Source of the DNA: Patescibacteria group bacterium
GTDB lineage: Bacteria > Patescibacteriota > Microgenomatia > JAMCYU01
Direction of reading: 5' to 3'
DNA: 64,000 nucleotides
NCBI GenBank assembly: GCA_023473585.1
Contig: JAMCYU010000001.1
Location: forward strand, 2,507-66,506
Under the pieces are notes generated by a model, which made no database searches, was not told the origin of the DNA, and saw only the letters and a program-made list of their open reading frames with translations. Below, piece by piece: positions 1-64,000 of the stretch. Position 1 is the stretch's first letter; each line of letters begins with the position of its first letter. Position numbers and translations under genes: made by a program.

Positions 1-754
1 GCTTTTGTAAATGGGGCGGCAAAGAAGAAACAAAAGATAAGAGTTTTTCATAATCCTCGTAAGTCTTTGTTTCTCCGCACTGGTGAATAATCTGATATTT
101 TTCCAGAAGTTTGGGTAAAATGGCGATCATGGCCTCGTTAAGAACATGAGCCCCTAAATTGCCGCCCGTGATATAAACAAGCGGCAGTTTTTCGTTAAAC
201 AGATTCTGAAAATTATCCGCTGTTGGCGTAAAAATTTCCTTTCTTAGCGGATTTCCGGTATAAACAACCTTTCCCGCCGGCAAACCGGTCGTTGTTTTTT
301 CCCAAGAAAGGCAAATTTTGTCAGCGACCTTAGCAATCAAATCATTGGCTAACCCGGAGACCGCGCTTTGTTCATGAGTCACAATGGGAATTCGTAAAAA
401 CCAGCCGGCGAAAGCAACCGGTAAAGCTAAATAGCCGCCGAAAGAAAGGATAAGATTGGGCTTGTATTTTCTTAAATAATAAAAACTTTGGATTAAGCCT
501 AGGGGAATTTTTAAAAGAGAGGAAAGAGTGTAACGCGAAAAATTTCTTTGTAATCTGCCGGTTGTCAGGGAAACAAAATCAATTCCCAATTCTTTAATGA
601 CCCGATACTCTGTTGATAAAGTTTTGTCCCCCTCAAGGGCATATTTTCGTCCCAAAAAAATTATCTGCCAGCCGTTTTCCCGCAACTTCGGCAAAACAGA
701 GAGGGCCGGCGTCAGGTGACCTCCGGTTATGATGATTTTTTTTGTGCTAGACAT
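1..754 (-). CDS. murG: UDP-GlcNAc:lipid I N-acetylglucosaminyltransferase MurG (C-terminus cut by window edge)
   Basis: Reverse-strand translation from ATG at 754-752: MSSTKKIIITGGHLTPALSVLPKL...HEQSAVSGLANDLIAKVADKICLSW...YITGGNLGAHVLNEA. This is typical of MurG (GT28 N-terminal G-rich loop). The ORF runs to position 1 without a stop and overlaps the ftsW stop by a few nt. Confidence 0.8.
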   Translation of the reverse strand, partial: MSSTKKIIITGGHLTPALSVLPKLRENGWQIIFLGRKYALEGDKTLSTEYRVIKELGIDFVSLTTGRLQRNFSRYTLSSLLKIPLGLIQSFYYLRKYKPNLILSFGGYLALPVAFAGWFLRIPIVTHEQSAVSGLANDLIAKVADKICLSWEKTTTGLPAGKVVYTGNPLRKEIFTPTADNFQNLFNEKLPLVYITGGNLGAHVLNEAMIAILPKLLEKYQIIHQCGETKTYEDYEKLLSFVSSLPPHLQK

Positions 755-1836
755 TGTTTGCTTATGTTTAAAAGGATTCCCACACCTGTCAGCGTCACGA
801 CTAAATTTGAACCGCCATAAGAAACAAAAGGCAGCGGCACTCCGGTTAAAGGCAAAAGCGCGACCATTGATCCTAGGTTAATAATCGCCTGGGTACTTAT
901 CCAAAAAGAAATACCGTAAGCCAAAAGCTGGCCGAAACGATCGGGAGCCAAAAGAGCAATTTTAATCCCCCGCCAAAGAATAAAAACAAAAAGAGCAATG
1001 ACTAAAATAGCTCCGATAAAACCTATCTCTTCGCCAATAATCGCAAAAATGGAATCGGTCATCGCTTCCGGCAGATACTCAAATTTTTGGCGTGATTTGC
1101 CTAAACCCAGACCCCAGAAACCGCCCGAACCAAAAGCCAAAAGAACCTGGCGGATATGATAGGAAGCTCCTAAAGGATCGTTGGCGGGATTAAAAAAAGT
1201 GACCAGGCGCCGAAGCCTGTAAGGCGAAACCACCGCCAAAGCCAAAATGCCGCCGAAGATTCCCGGAGCTAAAAGCCCAAAATGCCACCACGGAGCGCCA
1301 GACAGAAAATAAAGAATTACTGCCAGAACACAAATAACAATGGCGGTACCTAAATCAGGCTCAGCAATGACTAAACCAACGATCAAAGAACAAAGAGTCA
1401 CAAAGGCGAAGAGTCTCTCCCGCTCTTTAGAGGAAAACCACGCTGATAAATAAATCACCAGAGCCAGTTTGGCCGCTTCCGCCGGCTGGAGAGTAAAAGC
1501 TCTAAAATCAAGCCAGCGATGAGCCCCCAAGGCTTTAAGGCCCAAACCGGGAAGGAAAACAGCCAATAAAAGAATAATCGTTATAAAAATAAGCGGCAAA
1601 GCTAAGGAATAAAGCCGGTGATAATCAAAAAAGGAGAAAAAAAACATTAAAGTCAGTCCCAAAAAAAGCCATTGGCTTTGATCTTTAAGATAATGGTATT
1701 TATCGCCGAAATCCCGAAAAGCCGAAACCGAAGAAGCTTCAAAAATAAAAACTAATCCCAAAAGGCAGGTTGTAAAAACCGCCAAAAAAAGCGGCAAGTC
1801 TATTCTTTTTTTTTGACTGTGCAAAGCCAAAGACAT
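727..1836 (-). CDS. ftsW: Peptidoglycan glycosyltransferase / lipid II flippase-family protein FtsW (SEDS family)
   Basis: ORF 727-1938. SEDS hallmarks are present (…PDLGTAIVI…, …ALLPLTGVPLPFVSYGGSNLV…). The longest ORF overlaps murD by 95 nt. The internal Met (MSLALHSQKKRIDLPLFLAV, ATG at 1836) sits just after the murD stop and is the preferred start. Confidence 0.85.
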   Translation of the reverse strand: MSLALHSQKKRIDLPLFLAVFTTCLLGLVFIFEASSVSAFRDFGDKYHYLKDQSQWLFLGLTLMFFFSFFDYHRLYSLALPLIFITIILLLAVFLPGLGLKALGAHRWLDFRAFTLQPAEAAKLALVIYLSAWFSSKERERLFAFVTLCSLIVGLVIAEPDLGTAIVICVLAVILYFLSGAPWWHFGLLAPGIFGGILALAVVSPYRLRRLVTFFNPANDPLGASYHIRQVLLAFGSGGFWGLGLGKSRQKFEYLPEAMTDSIFAIIGEEIGFIGAILVIALFVFILWRGIKIALLAPDRFGQLLAYGISFWISTQAIINLGSMVALLPLTGVPLPFVSYGGSNLVVTLTGVGILLNISKQCLAQKKSS

Positions 1837-1843
1837 TCTTCTT

Positions 1844-3172
1844 TTAGATTGAAAAAACAACATGATTAAATTGTTCTCCTCGGTCAAATTCGTTTTTAAA
1901 CATCCCAAAAGAAGCGCACCCCGGAGATAAGATAACATAATCGCCAGGTTCGGCTGTCATTTTGGCTTGGATGACGGCTTTTTGCAGATCATCAAATTTT
2001 CCCAAAATTTTTATTTTCGATTTTTGACGCTTAACTTCTGATAATAATTCATCGGTAGCCGTCCCTTCAAGAAAAATGACGGCCTTAGCTCTTCTACTGA
2101 TTTCCCCAGCTAATTCCTTAAGATCAAGATTTTTACTTGAACCGCCAGCTAAGAGAATAATCTTTTTATCCTGGTAAGCTTTAAGAGCTTTAATGGTCGC
2201 GATTGGAGTCGTGCTGGTGGTATCGTTGACAAAAGTCACTCCTCCAAGCGAACGAATTTCTTCCAATCTAAAGGGAACGCCCGGAAAACCCATCAGGGCT
2301 TTCTCTGTTATCCTCTGGTCAATTTCTAAGACTTTCGCCACCTGATAGGCCGCCGCCACGTTTTCTAAATTGTGCTCGCCTTTTAATTTTAATTGAGAAA
2401 CAAGTGATTTTGGCAGGTCGCTTTTTTTAAAAAACACTCTTTTTGACTTGGCTTCCCGAGCCAGATCAAGACATGTTTTGTTTTCAAAATTTAAAACCAG
2501 GAAATCATTTTCCTCTTGATATTTAAAAATGATTTTTTTGTCCTGAAGATATGCTTCCATGTTTTGGTAACGATTTAAGTGGTCGGGGTAAATATTAGTG
2601 AGAACGGCCAAGTGGGGGCTGATTTTATCTTCGTCTAAACCCTGAAGCTGCCATGAAGAAAGCTCCAAAACGACTTTGGTTTGAGGAGTCATTTTGTCTA
2701 GCAAGGAAAGAGTGGCGACGCCGCGAAGATTGCCTCCAAGCAGTGTTTTGTAACCCGAGGCTTCTAAAATTTTACCGATTAAATGAGTCGTCGTCGTTTT
2801 ACCTCGTGTTCCGGTCACGCCGATGATGTTTTTCCGATGGGGACAGAGTTTAAAAAACAAGCTTTCGTCCATTTCGACGGGAACGTGGTGTTTTCTAGCG
2901 ACGGCTAAGGAAGGAGAATCTTTAGAAACATCAGGATTACGAATGACAAGATCAGAATTGATAAAATCTTCTTCCCTGTGTTTGCCTAAGATATAAGTTA
3001 TCGGTAAATCACGCAAAAGGTCAAGAGAGGTTTTTAATTCTTTGGCGGTTTTAAGATCCGTGACCTTAACTTTAGCCCCTTTTTCGGCAAAAAACCGCGC
3101 CACACCAACCCCGCCACCTTGAATTCCCAACCCCATCACTAAAATCCGTTGTCCAGAAAAATTCATAAACAT
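1844..3172 (-). CDS. murD: UDP-N-acetylmuramoylalanine--D-glutamate ligase MurD
   Basis: N-terminal Rossmann GLGIQGGGVGVARF and Mur-ligase P-loop GVTGTRGKTTTTHLIG. Its position between mraY and ftsW is the canonical dcw order. Confidence 0.85.
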   Translation of the reverse strand: MFMNFSGQRILVMGLGIQGGGVGVARFFAEKGAKVKVTDLKTAKELKTSLDLLRDLPITYILGKHREEDFINSDLVIRNPDVSKDSPSLAVARKHHVPVEMDESLFFKLCPHRKNIIGVTGTRGKTTTTHLIGKILEASGYKTLLGGNLRGVATLSLLDKMTPQTKVVLELSSWQLQGLDEDKISPHLAVLTNIYPDHLNRYQNMEAYLQDKKIIFKYQEENDFLVLNFENKTCLDLAREAKSKRVFFKKSDLPKSLVSQLKLKGEHNLENVAAAYQVAKVLEIDQRITEKALMGFPGVPFRLEEIRSLGGVTFVNDTTSTTPIATIKALKAYQDKKIILLAGGSSKNLDLKELAGEISRRAKAVIFLEGTATDELLSEVKRQKSKIKILGKFDDLQKAVIQAKMTAEPGDYVILSPGCASFGMFKNEFDRGEQFNHVVFSI

Positions 3173-3234
3173 CTTTATTTAGTTTGTTTTACTTATTATA
3201 CTATTTTAAGAAGCTTCGGAGCAAAAAGAGCTTG

Positions 3235-4269
3235 TCAGGTCATGGCGGCAAGAAAAAGGCCAAAAACAGCCAAAACGATACCGGCTAACCAAAATCTCAT
3301 GACCACCGTTGGCTCTTCCCAACCTTTTTCCTGAAACCAAAGATGAATAGGGGCCACGGAAAAAATTTTTTTGCCGAAGAATCTCTTGCTTAAAAGTTGC
3401 ACAAGCGACGAAGTTACCTCGGCCACAAAGATGCCTCCGATAATAACCAGGGCGATCGGTTTGCCTAAAATAAGACCGATGACGGCCAGAGTGGCACCGA
3501 AAGGCAGGGCGCCGGTATCACCTAAAAAAATTCTGGCCGGATGAATATTAAAATACAAAAAGGCAATCAAACTCCCGATCCAAAGAGCAATAAAGATCGC
3601 CAGGGGAACGTCCAGGATGCCGGCGGAAATGACCCAGAAAGACGTCAGGCAAATAAGCAAAAGCCCCGAAGCTAAACCGTCAAGTCCGTCGGTGATATTA
3701 AAGGCATTGGCAAAAGCGGTGATGACGAAAGCGGCAAAGGGAATGTAAATCCAGTCTAGGGTCAGAAGCCCAAAAAAAGTAATATTAACGATTTTAATCT
3801 GTAATTCACTGTAGAGCCAAAAGGCCACGATGCCCGACAAGAGAAGCTCCAGGATTAATTTATGGCGGATTCTTAGTCCGAAAAAATTCTCCGAAGCACC
3901 GGGAAACGTTTTTTTAATATCATCAAAAAGACCTAAAAGGCCAAAAGAAAGAAAAGTTAAAAGAAGAATTCTTACCTCCGCCAACAAAGGATAGACCGAA
4001 GTGATAGGAACCCAAAAATAGGGCAACATAAAAATCGCGCCAAGAAAAAGCAGCGGCGTTAAAATTAAGGTTAACAAGCCTCCGCCTACCGGTATACCGG
4101 CTTTCCGGGCGTGAAGCTTATCAAAAATAGGGGTGAGTTTCCCGAAAATATCGCGAGTTTCCTGCTGTTGTCTTTGAAAACGAATTTTGTATAAAAGATT
4201 AATAAAGGGAACAAAAAGAAAACTATTAATAAGAAACGAGAAAATCAGTAAACCTAAAAGGATAGCCAT
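3235..4269 (-). CDS. mraY: Phospho-N-acetylmuramoyl-pentapeptide transferase MraY
   Basis: Polytopic membrane protein with the MraY motif NAFNITDGLDGLASG and …LGDTGALPFGATLAV…. ORF 3235-4389 has a 40-aa N-terminal extension overlapping dgkA. The start at MAILLGLLIFSFL (ATG 4269) fits MraY N-termini. Confidence 0.85.
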   Translation of the reverse strand: MAILLGLLIFSFLINSFLFVPFINLLYKIRFQRQQQETRDIFGKLTPIFDKLHARKAGIPVGGGLLTLILTPLLFLGAIFMLPYFWVPITSVYPLLAEVRILLLTFLSFGLLGLFDDIKKTFPGASENFFGLRIRHKLILELLLSGIVAFWLYSELQIKIVNITFFGLLTLDWIYIPFAAFVITAFANAFNITDGLDGLASGLLLICLTSFWVISAGILDVPLAIFIALWIGSLIAFLYFNIHPARIFLGDTGALPFGATLAVIGLILGKPIALVIIGGIFVAEVTSSLVQLLSKRFFGKKIFSVAPIHLWFQEKGWEEPTVVMRFWLAGIVLAVFGLFLAAMT

Positions 4270-4637
4270 GGAAGCCTTTCTAAGATTTTGGGTCCTAAGA
4301 TAAGAAGGGCAATAATGGTTGCCCCGATCGCGGTTAAAAGCATCATGCCGGCGGCAACGTCTTTCGCGGTCTTTGCCGACTCCCGCCATTCGGTCGTCAC
4401 CAAATCGGTGACTGATTCAATGGCCGTATTCATCATTTCCGTAGCCAAACCTATAAACGTCACCAAAACCAAAATCGTCATCTCGATAAAAGAAATCCCA
4501 AGAAAAAATCCCGATAAAATCGCCGCCGTGGCCAGAAAAACGTGGATTTTAAAATTTGGCTGGGAGGTTAAAGCGTAAGATAAACCGGCAAAAGCATTTT
4601 TAAAAGAAATATGATGTCGCTTCAAAGTTTCTACCAT
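4254..4637 (-). CDS. dgkA: Diacylglycerol kinase-family small membrane kinase (DgkA / undecaprenol kinase-like)
   Basis: 127 aa with 3 TM segments. Conserved core …EMMNTAIESVTDLV…AKDVAAGMMLL… resembles the prokaryotic DAGK family (ELLNTAIE motif). Confidence 0.7.
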   Translation of the reverse strand: MVETLKRHHISFKNAFAGLSYALTSQPNFKIHVFLATAAILSGFFLGISFIEMTILVLVTFIGLATEMMNTAIESVTDLVTTEWRESAKTAKDVAAGMMLLTAIGATIIALLILGPKILERLPWLSF

Positions 4638-4644
4638 AGAAAAA

Positions 4645-5928
4645 TTATACTCGTTTTTGCAACTCGGAGCAAGAAAGACAAGAATTATAATAATGACAGG
4701 AAATAACCTTACAGAAAACGGCTTTTTTTTCTAAAAGAAAAATTATCCTTTCTAAATGTTTCAGCAACGAACCCTTAAGATACCATAAGTCTTCCGGCCG
4801 AAGAAGATTTTCCAAGATTTCTGCGACTTCCTGAACGTCTTTGGCCCAAAAAATATGCGACTTTTCCATGCCTGTTTTCTTAGCCGCTTGAGTCGTCAGT
4901 TTCTGCAGAGGTCCGACGCCGACGAAAAAATCAATTTTAAGTCCGGCGATAAATTTGCCCAAGTTTTGATGTTCTTCCAAAGCATATTGCCCCAACTCTC
5001 CCATTTCCCCCAAGACGGCAATTTTTCTCCCCCGGCAGGGGAGAATCATTAGTGTTTCTAAACCTGCCCTGACCGAGGCCGGATTAGCTCTTAAATGATC
5101 ATCCAGAATAATTGTTCCCAGCGGTCCTTTTTCTAAGCTTAATCTTCCTGAAAGAGGCTTAATCTCCCCTAGTCCCCTTTTTATTTGCTTCGTGGTTAAT
5201 CCGTAAATTAAGCCCGCGGCGGCGGTGGCGAGTCCCTCGTGAACGGCATGTTGACCCAAAAGGCCTATCTTAAGGTCTAAATCGGTCACGCCAAATTGTC
5301 TGGCGTGAAGCTTAAAAGAAGTTCCCGTCAACCCCGCCTCAATTTCATCAGCCCAAAAGTCACAAGCCTTATCGGTCCCGTACCATAAAACTTTAGCCCT
5401 GGTTCTTTCGGCCATTTTTCTTACCAAGACGTCGTCAAAATTAAGAATTGCCCAACCATTAGAAGGCAAAGCTTTAAGCAGTTTTGCCTTCTCTTCCATG
5501 ATCCCTTCAATCGAACCTAATAATTCCGGTTCGGAATGAACCGGCGAAATGCCGGTCAAAACGGCTATTTGGGGATTAAAAAGAGAAAGGTGTTTATCCA
5601 TTTCGCCGCGGTGATCAACGCCGCACTCTAAAACCAAAACCTCGTGCCCGGGTCTAAGTTTAAGAAGCGTCATCGGCAGGTTATAGACCGTATCCAAATT
5701 AAGATCGGTCTGCAGGGTTTTATACTTCTGACTTAAAACGTAAGTGATGGCTCTTACCGTGTTCGTTTTGCCGAAAGAACCGGTGACAGCGATAATCTTC
5801 AGATGAGGAAAAAGTTTTAACCAGTTTTTAGCCAACTGGCGACGAAGAGAGTGAAATGGCTGTTTCCACGAGGTGTTTTCCATTAACGTAATTTTACCAC
5901 ATTTAGCTTTTTTGAAGGGCAAGCTCAA
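4645..5928 (-). CDS. murF: UDP-N-acetylmuramoyl-tripeptide--D-alanyl-D-alanine ligase MurF
   Basis: Mur ligase P-loop IIAVTGSFGKTNT and C-terminal domain …LDDHLRANPASV…. The longest ORF overlaps the ddl stop by 26 nt. An alternative start (MENTSWKQ, ATG 5883) removes the overlap. Confidence 0.8.
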   Translation of the reverse strand: MSLPFKKAKCGKITLMENTSWKQPFHSLRRQLAKNWLKLFPHLKIIAVTGSFGKTNTVRAITYVLSQKYKTLQTDLNLDTVYNLPMTLLKLRPGHEVLVLECGVDHRGEMDKHLSLFNPQIAVLTGISPVHSEPELLGSIEGIMEEKAKLLKALPSNGWAILNFDDVLVRKMAERTRAKVLWYGTDKACDFWADEIEAGLTGTSFKLHARQFGVTDLDLKIGLLGQHAVHEGLATAAAGLIYGLTTKQIKRGLGEIKPLSGRLSLEKGPLGTIILDDHLRANPASVRAGLETLMILPCRGRKIAVLGEMGELGQYALEEHQNLGKFIAGLKIDFFVGVGPLQKLTTQAAKKTGMEKSHIFWAKDVQEVAEILENLLRPEDLWYLKGSLLKHLERIIFLLEKKAVFCKVISCHYYNSCLSCSELQKRV

Positions 5929-6937
5929 TAAGTTTTTCCAGAAGTTTGGGGTATGACATTCGCACCCCCTTGGCTTCCTTGGGCACGATGGAAGCTGAGG
6001 TTAAACCGGGAAGGGTATTAATTTCCAAAGCGTAAGGTTTTTGGCCGACGAGGATAAATTCCACCCGCGCCACGCCCCTGGCCCCAATGGTTTTAAAGAT
6101 CCTGACGGACAGACCCTGAAGCGTTTTTGTCATCTTTGACGAAAGCCTGGCCGGCACAATTTCTTCTGCTTTGCCCTTAATATATTTAGCCTCATAATCA
6201 AAAAACTCGTTTTTAGGCAAAATCTCCGCTAAAGGCAAAGCCTGAGGATTGGCGTTGCCCAAAACGGCACAGCTTATTTCCCTCCCCTTAAGATACTCTT
6301 CAACTAAGACCGGCTCGGAATAAGCAAAGGCCAAATCTAAAGCTTTCTTCAGTTCTTCCTTGCCATGAACGACTGAGGCTCCGACACTTGAACCCTGATT
6401 ACAAGGTTTAACAAAAACCGGCGGCTTTTTAAAAAAACGCCAAATTAATTCCGGCGGATCATTTTTTCTGAAAACCAGGTATCGAGGAAAAGGAATTTTT
6501 TCAGAAGCCAGAACTTTTCTAAACATAATTTTGTCCATACCCAAAGCGCTAGCCAAAACGCCTGAGCCGGTATAGGGTATATTTAAAAGCTCAAGTAGTC
6601 CCTGAATAGTGCCATCTTCCCCGTAAGGACCATGCATGGCCAAAAAAGCGACATCAATTTTTTGTTCGTTAAGAATTGTCTGATTTTGAAGAGGAATTGT
6701 TTCCAAAGAAGATTGTTCTTTCTTTTGGTCAGGAAGGCGATGAACAATCGTGTCCAGTTCCAAAAACTTATTTAAAGGTAAAGGTTGCCATCTTTGACCG
6801 TCGCGGGAAATAACGACGGGCAAAACTTCAAACTTTTCCTTATTAAGATAAGCCACGACTTCTCTGCCTGTGGCCAAAGAAACGTCATACTCCGGCGTCC
6901 GGCCGCCCATCAAAACCGCAACTTTAATCTTTTTCAT
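5903..6937 (-). CDS. ddl: D-alanine--D-alanine ligase
   Basis: MKKIKVAVLMGGRTPEYDVSLATG… N-terminus, ATP-grasp signatures (…LAMHGPYGEDGTIQGLLE…, …EINTLPGLT…). 344 aa. Confidence 0.85.
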   Translation of the reverse strand: MKKIKVAVLMGGRTPEYDVSLATGREVVAYLNKEKFEVLPVVISRDGQRWQPLPLNKFLELDTIVHRLPDQKKEQSSLETIPLQNQTILNEQKIDVAFLAMHGPYGEDGTIQGLLELLNIPYTGSGVLASALGMDKIMFRKVLASEKIPFPRYLVFRKNDPPELIWRFFKKPPVFVKPCNQGSSVGASVVHGKEELKKALDLAFAYSEPVLVEEYLKGREISCAVLGNANPQALPLAEILPKNEFFDYEAKYIKGKAEEIVPARLSSKMTKTLQGLSVRIFKTIGARGVARVEFILVGQKPYALEINTLPGLTSASIVPKEAKGVRMSYPKLLEKLIELALQKS

Positions 6938-6954
6938 GAGTTAACTAGAAAAAA

Positions 6955-8202
6955 TTATTTAACTTGTTTATTTTTAAATTCGGTAAAATATTTTGTCCCC
7001 GGCAAAACGTCATCAAAAACAAAAGTCCCGGGTCCGACGACGGCGTTTTTCCCGATGATCGTCCCAGGCATGGTTCCGACCCCGATACCGGTATAGACAT
7101 TCTCGCCCAAAATAACGCCAAAATCGTCAAGTCCCGTCTCAACCTTTTTCCCTTTTATTTTAACTTTAATCACTTGTCTGTCAAAACGCCGGTTGGCCGT
7201 CGTAAAATTGTGAGCCAAACGACAACCCTCACCGATAATGGACGAGGCCACGAAACCGCTGCCAAGCGTGGCTCCGGGCAAGAAAACACTATTTTTAATT
7301 TCCGAAAAAGCTCCGACCCTGGCGTTTTCTTCCAGGACCGCTCCGTCCCTAATTAAGGAATTGTTGCCCACCAAAACGTTCTTGCCTAAATAAACAGGGC
7401 CTTTAATGACGGCATTTTCGTGAATCGTCACGCCGTCCTCAATCTTCATTTTTCCCACCAAAATAACCCCTTTGCCGATTTTGGCCCCCCGACTGATTTG
7501 ATGGGGCATTTTTTCTAATAAATAATCCTTAACGGCCAAAAGATCCCAAGGATATTTTAAGGAAACCGGTTTCGCTTGCGTTTTGACAACTTTAACTTTT
7601 TTAAGTTTCATATATTGATCAAGAGCTGTCTCAAACTGATACTGATCTCTCGGAGTTTTTGCCAAAACAGGCAAGAAATCTTTCGTTAAAAGATAGATCC
7701 CGACAACGCAGGTTCGACTAGATTCCTGGCTTTTCGGCGGTTTTTCTATAAGTCTTAAGGCCTGATCGTCTTGAAGATCCAAAACCCCAAACTCCCAAAA
7801 ATTTTCTTTTTCTTCGGCTAATAAGACGGCATCGGCTTCTCTTTTTTTCTCGATCATCAACTGGCTGAAATTATCAATATCCAAATGATGTGCGTTAAGC
7901 AAGAAAAATTCTTCCTGAAGATGATCCCTGGCTTTTAATAGAGCATCCCCCATACCCAGGGGCTTGTCTTGAGTCACGTAAGTTATGGCCACACCGAACT
8001 TTTTTCCGTCACCAAAATAATTTTTAATCTGGGGATCGCCGGTTTCAACCAGAATGATTTTTTTGATCGCCAATTTTGCCAAGGCTTCAATGGTCCAAGC
8101 CAAAATGGGTTTCCCCATTAAAGGAATCAGACATTTAGGCCTTCCTTCGGAAAGCGGATAAAAACGGGTTGAGGCTCCGGCCGCTAAAATCACGGCTTGC
8201 AT
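6955..8202 (-). CDS. Sugar-1-phosphate nucleotidyltransferase with C-terminal left-handed beta-helix (GlmU-like bifunctional enzyme)
   Basis: N-terminal nucleotidyltransferase motif AVILAAGASTRFYPLSEGRPKCL. C-terminal imperfect hexapeptide repeats (…GKNVLVGNNSLIRDGAVLEENARVGAFSEIKNS…). Embedded between murA and ddl in the PG cluster. The GlmU assignment is inferred from context. Confidence 0.55.
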   Translation of the reverse strand: MQAVILAAGASTRFYPLSEGRPKCLIPLMGKPILAWTIEALAKLAIKKIILVETGDPQIKNYFGDGKKFGVAITYVTQDKPLGMGDALLKARDHLQEEFFLLNAHHLDIDNFSQLMIEKKREADAVLLAEEKENFWEFGVLDLQDDQALRLIEKPPKSQESSRTCVVGIYLLTKDFLPVLAKTPRDQYQFETALDQYMKLKKVKVVKTQAKPVSLKYPWDLLAVKDYLLEKMPHQISRGAKIGKGVILVGKMKIEDGVTIHENAVIKGPVYLGKNVLVGNNSLIRDGAVLEENARVGAFSEIKNSVFLPGATLGSGFVASSIIGEGCRLAHNFTTANRRFDRQVIKVKIKGKKVETGLDDFGVILGENVYTGIGVGTMPGTIIGKNAVVGPGTFVFDDVLPGTKYFTEFKNKQVK

Positions 8203-8204
8203 AA

Positions 8205-9530
8205 TTATTCCCTCCTTTGAATTTTAGCTCCAATTTTTGTCAGACGAGATTCAAAATTTTCGTATCCCCGGTCAATGTGCTCGACCCCTAATAAAATACT
8301 TTCACCCCGAGCGACTAAAGCTCCCAAAACAAGCGTGGCTCCGGCCCTTAAATCAGGAATTGACAAAACGGCATTATGAAGCGTCGTTGGTCCCGTTACT
8401 TTAATCGCGTGGAAATTTCCCGGCCTGTCGTCTTCCGGATTAAAGTTGTAAAAAGTTTCCCGATTCGGAACCGGAGGATTAAAAAAAGAAATTTTGGCTC
8501 CCATTTTAATCAGCTGCTCAACATATTGGAAGCGGCTTTCATAAACCGTTTCGTGAATAATGGCTTCTCCTTCTGCTTGGGTCATTAAAACCGCCCAGGG
8601 CGCCTGCCAGTCGGTCATAAACCCCGGATGAGGAGAAGAAACGACATGAGCGCTTTTTAAGGATTTTTGGTAGTAAAATTTTATTCCCTGTTCTTGTGGT
8701 TCCCAACCGGCTCCAATTTCGGTCAGTTTCTCAAGAAAGATTTTTAAGTTTTGGGGCGATGTTCCCTTAACCAAGACATGACCGCGGGTCACCAAGGCGG
8801 CAATCGCAAAGGTGACGGCTTCGTTGCGATCTGACATGATTTTATAATTTGTTCCCTTGAGTTTCTTAACCCCTTCGATCACAATTTTTCTTGGTTCTGT
8901 CCGCCTGATCTTGGCTCCCATCTTGTTTAAGAGGTTAATCAAGTCATCAACTTCAGGTTCGGCGGCCGCATTTTCCAAAATCGTGGTCCCGGCAGCCAAG
9001 ACAGCGGCGAGAATCACCATTTCCGTTCCGGTATGGGTATTTTTGGCAAACTTAAACGTCTTGCCTTGAAATTTACTGACAACAGCGTGAAAATAACCAT
9101 CAGTACTCTCATAGGTAATTTTGGCTCCTAATTGACATAAGGCTTCAATTGACCGCTCGATCGGTCTGGCCCCGATCCGGCAACCTCCCGGATTGGGGAT
9201 TTCCGCTTCGCCAAAACGGGTTAAAAGAGGAACAAGCATCAGAAAAGAGGTCCGCAGTTTGGCGGCAATGTCTAAGGGAATCGGCCGGTTCTTAATTCTG
9301 GCCGCCGAAAGAGTGAGGGTATGATCGTTTTTAAGATTAACTTCAACGCCTAAACCCTTGGCCATCTCCAACATCAACGAGAGATCCGCAATGAGGGGGA
9401 CATTTTCCAGTCTAACTTCCTCATCGGTTAAAAGCGCCGCCGCGATCGCCGGCAAAACCACGTTTTTGGCGCCAGAAATCTCCACCTCGCCCTGAAGAGC
9501 AAAACCACCGTTAATGGTGTATTCAGCCAT
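8205..9530 (-). CDS. murA: UDP-N-acetylglucosamine 1-carboxyvinyltransferase MurA
   Basis: …INGGFALQGEVEISGAKNVVLPAIAAALLTDEEVRLENVPLIADL… is the classical MurA/EPSP-synthase-fold N-terminus. 441 aa. Confidence 0.85.
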   Translation of the reverse strand: MAEYTINGGFALQGEVEISGAKNVVLPAIAAALLTDEEVRLENVPLIADLSLMLEMAKGLGVEVNLKNDHTLTLSAARIKNRPIPLDIAAKLRTSFLMLVPLLTRFGEAEIPNPGGCRIGARPIERSIEALCQLGAKITYESTDGYFHAVVSKFQGKTFKFAKNTHTGTEMVILAAVLAAGTTILENAAAEPEVDDLINLLNKMGAKIRRTEPRKIVIEGVKKLKGTNYKIMSDRNEAVTFAIAALVTRGHVLVKGTSPQNLKIFLEKLTEIGAGWEPQEQGIKFYYQKSLKSAHVVSSPHPGFMTDWQAPWAVLMTQAEGEAIIHETVYESRFQYVEQLIKMGAKISFFNPPVPNRETFYNFNPEDDRPGNFHAIKVTGPTTLHNAVLSIPDLRAGATLVLGALVARGESILLGVEHIDRGYENFESRLTKIGAKIQRRE

Positions 9531-10448
9531 TTAAAATTCCCCTATTTTGACAATTTCTTCTTCTAATTCCAAGTTAAATTTCTCTTTGACTTTTTCCTTA
9601 ACTTCTTTTATTAAGTTTAACACATCTTTGGCTTTGGCACCACCTAAATTAATCATAAAATTAGCGTGCTGGGGTGAGATCTGCAAGTTTCCAAATTTTT
9701 CTCCCTTAAGGCCCGAAGCTTCAATCACAAATCCGGCCGAAGTCGTTAGGTCTGCCGTCCCGATTCTTAAGGCCTGACTTTTTTTAATATTTTTGAAGAT
9801 ACAACCGGCCGAGGCTCCTGTCGGTTGAGTTTTTTGCCGGTGCTCTATGGCCCAACGGGCTTTTTGCCAAAGAAAATCTGTATCTTCTTTTTGAAGTTGA
9901 AAAATAACCGAGAGAAGAATTTTTAGGTCGTGGGTTTTTTGGGAAAAGATAAATTGGCTAACGGTTTTATCCTGCCAATGGGCATTGCCGATGACCGCTC
10001 CGCCGACCGTCCCCGGCAACCCTAGAAATTCCTCCAAACCCCCAAGACCCTCGTCAATGGCAAAACGGACAAACTGATTAAAAGGCACGCCTGCCTCCAC
10101 TTCGACCAGAACATCTTTAACGTTAAGTTTTACCCCATTTAAAGACGGGCCGATTTTCCCTCTGACCTTAACAATTTTAATGCCTTTGGTTTTATTTTTG
10201 ACGACTAAGCCGCGGAAACCCTTATCGCCGATCAGCACATTTGACCCGCCGCCCAAAATCAGAAAAGGCAAACGCAAGTCTTTGGCCGCCTGATAAGCTT
10301 TAATTAATTCCTCATTCGTCTTGGCCTCAAAATAATAATCGGCCGGCCCGCCGATTTGGAAGGTGGTGTGCAAGACCAGGCTTTCCTTGACCTTTACTTT
10401 ACCTAAGCCCAATTTGTCTTCTAATTTTTGCCAAAGATTGTCTGTCAT
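9531..10448 (-). CDS. murB: UDP-N-acetylenolpyruvoylglucosamine reductase MurB
   Basis: FAD-binding PCMH domain signature …TTFQIGGPADYYFEAKT…GGGSNVL…. 305 aa. Adjacent to murA and murC. Confidence 0.8.
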   Translation of the reverse strand: MTDNLWQKLEDKLGLGKVKVKESLVLHTTFQIGGPADYYFEAKTNEELIKAYQAAKDLRLPFLILGGGSNVLIGDKGFRGLVVKNKTKGIKIVKVRGKIGPSLNGVKLNVKDVLVEVEAGVPFNQFVRFAIDEGLGGLEEFLGLPGTVGGAVIGNAHWQDKTVSQFIFSQKTHDLKILLSVIFQLQKEDTDFLWQKARWAIEHRQKTQPTGASAGCIFKNIKKSQALRIGTADLTTSAGFVIEASGLKGEKFGNLQISPQHANFMINLGGAKAKDVLNLIKEVKEKVKEKFNLELEEEIVKIGEF

Positions 10449-11842
10449 ATTTTAGAAATTAAATCATCATAAATTTTATAAACATCTCCCGCTCCCATCG
10501 TCAACATGATGTCGCCGGGAAGAAGAATTTTCGCTAAAAAATCACCGGCTTCGTTTAATTTGGCAAAATAATGAACATTTTTTTGGTTTTTTTTAATTTC
10601 TAACGCTAAAATTTTACTGCTAATTGTTTTATCAACTTTTTCTCGAGCCGAAGGAAAAATATCCACAATGACAACCTCATCGGCACCGCTAAAAGCCCGG
10701 CCAAAAGCCGAAAGAAGAGCTTTGGTTCGTGAGAAAGTGTGCGGCTGAAAAAGACAGATAATTCTTTTACCGGGGAACCAGGCTTTGGCTGCCGCCAGGG
10801 TACTTTTAATTTGGGCGGGATGATGAGCGTAATCGTCAAAAAACTTGATCTTCTTTTTTTCAGAGATTAACTCGAATCGTCTTTTGGTGCCGGAAAATCC
10901 GGGCAGAATTTCTTTAATTTTTTCCCAGGAAATACCTAAAAAATTGGCGACAATACAGGCCGCAACCGCATTCAAAACATTAAACTGACCGGGAATCTTT
11001 AACGTAAATTTACCCAAATCCGTATTTTTATATTTCAAGTTGAAGAAGGTTAGCGACGGACCAAAAGAAAGACGACTGATTTGGTAATCAGCCAAGGTAG
11101 AGAATCCGTAGGTTAAAACAGGCTTATGGAAAAAAGGTAAGATTTTTCTAACGTTTTCATCGTCAATGCCGGCCACAAGCAAACCGTCCGGGGGAATTTT
11201 TTGGGCAAAAGTCAGAAAGGCTTCCTTAATTTCCGCAAGGTTATCGTAAACATCAGGATGATCAAAATCAATATTGGTCAAAACGGCAATATCCGGCTTG
11301 AGCCAAAAAAACCTCGGCGTGGGATCCAAACCCGGGTCGGTCACGTACTCATCAGCCTCAACCACAAAATAGTCTCCCAAACCGGCGTGACCGGGTGTCC
11401 CTAAAGAAAAGATATCGCCGCAACCCACGGCAAAGGACGGATCAAGTCCGGCGTAAGTCAAAAGATGGGCAATTATAGCCGCGGTGGTGGTTTTCCCATG
11501 ATTGCCGGAAACGGCAATGACTTTTTTTTCGGCCGAGATTTCCCCTAAAGCCTGGGCGTGCATCAAAACTTTTAAACCCCGTTTTTTCGCTTCTTGGGCC
11601 TCCGGATTAGAACTGCCGCCATGGGCTCCGGTCACGACGACCAAATCAGGCTTCCCCTTCAGGTTTTCTTTGGTAAAACCAACTCGAGGAGTAAGATGAT
11701 ATTTTGCCAAAACTTTATCGGTCGGAAACACCTCATCCACATCCGAGCCGGTGACTTTAGCTCCCATTTCAGAAACAAGAATCGCTAGGGGAGTCATGGC
11801 GGCTCCTTTAAGACCGATAAAATGAACGTGTTTAAATTTCAT
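10445..11842 (-). CDS. murC: UDP-N-acetylmuramate--L-alanine ligase MurC
   Basis: N-terminal HFIGLKGAAMTPLA (MurC-type Rossmann) and Mur-ligase P-loop AVSGNHGKTTTAA. 465 aa. Confidence 0.85.
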   Translation of the reverse strand: MKFKHVHFIGLKGAAMTPLAILVSEMGAKVTGSDVDEVFPTDKVLAKYHLTPRVGFTKENLKGKPDLVVVTGAHGGSSNPEAQEAKKRGLKVLMHAQALGEISAEKKVIAVSGNHGKTTTAAIIAHLLTYAGLDPSFAVGCGDIFSLGTPGHAGLGDYFVVEADEYVTDPGLDPTPRFFWLKPDIAVLTNIDFDHPDVYDNLAEIKEAFLTFAQKIPPDGLLVAGIDDENVRKILPFFHKPVLTYGFSTLADYQISRLSFGPSLTFFNLKYKNTDLGKFTLKIPGQFNVLNAVAACIVANFLGISWEKIKEILPGFSGTKRRFELISEKKKIKFFDDYAHHPAQIKSTLAAAKAWFPGKRIICLFQPHTFSRTKALLSAFGRAFSGADEVVIVDIFPSAREKVDKTISSKILALEIKKNQKNVHYFAKLNEAGDFLAKILLPGDIMLTMGAGDVYKIYDDLISKI

Positions 11843-12468
11843 CTTAGGCCAATTACGGCAAAGATCATTTGGTCACGATCTTTCTTTCGGAATGAATAAA
11901 AAAGTTTATTTTGACAGGCCGTACAATAGGGCAAGATCTCGATATTTTTCTTCTGAAGACCTGCCGCCGTTAATTGTTGAAGATTAAGCTCTTTTAAGTC
12001 TAAATGAAATTGACCGTTAATTTTTTTGACTCCCCTTTTAAATAATTTGGCTCTTTCCGGAGAAATATCATAACAGGAGGCACAAATATGAGGACCGAAA
12101 ACGGCCAGCGTCTGTTTTGGACGGCCTTTTAATTTTTCTATTTGCCTCACCATTTTTTTACTTATTTCTTTTAAGGTCCCTTGCCAGCCGGCATGAACGG
12201 CCGCGATAATTTTTCTTTTCGGTTCGTAAAAAAGAATCGGCAAACAATCGGCGGTCCTAACCGCAATCTTAACTTTTTCTGTCTTGCTTATCAAACCGTC
12301 AGCTCCGTTTTTTTTCTGACCCAGATCGCTTTTTTTAACCTGACTGATTTTATTACCGTGAACCTGTTGGGCCAAAACAAGATTTGCAACTTTTGGGTTG
12401 TCTTCACTTCGCGTCGTAAAACCATGAAAAAGATCGGTATATTTTGAAAACAATTTCGCGTAAATCAT
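11839..12468 (-). CDS. pgeF: YfiH/PgeF-family (DUF152) peptidoglycan editing factor / purine nucleoside phosphorylase-like protein
   Basis: …HGNKI…ADGLISKTEKVKIAVRTADCLPILFYEP…AAVHAGWQGTLKEI… matches the conserved Cys/His core of the YfiH family. Sits between murE and murC. Confidence 0.7.
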   Translation of the reverse strand: MIYAKLFSKYTDLFHGFTTRSEDNPKVANLVLAQQVHGNKISQVKKSDLGQKKNGADGLISKTEKVKIAVRTADCLPILFYEPKRKIIAAVHAGWQGTLKEISKKMVRQIEKLKGRPKQTLAVFGPHICASCYDISPERAKLFKRGVKKINGQFHLDLKELNLQQLTAAGLQKKNIEILPYCTACQNKLFYSFRKKDRDQMIFAVIGLR

Positions 12469-13661
12469 AAGGTTAAAAGCGCCTTCGCCACCGCCTCGTG
12501 TTCACTCCACGGATCTTCGGTTTGCCCCCGACATAAACTTTTTTCGTGTCCTTTACCGGTTAAAATAACCAAATCCTCAGGTTTGGCCATCTTGATAGCC
12601 TCTCTGATTGCTTCTTGCCGGTTGACGATTTTTCTGATTACCAAAGCTTGTTTTTCGGACCCCAAAACTTTCTTTGCCCCAAATTCTATGTCCGTCATTA
12701 TCTTCTTGGGGTCTTCGGTCCGATAATCCTCCTCGGTCAGGATCATCACGTCGTCATACCTTGCCGCCGCCTCGCCCATCATTGGTCGCTTACTGGCATC
12801 TCTTAGTCCGGCCGAACCAAAAACATGAATCAATCTCCCCTTAACAAGAGGCTTAGTCGTTGCTAAAAGATTCTCCAAAGCGTTGGGTGTGTGGGCAAAA
12901 TCCACCACCACTCTGAAATCCCGGTTGGTTTCGATAAATTCGAATCTGCCAAAAACACCTTTAAAATCAGCTAGCGTCTGGCGGATTTTTTCATCACTAA
13001 TGCCTAAAACTTGAGCCGCCGCCATCGCGGCCAGGCAATTTTTTTGATTGTATTCCCCCGGCAGGGGAGTGGTAAATAAAAATTTGGCCGGCGTTATGTC
13101 CCCGTTATTAATTCCGTAACTGACAATCTTCGTTGCTTGATACTTGATACCTGATACTAAATACTCGTATGATCCGTCTTCCCGATTGAGAATCGCCCAT
13201 TTAACGCCCCTAAACAATCTTGCTTTGGCCTTTAAATAGTTCTCATGAGTCTTATGGTAATCCAAGTGTTCATGGGTGACATTGGTCAAGACCCCGATTT
13301 GGAAATTGCAGCCGAAAACCCTGTTCTGATTAAGTCCGTGAGACGTCACCTCTAAAACCATATATTTCTCTCCCCTGTCAACGGCCAATCTTAAAAATCT
13401 CTGAAGTTTAAAAGAGGAAGGCGTGGTCACATGAAACGGCAGATCATAATCATGTCCGCCGATTTTGGCTCCCACCGAAGAAATCATGGTCACTTGTTTA
13501 CCTGCCTTCTTAAGAATTTCGTAGATTAGATTGACTGTTGTTGTCTTGCCGTCGGTCCCCGTCACGCCGATAACGATCAAATTTTTGGCCGGATAGCGGA
13601 AAAAAATTGTGGCGAGGAGAGCCACAAAAAGGTGGTAGATATTCTTCAGTCCCTGAGGCAT
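12465..13661 (-). CDS. murE: UDP-N-acetylmuramoyl-L-alanyl-D-glutamate--2,6-diaminopimelate (or L-Lys) ligase MurE
   Basis: Mur ligase P-loop VIGVTGTDGKTTT and …LTNVTHEHLDYH…. 398 aa. Contains an in-frame heptanucleotide tract (13134-13168) encoding …SGIKYQATKIV…. Confidence 0.8.
   Translation of the reverse strand: MPQGLKNIYHLFVALLATIFFRYPAKNLIVIGVTGTDGKTTTVNLIYEILKKAGKQVTMISSVGAKIGGHDYDLPFHVTTPSSFKLQRFLRLAVDRGEKYMVLEVTSHGLNQNRVFGCNFQIGVLTNVTHEHLDYHKTHENYLKAKARLFRGVKWAILNREDGSYEYLVSGIKYQATKIVSYGINNGDITPAKFLFTTPLPGEYNQKNCLAAMAAAQVLGISDEKIRQTLADFKGVFGRFEFIETNRDFRVVVDFAHTPNALENLLATTKPLVKGRLIHVFGSAGLRDASKRPMMGEAAARYDDVMILTEEDYRTEDPKKIMTDIEFGAKKVLGSEKQALVIRKIVNRQEAIREAIKMAKPEDLVILTGKGHEKSLCRGQTEDPWSEHEAVAKALLTL
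13134..13168 (-). repeat. Five tandem heptanucleotides (plus strand TGCTTGA TACTTGA TACCTGA TACTAAA TACTCGT) inside murE
   Basis: Direct reading of sequence. Encodes SGIKYQATK in frame. Confidence 0.8.
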
Positions 13662-13719
13662 GAAGCTAATTATAGCATATTAAAGGTTATGGAAAAAACT
13701 TAAGATTTATCCTTCCTCA

Positions 13720-15393
13720 TTATTCCGTAGGTGAAATACCGTAATAGGTAAAAAGCTCTTTTGAGATGTCAAAAAATAAAGGCGCCGCGGTTTCTGAACC
13801 CCACGGAGAACTTGTCGGCTCGGTTAAACGAACCAACATCACAAATTTAGGTTTGTCAGCCGGCGCAAAACCGACAAAAGAAGCAATGGTTCTTTTGTCA
13901 TCGTAATGGCCGGCCACGGGAATTTGCGCGGTTCCGGTTTTGCCGGCGATACGAAAACCTTTAGGCTTAGCCCACTTCGCTTCGCCGTTATCCACAGCCG
14001 CCACCATCATTTCCCGTAAAGCTACGGTCGTTTCTTTTTTCAAAACTTGATCTAAAACTTTAGTTTTTATTTCGATCTTTCTGCCTTCTTTATCTTTGAT
14101 TGAGGCCATAACATGAGGCTCTAAGAGTTTACCGCCATTGGCCAAAGAAGCGACGGCTTGAAGCATTTTAATGGGTGTTAGGGCAATCCCTTGTCCAAAA
14201 GAAGCCGTGGCCAAGTCGATTTCTTTCCATTCGCTTTTTGGCCTTAACGGCGATTCTTCCTCTTCTTCAAGATCAATGCCGGTCTTTTCTCCCAATCCAA
14301 ACTTTTTGAAATAATCAACCATCTTGTCACGGCCAATTTTTCTTCCTAAAAAAACCATACCGGTATTACAGGAGCGTTCGAGAATTTGCGTCACGGTTTC
14401 GGCCCCGTGATATTTTTCATTCCAGGTCTTAATCGTGTAATCGCCGACAACCAACGGACCATTATCCTGAAAAATATCGGAAGGCCTAATCAGACCTTCA
14501 TTAAGGGCTATCGCCATGGTGATCACCTTAAAAGTTGAACCCGGCTCATAAAGATCGGCGACAACCGGATTTTTAAAAAGCTCCGAAGAGAATAAATTAT
14601 ATTTAAAAGGATCATAAGCCGGAAAAGACGCCATCGCCAAAATTCCCCCCGTTTCCGGATCCATGATAACCACACTGCCCTGTTTCGCTCCGTATCTTTT
14701 GATGGCTTCATTAAGTTTTTTTTCCGCCACAAATTGGACTGTCCGATCAAGATGCAAGATTAAATCCCGACCGTCTTTAGCTTTTTCCTCACTGACCTCA
14801 CCCAATAAAATCGGCGCTCCCCTGACGTCTTTTTCCTGACGTAAATTGCCTTCTTTACCACGAAGCTCACGATCATAAAAACCTTCTAAACCAAAATAAC
14901 CCTTGTCCTTGCCATCGGTGTCACTGCCGACAAAACCCAAAAGATGAGCCGCCATTGAGGCCTCCGAATAAAAACGTCTCGGCTCAAAACTTAGGCCCAG
15001 ACCGGCAAGTTTAAGATTTTTAATCTCCTCGGCTTTCTCCTGGGAAATTTTATGCCCCAAGGCAACCCAATAAAGATCGGGATTAAGCTTGGCGGAGAGA
15101 GAAGCGACCGGAACTTCTAAAACGTCCGCAATTTTTGAGGCAAAGTTGGAATCTTTAATTTTTTTAACTTCGGCAAAAAGGAGATAGGCTTTTTCGTTCG
15201 CAACCAACGGAAAACCTTCACCGGTTAGAATTTCCCCACGACTCGCAGGCAATTGTAAAACTTCGTAATATTGTTTTTCTGCCTGGATTTTTAAAGTTTC
15301 ACCCGAAACAATTTGCCACCAAAACAAACGGCAGACAATTAGAAAAAAGGTTACCAAAAAAAAGAAAAAAAGCAGTTTACTTCGCCGCGACAT
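13720..15393 (-). CDS. ftsI: Penicillin-binding protein, class B transpeptidase (FtsI/PBP2-like)
   Basis: N-terminal TM plus PBP dimerisation domain. Transpeptidase motifs STFK (…GSTFKVITMAIA…), SCN (…ERSCNTG…) and KTGT (…AGKTGTAQ…). 557 aa. Confidence 0.85.
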   Translation of the reverse strand: MSRRSKLLFFFFLVTFFLIVCRLFWWQIVSGETLKIQAEKQYYEVLQLPASRGEILTGEGFPLVANEKAYLLFAEVKKIKDSNFASKIADVLEVPVASLSAKLNPDLYWVALGHKISQEKAEEIKNLKLAGLGLSFEPRRFYSEASMAAHLLGFVGSDTDGKDKGYFGLEGFYDRELRGKEGNLRQEKDVRGAPILLGEVSEEKAKDGRDLILHLDRTVQFVAEKKLNEAIKRYGAKQGSVVIMDPETGGILAMASFPAYDPFKYNLFSSELFKNPVVADLYEPGSTFKVITMAIALNEGLIRPSDIFQDNGPLVVGDYTIKTWNEKYHGAETVTQILERSCNTGMVFLGRKIGRDKMVDYFKKFGLGEKTGIDLEEEEESPLRPKSEWKEIDLATASFGQGIALTPIKMLQAVASLANGGKLLEPHVMASIKDKEGRKIEIKTKVLDQVLKKETTVALREMMVAAVDNGEAKWAKPKGFRIAGKTGTAQIPVAGHYDDKRTIASFVGFAPADKPKFVMLVRLTEPTSSPWGSETAAPLFFDISKELFTYYGISPTE

Positions 15394-15676
15394 TTAAATT
15401 CTCTAAGGCTACCGGGACTTCGGAAACAAGATAGTAAAGTTTTGGTTTAGTGTATCCCGCTTCAGCCGCTTTTTGCGAAACCGAAACTAAAGAAGAAAAA
15501 GAGGCAATTTTTCTCTCAAGAAACTCGTTTTCGTCTCTTAAAATCATAGTCTCATTCTCTGTTTGGCTCAAGGTTAATCCGGCCGTGGTTAAACGATTAG
15601 CCACGAAAACTTGTAAAAGCAGTAAAATGACATTTAAGACAAGAATTGTTTTTGTTAGTTTGGCTAGTTTATTCAT
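15377..15676 (-). CDS. ftsL: FtsL/DivIC-like cell division protein (single N-terminal TM plus coiled coil)
   Basis: 99 aa with TM helix ILVLNVILLLLQVFVANRL followed by a charged helical region. Canonical position between rsmH and ftsI. Sequence is weakly diagnostic. Confidence 0.5.
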   Translation of the reverse strand: MNKLAKLTKTILVLNVILLLLQVFVANRLTTAGLTLSQTENETMILRDENEFLERKIASFSSLVSVSQKAAEAGYTKPKLYYLVSEVPVALENLNVAAK

Positions 15677-16568
15677 ATTTTTCGGCGATTCTTAATTTGG
15701 CACTCCGTGATCTGTGATTTCTTTTTCTTTCCGCATCGGTTGGCTCAATCGGTTTTTTGGTTAAAATTTTTAAAACACCCTGTTCTTCCTCTTCTTTGAA
15801 AAAATTTTTGACAATTCTATCTTCCAGAGAGTGAAAAGATAAAACGACTAATCTGCCTCCATTTTCTAAAAGATCTACGGCCTGCGGTAAGGCTCCTTTC
15901 AAATTATTAAGCTCGTCATTAACGACCATTCTCAAAGCCTGAAAAACCTTGGTGGCCGGATGAATTCGTTCGAATTTGTCTCTTCCTTTTGCTTTGACAA
16001 GAATATCGGCTAATTCATCACAAGTTGTAATCGGTTTTAAGGTACGGGCGCGAGAAACAGCGCGAGCAATTCTCCAAGAATCGTCTTCCTCAGCATATTT
16101 TTTAAAAAGTTCATAAAGTTCTCCTTCGGTTAAACCGTTAATTAAATCTTTTGCCGTAACCGAAAGTTGCGGATCCATACGCATGTCTAAAGTCGCCTCA
16201 GAATTAAACGAAAAACCGCGTCCTGGGGTTTCCAGTTGATGACTGGAAAGACCTAGGTCAAATAAAATACCGGCGACTTTATTAAAGTGATGTCTTTCAG
16301 CGATCTTTTTTAAATGTGCAAAGTTTTCTTTAACAAGGATTAAATTATTGAGACTTTCCCTGTCTAAACTTTTAACTTTTTCCCTAACTTCTTCCAGCGC
16401 CTCGGGATCACAATCTATGCCTAAAACAAGACCCTTGTTTCTAAGAATCTCTAGAGCGTGTCCTCCTCCTCCCAGTGTGGCATCGATATATTTCTTGCCT
16501 TTTCTTATGTTTAAACCCTTAGTGACTTCAGACAAAAGTACCGGTGTATGATAATTATTCGTTGCCAT
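15669..16568 (-). CDS. rsmH: 16S rRNA (cytosine1402-N4)-methyltransferase RsmH (MraW)
   Basis: …YHTPVLLSEV…YIDATLGGGGHALEIL…GILFDLGLSSHQLE…RGFSF… are RsmH hallmarks. 299 aa. Directly downstream of mraZ. Confidence 0.85.
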   Translation of the reverse strand: MATNNYHTPVLLSEVTKGLNIRKGKKYIDATLGGGGHALEILRNKGLVLGIDCDPEALEEVREKVKSLDRESLNNLILVKENFAHLKKIAERHHFNKVAGILFDLGLSSHQLETPGRGFSFNSEATLDMRMDPQLSVTAKDLINGLTEGELYELFKKYAEEDDSWRIARAVSRARTLKPITTCDELADILVKAKGRDKFERIHPATKVFQALRMVVNDELNNLKGALPQAVDLLENGGRLVVLSFHSLEDRIVKNFFKEEEEQGVLKILTKKPIEPTDAERKRNHRSRSAKLRIAEKYE

Positions 16569-16611
16569 TTTTTGACTTATCCACGCTCTCGTCTTTTTCT
16601 CTTATCTCTTT

Positions 16612-17007
16612 TTATTTTAAATTCTTAGCGTATTCTTGCCACTTTTGACTATCCCAGATTTCAAAGTGATCGGCCGCGCCGATGATCGTTACTTTTTCTT
16701 TATTGACCCCGGCATATTTAGCCATCGTTTCCGGCATCACGAATCTTCCTAAAGTTGTTAAATCAATGATCTGGGCATTGTAGGACATTTTTCTTCTTAA
16801 GTTTCGGCTTTCCGGGTCGGAAAAAAAAGGACGCGTCAGCTCCGGCCTAACGACTTCTTCCCAATCTTTTTCCCTAAAACCAAAAATACATTCTTCAAAG
16901 CCGATCGTTAAAACAATTCGCTCACCTCTTATTTCATCACGAATTTTTGAAGGCATCGCCAAGCGGTTTTTCCCAATTAATTTTGCCTCGTAAGTTCCTA
17001 AAAACAT
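16612..17007 (-). CDS. mraZ: Transcriptional regulator MraZ
   Basis: MFLGTYEAKLIGKNRLAMPSKIRDEI… and a second repeat …LGRFVMPETMAKYAGV… (duplicated MraZ/SpoVT-AbrB-like fold). 131 aa. Strong RBS GGGAGTAAGAAGG upstream. Confidence 0.85.
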   Translation of the reverse strand: MFLGTYEAKLIGKNRLAMPSKIRDEIRGERIVLTIGFEECIFGFREKDWEEVVRPELTRPFFSDPESRNLRRKMSYNAQIIDLTTLGRFVMPETMAKYAGVNKEKVTIIGAADHFEIWDSQKWQEYAKNLK

Positions 17008-17050
17008 CCTTCTTACTCCCTTTGTGCTACGTTTTATTCCTATTTATTCC

Positions 17051-17079
17051 ATTTTGATACCTTTTTCACGGCTTGTCAA
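17051..17079 (-). promoter_or_regulatory. Candidate sigma70-type promoter upstream of mraZ (TTGACA -35, 17-nt spacer, weak CAAAAT -10)
   Basis: Minus-strand reading: cTTGACAagccgtgaaaaaggtatCAAAATgg, ~70 nt upstream of the mraZ ATG. GTGGG / GTGTGG elements lie further upstream (17095-17150) and could be MraZ boxes. Confidence 0.3.
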
Positions 17080-17171
17080 GAGGTAAAAAGAGGAAAAAGG
17101 TTATCGAGAAGACCACACTACGAATGGGGTTTTCCGAAGCATTAGCCCACTAACGGGAAATCCTTAAGTTT

Positions 17172-17639
17172 TCACAGTTGATATTCCTGGGTAAAACCCG
17201 TACTCTGACCGGCAATCCTCGTAAACTTTAAGGTTAAGGAAACCTTAGTCACGCCTTCATCATAGACGCAAACATTCTTCGAGCAGGTTCCCAACAAGAT
17301 CTCTCTTAAGATCGTCGTCTGACCGCTCTTAACCTCAATTTTGCCCAAAACACCTCTGGGTAAGCCTCCTTTGGCCTCATAAGCCAGTTCGTACTCAATG
17401 ACTGAAACCCCTTCGGGAATTTTGCTGATTTTTAAATTAACGGCTTTTTTATCAAAACGCGGGGCAAGGTCAATTTCCGCTTCTTTTTCCAAATTCTCCG
17501 GTAAGGTAAAGCTTTTTTTGGGAGCCGATTGGGGATTAGTTTGAGTAGTCGTAAGGGTCGACCGGACACGTAAAAAAACGAACAAACCGATAAGGATAAC
17601 AACGATAGGAATAAAAACCAGGACAGCTTTTTTCGTCAT
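17172..17639 (-). CDS. Hypothetical membrane-anchored or secreted protein (N-terminal TM/signal anchor)
   Basis: 155 aa. N-terminal hydrophobic segment VLVFIPIVVILIGLFVFL, then a soluble domain with no recognisable motif. Confidence 0.45.
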   Translation of the reverse strand: MTKKAVLVFIPIVVILIGLFVFLRVRSTLTTTQTNPQSAPKKSFTLPENLEKEAEIDLAPRFDKKAVNLKISKIPEGVSVIEYELAYEAKGGLPRGVLGKIEVKSGQTTILREILLGTCSKNVCVYDEGVTKVSLTLKFTRIAGQSTGFTQEYQL

Positions 17640-17643
17640 TTTT

Positions 17644-18996
17644 TTACCCCTCCAATTTCTTTAAAAAATATTCTTTTAATAAATCAATTTTCACTCTTTC
17701 CTGTTTGGTCGTGTCTCTATCCCTCACCGTCACGGCCTGATCCTTAAGTGTTTCAAAATCGACGGTTACACACCAGGGGGTCCCGATTTCATCCTGAGCA
17801 AAATAACGCTTACCGATGTTGCCCCGATCGTCCCAAGCAACATAGAACTGGGTTCGGAGTTCAGAGTAGATATCACGGGCCGCTTTAATCAATTCGGGTT
17901 TATTGGCCAAAAGCGGGAAAACGGCAACCTTGTAAGGCGCCAGTTTGGGATTAATTTTTAAAACAACCCGGCCGTTATCCTCATGATAGGCGTCAATTAA
18001 AAGAAACAGCGTCGCCCGATCAACTCCGCCCGAAGTTTCGATAACCCAGGGCGTATACTCCTCCCCAGTCGTTTCGTCTTTATAGGTCAGTTTATGGTTA
18101 CCCAAATCAAAATCGCCCCGGTGATGAATCCCCTCAAACTCACTCCACCCAAACGGCGCTTGGTATTCAATATCCTCGGCTTTTCGGGCGTAATGAGCCC
18201 GTTCGTCGGGAGCATGTTCCCGAAAACGCAGGTTTTCTTTTTTAATCCCCAGCGACAAATACCAGTTTAGTCTTTGTTCCTTCCAATAATTAAAAATTTG
18301 CTCGCCTTCTTTTTCTTCGGGCTTAATAAAATACTCAAGTTCCATCTGTTCAAATTCCCTGGAACGGAAAGTAAAGTTCCCTGGGGTGATTTCGTTTCTG
18401 AAGGCTTTACCGATTTGCGCAATCCCAAAGGGAATTTTAATTCTGGTTGAGGAAACGACGTTTTTAAAATTGACAAAAACGCCCTGGGTAATTTCTCCCC
18501 GCAGATAAGCTTTAGTTTTATCAACTACTCCAAAATAAGTTTCGACTAATAAATTAAAATCTCGTGGTTTATATTCTTTTTCTCCTTTGGACAAAATTCT
18601 AAGATAATCTCCCTCAAAATCATGTCCCCCACTCGGACAAGGAGTATTACTTGGAATTTTTATATATTCTTTATAAATTATTGCTCCTGGTATCTTATCG
18701 ACCCTGAACCTTTTATTACATACTTTACACTCTATCATCATGTCTGAGAAATGTTTCGTATGCCCCGATGCTTCCCAAACCTGGGGATTCATAATAATGG
18801 CGGCATCCAAACCCACCATGTCATCCCTTTGGTAAACCATGCTCTTCCACCATTCCTTTTTAAGATTATTCTTAAGTTCGACTCCCAAAGGCCCATAGTC
18901 CCAAAAGCCGCCAAAACCGCCGTAAATTTCGCTGCCGGGAAAAATAAAACCCCGCCTTTTACAAAGAGCAGTAATTTTTTCCATTAAATCAGACAT
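17644..18996 (-). CDS. glyQS: Glycine--tRNA ligase, alpha2 (archaeal/eukaryote-like) type
   Basis: …RRGFIFPGSEIYGGFGGFWDYGPLGVELKNN… is the class II GlyRS N-terminus. Has a Cys-rich insertion (CKVCNKRF…CPSGGHDFEG) and an anticodon-binding C-terminus. 450 aa. Confidence 0.85.
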   Translation of the reverse strand: MSDLMEKITALCKRRGFIFPGSEIYGGFGGFWDYGPLGVELKNNLKKEWWKSMVYQRDDMVGLDAAIIMNPQVWEASGHTKHFSDMMIECKVCNKRFRVDKIPGAIIYKEYIKIPSNTPCPSGGHDFEGDYLRILSKGEKEYKPRDFNLLVETYFGVVDKTKAYLRGEITQGVFVNFKNVVSSTRIKIPFGIAQIGKAFRNEITPGNFTFRSREFEQMELEYFIKPEEKEGEQIFNYWKEQRLNWYLSLGIKKENLRFREHAPDERAHYARKAEDIEYQAPFGWSEFEGIHHRGDFDLGNHKLTYKDETTGEEYTPWVIETSGGVDRATLFLLIDAYHEDNGRVVLKINPKLAPYKVAVFPLLANKPELIKAARDIYSELRTQFYVAWDDRGNIGKRYFAQDEIGTPWCVTVDFETLKDQAVTVRDRDTTKQERVKIDLLKEYFLKKLEG

Positions 18997-19010
18997 AAAC
19001 TAAATATAAC

Positions 19011-19556
19011 TTATTCCCCTATTTTTCTCAAGAGACGCTGGCTTTTGATTTTTCTCTCCAAAAGATTTTCAATAAAGCTTTCAAGATCGAAGCCTTCTAA
19101 TCTTTTGTCTTTTGCCAAAAAGCCTAAATTCCACAAAAGCCGGCAGCTGAAATCATCTTTCAGATTATCGTCGCCGGCAATTTCTAATTTTTTAAACGCT
19201 TCTATTATTAAATTAAAAACTTCCTGATTTTCCTCTCTTTCGGCACAAAGACCATCAACCAATTCACAAAAATAATAAGCGAGGCTGATTTTTTTCAAAT
19301 CTTTTCTGATTCCTTGAAAGGAATTGACCGTTTCTGCTTCGGTCACAATATCCAGATTTTTACCCGCAGCTAAAAAAAGATTGCTCAGATTAAAAAGTTC
19401 CAGATGGGCGGATTTCCGACTGATCGTTTTTCTTATCCCCGGAGCCCGAACGCGAATTTTGCCGTAATGTTTGGTAAATAAAATTAAAATCCGGTCTGCC
19501 TCCCCGAAATTTTTTCTGGCAAGAATAACGGCTTGGGTTTTATAAGTACGATCCAT
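19011..19556 (-). CDS. recO: DNA repair protein RecO
   Basis: N-terminal OB-fold region …TQAVILARKNFGEADRILILFTKHYGKIRVRAPGIRK… is typical of RecO. ORF 19011-19637 overlaps the upstream gene. Start at MDRTYK (ATG 19556) is preferred. Confidence 0.7.
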   Translation of the reverse strand: MDRTYKTQAVILARKNFGEADRILILFTKHYGKIRVRAPGIRKTISRKSAHLELFNLSNLFLAAGKNLDIVTEAETVNSFQGIRKDLKKISLAYYFCELVDGLCAEREENQEVFNLIIEAFKKLEIAGDDNLKDDFSCRLLWNLGFLAKDKRLEGFDLESFIENLLERKIKSQRLLRKIGE

Positions 19557-19569
19557 TTGGGTGGGCTGG

Positions 19570-21501
19570 TTATAGGGCGAATTTAAGTTCTTTATCGGTT
19601 TTAAGAGGGAATTTATCCTGTTCCTGACCGTTAACAAAGAGTGTGTATTCGTTGGCGTCCGTACCGGGTTGTTTTTGGATGAGAAGTTTTAAATCTTTGC
19701 TGTTTTTTTCCACCTTAAAAGGTAATTTATACTTGACAACAACCTGAGCCGTTCCTTGAGGTTTAATCGTTAAAAAGCCTTCAAAATAGGTTTTTCCGTA
19801 AGCCTCACTGACTACGGCCTTGTCTTCCGAACCCTTAAGGTCAATAAGTTCACTTCCTTTGGGAACATAAACCCGCAGCCAGTTAAGCATCGGCCCGTTT
19901 AAGCATAAACCGCCCCGTTCAAGATTACAACCCGGAGAATTGGCAGCGGGATTTTTGTAGGTGATCGTCACCGTCTTGACGAGGGAACCGTCGCCTTGTT
20001 TTTCATATTCCTGCTTAACCGACTGTTGGACAAACATATTTGACTTGGCTCCCCCTAAATTGGCATCGTTAACATAAAGATAGTCACCGTCAAAATCTCT
20101 GATTCTCCCGCCTAAATTAAAGGATTCAACGCCTTTTTGAGCCGTTTCGTCGTGCATGTAAACTAAAATATGTTTTTCCTGGATTTCCTGAAGTCCCATT
20201 TGGAATAATTTCCCCCAATACTGTCCCGGGGAAACACCCAGGGCTTTTTGCATAATCTGGTAAAGTAAAACGCCCAAGATGTCTTTTCTGTTTTCTCTGG
20301 TGTGGCCGACTCTTTGCCCGGCGTATTCTTCAAGCTCGTAAATGACATTGGGACAGCCGTCGCAGCGTTTGTCCGGCTCGACGGTAAAATTGGTATTATA
20401 GGCAGGGATCGGACCCAAAATTTTCATGGCCTCGACTAAAACATGGGTATCGACGGTAATGATACCGTCGTAATTTAATTTCCCGTAAATTGACTTATAG
20501 ATATCCTCAAACTTTTGCATCGAAACGGAAAAATCAGGTTCAAAATTACTGTCTCTTAAGAAAAGTTTTGTGACTTTAAGATTCTCGGCAATTGGCTTTG
20601 GCGCGGGAAATTTACCGGGATTTAGGCTGTCAAGTTTATAAATATCGTCAGCGATTTCCGCTTTCATTTTCCCTTTTTCAATCTTGAAAAGAGCGTAGGC
20701 CGTAATAAAACCGCCCGTTGGCCGTAATTCTTTATCATTTTGGAAAAGAATTAAATACCTTTTCGCTTCCGGTTCTCCCAAAAGTCCCGGGGCAATTTCC
20801 AAAAGCGGCTTTGAAGTAATAAAAAGACTGGTGGTTTCTTTAATTAGACTTTTAAATTTGGCAATTTGGCTTTTAGGTGCAAATTTATTAAGCTTTTCAG
20901 GATATCTGTTTTCGTCAATTTCGGCGATTTCCCGATTAATAATTTCCAGTTTTTGGGAAAATTCGCCTAATTTCGGCGTTAACTTATCCATGGTCGCCAC
21001 CGCCGTTTGAATCCGCTCGTCGGTTGACTTTGAAACAAAAGTCGAACCCCCTTTAAGACCTAAAAGGTCGGTATAGGGCAAAATCGCCTCAATCGCTATT
21101 TGTCCCGACTCAACCCCGGCCAAACCGGCCCTAATGAGGTGATCACCATCCCGCCAATAACTTCCCAAAAGGGGGAGATTTTTTGTCCAGGATAAAGCCT
21201 GGTATTTATTTTGAGTCAGTAGAAGTTCTGCGTGAGTACTTTTAAGTTTTCCTTTAGCCGCATCAATATCCTGATTTTTCAAAACATCGTAGGTTTCTCT
21301 GGCAACTTTGTAGGTCACCAATCCTTGATTGTAAACGGTTCTTAACGGTAAAACGACCGTAAAAAATATTACCAAACCTATAAGGACGAAGACGCCAAGA
21401 AAAGAAAATAGCTTCTTTTTAGAAAGTCTCAAGGAAAATCTCCCTTTGGGTTTTATCTTAACTTCGGTTTCTAAATTAATCTGGGGAATATTTTCGTCCA
21501 T
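19570..21501 (-). CDS. DUF4012-like membrane-anchored protein (single N-terminal TM, large extracytoplasmic domain)
   Basis: 643 aa. TM at residues ~35-55. Motif …KRYLILFQNDKELRPTGGFITAYALF… resembles the RYLLLFQNNAE.R.TGG signature I associate with DUF4012. Assignment is from memory, not a database search. Confidence 0.5.
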   Translation of the reverse strand: MDENIPQINLETEVKIKPKGRFSLRLSKKKLFSFLGVFVLIGLVIFFTVVLPLRTVYNQGLVTYKVARETYDVLKNQDIDAAKGKLKSTHAELLLTQNKYQALSWTKNLPLLGSYWRDGDHLIRAGLAGVESGQIAIEAILPYTDLLGLKGGSTFVSKSTDERIQTAVATMDKLTPKLGEFSQKLEIINREIAEIDENRYPEKLNKFAPKSQIAKFKSLIKETTSLFITSKPLLEIAPGLLGEPEAKRYLILFQNDKELRPTGGFITAYALFKIEKGKMKAEIADDIYKLDSLNPGKFPAPKPIAENLKVTKLFLRDSNFEPDFSVSMQKFEDIYKSIYGKLNYDGIITVDTHVLVEAMKILGPIPAYNTNFTVEPDKRCDGCPNVIYELEEYAGQRVGHTRENRKDILGVLLYQIMQKALGVSPGQYWGKLFQMGLQEIQEKHILVYMHDETAQKGVESFNLGGRIRDFDGDYLYVNDANLGGAKSNMFVQQSVKQEYEKQGDGSLVKTVTITYKNPAANSPGCNLERGGLCLNGPMLNWLRVYVPKGSELIDLKGSEDKAVVSEAYGKTYFEGFLTIKPQGTAQVVVKYKLPFKVEKNSKDLKLLIQKQPGTDANEYTLFVNGQEQDKFPLKTDKELKFAL

Positions 21502-21546
21502 ATTTCTATCTTAAAGGGTAAATTTAAAATTGTAAATTGGCAATTT

Positions 21547-22185
21547 TTAAATCGCCCCTCTTCCTGAAATCATCGCCCAGGGACTTTTAATTAAAATCAA
21601 AAGGTCGTCTAAAAGATTGCGTCTGTTCACGTATTCGGCATCCATACAGATTCTTTTGTCGAAATTGACTTCCGACCTGCCGGAAACCTGCCAGGCTCCC
21701 GTAATCCCAGGCTTGACGGAAAGAACAATCTTAACCAGTTTTTGCGTTTGGGGATATTTTTTTTGCTGGTCTTCCAGTTCATCAGGATAGTATGGTCTTG
21801 GCCCAACCAAACTCATGTCTCCTTTTAAAACATTAATTAATTGTGGGATTTCGTCCAAAGAATGCTTCCTGATAAATTTACCAACTCTGGTCACCCGGGG
21901 ATCTTCTTTAAGTTTGTAACTTTCTTTCTTATATTGCTCGTAAAGATCTTTAAGTTGCGGATTGGTTCTTAAAAGTTTATGGGCATTAACAATCATGGAG
22001 CGGAACTTGTAAAGCTTAAAAAGCTTGCCGTTTTGACCAACCCGTTTGGGTGTGTCAGCCAGTATCGGACCAGGAGAATCCAATTTAATGGCGATAGCCG
22101 TCACCAAACAAATGGGGGAAAAAATAAGACCCAAAATAAGGGCGCCTAAAATATCAATCGTTCTTTTTAAAAAATCAAAAGACAT
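21547..22185 (-). CDS. Polyprenyl-phosphate sugar-1-phosphate transferase (PglC/WbaP C-terminal domain-type 'bacterial sugar transferase')
   Basis: …KRTIDILGALILGLIFSPI…KLDSPGPILADTPKRVGQNGKLFKLYKFRSM…DEIPQLINVLKGDMSLVGPRP… are canonical small monotopic PGT motifs. 212 aa. Confidence 0.85.
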   Translation of the reverse strand: MSFDFLKRTIDILGALILGLIFSPICLVTAIAIKLDSPGPILADTPKRVGQNGKLFKLYKFRSMIVNAHKLLRTNPQLKDLYEQYKKESYKLKEDPRVTRVGKFIRKHSLDEIPQLINVLKGDMSLVGPRPYYPDELEDQQKKYPQTQKLVKIVLSVKPGITGAWQVSGRSEVNFDKRICMDAEYVNRRNLLDDLLILIKSPWAMISGRGAI

Positions 22186-22191
22186 ATTAAA

Positions 22192-23274
22192 CTAAGTTAA
22201 ATGACTGTTTTCGGTGCCGGAAATCTCTTCGACTAATTTTTTAATTTTCGGAACCGAATTTTTATGACAGACCAAAACAACGTCATTGGTATTAATCACC
22301 AAATGCCCGTCAAGATCAATCGTGGTTACCAGCTGGTTAGTATAGTTATAAACCAAACAGTCCCGGCAGTCTTTTAAAAGCACTTTGCCAGAGGTCACGT
22401 TTTGCTCTGTTGAGGTTTGCAGAGCTTCTTTTAAAGCTTCCCAGGCGCCAACATCACTCCATTCTAAATTTTCAGAAATAACAAGGGCGGTTTTGGGATC
22501 TAGTTTTTCTAAAATCGCGTTGTCGAAGCTAATTTTTTCGATTTGCGGATAAATTTTATTGAGAATCGTTTTAAATTCCGCTGTTCCCCAGGCAGTTTGA
22601 ATCAAAGATAGGTCATGAAACATTTTCGGAACCGAATTTTTATATTGATTCCATAAAAATCTCGGGGTGGTGACGAAATAACCCAAATTCCAGGAATGGC
22701 GTCCGCTTCTAAAATATTTTTCCGCCAAATCAAGTTCGGGACGGTAGCGAAAACTTTTAAATTTATAAATTTCAACGTCGTCTTCTTTGTCAATTCTTAC
22801 GCCATGTTCAATCCAGCCTAAATTTTGACTGGCAAAACGGGGCTTTTGGCCAATAAAAATTATCTTTTGGGGATTTTTGATGATTCTTTTTTCCGCTGTT
22901 TTTAAGATTTTTCTAAAAAACTCTTCTTTTTTCACCAAGTGATCACTCCAAAGAATAACCATGGGAGTATCGGGTGATTCTTTGGCTAAAATAGCCGTCG
23001 CTAAACCGACGGCTGGACCAACATCACGCATTTGGGGTTCACCAATAATATTTTCTCGCGGTAGTTTTGGTAATTGCTGTTGAACTAATTTAATATAGTC
23101 GCTGCCGGTAGAAATATAAATGTCTTTCCATCCAAAGTCGGGAAATAAACGGTCAACTGCCAGCTGTAAGGTTGATTTTTCGCCGATGACTTTTTCAAAC
23201 TGTTTAGGATATGATTTCCGCGATAAGGGCCAAAGCCTTGTTCCTACACCTCCGGCAAAAATAACCGCTTTCAT
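22192..23274 (-). CDS. Mannose-1-phosphate guanylyltransferase-like nucleotidyltransferase (no PMI domain)
   Basis: MKAVIFAGGVGTRLWPLSRKSYPKQF… is the GDP-mannose pyrophosphorylase N-terminal signature. 360 aa. Confidence 0.7.
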   Translation of the reverse strand: MKAVIFAGGVGTRLWPLSRKSYPKQFEKVIGEKSTLQLAVDRLFPDFGWKDIYISTGSDYIKLVQQQLPKLPRENIIGEPQMRDVGPAVGLATAILAKESPDTPMVILWSDHLVKKEEFFRKILKTAEKRIIKNPQKIIFIGQKPRFASQNLGWIEHGVRIDKEDDVEIYKFKSFRYRPELDLAEKYFRSGRHSWNLGYFVTTPRFLWNQYKNSVPKMFHDLSLIQTAWGTAEFKTILNKIYPQIEKISFDNAILEKLDPKTALVISENLEWSDVGAWEALKEALQTSTEQNVTSGKVLLKDCRDCLVYNYTNQLVTTIDLDGHLVINTNDVVLVCHKNSVPKIKKLVEEISGTENSHLT

Positions 23275-24356
23275 TGACTGACTCCTTCCATAAATTTCTT
23301 AAAGTTTTTTTGGAAATTTTCTTTCGAAAATTTTTCCGCTTGTTTTCGACAAACCTCGGGACGGTATTTTTGCTCCGCAAAAACCCTCACGACTTTTTCT
23401 AAAGCTTGGGCTTCTTGCGGTGAAAAAAATTCTCCGGTCACGCCCGCAACAACTGTCTCTAAAGCTCCTCCGCCTTGATAGGCAATGACCGGTTTCCCAC
23501 AAGCCAAAGCTTCGATTGGTACCAAACCAAAATCTTCTTCGCCGGGCAAGATAATTGCCCGACAATTTTGATAGTAAGATAAAAGTTGACTGTCTGTCAA
23601 ATTTTGGCCTAAAAATTCAATGTTTCCCCTTGCCATTAGTTTTAATTTTTTTTCTTCAACGCCAGATCCGATAATTTTTAAGGGCAAGCCTAATTTATTG
23701 AAAGCCTCAATCGCAATGTCTATCCTTTTATAAGGAACTAGTCTTGAAACCACGAGGAAAAATTTTGACTTTTGTTCGTCAGCTGGCGGTTTGAACTTAT
23801 TGATGTCTGCGGGTGGATAAATCACTTCTGCCTCCCGTCCATAATATTTTTTAAGACGCTTCGCCACGTTCTTTGAAATCACAAGGTAGATATCTGGTCT
23901 GGCACTGGCAATTTGATCCCAAATTCTTAGTTTCGTAACTAAAGGTTTCGTTACCATCCTCCATAAAGAATTCTTAAAGTAGTCCTCATACGATTGCCAA
24001 AGATACCGTGTCGGCGTTAGACAATAACAAAGATGTTCTGTTTTGGGCGTCGTGATAATACCCTTGGCGGCTTCAGAGGTCACCGAAATCACCAGATCAT
24101 ACTTATTAAAATCAAAGCTTTCAAAAGCCAAAGGCATTAAGGGAGCATAAAACTCGTGGTGTTTTTTGGCAAAGGGAAAATTTTGTAAAAATGAGGGGAT
24201 AATTTTTGGGAAAACGCTGGCCCACGGCGCCCCTTCAGGATCATAAACAGAAGTATAAAGCGGCGCTTGGGGATAGATCTCGTGTAAAGCTAAAAGAAGT
24301 CTTTCGGCCCCGCCAATTTTGTTGACGCGGTCGTAAACTAAGGCAATCTCCATCAC
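23271..24356 (-). CDS. Glycosyltransferase family 4 (GT-B)
   Basis: C-terminal domain with E-X7-E region …PGEEDFGLVPIEALACGKPVIAYQGGGALETV…. 361 aa. Confidence 0.75.
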   Translation of the reverse strand: MMEIALVYDRVNKIGGAERLLLALHEIYPQAPLYTSVYDPEGAPWASVFPKIIPSFLQNFPFAKKHHEFYAPLMPLAFESFDFNKYDLVISVTSEAAKGIITTPKTEHLCYCLTPTRYLWQSYEDYFKNSLWRMVTKPLVTKLRIWDQIASARPDIYLVISKNVAKRLKKYYGREAEVIYPPADINKFKPPADEQKSKFFLVVSRLVPYKRIDIAIEAFNKLGLPLKIIGSGVEEKKLKLMARGNIEFLGQNLTDSQLLSYYQNCRAIILPGEEDFGLVPIEALACGKPVIAYQGGGALETVVAGVTGEFFSPQEAQALEKVVRVFAEQKYRPEVCRKQAEKFSKENFQKNFKKFMEGVSQ

Positions 24357-24381
24357 CCACTTATTTTAACAGATTTGCAGC

Positions 24382-24840
24382 TCAAAGAAAAAATTCGACC
24401 TTATCCCCAATCTCAATCTTAAGCTTTTTTATCAAACCCTGATTAACCTCTAAAACTTTATCAAAATTTTGTTTCGCCCTAATAATTTGCGGCTTTTCGT
24501 CTTTTTTCGGAAAAGACACGTTTTCGGAAAGATCAACCACGATGCCCTCATTAAGAAAGATAAAATCAAGATTAAATCGCATTTTGTCCATCCAAAAAGG
24601 ATAATTACCGCTTGTTCCAAAAACAAACAACATTCCGGAGTCTTTGGCTAAACTCTCTCTGTCGGACAGTCCATGAGCAATCGCCAGGGGGTCTTTGGCC
24701 ACTTCAACATAAATCGTTTCCTTCTTGATCATCACTTTTTGCCGCTTATCTTCGGAGATTATTAAAAATTTAAACCCGGCAACAAAGCCCAAAACAAGAG
24801 TCAGGAGAAAAAGAAAAATCAACCCTGAATTTTTCATCAT
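24382..24840 (-). CDS. DUF192-family protein (COG1430-like) with N-terminal TM anchor
   Basis: …GMLFVFGTSGNYPFWMDKMRFNLDFIFLNEGIVVDL… resembles the conserved DUF192 core. 152 aa. Confidence 0.55.
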   Translation of the reverse strand: MMKNSGLIFLFLLTLVLGFVAGFKFLIISEDKRQKVMIKKETIYVEVAKDPLAIAHGLSDRESLAKDSGMLFVFGTSGNYPFWMDKMRFNLDFIFLNEGIVVDLSENVSFPKKDEKPQIIRAKQNFDKVLEVNQGLIKKLKIEIGDKVEFFL

Positions 24841-25433
24841 AAATTACTTACCTCCTGATAGATTTTAAACGTTTCTCTGGCCAACTTATCCCAGGAATAT
24901 TTTTTAACCTGCTCTTGCCCTTTTCTGATCATTTCTTCTTTGTTCTGTTGTTTTAAAACATTAGAACAAACCATCTTAAGCTTTTCTGCTATATCCTTGG
25001 GGTTCTGGGGATCAAAGTATAAAGCTCCTTCACCGTAGATCTCTCGAAAAACCGGAATATCCGAGCAAACAACTAAGCAGCTGCTGGCCATCGCTTCTAA
25101 GCCTGGCAAACCAAAACCCTCCATTAAGGAAGGAAAAACTAGGGCCAAAGCCTTTTGGTAAAGACTCGTTAATTCTTCCCTTTTGGCCGGCCCATAGAAA
25201 CTCACCGACTCAGTTAATCCCATGACTTCAACTTTCTTCTTGAGCTGTTTGTAAAAATGGTCTTCTCCGCCGACAAGAATTAACTTAATACCCAATACTG
25301 AATACTTAATACTGGCGATTGCTTCAAGCAGGCGTTCAAGGTTTTTATGGGGATAGGCATTGCCTACATATAAAAAGTATTTGGTATTTAGTATTTGGTA
25401 TTTAGTATTTGGTATTATATTAGGCTGCTTCAT
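24837..25433 (-). CDS. GT4 glycosyltransferase, C-terminal Rossmann domain only (3' half of a split GT4 gene)
   Basis: Begins MKQPNIIPNTKYQILNTKYFLYVGNAYPHKN (heptamer-repeat-encoded linker, then GT4 C-domain start). Contains …EGFGLPGLEAMASSCLVVCSDIPVFREIYGEGALYF…. Overlaps the N-domain ORF by 14 nt in another frame. Confidence 0.6.
   Translation of the reverse strand: MKQPNIIPNTKYQILNTKYFLYVGNAYPHKNLERLLEAIASIKYSVLGIKLILVGGEDHFYKQLKKKVEVMGLTESVSFYGPAKREELTSLYQKALALVFPSLMEGFGLPGLEAMASSCLVVCSDIPVFREIYGEGALYFDPQNPKDIAEKLKMVCSNVLKQQNKEEMIRKGQEQVKKYSWDKLARETFKIYQEVSNL
25281..25315 (-). repeat. Five tandem heptanucleotides (TAACTTA ATACCCA ATACTGA ATACTTA ATACTGG) within the GT4 C-domain ORF
   Basis: Direct reading. 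Encodes …ASIKYSVLGIK…. Confidence 0.75.
25377..25418 (-). repeat. Six tandem heptanucleotides (GTATTTG GTATTTA)x3, i.e. a 14-nt unit x3, at the junction of the split GT4 gene
   Basis: Direct reading: gtatttggtatttagtatttggtatttagtatttggtattat. Encodes PNTKYQILNTKYF. Confidence 0.85.
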
Positions 25434-25944
25434 AAGTTACCGCTATTTTTTCCGAATTGAGATGATAGTGCTTTATAATTTCCCGTTTGGTTGTTTCCGA
25501 AACCGTGATGACCTTAACGGCCCGGTGAAGAGCAACCCACATGACCAGTTTATAACCCAACCTTTTAAGTTTATAGAGAAAAAGGGGCAAAGTCGAGGCT
25601 TTGCCGGTCTCAAAATGGTCCAGGATTAAATCATGAATGGTGACAATAAACTTTCCCGGATAAAAGATAGGCACGGAGAAATAGGGAAAATGGACAAGGT
25701 CCAATTTTTCCCGCCATAAAAGATAGGGCATGACTATTTGTTCTTTCAAGCTATGCCAGCGGATATCAATAATCATTTTTTCAAAGTTAGGTCCGGGAAG
25801 TTTAAATTCCTCAAACTCATTCTTGGCAAAGAACAAAAGATAATGGTTTTTTTGGTCAATTTTTGCCAAATTGCTTGTCAGTTCCTGAACGTAACGACCG
25901 ACACCCGTTTGTTTCCATAATCTGGCATCAATTCCGATTTTCAT
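25420..25944 (-). CDS. GT4 glycosyltransferase, N-terminal Rossmann domain only (5' half of a split GT4 gene)
   Basis: MKIGIDARLWKQTGVGRYVQELTSNLAK… is a typical GT4 N-domain. Ends …EKIAVTYEAA at a position equivalent to the inter-domain linker of the intact paralog 33825-34979. Confidence 0.6.
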   Translation of the reverse strand: MKIGIDARLWKQTGVGRYVQELTSNLAKIDQKNHYLLFFAKNEFEEFKLPGPNFEKMIIDIRWHSLKEQIVMPYLLWREKLDLVHFPYFSVPIFYPGKFIVTIHDLILDHFETGKASTLPLFLYKLKRLGYKLVMWVALHRAVKVITVSETTKREIIKHYHLNSEKIAVTYEAA

Positions 25945-25956
25945 ACTAAAAACTTT

Positions 25957-26820
25957 CTAATTGTTACTTAGTGCTTTTTTTATTTCAATTCCCACCATCA
26001 TTAAAAAGTTCAGTAAAGACGGATACTTTTTTAGATAGTGTTTCCGGTAAAAGATTTTCATCGTTTCGTAAAAATATTCTTTTGTTTCTCTTCTTATCTT
26101 ATTCTCTTCACTGGCTCGGCCGCTTTGTTTTTTAAAATGGGTAATTTTTGCACCTGGATAATAAAAAATTTTAAAGCCGGCCTGTTTTATTCGGTATGAC
26201 CAATCAAGATCTTCGCCGTACATAAAATAATCCTCGTCCAGAAACCCGACTTTCTCAATAACTTCTCTTCTTAAGAAATAAAAGGCGCCGGAAGGTGAAT
26301 CAATTTCGTGAGGTTTATCAATCGGTAAGTAACCCAAATGATATTGGCCGAAAAGCCTGGATTTCGGAAAAAGTTTTTCCAGGCCCAAAAAATACGATAA
26401 AGAAGCCCACGGCGTGGGAAAACCCCGATGACACGCCGGATCAAGAGAGCCGTCGGGAAATTCCACCCGACAGGTGGCGACACCAATTTGAGGGTTTTCC
26501 TCCATAAATTTTAGCATCTTATGGATCGTATCTTTTTCCAAAAGCGTATCCGAATTTAAAAGTAAAATAAATTTTCCTGTTGCTTTTTTAAGACCAAGAT
26601 TATTGCCTTTGGCAAACCCCAAATTCTTTCCATTTTCGATAATCTGTATTTTCTCGTCTTCAACCTTAATGCTTTCTACTGAATTATCCGTTGAGCCGTT
26701 ATCCACCACGATAATCTCAACACTCTCTAGTCCTTTAACCGCTGCCTCAACCGATTGTAAGCAGCGAATGACTAAATCTTTGGTATTATAGCTAAGAACG
26801 ATAATTGAGAGTTTGATCAT
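25957..26820 (-). CDS. Glycosyltransferase family 2 (GT-A)
   Basis: …LSIIVLSYNTKDLVIRCLQSV…EIIVVDNGSTDNS…GNNLGLKKATGKFILLLNSDT… and DxD region …YGEDLDWSYR…. Start taken at MIKLS (ATG 26820), 2 nt before the upstream gene's stop. The longest ORF extends to 26883. Confidence 0.75.
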   Translation of the reverse strand: MIKLSIIVLSYNTKDLVIRCLQSVEAAVKGLESVEIIVVDNGSTDNSVESIKVEDEKIQIIENGKNLGFAKGNNLGLKKATGKFILLLNSDTLLEKDTIHKMLKFMEENPQIGVATCRVEFPDGSLDPACHRGFPTPWASLSYFLGLEKLFPKSRLFGQYHLGYLPIDKPHEIDSPSGAFYFLRREVIEKVGFLDEDYFMYGEDLDWSYRIKQAGFKIFYYPGAKITHFKKQSGRASEENKIRRETKEYFYETMKIFYRKHYLKKYPSLLNFLMMVGIEIKKALSNN

Positions 26821-26821
26821 T

Positions 26822-27982
26822 TCAACTTTTGAGAAAGTTCTCCAGCTTTTCGGCGATAATTTGCCAGTCATAATTTTCTTCAACCAGTTCTCTGGCTCGT
26901 TTAATCATCGCTTCGTATGTCTCCGGATGATTCATAAGATCAATCGTTACCTTGGCTAACTCATCGGTACTGTCACGAACAATCAGAGAATCCTGATCAA
27001 AGCCTTCCTGGCCAACGGGCGTCGTCACCACCGGAACACCACTGGCCATGGCCTCCAAAATTTTGTATTTTGTTCCGCCGCCGCTTTTTAAAGGCGCCAA
27101 AAGAACCGCGGCTTTTTGGTAGGCTTCTTTAATATCTTTGACCGTTTCGTCAATAAGAATATCTTTTTTTTCTAAACGTTTAAGCCAGGCCGGCGGATTT
27201 TGACCGACAATGAGAAGTTGTGCCTCGGGGACTCTTTTTTTAATTTGCGGAAAGATTTCCTTAACCAGCCACTCAACGGCCTGTAAATTTTGAAACCAGG
27301 AGAAATTGCCGATAAATAAAACATTTTTAATCCCCAAAGCTCGCTCCCTTAACATTTTAAAGCTTCCGGTGTCAACGCCGTTAGGAATGATTTCAACGTC
27401 TCCTCTTTCTGTTTTTTCTTCGATAATTTTTTTATCGGCTGCCGACATGACAGCGATTTTGGTCGCTTTTCGCCACATCCGTTTTTCCCAAATTTCCATT
27501 TTAAAAAGATCTATTTGCATCGGCAACCAAAGGATGATTTTTTGCCAAAAGGGCAAATTATCTCTGTATCGCTTATAGGCTAAATATTCGATATTTTGTT
27601 CGCTTAAGAATATCGGCAAAGAAAGTTCGGGAATTTTATCCATTAAATAAAAACACTCGCAATAAATGGCCTCTATTCCAAGAAAATAATCGGCTCGTAA
27701 TTCTTTTGTCTTATAAAGATTCATGATTAAGGGTTTTGTGGAAAATAAGGTTTTGCCCAAAGCTTGAAGCGTCCAGGGTTTATATTGTCTTTTAATTAAA
27801 TGAATCTCGTCGCAAATTTTTGTCAACTCGTCAAGATATTGTCTTTCGTTATCCTGACGGATATAAGAAACCAGCGTCACCCGATGATTTCGCTTTAGGG
27901 CTTGTAGAAGATGGTAGGCTCTTATCTGACCGCCGCTTAAGAGCGGCCATGGCAAAGTCGGCGTCAAAAAAAGAATTCTCAT
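26822..27982 (-). CDS. Glycosyltransferase family 4 (GT-B)
   Basis: MRILFLTPTLPWPLLSGGQIRAYHLLQAL… N-domain. C-domain …GGGTKYKILEAMASGVPVVTTPVGQEGF…. 386 aa. Confidence 0.75.
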   Translation of the reverse strand: MRILFLTPTLPWPLLSGGQIRAYHLLQALKRNHRVTLVSYIRQDNERQYLDELTKICDEIHLIKRQYKPWTLQALGKTLFSTKPLIMNLYKTKELRADYFLGIEAIYCECFYLMDKIPELSLPIFLSEQNIEYLAYKRYRDNLPFWQKIILWLPMQIDLFKMEIWEKRMWRKATKIAVMSAADKKIIEEKTERGDVEIIPNGVDTGSFKMLRERALGIKNVLFIGNFSWFQNLQAVEWLVKEIFPQIKKRVPEAQLLIVGQNPPAWLKRLEKKDILIDETVKDIKEAYQKAAVLLAPLKSGGGTKYKILEAMASGVPVVTTPVGQEGFDQDSLIVRDSTDELAKVTIDLMNHPETYEAMIKRARELVEENYDWQIIAEKLENFLKS

Positions 27983-29376
27983 CTAAGTTTTACAATCACA
28001 AAACGATCGTTGGTGACAATGGGTGTCCATTTTTTGAGGACGTATTGAGTTTCCAAATCGGGGACATTGGTATTGACATAATAATCTGCTCCCAAAGTTA
28101 TTTTTTTCTCGATCTCAAAACCCACTGGCCAACCTTGACGATTTGTCTGGTATAAAAAAGCCGTATCGCCCCCGTAGGGAGCAATAACTTTAGCGTCTTT
28201 GGGTATTAATTTATCCGTTGCCAAACCGGCCTCAACAATCGCCGGATTATTAATCCAGTAATAACTTCTTATCTCCCGCCAGGAGAGCAGGGTTCCTAAA
28301 AGAAAACAGAAAAGCACCATCGTCAAACTGGATAAACGCTGGAAATTGTTATTTTTGCTCAATAAAACCGCCATCCCCTGGCCCAAAAAAATGGCCAGGA
28401 TCGGTAGCCATAAAATTTGGTAGTAATCATGCTGAACATTGCCGCGGGCAAAAACAAGCGCGTAGAGAACGGTTCCTGCCAAGAGGAACAGATTCGTTTT
28501 TTGAGAACCGGTTGATTTAGAGATTAAACCTATAACTAAAAAGACAATCAGCCAATAACCAGAAATAAGCTTGGCCAGTCTTTCTCCCAATAACCAATAA
28601 AAATAAGCGCCGGAAAAACGGATATTCCCGTCATTTAAAAGCCAGAAGTTAGCCGGAATCCCTTCCGGGTATTGCCCAATCCAATAACGCCAGAACAAAA
28701 ACGGCAAAACCGCGAAAAGGGAAAAAAGAAAAAGTTTCAAAAAATAACGGCCGCCGAAGACAGGGTTTCTCAACCAAAAATAAACTAACGGCAAAAGAAG
28801 AAAACCGGCAGTAGGTTTCGTCAGAAGAGCTAAACCCGATAAAATAGCGGCGTTAAACCAAGATTTATCAAAAACCCAAAGAGCCCCGATAGCAAAAAAG
28901 ACCGCCAGCATTTCCGGCAGGATAGCCCGGCTGTAAAAAATGCCGTATGGTAAAAAACAAAAAACAATAAGGGTACAAAAAGCAACCAAGTCTCCGCCTC
29001 TTTTTCTGGCAAGACTAAAAAGAAAAAACGCCGTCCCTAATGAGGCCAGGATACTGATTAAACGCAGTGCTATTTCGATCGTCATCCCCGGTATCATTTT
29101 CGTCAACTTAAATAATCCCACCCCTAATGTTTGGTAAACAGGAAATTCCACCATCCTGTACCCCAAAAGATTATCTTTCCCCGATTGGATATTGGAGAGG
29201 TCATCATAACGAGGCCGAAGAGGGTCAAAACCAAATTTTAAAAAATTTCTCGCCACCGCCGCCGTATCGGCCTGACGCCAAGAATGCCAATCCGCAACCG
29301 GACCATTAAGCCGGTAGAGTCTAAAAACAAAAGCTAATAAAATAATGACGAGAAATAAAATCCGTGTTTTTATCAT
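27979..29376 (-). CDS. Polytopic GT-C-type membrane glycosyltransferase (ArnT/PMT-like, COG1807-type)
   Basis: 465 aa with ~11 predicted TM helices. N-terminal motif …FRLYRLNGPVADWHSWRQADTAAVARNF… resembles the first-loop signature of bacterial PMT/ArnT-family lipid-linked-sugar transferases. Confidence 0.55.
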   Translation of the reverse strand: MIKTRILFLVIILLAFVFRLYRLNGPVADWHSWRQADTAAVARNFLKFGFDPLRPRYDDLSNIQSGKDNLLGYRMVEFPVYQTLGVGLFKLTKMIPGMTIEIALRLISILASLGTAFFLFSLARKRGGDLVAFCTLIVFCFLPYGIFYSRAILPEMLAVFFAIGALWVFDKSWFNAAILSGLALLTKPTAGFLLLPLVYFWLRNPVFGGRYFLKLFLFSLFAVLPFLFWRYWIGQYPEGIPANFWLLNDGNIRFSGAYFYWLLGERLAKLISGYWLIVFLVIGLISKSTGSQKTNLFLLAGTVLYALVFARGNVQHDYYQILWLPILAIFLGQGMAVLLSKNNNFQRLSSLTMVLFCFLLGTLLSWREIRSYYWINNPAIVEAGLATDKLIPKDAKVIAPYGGDTAFLYQTNRQGWPVGFEIEKKITLGADYYVNTNVPDLETQYVLKKWTPIVTNDRFVIVKLR

Positions 29377-32366
29377 TTAATCGGTACTTGTTTGACCTCA
29401 CGCACGACTTCCTGAAGTTCACCTTTTTCAAAAACAAAAACGTGAGAATTCGGAGTCTTGTCCAGAAGATCAAGGGCTTGTTCAAGGGAAGGAACCGTTT
29501 GAATTTTTAGCGTCTCGTCCCGGAAAGAATGCCAAAGAGCATCATCCAAACCAACCGGGAAAACCCAGGCTCTTCCTTCTCTGATGGGGACGTCAACAAA
29601 ATAAAAAGTTTTTCCGTAGGTTAAGGTTATATATTTTAATCTTAAACCCGAAAGAAGTTTAAGGCTCATTTCCCCGGCTTTATACCAGTCTTTATTGGTC
29701 TTGTTCAATTCGCTAAGATAATAATTCGTCAGCAATCCCATTATCAAGATTAAACTCAAGAGCGCATAAACGATTTTCTTTTTCCTAAAAAACTCATAAA
29801 TTTTACAAAGGGTCAGACCCAAAATGATGGCCACGCCTGATGAACTTAAATAAGAATAACGTTCGGTAATATTACCCAAACCAAGAAAGGGTAATAAGGA
29901 GAGTATTGCCAAACCAAAACTAAAAATTGCCAGCGAGGAAAATCTTACTTTTCTTCTTCCCCACCAAAAGATCATAACCGCCAAAACCATCGAAAGACCG
30001 GAAAACAGCAAGAAGATATTCTTATATTGTCTGCCAAAATTGCGCCAGGAATCATAAAACGAAAGAAAGTTCGGACCGGTAAGAATTAATCCAAGATAGC
30101 CGAGTAAATTGCCTAAGCTGTTCGCAAAAAATAAATTCAGATTATAATTATAATCGCCAGAGAGACCGTGCGCCCCGGCCCACGATCTTAAAAGCAGATA
30201 AGCTGGAAGCAAGAGTAAAAAGGCAATCTGTGATTTAATTCTTTTTTGCCCTAAGGTCAGTTCATACCAAAGAATGATTAGCGGTCCGACAATCGCCCCT
30301 TCGTAACTCAAAATGGCCAATAAAAGCAAAAGAAAAGAGAAAAGATAATATCTTTTCTTATTGTTTTGCCTGAATAAACTGAAGAAATACAAGCCGCCAA
30401 TAATTAAAAGCGCGGCAAAGTCATTGCCTATGGTTGAAATCCAAAAAAGAGACTCGCCATGAGAAGGCATGATTAAAAAGATAAGGGCTGCCAAAGCAGC
30501 CAATAATTTATTCCGACTTGATTTAAGAGTAAAAAGATATAAGAAGGCGCTCGTTCCGAAATGAAAAATAAGACTTAGCAAATGATAGCCGAAAGATTTA
30601 AGCCAAAAAACAGTAAACGAAATTAAATAAATAATCTTCGGCACCGGCCGATAGAAAAATCCAGCGGCGTTTGTAAAAAACGAGGGAATATCCTTAAAAG
30701 TGCTTTGGGCTGCCCACCTAAGCCAGGTGAAATCATCACCGACAAAATAATTATTTAAACTGTGGGCAAAAAAACTAAAGGTTAAAATAAAGAGAATAAT
30801 TATGGAAAAAAGAGGCGAAAAGAGAATTTTTTTAATTTCGCTCATTAAGGGAATTTTTTCTTCGTAATAGAGTTTTAAACCGCCAAGGGTAATGCCCAAA
30901 ATAAGCCAAATCGAAAAAGCCACTTTGGAAGCCTCAAAGATATCAATAAGAACGGCGTTGACAGCCAATCCCGTAAAACCGGCCGCAACGCCGATCGCCA
31001 AACTCCGAAGAAATGGCTGGGTGATTTTTTTTAAGGCGTATTTGATAAAAATCGCCAAGTTCGCGATCAAAAAAAGAAAAGATAATAAGCCAAAAATCCC
31101 GGTTTCTCCCAACATCCTTAGATAATCATTATCGGTGGCCAGATTAATTGAGGAATAACCGGTACCCAAGAGAGGGTTTCTTTTAAAAGCCGCAATCGCC
31201 CTGGGCCACTCTCCCTGGATACGAGTCGTTAGGGAAATATCATAAACTAAGGCTTTTTGAATTAAGAAACTTCCCGAAATAGACGCAACCTCACCGGATG
31301 TGGTTGCCAGGGGTTGTTTCTTGATAATGGAAACGGTCATCGTCTTGGGAGCCGTTGTGACGGTCGTCGGTAACCCGATATAGCCGCTACCGGCAGGTAA
31401 ACTTTCCTCCGCCGGACTTTTTTCTGCTTCCGTGATAATCTTTCCGTCTTCAATTTTGTCAACCGTAGCAATTGGTTTACCTGTCTGCAAATCAAAAACC
31501 ACCTGTTTAACTCTAAAGGTTTTTAAATAACGCTCGCCCACCCCACTGGTTATATTCATAAAAAGAATGCTGACCAAAATAACCGGAATAATTAGGAGTT
31601 TTCTTTTCTGCCACCAAAGCATGATGGTCATGGTTATTAAATAAACCATAAAAGAAACTCTTGAGGCGGTAGACAAAAGAAGAAATAAACACAAAAGAAC
31701 GATGCCTAAAAGACCAATTTTGGCTAATTTTTTCTGGACCCCGAAAATGAGCGCGCTCAAAATAGCAATGACAAAAACCAAATAGGCCGCCAGATCGTAA
31801 TGTCCGGCAAAAGTGGAAGTAATTCGGGCGCCTTCAGGAAGATAAAGAGGAATTCCCTTGGCAAATTCTTCGTTCATCGTTAAAAAAGCCGGAAAACCAA
31901 GCAATTTTTGTCCAAAACCGTAGAATAAAACTCCCAAAACGGTAAAGATCAAAATAAAGAGGTAATGATAAACATCTTTAAGACTTTTAACGGTGGAAAA
32001 GGCAATCAGAAAAATGACCATATACTCAATCCGGCGCACCCAGTGAAGGATAGCGACATTGGGGAAAAAATTTGACAATCTGGAAGATAAAAAAACCAGG
32101 GAAAAGACAAGGGAAATTCCCCCAATTAACCAGTAAAGAAAAATCGGCAAAGTTAAGGGTGTCTTTAGGCTCAACCTCCCCTTTAAGAGGTTAAGAACCC
32201 AAATAAAAACTAAGGCTGTCAAGAAAATATCTTCGAGTCTGATGTAAACCCAGGTATGAGGAACGTCTATTAAGGGTAATTTGGGCCATAAAGGGATAAA
32301 AGCCAATAAAAAACCCACGCCAATTTTTAAAAGATGATTGTCAAGCCAATTTATAAGCTTTCGCAT
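29373..32366 (-). CDS. Fusion membrane protein: N-terminal O-antigen ligase/polymerase-like (Wzy_C) domain plus C-terminal PMT/ArnT-like GT-C domain
   Basis: 997 aa with more than 20 TM helices. Residues ~1-450 contain Wzy_C-like signatures …RITSTFAGHYDLAAYLVF… and …TDNDYLRMLGETGIFGLLSFLFL… (compare the WaaL/Wzy H-N-x-Y-L…E-T-G motif). Residues ~500-997 contain …FFAHSLNNYFVGDDFTWLRW… and a further polytopic region, as in PMT_2-type GT-C enzymes. Confidence 0.55.
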   Translation of the reverse strand: MRKLINWLDNHLLKIGVGFLLAFIPLWPKLPLIDVPHTWVYIRLEDIFLTALVFIWVLNLLKGRLSLKTPLTLPIFLYWLIGGISLVFSLVFLSSRLSNFFPNVAILHWVRRIEYMVIFLIAFSTVKSLKDVYHYLFILIFTVLGVLFYGFGQKLLGFPAFLTMNEEFAKGIPLYLPEGARITSTFAGHYDLAAYLVFVIAILSALIFGVQKKLAKIGLLGIVLLCLFLLLSTASRVSFMVYLITMTIMLWWQKRKLLIIPVILVSILFMNITSGVGERYLKTFRVKQVVFDLQTGKPIATVDKIEDGKIITEAEKSPAEESLPAGSGYIGLPTTVTTAPKTMTVSIIKKQPLATTSGEVASISGSFLIQKALVYDISLTTRIQGEWPRAIAAFKRNPLLGTGYSSINLATDNDYLRMLGETGIFGLLSFLFLIANLAIFIKYALKKITQPFLRSLAIGVAAGFTGLAVNAVLIDIFEASKVAFSIWLILGITLGGLKLYYEEKIPLMSEIKKILFSPLFSIIILFILTFSFFAHSLNNYFVGDDFTWLRWAAQSTFKDIPSFFTNAAGFFYRPVPKIIYLISFTVFWLKSFGYHLLSLIFHFGTSAFLYLFTLKSSRNKLLAALAALIFLIMPSHGESLFWISTIGNDFAALLIIGGLYFFSLFRQNNKKRYYLFSFLLLLLAILSYEGAIVGPLIILWYELTLGQKRIKSQIAFLLLLPAYLLLRSWAGAHGLSGDYNYNLNLFFANSLGNLLGYLGLILTGPNFLSFYDSWRNFGRQYKNIFLLFSGLSMVLAVMIFWWGRRKVRFSSLAIFSFGLAILSLLPFLGLGNITERYSYLSSSGVAIILGLTLCKIYEFFRKKKIVYALLSLILIMGLLTNYYLSELNKTNKDWYKAGEMSLKLLSGLRLKYITLTYGKTFYFVDVPIREGRAWVFPVGLDDALWHSFRDETLKIQTVPSLEQALDLLDKTPNSHVFVFEKGELQEVVREVKQVPIK

Positions 32367-33234
32367 AAATTCTTTTTGCTTCCGGGTCTTTAGCGATTAT
32401 ACCAAAAAGAACATATCTTACCAAGGCTCCTGATTTTAAAAGAAACCTTAAAATCGGCATCTGTAAGGGTGATTTGTGTTTTTTAAAAAAATACAAAATC
32501 TCTTGAAATTCTTCAGCGATACCCGCTAAATCGTCCCTGGCGGAAGAACCTTTAAGATGAACGACCCCAGCTTGGGGGTTAAAAACGATCTTTATACCAA
32601 ATTTACTCGCCCTGGCACACCAATCAACCTCCTCCACGTACATAAACATCTTTTCGTCGAAATAACCAACTTTTTCGATCATTTCCCTGGTGGTCAAGAG
32701 AAAGGCGCCTGTCACCCAGCCTAAATCCTGTTGGCGAGTATAGAACTTTAGATTATCCATATGATATGGTTTAAGAAACTGATTTAAAAAATCGAGATTA
32801 TCCAAAAAACTCATCCATAAAAAAACATTAAATAAATTCGGCAGGAATCCTCCTGATGGTTGCAGCGAACCGTCAAGGTTCCTGATCTGACAACCAACAA
32901 CCCCGACTTCCTGATGATTTTGTAAAAAAGAGAGTTCCGTCTCGATCGCTTTTTCAGAAACTAACGTGTCGCTATTTAAAATAAGAAGATAAGTCCCTTT
33001 TGCCTCTCTTAGTCCCTGATTGACAGCTTTGGCAAAACCCAGATTTTTTAGATTTTTTAAAATTTTAACCTGCCCATATCTTTTCTCAACCTCTGCCGCT
33101 GTTTTATCTTCCGAGGCATTGTCAACGACAATGATCTCAAAATCTCCGTTTGTCGTTTGATAAATTGAGGCAAGACAATTAAGAAGAAGGTCGCAGGTAT
33201 TATAACTGGGAATAATAATCGAAAGATCAGCCAT
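32341..33234 (-). CDS. Glycosyltransferase family 2 (GT-A)
   Basis: …LSIIIPSYNTCDLLLNCLASI…EIIVVDNASEDKT…NLGFAKAVNQGLREAKGTYLLILNSDT…. Start taken at MADLS (ATG 33234), directly after the upstream stop. The longest ORF extends to 33318. Confidence 0.75.
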   Translation of the reverse strand: MADLSIIIPSYNTCDLLLNCLASIYQTTNGDFEIIVVDNASEDKTAAEVEKRYGQVKILKNLKNLGFAKAVNQGLREAKGTYLLILNSDTLVSEKAIETELSFLQNHQEVGVVGCQIRNLDGSLQPSGGFLPNLFNVFLWMSFLDNLDFLNQFLKPYHMDNLKFYTRQQDLGWVTGAFLLTTREMIEKVGYFDEKMFMYVEEVDWCARASKFGIKIVFNPQAGVVHLKGSSARDDLAGIAEEFQEILYFFKKHKSPLQMPILRFLLKSGALVRYVLFGIIAKDPEAKRIYAKAYKLA

Positions 33235-33235
33235 A

Positions 33236-33832
33236 TTATTGGAAGAGCCTGGCTCGTCCCAGACGGTATTGGGGATCTTTAAGCTGTCTTTCGGCAATCG
33301 GCTTGGCCGGAACACCACCTACCACCGTAAATTCAGGCACGTCTTTGGTTACCACCGCGCCGGCGGCCAAAATCGCTCCCCTGCCCACTTTAACCCCGGG
33401 CTGAATCATCACTCTCGGGCCGATAAAAACATAGTCAGCGATGGTCACGGGTGCACTGATCGCTTCAAAATCAGGACTATGGATGTTATGTTTGGCGTTA
33501 TAAATAAGAACCTGAGAGGCGATATCGACATGATCGCCGATAGAAAGAGGCGCCCGGCCGTCCAAAAAGACATGATCGCCGATGATCGTATCTTCGCCGA
33601 TGGTCACGCCTTTGGGATCAAAAAAATTCGCCCACATATGAATAATTGAGCCTTTGCCGATTTTCACGCCGGCAAGTTTATAAACCCAACGCCTGACAAA
33701 GTGCAACGGCACATGTCCTATCAATCGCAAAATCATAATTTCAAAATCAAGCCAGTAGTTATAAAGCCGGTTGACAATTTTCAGCAAAGCCTGGCTGAAA
33801 CTTAGTTCTAGACCATTTTTATCTTTAAACAT
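33236..33832 (-). CDS. Hexapeptide-repeat (left-handed beta-helix) sugar O-acetyltransferase (WbbJ/Maa-like)
   Basis: …IGDHVFLDGRAPLSIGDHVDIASQVLIYN… and …YVFIGPRVMIQPGVKVGRGAILAAGAVVTKDVPEFTVVGGVPAKPI…. 198 aa. Confidence 0.75.
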   Translation of the reverse strand: MFKDKNGLELSFSQALLKIVNRLYNYWLDFEIMILRLIGHVPLHFVRRWVYKLAGVKIGKGSIIHMWANFFDPKGVTIGEDTIIGDHVFLDGRAPLSIGDHVDIASQVLIYNAKHNIHSPDFEAISAPVTIADYVFIGPRVMIQPGVKVGRGAILAAGAVVTKDVPEFTVVGGVPAKPIAERQLKDPQYRLGRARLFQ

Positions 33833-34979
33833 GTTTTTCTCCTACTTGTTTTAAAACATTTAACGTCTCTTTGGCGCATTTTTCCCAGCTGAATTTACTT
33901 GCCTGGATTTTCCCTTTTTCAATCAGCACCATTCTTTCATCACTCTCTATCGTTAAGACCTTTTCCAGGCCTTGGATAATGTCTTGGCTATCGTTAGGAT
34001 CAACCAGAATCCCCGCCTCGCCAACCACTTCCGGAAGACTGGAAGTATTTGAGGTAACAACCGGACAACCATAGTTTAAAGCTTCCAAAACCGGCAAACC
34101 GAATCCCTCATAAAGACTGACCAAAACAAAACATTTGGCCTTTTGATAAAGAGCTGGCAGATCCTCATCCGGCACATAATCTAAAAATTTAACCTTCCTT
34201 TCGACGCCGAATTTGCGGGGCGCTTCATAAATCTCCCGATAAAGCCAGCCGGGCTTCCCGACGATAACCAGGGTATAGGGATTGGGATTTAAAGAAGAAA
34301 AGGCCTCAATTAATTTAACAAAGTTTTTCCTCGGCTGCAGCGTCCCCACCGATAAAATGTAGTCATTTTCTATACCGTATTTCTTTTTTATCTCTTCCAT
34401 ACTTAATACTTGATACTTAATACTTGTTACTTGTGTCAGTCCCGGATACGTCACCACTACTTTATCTTCTGCTATTTGATAATACTTAATTATATCACGC
34501 TTCGAAGCTTGCGAGATAGTTAAGACCTTTCTGGCTTTTTTAACCGAATAGGCGGTCCAGTTTTTAAGCTGATAAAGATCGCTTTTTTTAAACATTTCCG
34601 GATATTTCAAAAACGAAAGGTCCATGACGGAAACGACTCTGGGAAAGGGACAAAATCGAGGCGCGTAATGAGTGGGTGTAAAAAAAACGTCAATCTTTTC
34701 TTTTTCACTTAACTTATTTTTCAAAAGCGCCAAGGGCAAGCCTAATTGCGTCCATAACTTTTTGGGGCCGACGATTTTATATTTCCACCGCTCGGTCTCG
34801 TTAGGCAAATCTATCGATGGCTTGTTTTTTAAATATACTTGATAATTAATACTTGATTCTTGATACCTGTCGAATTGTTTTAACAATTCAAAGGCATACC
34901 TGCCTACTCCGACCCTGGTTTTGAAATTAGCCTCATTACCATCAACACCAATTAAAAGAGTTTTTGTCTTGTCTTGCAT
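33825..34979 (-). CDS. Glycosyltransferase family 4 (GT-B), intact paralog of the split/truncated GT4 genes
   Basis: N-domain …LLIGVDGNEANFKTRVGVGRYAFELL…. C-domain …YILSVGTLQPRKN…SLYEGFGLPVLEALNYGCPVVTSNTSSLPEVVGEAGILVDP…. Two in-frame heptanucleotide tracts encode …SSINYQVYLKN… and …TQVTSIKYQVLSM…. Confidence 0.75.
   Translation of the reverse strand: MQDKTKTLLIGVDGNEANFKTRVGVGRYAFELLKQFDRYQESSINYQVYLKNKPSIDLPNETERWKYKIVGPKKLWTQLGLPLALLKNKLSEKEKIDVFFTPTHYAPRFCPFPRVVSVMDLSFLKYPEMFKKSDLYQLKNWTAYSVKKARKVLTISQASKRDIIKYYQIAEDKVVVTYPGLTQVTSIKYQVLSMEEIKKKYGIENDYILSVGTLQPRKNFVKLIEAFSSLNPNPYTLVIVGKPGWLYREIYEAPRKFGVERKVKFLDYVPDEDLPALYQKAKCFVLVSLYEGFGLPVLEALNYGCPVVTSNTSSLPEVVGEAGILVDPNDSQDIIQGLEKVLTIESDERMVLIEKGKIQASKFSWEKCAKETLNVLKQVGEKHV
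34399..34433 (-). repeat. Five tandem heptanucleotides (ATACTTA ATACTTG ATACTTA ATACTTG TTACTTG) in the GT4 inter-domain linker
   Basis: Direct reading. Encodes TQVTSIKYQVLS. Confidence 0.85.
34835..34869 (-). repeat. Five tandem heptanucleotides (ATACTTG ATAATTA ATACTTG ATTCTTG ATACCTG) in the GT4 N-domain
   Basis: Direct reading. Encodes DRYQESSINYQVY. Confidence 0.8.
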
Positions 34980-35056
34980 AAATAAATTCTTTTATGAGAT
35001 TTACTATATTGCTTTAAAGTAATATAGTTTTTAGCCTTATTTTCTACGTTCTTCTC

Positions 35057-35608
35057 TTAAATTCTCCTCCAGTCTTCCACTTTCCCCGGATAAGTTACTT
35101 TTAGTCTTTTCTCTTCAATCCCTAAAATTTGCATGGCATCCCGTTTTGTGCTTTCGGAAATAGAAAAAATAACCGCTGACTCTTTTTTAACCCATTTAAG
35201 CTTCCTTTTTTGAGTCGCCACGATTTTTTTAGCGGTTTCCTCTGGATATTTGTAAACGATAAGATCATACAAAATGGTGGCTTTTTTAGCCTTTAATACC
35301 GGCGGTTCGGTCCAGTCAGAAGTAATAAAGATGTCAACGTCTCCGATAAACCATTCTATGGGGAAAAGATGCAGTCTGTTCCAGAGAAAAGCCAATAGAG
35401 CAAGTGGCAGCCAGAATGTTTTAAGCCGAACATTATTATGCTTGATACTTGATACTGGAAACTTAATACTTTTCCTCAAACTTGAAAAAAACAGAACATA
35501 CTCATTTTTTTTGTCTATCTTTAACAAGTTCTCCACCAAATTCCCTAAATAAGAAGCGACTCCGGTTTTCTCATACGCCATCTGACTAATATCAATGCCT
35601 ATTCTCAT
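35057..35608 (-). CDS. GT4 N-terminal-domain-only ORF (truncated paralog; possible gene remnant)
   Basis: 183 aa. MRIGIDISQMAYEKTGVASYLGNLVENLL… is homologous to the N-domains of 25420-25944 and 33825-34979. Ends …RLKVTYPGKVEDWRRI at the inter-domain linker, and only 77 nt separate it from the next gene. Contains the heptamer tract 35438-35472. Confidence 0.5.
   Translation of the reverse strand: MRIGIDISQMAYEKTGVASYLGNLVENLLKIDKKNEYVLFFSSLRKSIKFPVSSIKHNNVRLKTFWLPLALLAFLWNRLHLFPIEWFIGDVDIFITSDWTEPPVLKAKKATILYDLIVYKYPEETAKKIVATQKRKLKWVKKESAVIFSISESTKRDAMQILGIEEKRLKVTYPGKVEDWRRI
35438..35472 (-). repeat. Five tandem heptanucleotides (ATGCTTG ATACTTG ATACTGG AAACTTA ATACTTT)
   Basis: Direct reading. 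Encodes …KSIKFPVSSIKHN…. Confidence 0.75.
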
Positions 35609-36603
35609 CTTCTTTTATCGGGTCCATAACCTTTGGGGTGAGTCGAGTGCCATTTCCAGGCTGTTTCCACAATCGTTTGCAAGTCAGAATACTTAGGCTC
35701 CCAACCTAATTCTTTTTTGATTTTGGCAGCATCGGCGATCAGTTCCTTGGCATCACCCGGACGCCGACTGCCAAACTTAAGAGGAAAATCTACGCCGCTG
35801 ACTTTTTTAACGATATTAACCACCTCAATATTGGAAAAGCCTATACCTGGCCCGACATTATAAATATGGCTTGACGAATTTTTCATCAAAGAATCAAGGG
35901 CTAGAAGATGAGCCTCACAAAGATCAATAACATGAATATAATCTCTGATGCAGGTTCCGTCTTTCGTTTCATAGTCATTCCCGTAAATCGTAAACTCTCT
36001 GTTTTCCAGGGCCGCCTTAACGGCCAGCGGAATAAGATGCGTCTCTTCCTGATGGTCTTCGCCAAATTGTCCGTCCAGACTCGCTCCGGCGGCGTTAAAG
36101 TAACGTAGAGAAACAGAACGCAGGTTAAACAATTGATCATACCAGGCAAGGATTTTTTCCACCATTAACTTTGACTCGCCATAAGGATTCGTCGGTTCTT
36201 GAGGATCATTCTCGCTAATGGGGATTCTCGTCGGATTGCCATAAACTCCGGCAGAAGAGGAAAAAATTAACCTTAAGACGCCGGATTTAACCATCGCTTC
36301 GATGAGATTTAAGGCTCCGTAAGTATTTGTGTAAAAATATTTATAGGGGTTTTGCATTGATTCCTTCATGGAAATAACCCCGGCAAAGTGCATAACGGCA
36401 TCAAATCTATTTTCAGAAAATAATTTAAACAAACAGTTTTGATCATTAACGTCACCAGTAATGAGTGGAATAGTTGATGGGAGAGTTTTTCGATGTCCTT
36501 CTTTAAGATTGTCTAAAACAACAACTTTGTGATTCTTTTCAAATAATTGCCTTACCATTTGACTACCAATATAACCGGCTCCTCCTGTGACTAAAATTTT
36601 CAT
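35605..36603 (-). CDS. galE: UDP-glucose 4-epimerase
   Basis: MKILVTGGAGYIGSQMVRQL…, …SSSAGVYGNP…YGESKLMVEKIL… (YxxxK), …YNVGPGIGFS…. 332 aa. Confidence 0.8.
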   Translation of the reverse strand: MKILVTGGAGYIGSQMVRQLFEKNHKVVVLDNLKEGHRKTLPSTIPLITGDVNDQNCLFKLFSENRFDAVMHFAGVISMKESMQNPYKYFYTNTYGALNLIEAMVKSGVLRLIFSSSAGVYGNPTRIPISENDPQEPTNPYGESKLMVEKILAWYDQLFNLRSVSLRYFNAAGASLDGQFGEDHQEETHLIPLAVKAALENREFTIYGNDYETKDGTCIRDYIHVIDLCEAHLLALDSLMKNSSSHIYNVGPGIGFSNIEVVNIVKKVSGVDFPLKFGSRRPGDAKELIADAAKIKKELGWEPKYSDLQTIVETAWKWHSTHPKGYGPDKRR

Positions 36604-36869
36604 TCTTTTCTCCTTCTTTTAATTTCGACTAATTGTAGGGTAATACTTAAGACGAAAAAAGCCGCGGCGTAGATGACGAATCTTTGAGCGGTAAAAAAAA
36701 CCCAAAGTGCAAAAAGCGGCATGGCTAAAATTAAAAAAAGCAGGCCCAAACCGGCAGCCAATCGTCCGCTTCTTATAAAGAAAGCCGAAAACAGAAGAAT
36801 GAGAAAGCCGATATCTTGAATTTTCATGATCCTAACCCTTATTATAGAGGAAATGAGCCGGTTAAACAA
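36600..36869 (-). CDS. Small hypothetical membrane protein (2-3 TM), translationally coupled to galE
   Basis: 89 aa with hydrophobic segments GFLILLFSAFFI / LGLLFLILAMPLFALWVFF / FVIYAAAFFVLSITL. Its stop overlaps the galE start. Its 5' end overlaps the divergent plus-strand gene, so the true start may be the internal Met (MKIQD, 36827). Confidence 0.4.
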   Translation of the reverse strand: MFNRLISSIIRVRIMKIQDIGFLILLFSAFFIRSGRLAAGLGLLFLILAMPLFALWVFFTAQRFVIYAAAFFVLSITLQLVEIKRRRKE

Positions 36870-38253
36870 AAACGCGACGAAACTGATTATTGTTTGGATT
36901 CTTCTCTTGTCTATCCTCTATTCTCTGCTTTCAATTCTACGCCACAATCATTTTCAATCCGGCGGCTTTGATCTGGGCCTCTATGATCAGACTGTTTGGC
37001 AATATTCTAAGTTTTTAACTCCCTACAACACGATTAAGGAACGTTTTATCCTGGGAGACCACTTAACCCTGACCTTACCCTTACTTGCTCCCTTGTTCTT
37101 TGTCTGGGACGACGTTAGAATTTTGCTTGTCTTCCAGGCTTTTTGGATAAGTTTTTCTACCTTAGCTATCTATAAGCTCTGTTTAAAACGCGGTTTGTCT
37201 CCTTTTGCCTCACTTAATTTGAGTTTCATTTATAGTCTTTTTTATGGGATACAGTTTGCCATCTTTTTTGATTTTCATCCTGTAATTATCGGAGTAGGAC
37301 TGATTGCCTGGTTAGTATATTTTTTAGAAAGCCATCAATCTAAATTGTTTGCAGTCACCCTTGTTCTTCTTCTTTTAACCCAGGAAAATATGGGTCTTGC
37401 TCTTACCTCCTTGGGCTTAATTTATCTTTTCCGGCAAAAATATCGGTCTTTAGCTATAACTTTTATTTTTGGCGGTCTTCTTTGGAGTTTATTAGCCACG
37501 AAAATCGTCGCTTTCTTTTCCCCTGTCGGCTTTCAGTATACACCGGAATTTGTCTTCAATCCCCTAAAAATTCTAGGCGGTTTTTTTGACTCAGAAGAAA
37601 AAAGGCTTGTCTGGATTTATTCTTTTAGCTGGTTTGCTTTTCTTCCGCTGCTTTCTTTGGGTTCATTCCTGGCCGTCTCTTTTGATCTGGCGCAATATTT
37701 TGTTACCGGCCAGGAATTTGCCCGCATGTGGAGCCCATACATGCATCACCGGGCGATCTTGGCGCCATATTTAGTTTTGGGAGTTTTAGAAACCATGGAG
37801 GTTTTTAAAAGGAAAGGGGTAAATCTTGAGAAAATTTCTGTTTTTTTAGTTATTATTAGCCTGGGCTTACAATATTTTCTCCATTTTCCCCTAAACAAAC
37901 TGACAAAACCCATTTATTGGCAAGACGAAACATGGATGACGGATAACCAAAAATTATTAAAAAGGATTCCCGATAATGTCAGTCTTGTTGCTCAACAAAA
38001 TCTTATTCCCCACTTATCTCACCGTAAGGAGATCTATTTAGTCTGGCCAAGACAGCATGAGGGCCAATGGTGGCTTGATTTTGGCGGTAAACCGCGATAC
38101 TTAGTCGTTGACCTTCATCCGAATCAGTGGCTGACACAATTATTGGAGAGCAATGAAAATTTTGAAGCGGCGGTTAAAAATATGGAAAGTGCCGGCAGAT
38201 TAACTTTAGTCACCTCGGTCAATAAATCACTCCTTTTCAAAATTAACGATTAA
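36826..38253 (+). CDS. DUF2079-like polytopic membrane protein (putative GT-C-like)
   Basis: 475 aa. N-terminal TM then …LRHNHFQSGGFDLGLYDQTVWQYSKF…, resembling the conserved start I associate with DUF2079. About 10 further TM helices and a C-terminal soluble domain. It is the only internal plus-strand gene in the first 56 kb. Confidence 0.5.
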   Translation: MILTLIIEEMSRLNKNATKLIIVWILLLSILYSLLSILRHNHFQSGGFDLGLYDQTVWQYSKFLTPYNTIKERFILGDHLTLTLPLLAPLFFVWDDVRILLVFQAFWISFSTLAIYKLCLKRGLSPFASLNLSFIYSLFYGIQFAIFFDFHPVIIGVGLIAWLVYFLESHQSKLFAVTLVLLLLTQENMGLALTSLGLIYLFRQKYRSLAITFIFGGLLWSLLATKIVAFFSPVGFQYTPEFVFNPLKILGGFFDSEEKRLVWIYSFSWFAFLPLLSLGSFLAVSFDLAQYFVTGQEFARMWSPYMHHRAILAPYLVLGVLETMEVFKRKGVNLEKISVFLVIISLGLQYFLHFPLNKLTKPIYWQDETWMTDNQKLLKRIPDNVSLVAQQNLIPHLSHRKEIYLVWPRQHEGQWWLDFGGKPRYLVVDLHPNQWLTQLLESNENFEAAVKNMESAGRLTLVTSVNKSLLFKIND

Positions 38254-39410
38254 TTCTCTTTAACAAATTCTTTGTATTCGCTCTGAAAAACTTTTTCCCA
38301 TTTATAGTCAGACAATTTATTCTGAAATTTTCTTTTTAAGAAATCTGCGGACAGAATATAATTAGCTACAGATGTCGCGTCTCCTTTTGGGAAAAGAACC
38401 AGTTGTCCGCTCTCGATAAATTTTTTGAAAACGTCGTGATATTCTGGAAGATTATAAGCAATAACCGGTTTATTGATAACCATGGCTTCTAAAACGGCAA
38501 TGGTCATTCCTTCAGCGTAGCTGGGAGATAAGAAAAAATCGCAATTTCTAAAAAGATCGCCCTTTTCTTTGCCTCTTTTATAACCGACAAAAATCATATT
38601 CTTTTCTAACTTGCAAGAACCGACCTTGTCTTTCAACGGTTTCTTATGATAAGAGGCTCCGTCACCCATAATCCCTAAAGTGAAATTTTTTCTTCGCCTA
38701 ACTATTTTTTTCATGATTTCCGCTAAGTCAAAAATTCCTTTGGCCGGGTGGAGTCTGGCCCCAAATAAAGCGTTAAACTTTGGGGTTTTTCCGGAAATTT
38801 TTCCACTAAAAATTTCCGGTTCGATGCCATAATAATCATTTGTTTTAATTACTTTTATTCCCCTTTTTTCATAATATTTTTTAAGATAATTAGGAACGAC
38901 AAAAATGGCATCGGTCTTTTTGAGAAGGAAATTTGAAAATAAAAAAGCAAGATATGGGACGGTTTTTAAGAAAAGACTACCGGGTCTTTCCTGTGGTTTA
39001 GGAACGGTATTGTCAACGTTAACATACCAACGTATTTTTTTATTTAACATTTTTATTAAAAAGGGAATAAAGATTAAATCCAAAGTTGATGACAGTGAAT
39101 AAATAATGTCAACACTTCCTTTGACTTCAAAAATCAAAGGAAGGGCCAGAATATTGACCTTTAAAAAATCTGTGATGGCAGAATAATATTCCTTGCTTTT
39201 CCATTTGAAAGAAAAGGTATGGTAAGTAATTTGTTTTACCTGGCTTTGATAAAATCGCTGCGCCTCCGACGAACAAAGAAGAGAAACTGCTAGGTCTCTT
39301 TTTTGCCAATACTTTATTCTTAAAATCATAGGAACGCGATTAACGCCCTTTGAATAGCTGGGGTCGCAAACCAATATTCGCAAATGTTTCTTTGGAAAAT
39401 TCTTTTTCAT
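38250..39410 (-). CDS. Glycosyltransferase family 4 (GT-B); paralog of 50651-51787
   Basis: C-domain …FFLSPSYAEGMTIAVLEAMVINKPVIAYNLPEYHDVF…. The N-terminus (…ILVCDPSYSKGVNRVPMILRIKYWQKRDLAVSL…) is closely similar to 50651-51787 (…ILVYDTNFVPGISRVIPVIKIKYWQKHDCQITI…). Confidence 0.7.
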   Translation of the reverse strand: MKKNFPKKHLRILVCDPSYSKGVNRVPMILRIKYWQKRDLAVSLLCSSEAQRFYQSQVKQITYHTFSFKWKSKEYYSAITDFLKVNILALPLIFEVKGSVDIIYSLSSTLDLIFIPFLIKMLNKKIRWYVNVDNTVPKPQERPGSLFLKTVPYLAFLFSNFLLKKTDAIFVVPNYLKKYYEKRGIKVIKTNDYYGIEPEIFSGKISGKTPKFNALFGARLHPAKGIFDLAEIMKKIVRRRKNFTLGIMGDGASYHKKPLKDKVGSCKLEKNMIFVGYKRGKEKGDLFRNCDFFLSPSYAEGMTIAVLEAMVINKPVIAYNLPEYHDVFKKFIESGQLVLFPKGDATSVANYILSADFLKRKFQNKLSDYKWEKVFQSEYKEFVKEN

Positions 39411-40858
39411 GATTTTATCAATAAACTCTTAAGACTTTTACTAATTATTCTTTTCATTAAAAAAATATCTGGTAAAACCGTTTTAAAATAAAATTTCATA
39501 TTTTGTAATAAGGCTGATTTCTCCATCTGATAAATTATCTTAAGATATTTTTTATGATAACGATATTTCGTATTTAAAAATATCCTGTCCTTTAAAAAAT
39601 CCGGTGGGTCTTTTTTAAAAAAATCAAGAAGATTTAAAGAAGGAAGTTGCACGAATAATTGACTGTATTCAATCTTGTCACTTAACAGTTTGTTTTCTTT
39701 TGAGTATTCCCAGATTTTCGTGCCCGGATAGGGTGTTAAAATATAGATATGGGTATTGTCCAAGGGGTATTTTTTCATAAACTCATAGGTTTTTTTAAGA
39801 TCGGCTAATGTTTCGCCTGGGGTTCCCACAATATACCCACTGCTACTGGTTAAATTATATTTTCGACAAAGAGTTACGGCTCTTTTATTATCGGCAACGG
39901 TGACGGAATTTTGCTTTAAATAATTTAAAATTCTTTCGGAGCCACTTTCTAATCCAAAGATTAATCGCTTAACGTTCATTTTTTTTAAAATTAAACAAAT
40001 TCTTTCATTAATAAGATTCGCCCTGGCATAACCAAAAAAGGTTAGCTTTTTATTTAAGCCATTTTTCTCTATTAATTCCGCCAATTTTTTAACGCGTTCT
40101 TCCGGAGCTATAAAAAGGTCATCCCAAAACATAATCCCGTCAATTTCATATTTATTTATCAGGTGTTTTATTTCTTTAAGAACGTATTCCGGTGAATGAA
40201 AACGCACTCTTCCCCATTGAACGGGAGAACCGCAAAAGACACAATGATATGGACACCCTCTTGAAGTCATAATCGTCGCCATCCTTCTTACCCCAAAAAG
40301 ATTTATTTGGTCTTTTAAATAAAATTCTTCCATGGGCACTAGTTCTCTGGCCGGAAATGGTAATTCGTCTATATTTTCTATCAACTCCCTTTTCCCAGTT
40401 TTAAATATCTTTGCGTTTTTGAGAAAAATAACGCCTTTTATCTTTTCTATTTTTTTTAAGGGAAACTTGTGATCCTTCTTATAAATCTCGATAAGCTCAA
40501 GAAGGGTTTTTTCCCCTTCACCGATAACGCCTAAATCAAAAACGGGGTCAAAAGATTCGGGTGAAGCGGAAATATGAATACCGCCAATAAATAAAAAAGC
40601 TTTTACTCTTTTCTTGATTTCTTTTGCGCTCTCTAGAGTTTTTTCAAACATCAAAGTGTCGCTCGTAAAGCCGATAATATCCGCGTTAGCCCTAATTATT
40701 TCAGGGATGGGGTTTTCTCCTTCAATAATCTTAACTTTTACCTCTGGTGATTTTTGCTTAATATGGGCAGCAAGAGATAAAAGACCAAAGTGAGGAGATT
40801 GAGCCGGAAACTTCCAAAAGTTTACAAGCAACAGCAAAATTTTAGTCTTTTTTTTCAT
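39407..40858 (-). CDS. B12-binding domain / radical SAM protein (class B radical SAM-like)
   Basis: 483 aa. N-terminal cobalamin-binding-like Rossmann region (…IGFTSDTLMFEKTLESAKEIKK…FLFIGGIH…). Radical SAM CxxxCxxC motif …MTSRGCPYHCVFCGSP…. Confidence 0.7.
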   Translation of the reverse strand: MKKKTKILLLLVNFWKFPAQSPHFGLLSLAAHIKQKSPEVKVKIIEGENPIPEIIRANADIIGFTSDTLMFEKTLESAKEIKKRVKAFLFIGGIHISASPESFDPVFDLGVIGEGEKTLLELIEIYKKDHKFPLKKIEKIKGVIFLKNAKIFKTGKRELIENIDELPFPARELVPMEEFYLKDQINLFGVRRMATIMTSRGCPYHCVFCGSPVQWGRVRFHSPEYVLKEIKHLINKYEIDGIMFWDDLFIAPEERVKKLAELIEKNGLNKKLTFFGYARANLINERICLILKKMNVKRLIFGLESGSERILNYLKQNSVTVADNKRAVTLCRKYNLTSSSGYIVGTPGETLADLKKTYEFMKKYPLDNTHIYILTPYPGTKIWEYSKENKLLSDKIEYSQLFVQLPSLNLLDFFKKDPPDFLKDRIFLNTKYRYHKKYLKIIYQMEKSALLQNMKFYFKTVLPDIFLMKRIISKSLKSLLIKS

Positions 40859-42902
40859 TTCTTTGGCCGGATAAAATGATGAGGGTTACCGCAGATATCA
40901 ATAATGTCAAAACAGTAATGGCCATGCCAAAAGAAAGATATTTTTGAGATGAATATTCCACGATAATATTTTTGTTTTTGTTTTCGTCAATTTTAAAACT
41001 ATTAAATCGATCATAAATTTTTTGCGATTTAATCTCTTTTCCATCGATCTTAACTTTCCATTGAGGATCATAATTTTCCGAAAAACCTAAAACTACGGGC
41101 TTATTGAAATTTTTAATCGTTACCAAATATTGCGTCGGATTAATCATCCGCCATTCTATAGAGCCATCCTCTTGCGTTAAGTTTTCTAACCAAAAACGGT
41201 CGGTAAAATTTTGCGTTTCATAAACAGCGCTTTTTTCAAATGTTTTTACCTTCCGAAAAGAAATAATTTTATCAAGACTTTTTTCCAGTTGGACTCGTGT
41301 GACGGAATCGTATTGTCTATCCTTGATAAAAAGCTCTTCCTCACTATCGTACGGCAGAATTACGTATTTTACTCCGGATAAAAAAAGTTCTCTTTCTCCT
41401 TCTTTGGTCTTTAATTTATCTACCACCGAAGAAGCGTTTTCTAAATTAAAAAAATAAAGACCGTCAATGGCTGGATGATTATCAGAGTAAAAAGCAAAAC
41501 GCTGTTTCTGTGGAATCCAAAAGGTTCTAAAAAAACCAGGTTGATCATTAATAAAATTCTTTAAGTCAACATATTCTCGTGGAATGATTTTGGGCTTAAA
41601 AGTCCCGTTCAATTCTCCGCTCCAGGCTGGTTTGATTAAAAGCAGCAAGCAGCAAGCCACAAGCAGCAAGAATAAACTTGGTATGTATTTTTTAAATTTT
41701 AACCATTCATATATTTTCCAAGTGCTGTATGGAATCAAAACGCTATAGGAAAGAGCCACGAGCGTATAAAATTTAGTCGAGTCCCTAAACATCACCATGC
41801 CCGGAAGATAGTTAAACAAACCTAAATAAATCTCACCGAATGGCCAATTACTGCCCTTGGCTAAAAACGCACCCGCCAGTCCCAAAATTACAAAAAATAT
41901 TATTACCGACTCGCTATCTGATCGAAAAGTCGTTTGTTTCTCTTCGCAGTTTTGAATTTTAACCTGTACTTTTGACTTTTGCTTCGTGACTTTTGACTTA
42001 TTAACAAAAAGCAAACTACTAAAGGCTAATATTGGTATAAAAAGGAACTCCCATTTCATAAAGTAACTCTTTCCGAAAATATTCTCTGGCCAGTTGGGAT
42101 GCAAAAGTGAAAGAGTGTTTTCAAGTTTGGCAAAGCTAAAAAAATTCACCGCGTCGCTGCTTGTATGCGCCAAAGACATTGAACCGGCAGGATTTTCAAA
42201 ATTAAAAAGAAAAGGCAGTAACCAAAAACCGTGGATACCCAAAATAATCAGTCCCGCCATTACTAAGAAAATGATTATTTTTTTGTAATTTTGCAAAAAT
42301 TGTCCGTAGAAAAAAAGACTGTAAAAAATTAAAAGACCCATCCCCAAATAGGCGATGCGAAAATCCCAGGCGACAAGGAGAGCAAGGATTAAGCCAAAGA
42401 TAATCGCTTTCTTTGCCGATGCTTTTTCCCAAAAACTAACAAAGACGGCCAGAGTTAACGGGATTAAAAGATAAGCCAAGACAACCGTTAATTGCCCGCC
42501 GCCCATAATCATTAAAAAATAGCTGTTAAGAAAAAAGATAAAAGAGGAAAGAAAGAAGAATTTTCTGGGAAAAAGCTTCAGTTGCCCGGCTAAAATTGCC
42601 GGGAAAAGAAGTCCGGAGAGAACAATGGGGAAAAACCATAATATCCTTTCTATTGTCGAATAAGAAAAAAATTTCCCTAAAAAACCCAAAGGGACGTTGT
42701 AAAAATATACACCCTGAAACAGCAAGGAGTTTCCTCCAAGCCCGGCATTTCTAAATGTCTCCCAAGAAAAGGGTAAATTAAAATATCCCACTATTTGCTC
42801 CGGATAAAAAAAACTCCAATCACCGGCCGTAATTAAACCACCAAAAAACCAATTCTTAAAAACAAAGAAAATAACAACCAATAATGCTAAAAACCCCATC
42901 AT
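40842..42902 (-). CDS. Giant polytopic membrane protein, paralog family A (GT-C-like; N-terminal ~13 TM domain, large extracytoplasmic C-terminal domain, terminal TM anchor)
   Basis: 686 aa. Shares with 43243-46620 and 46613-48688 the motifs KG.N.PFGE.Y (…AKGSNWPFGEIY…), FR..ST, and the C-terminal …IEY..Q…FG…TM helix. Contains two heptanucleotide tracts. Confidence 0.5.
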   Translation of the reverse strand: MMGFLALLVVIFFVFKNWFFGGLITAGDWSFFYPEQIVGYFNLPFSWETFRNAGLGGNSLLFQGVYFYNVPLGFLGKFFSYSTIERILWFFPIVLSGLLFPAILAGQLKLFPRKFFFLSSFIFFLNSYFLMIMGGGQLTVVLAYLLIPLTLAVFVSFWEKASAKKAIIFGLILALLVAWDFRIAYLGMGLLIFYSLFFYGQFLQNYKKIIIFLVMAGLIILGIHGFWLLPFLFNFENPAGSMSLAHTSSDAVNFFSFAKLENTLSLLHPNWPENIFGKSYFMKWEFLFIPILAFSSLLFVNKSKVTKQKSKVQVKIQNCEEKQTTFRSDSESVIIFFVILGLAGAFLAKGSNWPFGEIYLGLFNYLPGMVMFRDSTKFYTLVALSYSVLIPYSTWKIYEWLKFKKYIPSLFLLLVACCLLLLIKPAWSGELNGTFKPKIIPREYVDLKNFINDQPGFFRTFWIPQKQRFAFYSDNHPAIDGLYFFNLENASSVVDKLKTKEGERELFLSGVKYVILPYDSEEELFIKDRQYDSVTRVQLEKSLDKIISFRKVKTFEKSAVYETQNFTDRFWLENLTQEDGSIEWRMINPTQYLVTIKNFNKPVVLGFSENYDPQWKVKIDGKEIKSQKIYDRFNSFKIDENKNKNIIVEYSSQKYLSFGMAITVLTLLISAVTLIILSGQRNEKKD
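41641..41675 (-). repeat. Tandem heptanucleotides (AGCAGCA AGCAGCA AGCCACA AGCAGCA AGAATAA)
   Basis: Direct reading. Encodes …LLLVACCLLLLIK… in a TM segment. Confidence 0.75.
41968..42002 (-). repeat. Five tandem heptanucleotides (ACTTTTG ACTTTTG CTTCGTG ACTTTTG ACTTATT)
   Basis: Direct reading. Encodes …NKSKVTKQKSKVQVK…. Confidence 0.8.
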
Positions 42903-43246
42903 TTTTTTAACTTATTTCTCGCTTCCAAATAAAAATATTGCCACAGACCAAGACAAATAAAAAGAAATTCCCAAACGCTAAAGCGCTCAGCAAAAATCAT
43001 ATTTTTAAAAAGAAAAAACGGCACGGTCAAAATTAAACAAAGTAAGGCAAGGAAAAAGAAAAACTTTTCGCTGATTTTATAAATTACGCCAATTAATATC
43101 CAATAAAAAAGCAAAACCAGAAGAGCTTGCGAGTCAACGCTTGGATAAAAAGAAAGGTTAACGATAAGACCGCCAAGGCCCAGGGAAACAGCTAGTAATC
43201 GGTATTGACCAAGTTTTTCCTTAATCACTTTAAAAGTCTGTCTCAT
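42899..43246 (-). CDS. Small 4-TM membrane protein (possible GtrA-like lipid-linked sugar translocase)
   Basis: 115 aa. …YRLLAVSLGLGGLIVNLSFY… weakly resembles the GtrA-family N-terminal pattern (…VG..G..vN…). Start and stop overlap the neighbouring genes. Confidence 0.3.
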   Translation of the reverse strand: MRQTFKVIKEKLGQYRLLAVSLGLGGLIVNLSFYPSVDSQALLVLLFYWILIGVIYKISEKFFFFLALLCLILTVPFFLFKNMIFAERFSVWEFLFICLGLWQYFYLEARNKLKK

Positions 43247-46200
43247 TTCTTCCTCCTTTTAATTAATTGTAGTAAAGAAATCAAGCTTATTACCAGAAAG
43301 GCGACAAGAGAAACAATAATTCCCCACACAAACCATTTTTGAGGTTGGTATTCAATCGTTAATTCCCTGTCTTGGTTACTACTTTCAAGATACCACGCAT
43401 TAGCATAGCCGTTAACTAAATAATGATTCTTGTCCGTTAAAGATTTTTGACCATCATAGATTTTCCATCCCTGGTCATAGCTTTGAGAAAGAATTAGATA
43501 AAAAGGTTCGTTTGTTTTAAGAAGAGAAATTTTGTACTTGACCGGGCTTATTTTCGTGGATTCTAAAATAAGTCCCCCCGATAAATCTTCCTTTTTAATT
43601 TTGGACGCAAGAACAAGTTTGGGCAAGTAAACTTTGGTCAATTCAATATTATCAACTAAAACTTTGCCATCTTGAGAATATAAATAAATAAACGCCCCTA
43701 AACTTTCCCTGTCGGCTCTTAAAAGAACCTGATAGTTTTCAATTTTATCTAGTTGATCTCTTAAAAGAACAGTATCGGTCGGCAACCAGTCCCCAGCTAA
43801 TCTGTCAAAGAGATTTTTTCTTTCTTTAATAAGAAGGTTTAATTTTGAATCTTCCTTTAGTTTTTTAAAATTGATTTTTAAAAGATATAATTGATTTGGC
43901 TGCCAATCGCTTATTTCCTGAAGACTTATGGAAATTTCTTTTGGCAGATTGAGGTTTTCGTTAAGATTTTCAAAAAGCAGGCTGTTTAACTTATTACTGA
44001 TTAAATAGTTAGTGTTATAAAATTGCCATTTTTTCGGATCAAGCAAATTAACCGCTTGTCCCAAGTGTACCTTAAAAACGTTTGTTTTGGGTTCAAGTGT
44101 AAAGGTTCCCAAATCTTGTTTATTGATCTCTCCAAAAGAACTATTATTAAGGAAAAATTCTTTTTTCCCTTGGGAAAGAAAAAAAGATTGGTTATTACCA
44201 AAGTCAAGAGAAGCTTCGTATTGACCGAAAACCGGTGTTTTGATTTCGTATTCTAATTGAGAAAATTGTAAAGTAGGCTGAGAAAATTGTAAAGTAGGCA
44301 AAGCATTATTTGGTTTTATTTCTTTTAAGCTTTTAAACGCTTCTCTCCAGGAAGATAATTTTTCTTTATTCCAAAAAGCCGTAGTTTGGCTTAATTTCTC
44401 TATTTTTTCCTGATGCCTGTCTAAATATTCAACAACCAGTTCTAAATTGTCACGTTGATTCCCAAAGTCACCCGATAATTCGATCGCCTTATTTATTTTT
44501 TGTCCGTATCTTTTAAGATTGTCTTGCCACCACTGATTTTGCACTCCCCATTTTATTATCTCGCTTATTCTTTTCGTGGCGTAAAATAATTCTTTATCAA
44601 AAAGTTTCTTCTTATTTTTGACATTAATTTCTTCTTCTTTTTGCTCTTTTAACAAAACAATCTTGTAAAAAAAAGAGCCGGGATTAATTCTTACATAAGG
44701 ATAGAAAACCTCACCAAGATAATTTTCCTGTCCCAAGAAAAGCCGATAATAATTTCTTCCCTTCATATCGAAAGCGGCGTTTCTTGAAGAGCTTTCTATA
44801 ATGACGGAATTTGCGTCTTTCAAAAATTGCGTGTTCTTATCTTGGTCATCGCCTTCCTGATAAACCATGACTTCCTGTTTACGACTTAGTTTTGAGGCCG
44901 CTAAGAAAAGATTATTTTTGTTTCCTTGAAAATAAACAAGCTGTTTGGGTATGTAAATTGGGGGGGTCTGACAAGATGGTTCTACTTTAGTTAAATTGAA
45001 ATAATTATTGTTGATTAAATTTTCTCCCGGAAACGGCAACTGTCTTGTCTTCTCTTGCCCGGCTGCGTCTTTTTCCTCAACGACGTAACCGATATTGTAA
45101 AGAGAGGAAAAAAGACAAGCCTCTTGAGACGAAAAGCTCTCGGGGCTGGAAGGCAAATTCACGCCGCTGGTATGAATTAACGGTTTTTTAGTAAGCCAGC
45201 TTAAGATTGATTGACCGCTATAAAACCAATTTTTATGGACATAACCGTCGTTTAAAGGTAAAGACAAGACTTTATTGTCATCTTTTAACCCGTCAAGTTT
45301 ATCTCCTAATTGGAAATATTCGTTTGGAAGAGAAATCCCCTTTTGTTGAGAACCGCCACCAAAGGAATATTCCAATTTATAGCCTAAATAAATGGGGTGG
45401 AAAATTAAAAGATTGACTATTAATAAACCTATAAAGCCGTATTTCCATTTTTGCGATAAATAATAAGCGCAAATTGTTAAAAAGAAAGAGTAAAAAACAG
45501 CGCCGGCGATGATAACCGTTGAGGTGGTTCTAAAGAGCTTAAAAACCGGAATTTTAGTAAGCATTAATCTGTAAACCTCACCAAAAGGAGGATTCGGTCC
45601 TTTGGCAATGAAGATAAGAATGACTAAGGGAACTAAAAGAAAAAAAATAATTGTTTTCGCTTTTTTATCTTTAATAAAAATTGTTGTCAAAAGAGCGAAC
45701 AACCACAAAGAAAAAGTCCAAACAACAAAAATCGGGTTTGATAAAAATTGGCCAAGATTAGACTTCTTATCAATCAAATTAGAATTAAAAAATCTCATCG
45801 TGAAAGGAAGTGCGGCCGAATAAAGATCCGCGTTTCCGTCATAAACGGTAACCTCTTTTGAATATTGACCATAAATTCCCTTTGCTCCCAAAGTATCGTT
45901 AACGAAAGGAAGAAAAACAAAAGCGTTTAAAAGCAAGGTTAAAATCGATAAAAGAAAAAGTCTTTGAAAAAGTTTTATAACTGAAATTTTTTGAATATAA
46001 CCATAAGCTAAAACGAGGAAAAAGGCAGCCATACAAAAGGTAATTAAAAGTTTTGCCTGGGGAAGATCGGGAAAAAAAGAAATATTAACAAAAAACGAAA
46101 ACGGCAAAATATAAAAGGTTTTTTTGGTTTCAAGAAATTTTAAAAGAAAAAAAAGACAAATCGGAAAACCATATAGGGGAAGGGTCCCTACTAAAACGAG

Positions 46201-46620
46201 AATCGCTGCGGGATTAAGCAGGAAAAACAAAGCGGCAAATAAGGCTAGTTTATTTTGCTCGTATTTTGTTCCCTTAAAAAGGTTTTTATAGAGAAAATAG
46301 CAGCAAATAAATCCCAGGATATAAAAACAAACGGTAAAGATTTTAACGCCTAAATAGGCCGGAACACCAAGAGTCTTCAAAAAGAAAAATGGTAATTGCC
46401 AAAAAAGAAGCATGTATTTAAAAAAACTGAGGCCGTTATTTTGTTCTTCCCAAAGATACAAAGACCTTAAGAGATTATCTTGAGGTTTAAGAGGAAAAAT
46501 AAAATCTCCCCCAATATAAAAATTATTATCCCAAATAGACAAAATAAAGACAATTAAGATAATTATCGGAAGAAAATAAAAATAATTATTTTGACAAAAT
46601 CTGATCGCTTTTTTAATCAT
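43243..46620 (-). CDS. Giant polytopic membrane protein, paralog family A, with ~430-aa extra C-terminal extracytoplasmic extension
   Basis: 1125 aa. N-terminus …FYFLPIIILIVFILSIWDNNFYIGGDFIFPLKPQDNLLRSLYLWEEQNNGLSF… is nearly identical in pattern to 46613-48688. Shares …AKGPNPPFGEVY…FRTTSTV… and the C-terminal …IEYQPQKWFVWGIIVSLVAFLV anchor. Contains a perfect 21-nt tandem duplication (PTLQFSQ x2). Confidence 0.5.
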   Translation of the reverse strand: MIKKAIRFCQNNYFYFLPIIILIVFILSIWDNNFYIGGDFIFPLKPQDNLLRSLYLWEEQNNGLSFFKYMLLFWQLPFFFLKTLGVPAYLGVKIFTVCFYILGFICCYFLYKNLFKGTKYEQNKLALFAALFFLLNPAAILVLVGTLPLYGFPICLFFLLKFLETKKTFYILPFSFFVNISFFPDLPQAKLLITFCMAAFFLVLAYGYIQKISVIKLFQRLFLLSILTLLLNAFVFLPFVNDTLGAKGIYGQYSKEVTVYDGNADLYSAALPFTMRFFNSNLIDKKSNLGQFLSNPIFVVWTFSLWLFALLTTIFIKDKKAKTIIFFLLVPLVILIFIAKGPNPPFGEVYRLMLTKIPVFKLFRTTSTVIIAGAVFYSFFLTICAYYLSQKWKYGFIGLLIVNLLIFHPIYLGYKLEYSFGGGSQQKGISLPNEYFQLGDKLDGLKDDNKVLSLPLNDGYVHKNWFYSGQSILSWLTKKPLIHTSGVNLPSSPESFSSQEACLFSSLYNIGYVVEEKDAAGQEKTRQLPFPGENLINNNYFNLTKVEPSCQTPPIYIPKQLVYFQGNKNNLFLAASKLSRKQEVMVYQEGDDQDKNTQFLKDANSVIIESSSRNAAFDMKGRNYYRLFLGQENYLGEVFYPYVRINPGSFFYKIVLLKEQKEEEINVKNKKKLFDKELFYATKRISEIIKWGVQNQWWQDNLKRYGQKINKAIELSGDFGNQRDNLELVVEYLDRHQEKIEKLSQTTAFWNKEKLSSWREAFKSLKEIKPNNALPTLQFSQPTLQFSQLEYEIKTPVFGQYEASLDFGNNQSFFLSQGKKEFFLNNSSFGEINKQDLGTFTLEPKTNVFKVHLGQAVNLLDPKKWQFYNTNYLISNKLNSLLFENLNENLNLPKEISISLQEISDWQPNQLYLLKINFKKLKEDSKLNLLIKERKNLFDRLAGDWLPTDTVLLRDQLDKIENYQVLLRADRESLGAFIYLYSQDGKVLVDNIELTKVYLPKLVLASKIKKEDLSGGLILESTKISPVKYKISLLKTNEPFYLILSQSYDQGWKIYDGQKSLTDKNHYLVNGYANAWYLESSNQDRELTIEYQPQKWFVWGIIVSLVAFLVISLISLLQLIKRRKK
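44259..44300 (-). repeat. Perfect 21-nt tandem duplication (gagaaaattgtaaagtaggc[t/a]) x2, in frame
   Basis: Direct reading. Encodes PTLQFSQPTLQFSQ. Confidence 0.85.
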
Positions 46621-48688
46621 GTTTGGAAAGAACAGTTATGAGGCAGAAAATAACTGTCAAGATTGATATTATACCACCAATATAGAAAAATCGCTGCGGC
46701 CAATATTCGATTATCAAAACGTAATTTGTCTCGTTCCCAACGTCTTCGGGATTGATTTGCCAACCGTTAGTTTCGCCGCTGGCTAAAAAATGCCTTGAGT
46801 CTGCCAAATCTTGATTTTGGCCTTTCGCATTTTGAACTTGTATTTTCCACTCCGGACTGTAATTTTGCGCCAGGAAAAGAGTGTATGGGCAAGTTGCCCC
46901 CTGAACATTAACCAGATACCTCGTCGGATTAATCTTTCTAAAAGAAATCTTGGGATCGGAATTCGTTTTTTTTACAAAAACCGGCGGCAAGACGCATTCC
47001 GCTTTTACTTTTTTTAAAAGAAAAAATTTATCTTCGAAGATTTTATCCGCCGGAAAAGCAAGATTGCTATCGGCGTAATTGTCAATCGAGTCCTTTTCGT
47101 GCAGAAGATAACCGACATTACGAAATTTAAGCCATTGACAGGCTTCTTCTCTTGTCATTTTCTTCAAAAACTCATTCGCTTCAAGAGCGGTTTTGCCGGG
47201 AATAACGCTATGGCTATGAATCAAGTGTTTTTTTATGAGCCAATTAATAATTGAGGATCCTCTATAACCCCAGTCTTTATAACTATAACCGTCGTCCAAA
47301 GGCACAGAGAGAATCTTTGATTCATCGGCAAGAAAATTTATAAGTTTTGCCATCTGAAAATATTCTTTAGGAATACCTACCCCTTTTTGAAAAGCACTGC
47401 CACCGGGGTAGTTATATAATTTATATCCTAAATAGACAAAGTGAAAAACCAGAACATGAATCAAGATAAAGAAATAAAAAAACCTTTTTTGTTTTTTATA
47501 AAAAGCATAAAGCGATAAGCTCATTAAGAAAGCGAAAAATAGTGATCCGGCCACAACCACCGTTGACGAAGTTCTGAAAACTTTAAAAAAGGAAACGTTA
47601 AAAAGAAAATATTTATAAATTTCGCCGAAAGGAGGATTCGCTCCTTTGGCCAGAAAAAAATAAAAACACGTAAACGCCAGTAAAAGATAAATAATTTTTT
47701 TCTTATCCTTATCTTTTTCCAAAAAACAAAACCACAAAATAATAACCCAGATGAAAAAACTCCAAAGAAGAAAATAAGAACTGCTAAGTGTTTGCCCTAA
47801 TCGCGAAACGTCGTCAACTAAATTTGAATTATAAAACCGCATCGTAAAAGGCAAAGCCGCCGACGGCACATCGGCCATCCCGTTATATACGGTTACGCTT
47901 TGCGAGTATTGTTTAAAAACTCCTCTCCCGCCAAAAACGTCATTAATAAATGGGAGTAAAACAAAAGCGTTTAATAAAAAGACGATTATTGTTGCCGGAA
48001 AAAGAGTTTTAAAGACTTTCCAAAACGAAAGTTTGTTGAGAATTTTGTAAAGGATGACCAAAAAAAATAAACCGATAGAAAAAGTAATTAAGCTTTTCGC
48101 CTGGGGAAGATCCGATAAATAACCAAGATTGAAAAAGATTGTAAATGGCAAAAGAAAAAGAAGATTTTTTCTTTCCAGGTATTTTAAAAGAAAATAGGCG
48201 CAGACAGGAAAAGAATACAGGGGATGAAAACCTATCACCACTAAAATTGCCGATGGATTAAGGATAAAGATGATCGCTGTTATTAAAGCAAGGACTTTAT
48301 CGTCGTATTTTGTTTTCTTAAAGAGAACTCTGTAGGTTAAGTAGGTAAAAATAAATCCAACAACATAAAAAAGGATGATAACGATTTTAATGCCGACATC
48401 GGCGGGAATTTTAAATAAGGAAGAAATTAGAAAGGGGACGTGCCAAATTAAAAACATGTATCTAAAAAAACTTAAACCACTATTTTCTTCTTGCCAAAGA
48501 TAAAGAGCTTTCAGAATATTATTTTGCGGAGCAAGCGGGAAAATTAGATCTCCGCCGATATAAAAATTTCTATCCCAAATTGAAATAATAAAAATAACAA
48601 GAAGGATAAGCGGAAGAAAAAAGATATTATTTTTTTTAATTAGCTTTGTGAAGATTTTAAGCCAGTCATCTTTAATGGCAATTTTCAT
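46613..48688 (-). CDS. Giant polytopic membrane protein, paralog family A
   Basis: 691 aa. …FFLPLILLVIFIISIWDRNFYIGGDLIFPLAPQNNILKALYLWQEENSGLSF…, …AKGANPPFGEIY…FRTSSTVVV…, and C-terminal …IEYWPQRFFYIGGIISILTVIF. Its stop overlaps the start of 43243-46620 by 8 nt. Confidence 0.5.
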   Translation of the reverse strand: MKIAIKDDWLKIFTKLIKKNNIFFLPLILLVIFIISIWDRNFYIGGDLIFPLAPQNNILKALYLWQEENSGLSFFRYMFLIWHVPFLISSLFKIPADVGIKIVIILFYVVGFIFTYLTYRVLFKKTKYDDKVLALITAIIFILNPSAILVVIGFHPLYSFPVCAYFLLKYLERKNLLFLLPFTIFFNLGYLSDLPQAKSLITFSIGLFFLVILYKILNKLSFWKVFKTLFPATIIVFLLNAFVLLPFINDVFGGRGVFKQYSQSVTVYNGMADVPSAALPFTMRFYNSNLVDDVSRLGQTLSSSYFLLWSFFIWVIILWFCFLEKDKDKKKIIYLLLAFTCFYFFLAKGANPPFGEIYKYFLFNVSFFKVFRTSSTVVVAGSLFFAFLMSLSLYAFYKKQKRFFYFFILIHVLVFHFVYLGYKLYNYPGGSAFQKGVGIPKEYFQMAKLINFLADESKILSVPLDDGYSYKDWGYRGSSIINWLIKKHLIHSHSVIPGKTALEANEFLKKMTREEACQWLKFRNVGYLLHEKDSIDNYADSNLAFPADKIFEDKFFLLKKVKAECVLPPVFVKKTNSDPKISFRKINPTRYLVNVQGATCPYTLFLAQNYSPEWKIQVQNAKGQNQDLADSRHFLASGETNGWQINPEDVGNETNYVLIIEYWPQRFFYIGGIISILTVIFCLITVLSKHD

Positions 48689-48693
48689 ATAAG

Positions 48694-49728
48694 CTAAAGA
48701 TTCTCAAAAGTAGGAATTTTTATTTTAATAAACGCGTTAAATTTCCCGCTGCCAAAATAGAGTTTTTTAAGTATTTCCCCATCGGTGATTTTTCTTCTTT
48801 TTTGAATCCATCGGCGTTTTTGTAAAATACGTTTAATTTTTTTTACATTCCACCACCAGGCGGCTAGATATTGATAAGCCACTCTCCCCCGGCCGAAAAG
48901 AGAAAAAATAACTATTTCTACAACATTAATCACCAAATATATCGGTAAAATCCATATTAAAGTTAAGATTGAATAGTTTTTTAAAAAGTTGGTAATCGTA
49001 TTTCTTTCTCCTAAATAACGCCTCATGTAGGTCGTCCTGTATTTTTCCTCGCGCCTTATCCCCCCGCTTAATGATCCACCGCTGTAATGGTAAACCACTG
49101 CTTGCGGAACACTAATCAATGGAATTTTTAACAAATGAGCTTTCCAGGAAAGATCGATATCGTCACAAAATAAAAAAAGATCCGCGTCAAATTGACCCAA
49201 CTTCATAAAGGTTTTCTTGGGTAAGAAAATAGCCGTCCCGTCACAATAAAAGGGTGGTTTTGAATTTTGAGGGCAATCCGCATTATAGAGACGGTAAGGA
49301 AAACTGAAAATATCCAGACAGATACCGTCAAATAAGAATTCACCGCTGTCGTAGCGTTTTTGCCGGCAAAGAAGAAGAAAGTCTTTTTCTTTAATTTTTC
49401 TGGCTTTCTCTAAAAGACTTTGCAGACATTTTTTTTCTAACTTTGTGTCCGGCCCCAGAAAAAACAAATATTCTCCCGTTGCCTCTTTTACCCCCCAATT
49501 ATTACCCTCGGCATAGCCAATATTTTTCAAGGATTCAATAAGTTTGACTCGTAATTTACCTTGAGATTCTAAAATTATCTTTTTGATTTTTTCTTTTGTC
49601 TTGTCTTTTGATAGAGAATCGACGAAAATTACTTCTGTTTGATTATCTGTTTGCTCAATTATTGAACGATAATAACCGTCTAGGAATTTTAAAGAATTAT
49701 AAGTAACCGTGATGATTGAAGTTTTCAT
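48694..49728 (-). CDS. GT2 glycosyltransferase with C-terminal TM helices (GtrB/CsbB/DPM1-like polyprenyl-phosphate glycosyltransferase candidate)
   Basis: MKTSIITVTYNSLKFLDGYYRSI…EVIFVDSLSKDKT… GT-A N-terminus. C-terminal hydrophobic helices ILTLIWILPIYLVINVVEIVIFSLF. 344 aa. Confidence 0.65.
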   Translation of the reverse strand: MKTSIITVTYNSLKFLDGYYRSIIEQTDNQTEVIFVDSLSKDKTKEKIKKIILESQGKLRVKLIESLKNIGYAEGNNWGVKEATGEYLFFLGPDTKLEKKCLQSLLEKARKIKEKDFLLLCRQKRYDSGEFLFDGICLDIFSFPYRLYNADCPQNSKPPFYCDGTAIFLPKKTFMKLGQFDADLFLFCDDIDLSWKAHLLKIPLISVPQAVVYHYSGGSLSGGIRREEKYRTTYMRRYLGERNTITNFLKNYSILTLIWILPIYLVINVVEIVIFSLFGRGRVAYQYLAAWWWNVKKIKRILQKRRWIQKRRKITDGEILKKLYFGSGKFNAFIKIKIPTFENL

Positions 49729-50645
49729 TTACAAAAATAGTTTAGGGTTTTTTTAAGTCCTTCTTTTAAGGAAGTTTTAGCTTCCCAGTCGAGCTTTTTT
49801 TTAGCCAGGGAACTATCAAGAGAACTGCGACGCTGCTCTTTAAAAATGGAGGGTAGGTGTTTTTGAGGGAGAATAATCCTCGTCTGCTCGGTTATAAGGT
49901 CAAAAATCTCATTAATTGACGTTTCTTTACTCGTCCCGATATTTAAAACCTCATTAATGTTTTTTTCTAAAGCAAGAATATTTGCCGACACAATATCGTC
50001 AATAAAAATAAAATCCCTCGTTTGTTTGCCGTCACCGTTTATAAAAACGTTTCCTCCTCTAAAAAATTTTTTACTAAAAATAGCGATAACCCCACCCTCC
50101 CCATCAGGATCCTGTCTTGGCCCGTAGATATTGGCATAACGTAAAACAACAAAATTTAAACCGTAATTTTTAAAATAGAAACCAAGATATTTTTCGGCGG
50201 TAAGCTTATCAATACCATAGGGAGAAAGAGGTTGTTTCGGTTCATAATCTTCGGGCGTCGGCAAAACTTCTGTTTCTCCATAGACAGCGGAAGAAGAAGC
50301 AAAAATAACTTTTTTGAGATTATTCTTAATCCCCGCTTCTAAAAGATTTAAAAAGCCTAAAATATTAATCTCCGCATCCAAAAGAGGATTAAGAATCGAT
50401 TTTCGAGCGTTAATTTGAGCCGCGTGATGATTTAAAATTTCCGGTTTTTCTTTTACAAAAATCCTTTTAATTTCTTCGGTGTTTCTAATATCTGTCTTAT
50501 AAAATTTCGCCTTGGGATTAATATTTTCCTTTTTCCCATGCGCTAAATTGTCAATAACGATGACTTTATGACCAAGATCAATATACTTATCAACAAGATG
50601 CGAGCCGACAAATCCGGCTCCGCCGGTTATTAATATTTTACTCAT
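49725..50645 (-). CDS. NAD-dependent epimerase/dehydratase (extended SDR; UDP-sugar epimerase or decarboxylase-like)
   Basis: MSKILITGGAGFVGSHLVDKYIDLGHKVIVIDNL…, …SSSAVYGE…, …YANIYGPRQDP…. 306 aa. Confidence 0.7.
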   Translation of the reverse strand: MSKILITGGAGFVGSHLVDKYIDLGHKVIVIDNLAHGKKENINPKAKFYKTDIRNTEEIKRIFVKEKPEILNHHAAQINARKSILNPLLDAEINILGFLNLLEAGIKNNLKKVIFASSSAVYGETEVLPTPEDYEPKQPLSPYGIDKLTAEKYLGFYFKNYGLNFVVLRYANIYGPRQDPDGEGGVIAIFSKKFFRGGNVFINGDGKQTRDFIFIDDIVSANILALEKNINEVLNIGTSKETSINEIFDLITEQTRIILPQKHLPSIFKEQRRSSLDSSLAKKKLDWEAKTSLKEGLKKTLNYFCK

Positions 50646-50650
50646 TTTTG

Positions 50651-51787
50651 TTAAACTGCCCTCATAACTTCCAGTTCTTTTTTGACAATTCTGTCCCAGG
50701 TAAAATCTTTTAACGAATTATGAAATAAGTTCTTCTTTTTTTCTCGTTTTAAAATAAAATCAGCAATCGCTTTCAGATCTTTTTGCCTGAACAAAACAAG
50801 CTGACCGCTTTTTAAATAGTTGTTAAAAACTTCATGATAAATCGGCAAATCATAGGCAAGCACCAACTTATTACAAGCAAAGGCTTCAATGACAGCATGG
50901 GGACAACCCTCATCATAACTTAAAAACAAAAAAAAGCCACAATTACGGTAGATGTCCCCTTTTCCCCTGCCGGTTTTATAACCGAAAAATAAGAAATTCT
51001 TGTCTAGATTATACTCTTTAATTTTTCCGAAAAAATTATTCTTGGTTTTTTCGTCGCCATCCCCAAGAATCCCGATCGTGAAATTGGGGTTTTTCTGAGT
51101 TACAATCCTTGCAACTTCAACTAAATCCATAATCCCCTTAGCAAGATGCAGCCTTCCACAGTACAAAGCGTCAAATTTGGGGGCCTTCTTGTTAATTTTT
51201 CCCGTGAAGATCTCCGTTTCTATACCGTAGCCATTGTTTGTTTTGATAACATTTTTCATTCCATTTTTTTGATAATAATTTTTAAGAAAGTCGGTCACGA
51301 CAAAAATCCCGTCAGCTTTTTTTAACAACCAATCGCCAAGCTTAAAAGCTAAATACGGAATAAGGTTTTTAAGATAGGCTCCCGGTCTTTCCCCTGGTCC
51401 AGGCACAATGTTGTCTACCATCACAAACCACTTAATCCGTTTGTCAAGGTTTTTTAAAACCCACGGAACAAATAAAAAGTCGATAACTGAAGACTGTGAA
51501 TAAACAATATCGTACTTTCCAAACACCTCTTTTATCTTTAAAATAGCCAGAAAATTAACCTTAATTACTTCCCAAATTAAAGAATACGGATTTTTAACTT
51601 TGTATTTGAAATCTAGAGAAAGGTAATTTAAACCCCCGAGTTTACTTTTGTAAAAAAATTCCGCGTCTTTTGTCCCGAAAATTGTTATTTGACAATCATG
51701 TTTTTGCCAGTATTTTATTTTGATGACAGGAATAACCCTGCTTATTCCGGGGACAAAATTGGTATCGTAAACTAAAATTTTCAGCAT
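50651..51787 (-). CDS. Glycosyltransferase family 4 (GT-B); paralog of 38250-39410
   Basis: C-domain …FFLFLSYDEGCPHAVIEAFACNKLVLAYDLPIYHEVF…. The N-terminus is paralogous to 38250-39410. Confidence 0.7.
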   Translation of the reverse strand: MLKILVYDTNFVPGISRVIPVIKIKYWQKHDCQITIFGTKDAEFFYKSKLGGLNYLSLDFKYKVKNPYSLIWEVIKVNFLAILKIKEVFGKYDIVYSQSSVIDFLFVPWVLKNLDKRIKWFVMVDNIVPGPGERPGAYLKNLIPYLAFKLGDWLLKKADGIFVVTDFLKNYYQKNGMKNVIKTNNGYGIETEIFTGKINKKAPKFDALYCGRLHLAKGIMDLVEVARIVTQKNPNFTIGILGDGDEKTKNNFFGKIKEYNLDKNFLFFGYKTGRGKGDIYRNCGFFLFLSYDEGCPHAVIEAFACNKLVLAYDLPIYHEVFNNYLKSGQLVLFRQKDLKAIADFILKREKKKNLFHNSLKDFTWDRIVKKELEVMRAV

Positions 51788-52944
51788 ATTTTTTTGAATA
51801 TCTCTAAATATTCGGCGGCGGCATTATTCCAGTTAAATTGACGGGTATGCCGCCTGGTTAAATCTAAATAATCATTGAATTTTTCATTATCCCAGGCCAA
51901 AACTTCATCAATTTTTTTCGTGATACTTTCTTCTTTTTGAGGATCAAAAAGCAAATTTTGATTGCCTATGACTTCAGGCAGGGCGCCGGCATTAGAACAA
52001 ATGGGCAAACAACCACAGGCAGAAGACTCCAGAATCGGCAGACCAAAACCCTCTTCAAAAGAAGGAAAAATAAAAAGCTTCGCAAAAGAATAAAGAACTC
52101 TTAATTCTTCTTTGGAAACAAAACCTAAAAACTTAACTTTTTTAGTTAAATTCATTTCTTCAAGATATTCCTTAAGTTTAGCGATTGTAAAATCTGGCAA
52201 CAACCCGCAAATAATCAACTGATAACCATCAAATTGTTTTATCTCTTTGAAAGCGTTGATTAGGCCAAAAATGTTTTTCCGTTCGTGGTTCGTGGCGTTG
52301 GTAAAAATAAACTTTTCATGTATTTGATACTTTTTCACAAGTTCTGAAAAGACGACTTCGTCTTTCTTCGGAAAGAAAAAGTTGTCTCTGCCCGGATAAA
52401 TGACTTGGATTTTCTTAGGTTCTGCCCGATAAACTTTTTCCAATTGTTTTTTTACAAAAAAAGAGTCGACGACAATACAATCGGCCCTTTTAATAACAAA
52501 CGGCATAAGAGTTTTCATATACATCACTAAATTCATGTAAATTCTTAACGGGTTGTGAGGATATTTTAAGAAACTTAAATCGTGGATTACGGTTAAAAAC
52601 TTAACTCCCTTGGGTTTAAAAAGAGGAAGGACAAAACTTGGGCTTAAGAAAATTTTAACCTTATAGTCTTTGATCAATTTTAAAACATATAAATTATCAA
52701 AAAAAATATTGACCAGTCTTGTGTCTATTCTCCTTAATAATTTTAGAAAAGAAGAGTCCGCCTTAATATAAGAGGCTATTTTCCCTAATCTTTTGTTGCC
52801 GGTCGAAAAAAAATAATATTTGTGCCCTTTGTCTTTTTGAAGAAGCGCCGTAAAAAGTCCGGCAATATAATTTTGGATTCCCGACGGTTTTTCTTCAAAC
52901 ATGCGAAGATTAACACCAATTAGGTCTTTTTGGCAACTGTCCAC
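51781..52944 (-). CDS. Glycosyltransferase family 4 (GT-B)
   Basis: …FIFPSFEEGFGLPILESSACGCLPICSNAGALPEVIG… (E-X7-E). 387 aa. Confidence 0.75.
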   Translation of the reverse strand: MDSCQKDLIGVNLRMFEEKPSGIQNYIAGLFTALLQKDKGHKYYFFSTGNKRLGKIASYIKADSSFLKLLRRIDTRLVNIFFDNLYVLKLIKDYKVKIFLSPSFVLPLFKPKGVKFLTVIHDLSFLKYPHNPLRIYMNLVMYMKTLMPFVIKRADCIVVDSFFVKKQLEKVYRAEPKKIQVIYPGRDNFFFPKKDEVVFSELVKKYQIHEKFIFTNATNHERKNIFGLINAFKEIKQFDGYQLIICGLLPDFTIAKLKEYLEEMNLTKKVKFLGFVSKEELRVLYSFAKLFIFPSFEEGFGLPILESSACGCLPICSNAGALPEVIGNQNLLFDPQKEESITKKIDEVLAWDNEKFNDYLDLTRRHTRQFNWNNAAAEYLEIFKKIC

Positions 52945-53597
52945 AATGATCCTCCTATATTGACGTTTCCAAAAACAGGTCTTAAAAAGGAAGGTGCGGG
53001 ATAAAAAATAATCTCGTCTTTTAAGATTTCAAATCCGGCCTGTTTTAAAAGAAACCTTAGGCTTTCCCGGTTAAATAAATAGAGATGCGTTTTGTCCTGA
53101 TAACCGAACCATTTATTCCCAAGAATCTTTACGAAAAGAGATGAAATATTGGGAGTTTGTAAAAACAAGAAACCGTCTTTTCTTAAAATCCTTTTTGCCT
53201 CAAGAAGAAAATTATAAGGAGATTGTAAATGTTCAATAACATCAATTCCGGTTATCAGATTAAAAATATTATCCTCAAAAGGTAAACCTTTATTAATATC
53301 GGCTTTTATTAATTTAGCCTTGGTGCGTTTTGCGGCTTCTTTAATGGCAAATTCCGAGACATCAAGGCCATAGGTTGTAAAGCCGTCTTTATCAAAAAGC
53401 GCCAATAAATTACCCAGGGCACAACCCACATCAAGCACTCTGACATTTTGCGGCTCGTAATTTCTAATCTTTTGGCAAATTTTTTCTTTATATAAGTACG
53501 AAAGATTGCCCGTCTTATATTCTAAACAGGTAAAATAGTTACTCTCTTTTCCTTTGAAATATTTTTCTTCAAAGCCACTTTTTTTTCGTGAAGTCAT
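52920..53597 (-). CDS. Class I SAM-dependent methyltransferase
   Basis: SAM-binding motif I …[17 protein letters not shown]… and …[11 protein letters not shown]…. ORF 52920-53654 overlaps the upstream acetyltransferase. Start taken at MTSRKKSG (ATG 53597), which still overlaps by ~29 nt. Confidence 0.65.
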
Positions 53598-54153
53598 AGT
53601 GTTTAATGATTTTGGCCGGTTGACCCGCAACCACGCAAAAGGCCGGCACATCATGAGTCACAACGGCATTGGCACCAATAATGGCGTGTTTGCCGATCCT
53701 AATATTCCCTAGAATAACGCTATTTACACCGATAAAACAATCGTCTTCGATGATAATTTCGCCCTTATAAACTATCGGCTGGTCAATAACCGGTTTCTTA
53801 ATATCCTCATATCCATGAGAATGATCCAAAATCGTCACTCTTTCTGACATTAAAACGTTATTGCCTATGCTTATTTTATTGGCGGCAATAATCATTGAAT
53901 AGGCTCCTATATGAACACGATTGCCGATTGTTAATTTCGGTTTTTCTTTTAAGTCGGTATTCGTTCCCATCCAGCAAAAAAGTCCCAAAGAGACGTCGTC
54001 GCCCAGACCGATATTTTCCGGGTGAGTCGTATTAAGAATCGGCCGAATACTTACGCCACTGCCTATTGACTTAAATCGTCTCGTTACAAACCACGTATAT
54101 AAATTAATCAAAATATTTAAAAAGGGACCGAAAACTTCTTGCGCTTTAGGCAT
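53569..54153 (-). CDS. Hexapeptide-repeat sugar O-acetyltransferase (Maa/WbbJ-like)
   Basis: …[36 protein letters not shown]… and …[50 protein letters not shown]…. 194 aa. Confidence 0.75.
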
Positions 54154-54164
54154 AAATTTCTTCC

Positions 54165-55193
54165 TTAAAGTTTAATTTTAATTTTTTGGGCAATCATCCT
54201 TGATAAGATTTTGCTTTTGTAAAAATCGGTCAACCTTATCAGGATAAATTTAGGCAAAAAAAGACACATTAAAGTATAAAACCAAAAACGAAAATCAATA
54301 AGACTCGCTTTTCGATATTTTAGATGATTAATTATTTCCTCAATTAAATCTTCAAATCTTCCGTAATTTCTAATTTGCACAAGTCCCACATAATTTTGAG
54401 CTACATAATCTTGGCAAATTTTTCTCACCTTTTCATATTTAGGCTCTGGTAAGGTTTTAGCAAAAACTTCTATCCAGGTTTGAACCGGCGACGGTTCATA
54501 AATGGCAGGTTTATGTCGACATTGGCTTTCATAAATTCCTACGGCAACGATATAGTCTTTTAAAAAGACGATTTTATGCTTCTTAAAGATAGAAAAAAAG
54601 GGGTAGGCCTGTGAGGTAAAAACATGACTGGAAAAAGGTCTATCCAAATATTTGACCTTAAAAGCTAAGCACGAAACTAAATATGTTGACCTAATAGCTG
54701 CCTCGATTAGCTCTCTTTTGTCACTAAGGGAAATAATCGTATCTTTTTTGGTTGAGGGGGGCGGCCAATAACGAACGGGAATTTTTGGATTAGATTCGAA
54801 TTGATAATAAGGCCTCGTCACGATACCGATATCCTCTCCCAACGAAAATCCGCTGACTATTTTGCTTAAAGCATCTTTAAGCAAAAGATCATCTTGGGCC
54901 ATCATGATCATGATCTCGCCGCTTAGATGTTTTTTAAAATTATTAAGATTGTCTCCGTAGCCAACATTGACCTTGTTTCGGAAAAACTTAATCCTTTGGT
55001 CTTTAAACGACTTAATAACTTCCTCGGTGTTGTCAACGGAACAATCATCATTAACGATGATTTCAAAATTATGATAACTTTGTCCCAAGATGCTTTTGAG
55101 AGCTTTTCCAATTGTTTTCTCACCATTATAACTTGGCAAACAAATGCTTAATTTTGGCTTGTTTTCTAAAGAAAAGCTTTGTGTGCTATTCAT
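54165..55193 (-). CDS. Glycosyltransferase family 2 (GT-A)
   Basis: …[45 protein letters not shown]…. 342 aa. Confidence 0.75.
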
Positions 55194-56433
55194 ATTGGCT
55201 GATAAATTTGTCGAACTTCTCCAAAAGATAATCGATCATTTCATGGGTAATTCCGGGATAAACCCCAATCCAAAAACCGTCATTGGTAATTTTATCAGAA
55301 TTTATTAAATCGCCGACAATCCGGTGTTTAGTCTTTAAGTAGGCCGGGTGTCTTAAAAGATTTCCCCCGAAAAGACTTCTGGTCCCGATTTTATTCTCTT
55401 CCAAGAAATTGACTATTTCCAAACGGCTAAATGGCGCTTTGTCACGGACAATCAGCATAAAACCAAACCAGCAAGGATCGCTTTCAGGTTCTGCCATCGG
55501 CAGAAGAAAATATTTTTGATGTTTTGACAAACCCTTATAAAGTTTAGCAAAATTTTCTTTTCTTATCTTTATAAACTTTGGCAGTTTTTTAAGTTGAGCT
55601 AAACCGATCGCCGCCTGAAAATCGGTTAATTTTAGATTGTAGCCAATCTGCGAATAAATATATTTATGGTCATAACCTAAGGGAAGTTTCCCTAATTTCC
55701 AGGAAAATCTTTTCCTGCAGGTATTGTCTTTTCCTGTCCCGCACCAACAGTCCCTACCCCAATCACGAAACTGCCTGACGGCTTTATATAATAAGGGGTT
55801 GTTGGTGACAACCGCCCCCCCTTCTCCCATCGTGATAATATGAGCCGGGTAAAAACTATAGGTCGAAATATCGCCGAAAGTACCCACCAATTTACCATCA
55901 TAGGTTGATCCTAAAGCGTCAGCGCAATCTTCGATCAACCAAAGATGATATTTCTTAACTAACGCCATAATCTTTTTTATATTAAAGGGGTTACCTAAAG
56001 TGTGAGCCATCATGATCGCTCTAGTTTTTTTGCTGATGGCTTTTTCCACCATTTCCGGCAGCGCATTTTTGGTTTTAAGATCAACATCCACAAAAACCGG
56101 AAGACAGCCGTTTTGAATAATCGGATTAACGGTGGTGGGAAAGCTCGTCGCCAGGGTAATAACTTCATCTTTGGGTTTTAAGGTTTTATTACCTAAGCTC
56201 TTTTGATTAACCAGAGCGGAAATGGCTAAAAGATTAGCTGAAGAGCCGGAATTGACTAAGGTCACATACTTTATCCCTAAATAATCGGCAAACTTTTTTT
56301 CAAATTCTTCGGCAAATCTTCCTTCGGTCCACCAGCCGTCCCTAGCGGCGGCGATGGCATTATTAATCTCCTCTTGGTCATAAACTTTCCCCGAGGCGGG
56401 GATGTATGTTTGACCCGGTTTGAATTTTTGCAT
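55186..56433 (-). CDS. ddhC: CDP-4-keto-6-deoxyglucose 3-dehydratase (E1; DdhC/RfbH/AscC-like PMP-dependent dehydratase)
   Basis: DegT/AHBA-synthase fold (…TYIPASGKVYDQEEINNAIAAARDGWWTEGRFAEEFEKKFADYLG…SGSSANLLAISAL…). The active-site position carries His, not Lys (…SFYPAHIITMGEGGAV…). Has a Cys cluster (…RDCWCGTGKDNTCRKRF…), as in the [2Fe-2S]-containing E1 family. Confidence 0.7.
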   Translation of the reverse strand: MQKFKPGQTYIPASGKVYDQEEINNAIAAARDGWWTEGRFAEEFEKKFADYLGIKYVTLVNSGSSANLLAISALVNQKSLGNKTLKPKDEVITLATSFPTTVNPIIQNGCLPVFVDVDLKTKNALPEMVEKAISKKTRAIMMAHTLGNPFNIKKIMALVKKYHLWLIEDCADALGSTYDGKLVGTFGDISTYSFYPAHIITMGEGGAVVTNNPLLYKAVRQFRDWGRDCWCGTGKDNTCRKRFSWKLGKLPLGYDHKYIYSQIGYNLKLTDFQAAIGLAQLKKLPKFIKIRKENFAKLYKGLSKHQKYFLLPMAEPESDPCWFGFMLIVRDKAPFSRLEIVNFLEENKIGTRSLFGGNLLRHPAYLKTKHRIVGDLINSDKITNDGFWIGVYPGITHEMIDYLLEKFDKFISQYE

Positions 56434-56496
56434 AGTTTTTAAAAAGATAAGGCGCGCGTTGATTTTGTGTCTATTATACTATAAGATTAGGTCAAG
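56434..56496 (+). promoter_or_regulatory. Divergent intergenic region with candidate promoter for the plus-strand SDR gene
   Basis: TTGATTttgtgtctattatacTATAAGat followed by RBS AGGT and ATG at 56497. TTGATT, ~17-nt spacer, TATAAG. Confidence 0.35.
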
Positions 56497-57537
56497 ATGA
56501 ACAAGATCTATCTGGAAGATTTTCGTTTCCTTCTTTCGCAAAAATTACCATGGGAGAACTTACGGAATAAAACTCTTCTTATTACCGGAGCTTCGGGTTT
56601 TATTGCCTCCTATCTTATTAAATTTCTGCTTTTTTTAAATAAAGAAATGGGTCTTCATCTTAAGGTTATTGGGATTGTCAGAAATAAAAAGAATGGGGAC
56701 CAAAAATTTGCTGAATATAAAAAGAGCCAAGATTTGAAAATTCTTGTTCAGGATATTGCTAACCCTCTTAAAATAAAGGAGAAAGTTCATTTTATTATTC
56801 ATGCCGCCAGCCAGGCCAGCCCCAAATATTATAATCTCGATCCCGTTGGGACTTTAAAAGCTAATGTTTTAGGCACCTATAACCTTTTGGAGTTGGCGAA
56901 AAATAACCCTCTTGAGAGTTTTCTTTTCTTAAGTTCTGGTGAAATTTACGGAATGACACCGGCAAAAAAAATAACCAACGAAACCTCCTATGGTTATCTT
57001 GACCCCTTGAATATCAGATCTTGTTATGGCGAAAGCAAACGTTTAGGAGAAACGCTGTGCGTTTCCTACTCTCACCAATACCAAATTCCCGCGAAAATTG
57101 TCAGGCTTTATCATACTTATGGGCCGGGAGTGAATTTAAATGATGGCAGGGTTTTCGCTGATTTTATCAAAAACATCTTAACTAATGAGAATATTGTTCT
57201 TAAAAGCAGCGGCAAAACAACGCGTTCTTTTTCTTATATCGCCGATACTGTTTGTGGATTATTCACAGTGCTTTTCAAAGGAAAAAATCAGGAAGCATAT
57301 AATCTTGCTAACGAGAATGCCACTGTTTCTATAAAAGAACTGGCCGAAACTTTAATTAAATTATTTCCGCAAAAAAAATTGAAAATGATTTTTGAAAAGA
57401 GAGACAAGAAAGAGCTTTATTCTGAAAGTAAAATTACTGATAATAATCCAGATACTAAAAAATTATCTTCGTTAGGTTGGCAGCCGCATTTTTCTTTAAA
57501 AGAAGGTTTTAAAAGAACGATTGAAAGTTATAACTAG
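56497..57537 (+). CDS. NAD(P)-dependent epimerase/dehydratase-family SDR (possible CDP-4-keto-3,6-dideoxyhexose reductase, RfbJ/RfbS-like)
   Basis: …LLITGASGFIASYLIKFL… Rossmann motif. Catalytic …YGESKRLGE… (YxxxK). 346 aa. The specific substrate is inferred only from context. Confidence 0.55.
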   Translation: MNKIYLEDFRFLLSQKLPWENLRNKTLLITGASGFIASYLIKFLLFLNKEMGLHLKVIGIVRNKKNGDQKFAEYKKSQDLKILVQDIANPLKIKEKVHFIIHAASQASPKYYNLDPVGTLKANVLGTYNLLELAKNNPLESFLFLSSGEIYGMTPAKKITNETSYGYLDPLNIRSCYGESKRLGETLCVSYSHQYQIPAKIVRLYHTYGPGVNLNDGRVFADFIKNILTNENIVLKSSGKTTRSFSYIADTVCGLFTVLFKGKNQEAYNLANENATVSIKELAETLIKLFPQKKLKMIFEKRDKKELYSESKITDNNPDTKKLSSLGWQPHFSLKEGFKRTIESYN

Positions 57538-57543
57538 GTAAGA

Positions 57544-59343
57544 TTACTGAAGTTCTTCCCTGATATGATTTATTTCCTCATCTTCTAAAAAGGGAAACAT
57601 TTCGTCCATTGGCGCCGATACAAGTTTACCGTCGGTTGTTTTTTTTGAAGAAACGCCCAGAATATCCTGCCACTTTGGACAGACAATTTCGCAAATAACC
57701 GTCTTTGGACTTTTAAGGATTAAGGGTATCTTTTTTGATAAATCATCTTCTTTCTCCAGCCTATAAAAGGTAAGACCGTAAGCCTTGGCGATTTTTTCCG
57801 TATCCGGAATTAAAACTCCAGATTTGGGCCCCTCGCCGATTAAACGACCGTTAAAAAAGTTCTTCTGCGTCGTCCGGATCGCTAAATAACCATGATTATT
57901 GATGACAAAAATTTTAGCCGGTATTTTATGATAGCCAATCGTGGCTAACTCATGAATATTTAATTGCAATGATCCATCTCCGGTAATACAGATAATCTTT
58001 GCTCGTTTTTGTGCCGCCCAAACACCTAAAATAGCCGGAAGATTATAACCCATCGTTAAAGTGGCGCCGGGAATAATCATTCGCTGCTCTTTTTTCAATT
58101 TTAAGGTTTGCGTACTAATATAGGCCGTCACTCCAGCGTCAGCAATAAAAATATCGCCGGGTTTTGAAGATTTGGCAACTGCCCAAATGGCCTTATACAT
58201 ATTAATTTCTTTAAGTTGTTTATCGGTTTTCGGGATAAAAAGAGAGTATTTGTTTTTTATCTCCTGGCATTTTTTTAACCAAAAACCATGATCATGTTCT
58301 TTAATCTTGTCCTTTAAAATCGCCCTACTTAATTTATCAATGAAACATTTGGCGTCAGAAATAATTAACGAATCGATTTTAATGGTTTTCTTCTTGTGTT
58401 CCTCGGGGTCAATATCAATCACGATTTTATAAGAAAGCGGTGAGAATTTATCATATTCGTGACCAATAAAAGGAACCGCCAAACGACTCCCCAAAGAAAT
58501 AATGAGGTCTGAATTTTGGATAATCATATTGGCAGCTCGATCACCCCTGGTTCCTCCGTGCCCCATATAAAACGGGTTATCATACTCTAAAAGGTCAAAA
58601 CCCATATCGGGGACAACCACCGGGATTCTTAAAAGGGAAATAAGCTTTCGAAATTCCTTAACGGCACCGGAAAGTCTTACCCCGCCGCCGGCAATCATGA
58701 CCGGTTTTTTAAATTTTTGGAGAAGGCTTATGACTTGCCCTATTTCCTGGTCAGTAGCACAAGGAACCGTCTTTTTAGTTTCATTTTGGTTAAAAGGAAG
58801 AAGACCAAGAGGCTCAATTTCTGAAGCGGCAATATCTGACGGGATATCAAGCCATACAGGACCAGGTCTTCCAAACCGAGCTAAAAAATAAGCCTTTTCG
58901 ATCTGCCATCTTGCATCTTCCGGTTTTTCAATAATCGAAGCGTATTTAGTCAATGTTTTAACAATCGGGATAATATTAACTTCCTGAATTCCAAACTGGC
59001 GAAGAGAAGAAACCTCTGAAAATTGAGTCATTTGGGATTTTTTGGCCTGGCTGGACAAGAAAATAACCGGAATTGAATTTTGATAAGCTTCCAAAAGTCC
59101 GGTAATCGCATTCGTTGAGCCGGGACCGGAAGTGACCATGACGGCGCCGGGGATATTTTTTGTTTTCGCGTACGCCTCAGCAGCCATGGCCGCCGCTTGC
59201 TCGTGATGACAACAGATATAATTGATTTTCTTGTGACAGACAACGGCGTCATTTAAATACATCGCCCCGCCGCCGGCTAAAGTAAAAATATGGCTAATCC
59301 CTTTCTTGTAAAGAAAATCAATGATGTAATCAGCAACTCTCAT
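57544..59343 (-). CDS. Thiamine-diphosphate-dependent enzyme, acetolactate-synthase-large-subunit-like (candidate YerE-like sugar C-branching enzyme)
   Basis: 599 aa. N-terminal Pyr domain …GISHIFTLAGGGAMYLNDAVV…HEQAAAMAAEAYAKT…VMVTSGPGSTNAITGL…. Central FAD/NAD-like domain. C-terminal PP domain …ITGDGSLQLNIHELATI… (GDG-x-N motif). Confidence 0.6.
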   Translation of the reverse strand: MRVADYIIDFLYKKGISHIFTLAGGGAMYLNDAVVCHKKINYICCHHEQAAAMAAEAYAKTKNIPGAVMVTSGPGSTNAITGLLEAYQNSIPVIFLSSQAKKSQMTQFSEVSSLRQFGIQEVNIIPIVKTLTKYASIIEKPEDARWQIEKAYFLARFGRPGPVWLDIPSDIAASEIEPLGLLPFNQNETKKTVPCATDQEIGQVISLLQKFKKPVMIAGGGVRLSGAVKEFRKLISLLRIPVVVPDMGFDLLEYDNPFYMGHGGTRGDRAANMIIQNSDLIISLGSRLAVPFIGHEYDKFSPLSYKIVIDIDPEEHKKKTIKIDSLIISDAKCFIDKLSRAILKDKIKEHDHGFWLKKCQEIKNKYSLFIPKTDKQLKEINMYKAIWAVAKSSKPGDIFIADAGVTAYISTQTLKLKKEQRMIIPGATLTMGYNLPAILGVWAAQKRAKIICITGDGSLQLNIHELATIGYHKIPAKIFVINNHGYLAIRTTQKNFFNGRLIGEGPKSGVLIPDTEKIAKAYGLTFYRLEKEDDLSKKIPLILKSPKTVICEIVCPKWQDILGVSSKKTTDGKLVSAPMDEMFPFLEDEEINHIREELQ

Positions 59344-59346
59344 TGT

Positions 59347-60522
59347 TTAAATTTTAGCAAGGGCGATTTTAATCTTTTTTAGGCCTTCTTTTAAATTCTC
59401 AATTGAGGTTGCGTAAGAAATGCGAAGATAACCTTCTCCGTATTTTCCAAAAGCCGTTCCCGGCAAAAGTGCAACTTGAGCCTTGTTAAGAAGATAATCC
59501 GCTAGCCAGGCGGAACTTTTTTTGAATTTTTTAATATTCGGAAAAACATAGAAAGCTCCTTCCGGTTGTTGACAGGAAACACCGGGAATATTATTTAAAA
59601 GCCGAACGACGATATCTCTTCTTTTCTCAAATTCAAAAACCATTTTTTTTGCTTCTTTTTGTGGACCGGTCAGGGCTTCTAAACCGGCATATTGGGTAAA
59701 AGTCGCCGTACAACCAACTAAATGGGTCAATAATGAATCGATTTTGTCTGTAAGAACTGGGGGCATGACTAAATAGCCCAAGCGCCAACCGGTCATCGAA
59801 TAGGTTTTAGAAAAACCGTCAACGATAATCGTCCTCTCCTTCATCTTCGGCAAACTAAAAATACTTTCATATTCCTTATGGTCATAAAGAAGATGCGAAT
59901 AGATTTCATCGGTTAGAACCCAGGTTTTGGTTTTTTTTACCAATTCGGCAATCTCCATGAGAATACTTTTGGACATAACGCCGCCGGTCGGATTGCTCGG
60001 TGAATTTAAAATAACAAGTTTGGTTTTTTTTGAAAAATGTTTTTTAAAGATTCTCATGTCGAAACCAAAACTGTTCTCCTCCAAAAGAGGGATCGGTTTT
60101 CTCATGCCGCCAAAAAAATCGACTAAGGTTTCGTAGGTCGGAAAACCGGGGTTAGGATAAATAATTTCATCACCCTTTTCTATGGTTGCCGCCATGGCAA
60201 CAAAAATAGCGGTTTTACCGCTGGGGGTGACGGCTATTGAATCGCTGAAAACATTAATTTTTCTTTCTTTAGAAATTTTTTTGGCAAGAGCTTCTCTTAA
60301 GGGAGAAATTCCCAACGGAGGATTATACTTAGTTAAACCGTTTTGAAGAGCTTTTATCCCTGCCTGGGTAATATTCTTGGGGGTTGGAAAATCAGGCTGA
60401 CCAATTTCAAAATGAATTATTTTTTTGCCTTGTTTTTCCAAAACTTCCGCTTTTGCCAAAACCTGATAAGCGCCCTCTGCCCTAAGCAGCTTTATTCTTT
60501 CTGTAAATTTAAGAGTTTTCAT
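59347..60522 (-). CDS. Class I/II (aspartate-aminotransferase-fold) PLP-dependent aminotransferase
   Basis: …YNPPLGISPLREALAKKI…, …NSPSNPTGGVM…, and the PLP-lysine region …DGFSKTYSMTGWRLGYLV…. 391 aa. Confidence 0.7.
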   Translation of the reverse strand: MKTLKFTERIKLLRAEGAYQVLAKAEVLEKQGKKIIHFEIGQPDFPTPKNITQAGIKALQNGLTKYNPPLGISPLREALAKKISKERKINVFSDSIAVTPSGKTAIFVAMAATIEKGDEIIYPNPGFPTYETLVDFFGGMRKPIPLLEENSFGFDMRIFKKHFSKKTKLVILNSPSNPTGGVMSKSILMEIAELVKKTKTWVLTDEIYSHLLYDHKEYESIFSLPKMKERTIIVDGFSKTYSMTGWRLGYLVMPPVLTDKIDSLLTHLVGCTATFTQYAGLEALTGPQKEAKKMVFEFEKRRDIVVRLLNNIPGVSCQQPEGAFYVFPNIKKFKKSSAWLADYLLNKAQVALLPGTAFGKYGEGYLRISYATSIENLKEGLKKIKIALAKI

Positions 60523-61499
60523 CTTTTCTCGTCCTTAAGGTGTTTTTGGTACCATAAAAAAGTCTCTTTGATCCCCTCTTTGAAGGCATAATTGGTTCGC
60601 CAGCCAAGATTCCTGATTTTTCTGTCATTAAGATGTTGGTAGGGAATTTCGTTTTTTGCGGTATTTAAGATTTTGTAGGGAATTTTAACTTTTAAAATTC
60701 CTTCTATTTTTTTAACTAACGCCAAAACCGACAATGTCTCGCTGGAAGAAAAATTAAAAGCTTCACCTTTAATTTTGGCAAAATTTTGTAAAAGAAACAA
60801 ATAGCCGCAAACGACGTCTTTAACATAAAGATAATCTCTTACATATTTGCCGTTACTTCTTAATTCTAAAGGTTTATTTTTTATCACGGCCGTGCATATT
60901 CCGGGAATAATCCTATCAGAATGTAAATCGCCTTCTCCGTAGACATTGCCAAAACGCGTTACGGCTACCGGCAATCCATAAGTTTTATAGTAAGCCAAAG
61001 AGATTAGGTCTTCGCAGGATTTAGAAACATCATAAGGATGATCGCCTTTCAGGGCGTCTTCTTCCCAATATTTTCCCTTGATTAATTTTCCATAGGCCTT
61101 ATCGGAGGAAGCAACGATTATTCCCTTGACAAAAGAAGAGAGTCTTGCGGCTTCTAAAAGATTAATTGTCCCCATGACGTTTGTTTCAAAGGCTTCCCGC
61201 GGCTTTTCTAAGGAAGCGGTAACCGTTGAATAGGCGGCTAAATGAAAAACATATTCGGGTTGATATCTTCGGAAAAGTTCGAGAATCTTTTTTTCGTTTC
61301 TGATATCCGTCAATTCCAATTTGACTTTATCTTTGAGTTTATTAAGAGAAAAGGTGGAGTTCTTTTTAAGTTCAATATCAACAACAATAACTTTTGCCCC
61401 AAGTTCAAGAAGCTTTTCGACTAAATGACCACCGATAAAACCCGTTCCTCCCGTCACTAAAATTGTTTTTCCCAAAAGTCCTGATTTAATCATCTTCAT
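60519..61499 (-). CDS. ddhB: CDP-glucose 4,6-dehydratase-like extended SDR (DdhB/RfbG-like)
   Basis: …LLGKTILVTGGTGFIGGHLVEKLLELGAKV… (compare DdhB FWQGKRVFVTGHTGFKG). Catalytic region …ASSDKAYGK… (compare SDKCYEN). 326 aa. Adjacent to ddhA. Confidence 0.5.
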   Translation of the reverse strand: MKMIKSGLLGKTILVTGGTGFIGGHLVEKLLELGAKVIVVDIELKKNSTFSLNKLKDKVKLELTDIRNEKKILELFRRYQPEYVFHLAAYSTVTASLEKPREAFETNVMGTINLLEAARLSSFVKGIIVASSDKAYGKLIKGKYWEEDALKGDHPYDVSKSCEDLISLAYYKTYGLPVAVTRFGNVYGEGDLHSDRIIPGICTAVIKNKPLELRSNGKYVRDYLYVKDVVCGYLFLLQNFAKIKGEAFNFSSSETLSVLALVKKIEGILKVKIPYKILNTAKNEIPYQHLNDRKIRNLGWRTNYAFKEGIKETFLWYQKHLKDEKR

Positions 61500-61505
61500 A
61501 AAAGA

Positions 61506-62285
61506 TTAGTCTTTCCAAATTTTCCACTTTGGATCTTCTTTCCAAAGACGGTTAAGATCATCCACGTCAGGATAAGTGTCCATCGAGTGCCAGAAACCGT
61601 CATGGATAAAAAGCGAAAGCTCTCTTTTGCGGATTAATCTTTTTAGGGCCGGGTGTTCCATTTCCCCTGTTTTTAAGTATCTAAAAAATTCCCTTTTAAA
61701 AACCATAAACCCGCCGTTAACCCATTCATGAAGTACCGGCTTCTCAATAAATTTATCAATAATGCCGCTTCGGTTGGTTTTTAAAAGCCCGTATTTGCTT
61801 CTGGGGTGAACGCCGATAATTGTCCCGATTTTATTTTTCTTTTGATGAAACTTGACCAATTCATTAAGATCAACGTCGCCGACACCGTCTCCATAAGTCA
61901 CCATAAAATCTTCGTCTTCTTGAGGGATATAGGGTTTAAGCCTTAAGATTCTTTCTCCGGGCAAAGTATTTTCGCCGGTATCCACAAAGGTGATTTTAAA
62001 ATCGTCGCCGGTTTTTCCGTCATTTTTGTAAACTCTGGCAAAACCGCTTTTGGTAAAAAGGGTAAAATTGTTGGCAAAATATTTTTGATTCAAAAAATAA
62101 TCTTTAATGTAGTCGCCTTTGTACCCCAAAGCCAGAATAAAGTCATTGAAGCCGTAATGGGCATAGATTTTCATGATGTGCCAAAGAATCGGCTTACCGC
62201 CGACATTAACCATGGGTTTAGGTTTAAATTCCGTTTCTTCTTTTAACCTGTATCCTATTCCCCCGCAAAGAATAATTGTTTTCAT
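61506..62285 (-). CDS. ddhA: Glucose-1-phosphate cytidylyltransferase
   Basis: MKTIILCGGIGYRLKEETEFKPKPMVNVGGKPILWHIMKIYAHYGFNDFILALGYKG… closely matches the RfbF/DdhA family N-terminus. 259 aa. Confidence 0.8.
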   Translation of the reverse strand: MKTIILCGGIGYRLKEETEFKPKPMVNVGGKPILWHIMKIYAHYGFNDFILALGYKGDYIKDYFLNQKYFANNFTLFTKSGFARVYKNDGKTGDDFKITFVDTGENTLPGERILRLKPYIPQEDEDFMVTYGDGVGDVDLNELVKFHQKKNKIGTIIGVHPRSKYGLLKTNRSGIIDKFIEKPVLHEWVNGGFMVFKREFFRYLKTGEMEHPALKRLIRKRELSLFIHDGFWHSMDTYPDVDDLNRLWKEDPKWKIWKD

Positions 62286-63322
62286 TTTAAAAAATATTGT
62301 TTACTTAAAAAAGCGTATGTATTATATACCTTTTTAAGATTTTGTGCCCGGTTGATCTTGTTTTTGCCCGCATGTTGAATGGCTCTGATTATTTTCCAAA
62401 CAAATTTTGGCAGCAATAGGGCCATAATGATAAATAACCAAAATAATAAATTTCTTTTTAATCTTGGCTCGAGTTTGACTAGTCTTTTATCAAATTTAAT
62501 TAAATTAGAACTATTCGAATATAATTTAATAGCTGGCTGCAAAATAATGAAATTCTTATAAAAATTTAGCTTGAAAGCATTGAGTTCTTTTGGAGAAATA
62601 ACTTTAAAAACATAATCGGTATAAGTTTCAAACATTAAACGATTCTGTTTGGAGACTTGGTAATGCGTCAGGATGTCACCTTGAGACCAGGTAATAACCA
62701 TATAATTCTTTGAGCTAAAAAGGGCGCCGTCTTTTTGGGTCGCTTCAAAAATTGCCTTAATCCATGCCGTTTCTCGACAATCAGTCACCTTATTTTCGAT
62801 TCCTTTACTATTCTTAATGACCAAGCCCGCCACATGTCCGGCGGCGACTTTATTAAAAAAATGAACGATTTTTTCTCCCGAGGAATTCTTGGGAAGAACG
62901 ATATCTTTTTCAATGGTAATAATACTTTTACGAAGGCCTTTCCCTATAAATTTTCTTTCGATTAAATTCAGGCGAAGAAAACCATAATTTTTTTTATCAA
63001 TTATTTTTTTTATTTGCTCCAGCGTGTCTTCAAAAAGAATAAAATCGTCATCACCCATCGTAAAAAGGTATTTTCCCCTGGCGTAGGAAAAAACTTTTTG
63101 ATAATTTAATTCAGCACCAATGTTAATTTTGTTACGGTAATATCTAATTCGCTTATCTTTAAAAGACTTGATCACTTGTTGTGTTTCGTCGGTAGAGGCG
63201 TTATCGGAAATAATCAGTTCAAAATCCTTAAAAGTTTGTTTAAGAGTAATGGCAATCGTTGCCTTTAAAAGCTCATAACGGTTGTAGGTAGGAATAACGA
63301 TAGAAAAAAAAGGTTTTGTCAT
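62282..63322 (-). CDS. Glycosyltransferase family 2 (GT-A)
   Basis: …FFSIVIPTYNRYELLKATIAITLKQTFKDFELIISDNASTDET…. 346 aa. Confidence 0.75.
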   Translation of the reverse strand: MTKPFFSIVIPTYNRYELLKATIAITLKQTFKDFELIISDNASTDETQQVIKSFKDKRIRYYRNKINIGAELNYQKVFSYARGKYLFTMGDDDFILFEDTLEQIKKIIDKKNYGFLRLNLIERKFIGKGLRKSIITIEKDIVLPKNSSGEKIVHFFNKVAAGHVAGLVIKNSKGIENKVTDCRETAWIKAIFEATQKDGALFSSKNYMVITWSQGDILTHYQVSKQNRLMFETYTDYVFKVISPKELNAFKLNFYKNFIILQPAIKLYSNSSNLIKFDKRLVKLEPRLKRNLLFWLFIIMALLLPKFVWKIIRAIQHAGKNKINRAQNLKKVYNTYAFLSKQYFLK

Positions 63323-63330
63323 CCGTTTTG

Positions 63331-63359
63331 TTTACAAGATAAGTATTTTACACTATAAT
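63331..63359 (+). promoter_or_regulatory. Near-consensus sigma70 promoter (TTTACA, 17-nt spacer, TATAAT) for the downstream plus-strand PMT-like gene
   Basis: gTTTACAagataagtattttacacTATAATtagg. RBS aaagag 6 nt before ATG at 63378. Confidence 0.5.
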
Positions 63360-63377
63360 TAGGCCAAATTAAAGAGT

Positions 63378-64000
63378 ATGACAAAAAAGAAAAAACTACT
63401 AATATTTTGCCTAAAATTATTTCTTATTGGTCTTCTTCTTTATAATCTCGGCGCTGTTGTTTCGGAAAATAAAGAGAAATATTTTACTTTTGATTACTGG
63501 CAGAGGTTTCCGTCCTTAAAATTTATTTATGAAAATTCGCAATATGTAACGAAAACGCCTATCGGATGGATTCCCGACGAAATAATTTATTCTTATAATG
63601 GACCGGCCCTTGTTAAGGGTGGCTCGCCGATTTTAATCGTTCCCGATTCCCCACCACTGGGTAAATATTTAATCGGCCTGTCTGCTTTAATTTTTAATAA
63701 TGAAAAACTTGTTATTCTTTTCTCCGGCTTTTTAAGCTTCTTTTTTCTTTATCTTCTAGGCAAACAATTATTTAATAATACCATTCTCGCTCTTTTACCC
63801 TGTGTTTTTTTAAGCTTTGAAAAACTCATCTTAAATCAGTTTGTTTTTGTTCCTCTTTTAGATATAATTCAGCTTCCGTTTCTTCTTTCCTGTTTTTATT
63901 TCTTTAATAAAGGCCTCGCTGGAAAAAAGAAAAAACAACTTCTCTATTTCTCTCTCTCGTCAATTTTATTAGGCTGTTTTATTGCCACTAAATTTTTTGT
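63378..64000 (+). CDS. PMT/ArnT-family GT-C membrane glycosyltransferase (N-terminal part; continues beyond window)
   Basis: Open frame from ATG 63378 to the window end with no stop. MTKKKKLLIFCLKLFLIGLLLYNLGAV… TM helix. First-loop DE motif …GWIPDEIIYSYNGPAL…. …PDSPPLGKYLIGL… resembles the HPPLGKYL signature of PMT/ArnT (COG1807) enzymes. Confidence 0.6.
   Translation, partial: MTKKKKLLIFCLKLFLIGLLLYNLGAVVSENKEKYFTFDYWQRFPSLKFIYENSQYVTKTPIGWIPDEIIYSYNGPALVKGGSPILIVPDSPPLGKYLIGLSALIFNNEKLVILFSGFLSFFFLYLLGKQLFNNTILALLPCVFLSFEKLILNQFVFVPLLDIIQLPFLLSCFYFFNKGLAGKKKKQLLYFSLSSILLGCFIATKFF

What the first reader, a model, noticed from the sequence alone, without database searches (positions are those of the whole stretch)
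55186..62285. CDP-3,6-dideoxyhexose pathway core (ddhA, ddhB-like, E1 dehydratase) combined with an acetolactate-synthase-like TPP enzyme and an aspartate-aminotransferase-fold aminotransferase: candidate pathway to a branched and/or aminated dideoxy sugar
Three enzymes of the 3,6-dideoxyhexose route are recognisable. One is glucose-1-phosphate cytidylyltransferase (61506-62285). One is a CDP-glucose 4,6-dehydratase-like SDR (60519-61499). The third is the PMP-dependent E1 3-dehydratase (55186-56433), with His replacing the Schiff-base Lys (…SFYPAHIITMGEGG…) and a Cys cluster.

In Yersinia pseudotuberculosis the same core plus a TPP-dependent, ALS-like enzyme (YerE) and a reductase yields the two-carbon-branched sugar yersiniose. 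Here an ALS-large-subunit-like TPP enzyme (57544-59343) and an extra SDR (56497-57537, opposite strand) are present.

A class-I aminotransferase (59347-60522) is also present. That is not the DegT type usual in sugar pathways, which hints at an additional amination. No E3 reductase (ddhD) is visible in the window.
Basis: partly seen in the sequence, partly recalled or inferred. Interest (0 to 1): 0.65.

Follow-up and report, generated by a model that had tools for sequence, protein, structure and literature searches.

The report
Branched deoxysugar pathway with amino-acid-fed carboligase
A tiny-genome (CPR/Patescibacteria) bacterium carries a gene cassette for a rare carbon-branched surface sugar, and its puzzling aminotransferase most likely makes the building block for the branch (probably from homoserine) and does not aminate the sugar, which would be an undescribed variant of a known pathway.

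Summary
They are a glucose-1-P cytidylyltransferase-like enzyme, a CDP-glucose 4,6-dehydratase-like SDR, a true E1/RfbH 3-dehydratase (His replaces Lys), an ALS-like ThDP enzyme, a class-I aminotransferase (AT) and a UXS-like SDR. No E3 lies in the 64 kb.

The ThDP enzyme is not an acetolactate synthase. Its closest characterised relative is JanthE, a ketone-accepting 'YerE-like' carboligase. 30 of 35 large homologous loci carry an E1-like gene.

A window-type AT lies within 300 bp upstream of the ThDP gene in 33 of 74 loci. All six AT homologues sampled blind sit beside a ThDP enzyme. In six distinct CPR loci the pair abuts aspartate kinase and aspartate-semialdehyde dehydrogenase, in four of them with homoserine dehydrogenase.

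Best reading: the AT converts homoserine to 4-hydroxy-2-oxobutanoate, the carboligase attaches it at C4 of CDP-3,6-dideoxy-4-ketoglucose, and the SDR reduces the branch. The product would be an undescribed C3-branched sugar. Published schemes supply donors only through aldolases.

Caveats: the window lacks the homoserine genes, and its E1 alone has Ala at an otherwise invariant Fe-S cysteine.

The parts
61506..62285 (-). Glucose-1-phosphate cytidylyltransferase-like enzyme (step 1: forms the CDP-hexose)
   Evidence: TIGR02623 is the best hit at 251 bits (below the 300 cutoff), aligned over the full length 1-257/255. 189 bits to 1tzf. N-terminal GGxGxRL motif. 59-74% identical orthologues occupy the same position in CPR loci.
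60519..61499 (-). CDP-glucose 4,6-dehydratase-like extended SDR (step 2: forms the 4-keto-6-deoxy sugar)
   Evidence: TIGR02622 is the best hit at 210 bits (below the 278 cutoff). The SSDKAYG dyad, YDVSK and GEGDLHSDRIIP motifs align with TSDKCY and GGGDWALDRIVP of the CDP-glucose dehydratase 1rkx. The gene overlaps the AT gene by 4 nt.
59347..60522 (-). Class-I (AspAT-fold) amino-acid aminotransferase. Proposed to supply the donor: L-homoserine to 4-hydroxy-2-oxobutanoate
   Evidence: PF00155, 225 bits. Below all NCBIfam equivalog cutoffs; the best is archaeal AspAT at 355 vs 550. Hallmark motifs NPTG, DEIY, FSK..GWRLGY and LRISYA are present. 66-68% identical to the ATs of L007 and L010, which abut asd-hom-AK. 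A window-type AT lies within 300 bp upstream of TPP in 33/74 loci. 6/6 blind-sampled family members are TPP-adjacent. 3-nt gap to the TPP gene.
57544..59343 (-). JanthE/YerE-like ThDP-dependent carboligase (attaches the acyl branch to the C4 keto group of the CDP-sugar)
   Evidence: Three TPP domains. HHEQ catalytic Glu and GDGS...NNHGY ThDP/Mg motif. JanthE 8rph 350 bits, against PpYerE 219 and plant AHAS 218. Below all ALS cutoffs. E1-like gene present in 30/35 large homologous loci.
56497..57537 (+). UXS-like extended SDR. Proposed reductase of the branch carbonyl (YerF/ErwF role)
   Evidence: PF01370 and GDP_Man_Dehyd. Best solved relative is UDP-glucuronate decarboxylase at 157 bits. GASGFIA and YGESK motifs. 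Homologues at 35-52% identity directly follow the TPP gene in L024, L033, L039, L078 and L094, and 357-359 aa SDRs do so in L097 and L099. In the window it is inverted: convergent on TPP (6 nt) and divergent from E1 (63 nt).
55186..56433 (-). E1 (RfbH/DdhC/AscC) PMP-dependent CDP-4-keto-6-deoxyglucose 3-dehydratase (step 3: C3 deoxygenation)
   Evidence: NF011936 663 bits, above the 423 cutoff. 532 bits to 3bcx. H220, C251, C253 and C261 equivalents are conserved, but A193 with C192 is unique among 43 sequences. The same sequence occurs in the independent assembly L092.
62282..63322 (-). GT2 glycosyltransferase at the head of the operon (candidate transferase)
   Evidence: PF00535, 91 bits. 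4-nt overlap with the cytidylyltransferase gene.
54165..55193 (-). GT2 glycosyltransferase downstream of E1 (candidate transferase)
   Evidence: PF00535, 97 bits. 8-nt overlap with E1. N-terminal domain 38% identical to the other flanking GT2.
52920..54153 (-). Hexapeptide O-acetyltransferase (53569-54153) and SAM methyltransferase (52920-53654). Possible tailoring enzymes; their membership in the pathway is inferred only
   Evidence: PF00132, with WbbJ-like as the best NCBIfam hit, and PF13489. Methyltransferases also follow the AT-TPP-SDR module in L094, L097 and L099.

Best explanation
The cassette makes a CDP-activated, C4-acyl-branched 3,6-dideoxyhexose for the cell-surface polysaccharide of a Patescibacteria (CPR) bacterium. 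Steps shown by family assignment: glucose-1-P is converted to CDP-glucose by the cytidylyltransferase, then to CDP-4-keto-6-deoxyglucose by the 4,6-dehydratase, then to CDP-3,6-dideoxy-4-ketoglucose by E1. No dedicated E3 is present, so the reductant is unknown. Steps inferred from comparative genomics: the class-I aminotransferase works in the deaminating direction and converts an amino acid, most likely L-homoserine, into 4-hydroxy-2-oxobutanoate. The JanthE-like ThDP enzyme decarboxylates this and adds the resulting activated 3-hydroxypropanal unit to the C4 ketone, giving a 4-C-(3-hydroxypropanoyl) tertiary alcohol. The UXS-like SDR reduces the branch carbonyl to give a 1,3-dihydroxypropyl (C3) branch. 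The flanking GT2s transfer the sugar, and the acetyl- and methyltransferases may decorate it. If the AT uses oxaloacetate as its amino acceptor, then in the loci that carry the kinase/asd/hom trio the amino group would cycle (homoserine + oxaloacetate gives 4-hydroxy-2-oxobutanoate + aspartate, and aspartate is converted back to homoserine). That cycling is speculation.
For: Family assignments. The TPP enzyme is closest to JanthE, a characterised ketone-accepting carboligase that accepts C3-C6 2-oxoacid donors (PMC12188165, PMC12247030). Related characterised enzymes ErwE and MyGE accept 4-hydroxy-2-oxobutanoate in vitro (PMC9306805). The genes GT2-CytT-dehydratase-AT-TPP are tightly packed, with junctions of -4, 6, -4 and 3 nt. 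A window-type AT lies within 300 bp upstream of TPP in 33/74 loci, and an E1-like gene occurs in 30/35 large loci. AT-family members chosen only for sitting on long contigs are TPP-adjacent in 6/6 cases, in three different orientations. The ATs stay 60-65% identical to the window's while their TPP partners drop to 32-36%. AT linkage occurs in three separate TPP clades. Aspartate kinase plus asd, with hom in four of the six loci, abut the AT-TPP pair in L007, L010, L013, L099 and L094, and L096 has a kinase remnant (L008 duplicates L007). These occur in two arrangements and with two different AT families. The kinases in L007, L010 and L099 are about 295 aa with no ACT domain listed. The window's AT and TPP are 66-68% and 65-68% identical to the homoserine-linked pairs of L007 and L010. 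CPR bacteria generally lack amino-acid biosynthesis (established knowledge), so a private aspartate-to-homoserine route beside a carboligase is meaningful.
Against: The window itself has no asd, hom or AK, so homoserine supply in this genome is unverified. L009 has a 65%-identical TPP with no AT, and L011 combines a different AT family with DmpFG around a single TPP; neither is explained. L094 lacks a recognisable hom. AT substrate specificity cannot be read from sequence, and the enzyme keeps the general AspAT motifs. E1 lacks the otherwise invariant C193 and no E3 is nearby, so whether 3-deoxygenation occurs is uncertain. No natural C3-branched 3,6-dideoxyhexose is known to me or was found in the searchable literature. 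Neither the cytidylyltransferase nor the dehydratase reaches its NCBIfam cutoff.
Confidence: 0.55

Rival explanations
1. Same branched-sugar pathway, and the AT still supplies the donor, but from a different amino acid (for example methionine to 4-methylthio-2-oxobutanoate, 2-aminobutyrate, leucine or norvaline). The branch would then not be 3-hydroxypropanoyl.
For: The window lacks the homoserine trio. JanthE accepts 2-oxobutanoate, 2-oxovalerate and 4-methyl-2-oxovalerate (PMC12188165). ErwE and MyGE accept the methionine-derived keto acid (PMC9306805). Most AT-linked loci (about 28 of 33) show no homoserine genes.
Against: Most of those 2-oxoacids are ordinary metabolites in prototrophs and would not need a dedicated AT. 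The only amino-acid pathway genes recruited next to AT-TPP in the sampled loci are aspartate-to-homoserine genes (six distinct loci). The window's AT is 66-68% identical to the homoserine-linked ATs.
Confidence: 0.2
2. One reading: the class-I AT aminates the sugar (a ring ketone or the branch ketone), giving an amino-branched dideoxy sugar.
For: PMC9306805 states that transaminases modify acetyl branches in some secondary-metabolite sugars. In L011 an AT co-occurs with an aldolase-type donor supply (DmpFG) around a single TPP gene, which leaves that AT without an obvious donor-supply role.
Against: The AT has no DegT-family (PF01041) match and is an AspAT-fold enzyme of amino-acid metabolism with all the alpha-amino-acid AT motifs. 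The linkage to AK, asd and hom has no explanation under this model. L051's AT plus DmpFG co-occurrence resolves into two TPP genes, each with its own donor supply. The window also encodes an SDR suited to reducing the same ketone.
Confidence: 0.12
3. The E1 step does not work as in Yersinia (A193, no E3). The carboligase acceptor would then be CDP-4-keto-6-deoxyglucose (keeping the 3-OH), or E1 would act by an E3-independent, ColD-like route.
For: The window's E1 is the only one of 43 with Ala at the invariant C193 position, and the change is reproduced in an independent assembly. No E3 lies in the window, and only 4 of the 91 TPP-homologue loci screened have any E3- or FNR-like gene. ColD-like dehydratases lacking Fe-S cysteines replace E1 in seven AT-TPP loci.
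Against: E1 is otherwise intact: 663 bits, full length, with His220 and three of the four ligands, and with Cys at the adjacent position 192, which could ligate the cluster. Most E1 orthologues that have all four cysteines also lack a neighbouring E3, so a housekeeping reductant is probably the norm.
Confidence: 0.1
4. The TPP enzyme is an ordinary acetolactate/acetohydroxyacid synthase and the AT an ordinary aspartate aminotransferase, both placed in a glycan locus by chance.
For: Public annotations call the homologues 'acetolactate synthase' and 'aspartate aminotransferase'. The best NCBIfam hits are ALS and AspAT.
Against: All ALS and AspAT equivalog cutoffs are missed by wide margins (346 vs 538; 355 vs 550). 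There is no ilvN or ilvC in the window. The linkage to E1 and the cytidylyltransferase recurs across dozens of loci. The enzyme is closest to JanthE, not to AHAS.
Confidence: 0.02

Closest known systems
Erwiniose pathway of Pectobacterium atrosepticum (ErwE carboligase, ErwF reductase, ErwI aldolase, ErwJ acetaldehyde dehydrogenase) and the 'unifying scheme' for acyl-branched sugars (PMC9306805)
   Same: The proposed acceptor is the same (CDP-3,6-dideoxy-4-keto-D-glucose, made by cytidylyltransferase, 4,6-dehydratase and E1). A ThDP carboligase adds a gamma-hydroxy 2-oxoacid-derived acyl unit at C4. An NAD(P)H reductase then reduces the branch. ErwE accepts 4-hydroxy-2-oxobutanoate in vitro.
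   Different: Donor supply differs. The window has no ErwI/ErwJ (DmpG/DmpF-like) pair and instead has a class-I aminotransferase translationally packed against the carboligase. The predicted branch is C3, not C4. The host is a CPR bacterium. Ten of the loci I retrieved do have the ErwI/J-type pair, so both variants coexist in nature.
JanthE from Janthinobacterium sp. HH01 (PDB 8rph, 8rpi, 8rpj)
   Same: It is the closest characterised and solved relative of the window's TPP enzyme (350 bits over residues 2-588). It is a ketone-accepting carboligase with a broad 2-oxoacid donor range.
   Different: JanthE has the unusual CDG ThDP motif, whereas the window has the canonical GDG. JanthE's physiological substrates are unknown. 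In my NJ tree JanthE groups with a DmpFG-linked TPP (L051_6099), not with the window's AT-linked CPR clade.
Yersiniose A pathway of Yersinia pseudotuberculosis (YerE/YerF with ddhA, ddhB, ddhC/E1, ddhD/E3)
   Same: Same overall logic and the same core enzymes. The window's E1 scores 532 bits against the Yersinia E1 structure.
   Different: YerE uses pyruvate (C2 branch) and needs no donor-supply enzyme. The solved YerE homologue PpYerE is no closer to the window enzyme than plant AHAS is (219 vs 218 bits). Yersinia encodes E3 in its cluster, and the window has none.
Synthetic homoserine-to-4-hydroxy-2-oxobutanoate transamination routes used in metabolic engineering (own knowledge; PMC7918591 co-mentions homoserine, 4-hydroxy-2-oxobutanoate and thiamine but was not opened)
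   Same: The same proposed chemical step, homoserine deamination by a class-I aminotransferase.
   Different: Those are engineered uses of promiscuous enzymes. Here a dedicated, conserved natural enzyme would feed glycan biosynthesis.

Membership tests
YerE-like ThDP-dependent sugar-branching carboligases (decarboxylase superfamily) | Three-domain ThDP fold (TPP_enzyme_N, M and C) | tested here: met
   PF02776, PF00205 and PF02775 all match.
YerE-like ThDP-dependent sugar-branching carboligases (decarboxylase superfamily) | Catalytic Glu and GDG...NN ThDP/Mg2+ motif | tested here: met
   HHEQ at residues 46-49 and GDGS at 455 with NNHGY at 482. These residues are invariant in the 38-sequence orthogroup alignment.
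YerE-like ThDP-dependent sugar-branching carboligases (decarboxylase superfamily) | Closer to characterised ketone-accepting members than to AHAS | tested here: inconclusive
   Met for JanthE (350 bits vs 218 for AHAS). Not met for PpYerE (219 vs 218). Sequences of YpYerE, ErwE, MMAR_2332 and MyGE were not available to test.
YerE-like ThDP-dependent sugar-branching carboligases (decarboxylase superfamily) | Genomic linkage to the genes that make CDP-3,6-dideoxy-4-ketoglucose | tested here: met
   The cytidylyltransferase, dehydratase and E1 are in the same cassette. An E1-like gene occurs in 30/35 large homologous loci.
YerE-like ThDP-dependent sugar-branching carboligases (decarboxylase superfamily) | Carboligation of a 2-oxoacid donor onto a keto-sugar acceptor | not testable with these tools
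   Requires an enzyme assay.
Biosynthetic acetolactate/acetohydroxyacid synthase large subunit | Reaches the curated equivalog score (TIGR00118 and the PRK models) | tested here: not met
   346 bits vs a cutoff of 538. All other ALS models are missed by more than 400 bits.
Biosynthetic acetolactate/acetohydroxyacid synthase large subunit | Partner genes ilvN (small subunit) and ilvC nearby | tested here: not met
   None among the window ORFs of 120 aa or more scanned against Pfam, leaving out a few that overlap larger genes. The rest of the genome was not testable.
E1 / RfbH / DdhC / AscC CDP-4-keto-6-deoxyglucose 3-dehydratase | Reaches the curated equivalog score | tested here: met
   NF011936 663 bits vs a cutoff of 423. 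532 bits to 3bcx.
E1 / RfbH / DdhC / AscC CDP-4-keto-6-deoxyglucose 3-dehydratase | His in place of the PLP Schiff-base Lys | tested here: met
   SFYPAH aligns with Yersinia H220. This His is invariant in all 51 E1-like sequences from the loci.
E1 / RfbH / DdhC / AscC CDP-4-keto-6-deoxyglucose 3-dehydratase | Four Cys ligands of the [2Fe-2S] cluster (C193, C251, C253, C261; ligand identity recalled from memory and matched by the invariant columns) | tested here: inconclusive
   C251, C253 and C261 are present. Position 193 is Ala (codon GCT), with Cys at the adjacent variable position 192. This is unique among the 43 E1 sequences compared (window plus 42 orthologues from the loci).
E1 / RfbH / DdhC / AscC CDP-4-keto-6-deoxyglucose 3-dehydratase | Cognate E3 reductase (Fer2 + FAD_binding_6 + NAD_binding_1) | tested here: not met
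   Absent from the 64-kb window (and the Pfam scans). Present in only 1 of the 91 loci as a full E3, and in 3 as a short FNR-like protein.
CDP-glucose 4,6-dehydratase (TIGR02622) | Curated score, and the Asp-Lys dyad with YxxxK | tested here: inconclusive
   The score of 210 is below the 278 cutoff. However, it is the best-scoring model, and the SDK dyad, YDVSK and GxGD..DRIxP motifs match 1rkx.
Glucose-1-phosphate cytidylyltransferase (TIGR02623) | Curated score and full-length match | tested here: inconclusive
   251 bits is below the 300 cutoff, but the alignment is end to end (1-257 of 255) and the protein scores 189 bits against 1tzf.
DegT/DnrJ/EryC1 sugar aminotransferases (the usual nucleotide-sugar aminating enzymes) | PF01041 fold-type membership for the 59347-60522 protein | tested here: not met
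   Only PF00155 (225 bits), plus a weak Cys_Met_Meta_PP match. No PF01041 hit.
Class-I (AspAT-fold) alpha-amino-acid aminotransferases | PF00155 match with the Schiff-base Lys, the PLP-phosphate Arg, the NPTG Asn, the DEIY Asp/Tyr and the C-terminal carboxylate-binding Arg | tested here: met
   Motifs found at residues 177, 205, 237-250 and 366. 282 bits to the Pyrococcus AT 1dju. No specific equivalog cutoff is reached.
Erwiniose-type donor supply (ErwI aldolase / ErwJ dehydrogenase) | A DmpG/DmpF-like pair adjacent to the carboligase | tested here: not met
   tblastn with the L011 DmpF and DmpG proteins found no hit in the window. The pair is present in 10 other loci.

The most novel reading that the evidence does not exclude
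CPR bacteria, and many uncultured marine and soil bacteria, use a dedicated AspAT-fold aminotransferase as the natural donor-supply enzyme for ThDP-dependent sugar branching. Some CPR genomes carry a private aspartate kinase, asd and homoserine dehydrogenase set whose apparent purpose is to make homoserine for 4-hydroxy-2-oxobutanoate, possibly recycling the amino group through oxaloacetate and aspartate. The product would be a so far undescribed C3-branched (1,3-dihydroxypropyl) 3,6-dideoxyhexose on the cell surface. It would be made by an E1 that works without E3 and, in this genome, with a shifted fourth Fe-S ligand.
Probability: 0.35. Interest if true: 0.7.

Novelty: new variant of a known kind. 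Interest (0 to 1): 0.55.

Why it matters
Acyl-branched deoxysugars such as yersiniose, erwiniose and caryophyllose are rare surface determinants. Their ThDP carboligases are sought after as biocatalysts for making chiral tertiary alcohols. The published biosynthetic scheme supplies the donor only through aldolases.

A conserved aminotransferase–carboligase module would add a second natural donor route. It would predict a new sugar structure and offer matched enzyme pairs for cascade biocatalysis starting from amino acids. It would also suggest where to look for the still-unknown physiological substrates of JanthE-type enzymes.

For CPR biology, it would show organisms with minimal metabolism keeping a fragment of amino-acid biosynthesis apparently only to decorate their surface glycan. 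That suggests the glycan matters for their episymbiotic lifestyle.

Tried and rejected
1. Genome-collection scan with the single TPP protein. It returned only six loci at 41% identity or less. It was useful only after I added the metagenome scan with an orthogroup alignment.
2. Search of the window for asd, hom, AK, dmpF, dmpG and a DHDPS-type aldolase by tblastn. No hits.
3. E3 search by a ferredoxin/FNR regex, by tblastn with a Pfam-verified E3 from L046 and with short FNR-like proteins from L071, L086 and L087, and by Pfam scans of window ORFs of 120 aa or more. Nothing found in the window.
4. Promoter and terminator consensus scans of 54-64 kb. Counts were at the level of shuffled controls (25 vs 27; 12 vs 10), so no operon boundaries can be drawn from them.
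5. Reading AT specificity from sequence motifs. The enzyme keeps all the generic AspAT motifs, including a Lys in SGKTA that may correspond to the acidic-substrate Lys of Thermus AspAT (recalled from memory). This does not discriminate between substrates, so I dropped it.
6. I considered that the roughly 60%-identical 'aspartate aminotransferases' abundant in CPR genomes might be housekeeping enzymes. Rejected after 6/6 blind context samples proved to be TPP-adjacent.
7. I considered the AT plus DmpFG co-occurrence as evidence against a donor-supply role. For L051 it is resolved by two TPP genes. L011 remains unexplained.
8. Literature searches for a natural homoserine or aminotransferase link to branched sugars. 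Nothing found. One query failed on syntax.
9. Structure prediction and fold search were not used, because sequence-level matches to solved structures were already decisive.

Full report
**Observation**

They carry strong, full-length family matches, so chance is not an issue.

- **E1 (55186-56433, minus strand).** It is a genuine RfbH/DdhC/AscC 3-dehydratase. It scores 663 bits against the NCBIfam equivalog (cutoff 423) and 532 bits against the Yersinia E1 crystal structure. The His of SFYPAH aligns with the His that replaces the Schiff-base Lys.
- **Cytidylyltransferase (61506-62285) and dehydratase-like SDR (60519-61499).** Each has the CDP-glucose enzyme as its best model but falls below the curated cutoff (251 vs 300; 210 vs 278). 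The SDR has the Asp-Lys 'SDK' dyad and the GxGD..DRIxP motif of the CDP-glucose 4,6-dehydratase 1rkx, not the 'TDE' motif of dTDP-glucose dehydratases.
- **Aminotransferase (59347-60522).** It is Pfam Aminotran_1_2, not DegT.
- **TPP enzyme (57544-59343).** It has all three ThDP domains but misses every acetolactate-synthase cutoff by a wide margin (346 vs 538).
- **E3.** No E3-type reductase is present anywhere in the 64 kb.

**Source and setting**

The aminotransferase is identical to a protein annotated from a Patescibacteria (CPR) MAG. An independent assembly (L092, GCA_023380895.1) matches the window at 99.8% DNA identity over 8.7 kb.

The window holds a dcw/peptidoglycan cluster at 0.7-17 kb. 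A roughly 42-kb surface-polysaccharide locus follows. It contains an initiating sugar transferase at 21.5 kb, many GT1, GT2 and GT4 genes, and a Wzy-like membrane protein. G+C drops from 0.40-0.44 to 0.33-0.37 beyond about 38 kb.

GT2, cytidylyltransferase, dehydratase, AT and TPP are packed with junctions of -4, 6, -4 and 3 nt. The UXS-like SDR (56497-57537, plus strand) is convergent on the TPP gene (6 nt) and divergent from E1 (63 nt). Promoter and terminator scans were at chance level.

**What the TPP enzyme is**

Its closest solved and characterised relative is JanthE (8rph, 350 bits over nearly the full length). PpYerE (5ahk, 219 bits) and plant AHAS (218 bits) lie well behind. JanthE is a 'YerE-like' carboligase that couples decarboxylated 2-oxoacids (C3 to C6) to ketones, and its physiological substrates are unknown (PMC12188165, PMC12247030).

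The window enzyme has the catalytic Glu (HHEQ) and a canonical GDG...NN motif.

Its close orthologues (45-75% identity) are almost all from CPR bacteria: Roizmanbacteria, Beckwithbacteria and Microgenomates.

Across the 91 retrieved loci, 30 of the 35 with at least 5 kb on both sides carry an E1-like gene. The recurring order is cytidylyltransferase, dehydratase, E1, AT, TPP. The sugar-branching role is therefore well supported, and the acetolactate-synthase reading is effectively excluded. No ilvN or ilvC is present in the window.

**What the aminotransferase does**

1. *The AT-TPP pair is conserved.* A window-type AT lies within 300 bp upstream of the TPP gene in 33 of the 74 loci that have enough upstream sequence.
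2. *The family is not housekeeping.* CPR genomes contain many ATs at about 60% identity that are annotated 'aspartate aminotransferase'. I sampled six of them, chosen only for sitting on long contigs. All six sit directly beside a TPP enzyme, in three different orientations.
3. *The AT is the conserved half of the pair.* Those ATs remain 60-65% identical to the window's while their TPP partners are only 32-36% identical. AT linkage appears in three separate clades of a context-annotated NJ tree.
4. *Aspartate-pathway genes are recruited.* In six distinct CPR loci the pair abuts aspartate-pathway genes. L007 (with its duplicate contig L008), L010, L013 and L099 have the full aspartate kinase, asd and homoserine dehydrogenase set. 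L094 has the kinase and asd. L096 has an 86-residue kinase remnant. These occur in two arrangements (convergent downstream, divergent upstream) and with two different AT families.
5. *Orthology to the window.* The window's AT and TPP are 66-68% and 65-68% identical to the homoserine-linked pairs of L007 and L010.

CPR bacteria generally lack amino-acid biosynthesis (established knowledge). A private aspartate-to-homoserine route next to a carboligase, with kinases of about 295 aa for which Pfam lists no ACT regulatory domain, therefore indicates that homoserine is a pathway input. A ThDP enzyme can use homoserine only after deamination to 4-hydroxy-2-oxobutanoate. The related enzymes ErwE and MyGE accept exactly this compound in vitro (PMC9306805).

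**Relation to the published scheme**

The 'unifying scheme' for acyl-branched sugars supplies donors through aldolases. For erwiniose, ErwI and ErwJ (BphI/BphJ-like) make 4-hydroxy-2-oxopentanoate. Aldolases are also proposed for caryophyllose and gastriose. Transamination is mentioned there only as an in-vitro route to substrates.

Ten of my loci have the DmpG/DmpF-type pair, so that published variant is also common in these metagenomes. The window has no such pair.

An apparent conflict was AT and DmpFG occurring together in L051. It resolves because L051 has two TPP genes: one is AT-linked, and the other is DmpFG-linked and sister to JanthE. L011, which has one TPP, DmpFG and a different AT family, remains unexplained.

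Literature searches found nothing that links an aminotransferase or homoserine to sugar branching, or that places this chemistry in CPR bacteria. The searchable library is incomplete.

**Proposed mechanism**

Steps shown by family assignment:
1. Glucose-1-P is converted to CDP-glucose.
2. CDP-glucose is converted to CDP-4-keto-6-deoxyglucose.
3. E1 converts this to CDP-3,6-dideoxy-4-ketoglucose.

Steps inferred:
4. The AT converts L-homoserine to 4-hydroxy-2-oxobutanoate.
5. The carboligase adds the decarboxylated unit at C4, giving a 4-C-(3-hydroxypropanoyl) tertiary alcohol.
6. The UXS-like SDR reduces the branch carbonyl, giving a 1,3-dihydroxypropyl (C3) branch. Homologues of this SDR at 35-52% identity directly follow the TPP gene in L024, L033, L039, L078 and L094.
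7. The flanking GT2s transfer the sugar. The neighbouring acetyltransferase and methyltransferase may tailor it.

I rate the branched-sugar pathway at about 0.85, the donor-supply role of the AT at about 0.65, and homoserine specifically at about 0.45-0.5.

**Open problems**

- The window has no asd, hom or kinase gene, so homoserine supply in this genome is unverified.
- In an alignment with 42 E1 orthologues from the loci (43-69% identical to the window's E1), C193, H220, C251, C253 and C261 (Yersinia numbering) are invariant except in the window's E1. It has Ala193 (codon GCT) and a Cys at the variable neighbouring position 192. The change is reproduced in the independent assembly. The fourth Fe-S ligand is therefore either shifted by one residue or lost.
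- E3 is missing here and in nearly all related loci. One locus has a full E3 (Pfam-verified), and three have a short FNR-like protein lacking the ferredoxin domain. A housekeeping reductant seems to be the norm.
- In seven AT-TPP loci a ColD-like dehydratase (His present, no Fe-S cysteines) replaces E1.

**Verdict**

The system is a new variant of a known kind, a YerE/ErwE-type acyl-branched deoxysugar pathway in which an aminotransferase replaces the aldolase as donor supplier. It is found in CPR bacteria and is widespread in metagenomes. Interest is moderate to good. The model refines an active area of glycobiology and biocatalysis and makes concrete, testable predictions, but it rests on comparative genomics, and the homoserine genes are absent from this particular window.

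Noticed in passing
window 55186-56433 (E1 residues 170-171; Yersinia numbering 192-193): The window's E1 is the only one of 43 E1 sequences with Ala at the otherwise invariant Cys193 position. It has Cys at the variable neighbouring position 192 (EDCADALG vs EDxCDALG). The same sequence occurs in an independent assembly, so this is not an assembly error.
   Followed up: partly
L031, L040, L057, L061, L063, L085, L091 (E1-like hits at 32-36% identity, upstream of AT-TPP): In these marine loci the gene in the E1 position keeps the active-site His but lacks all Fe-S cysteines (S251, L253, I261, A193). That makes it a ColD-like, E3-independent 3-dehydratase within the same cytidylyltransferase-SDR-X-AT-TPP cassette.
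   Followed up: partly
L071 6116-6841; L086 3866-4687; L087 6248-6997: Short FNR-like proteins (241-274 aa, mutually 36-48% identical, no ferredoxin domain) sit next to E1 in three loci. They could be an alternative, truncated E3. The full three-domain E3 was seen only in L046 (4592-5590).
   Followed up: partly
L009/L090 (three TPP genes), L017, L019/L020, L051 (two each): Several loci encode two or three paralogous ThDP carboligases, each next to a different donor-supply gene set (AT, DmpFG or a DHDPS-family aldolase). This suggests several different branched sugars per glycan locus.
   Followed up: partly
L051 around 6099 (second TPP gene) and JanthE (PDB 8rph): In the NJ tree JanthE is sister to a TPP gene that lies beside DmpF/DmpG-like genes. 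This hints that JanthE's unknown physiological donor is an aldolase-made 4-hydroxy-2-oxoacid.
   Followed up: no
window 24837-25944 (-): A GT4-family glycosyltransferase appears split into two ORFs: the N-domain (Glyco_transf_4) at 25420-25944 and the C-domain (Glycos_transf_1) at 24837-25433, overlapping by 14 nt. It is either a frameshifted pseudogene or a genuinely split gene.
   Followed up: no
window 39407-40858 (-): A B12-binding radical-SAM enzyme is embedded in the polysaccharide locus. It is a possible C-methylating or other tailoring enzyme for a sugar.
   Followed up: no
window 40842-42902, 43243-46620, 46613-48688 (-), also 27979-29376: Four large ORFs (465-1125 aa) within the glycan locus have no Pfam match at E <= 1e-5. 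Related loci carry YfhO or GT-C-type membrane proteins at comparable positions.
   Followed up: no
window about 38000-64000: G+C drops from 0.40-0.44 to 0.33-0.37 across the distal part of the polysaccharide locus, which includes the cassette. This is typical of variable or horizontally exchanged glycan loci.
   Followed up: no
L095 7234-9014; L099 834-2835: Split transketolase-like or E1_dh-type ThDP enzyme pairs lie close to the AT-TPP module. They recall the two-component ThDP systems that add C2 branches in antibiotic sugar pathways.
   Followed up: no
window 54165-55193 and 62282-63322 (-): The two GT2 genes that bracket the cassette share a 38%-identical catalytic domain and a similar C-terminal hydrophobic tail (..LPKF..). 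They are possibly paralogous transferases for the branched sugar.
   Followed up: partly
window 53569-53654: The acetyltransferase and methyltransferase ORFs overlap by 86 nt as listed. The methyltransferase start is probably a downstream ATG and not the first in-frame start.
   Followed up: no
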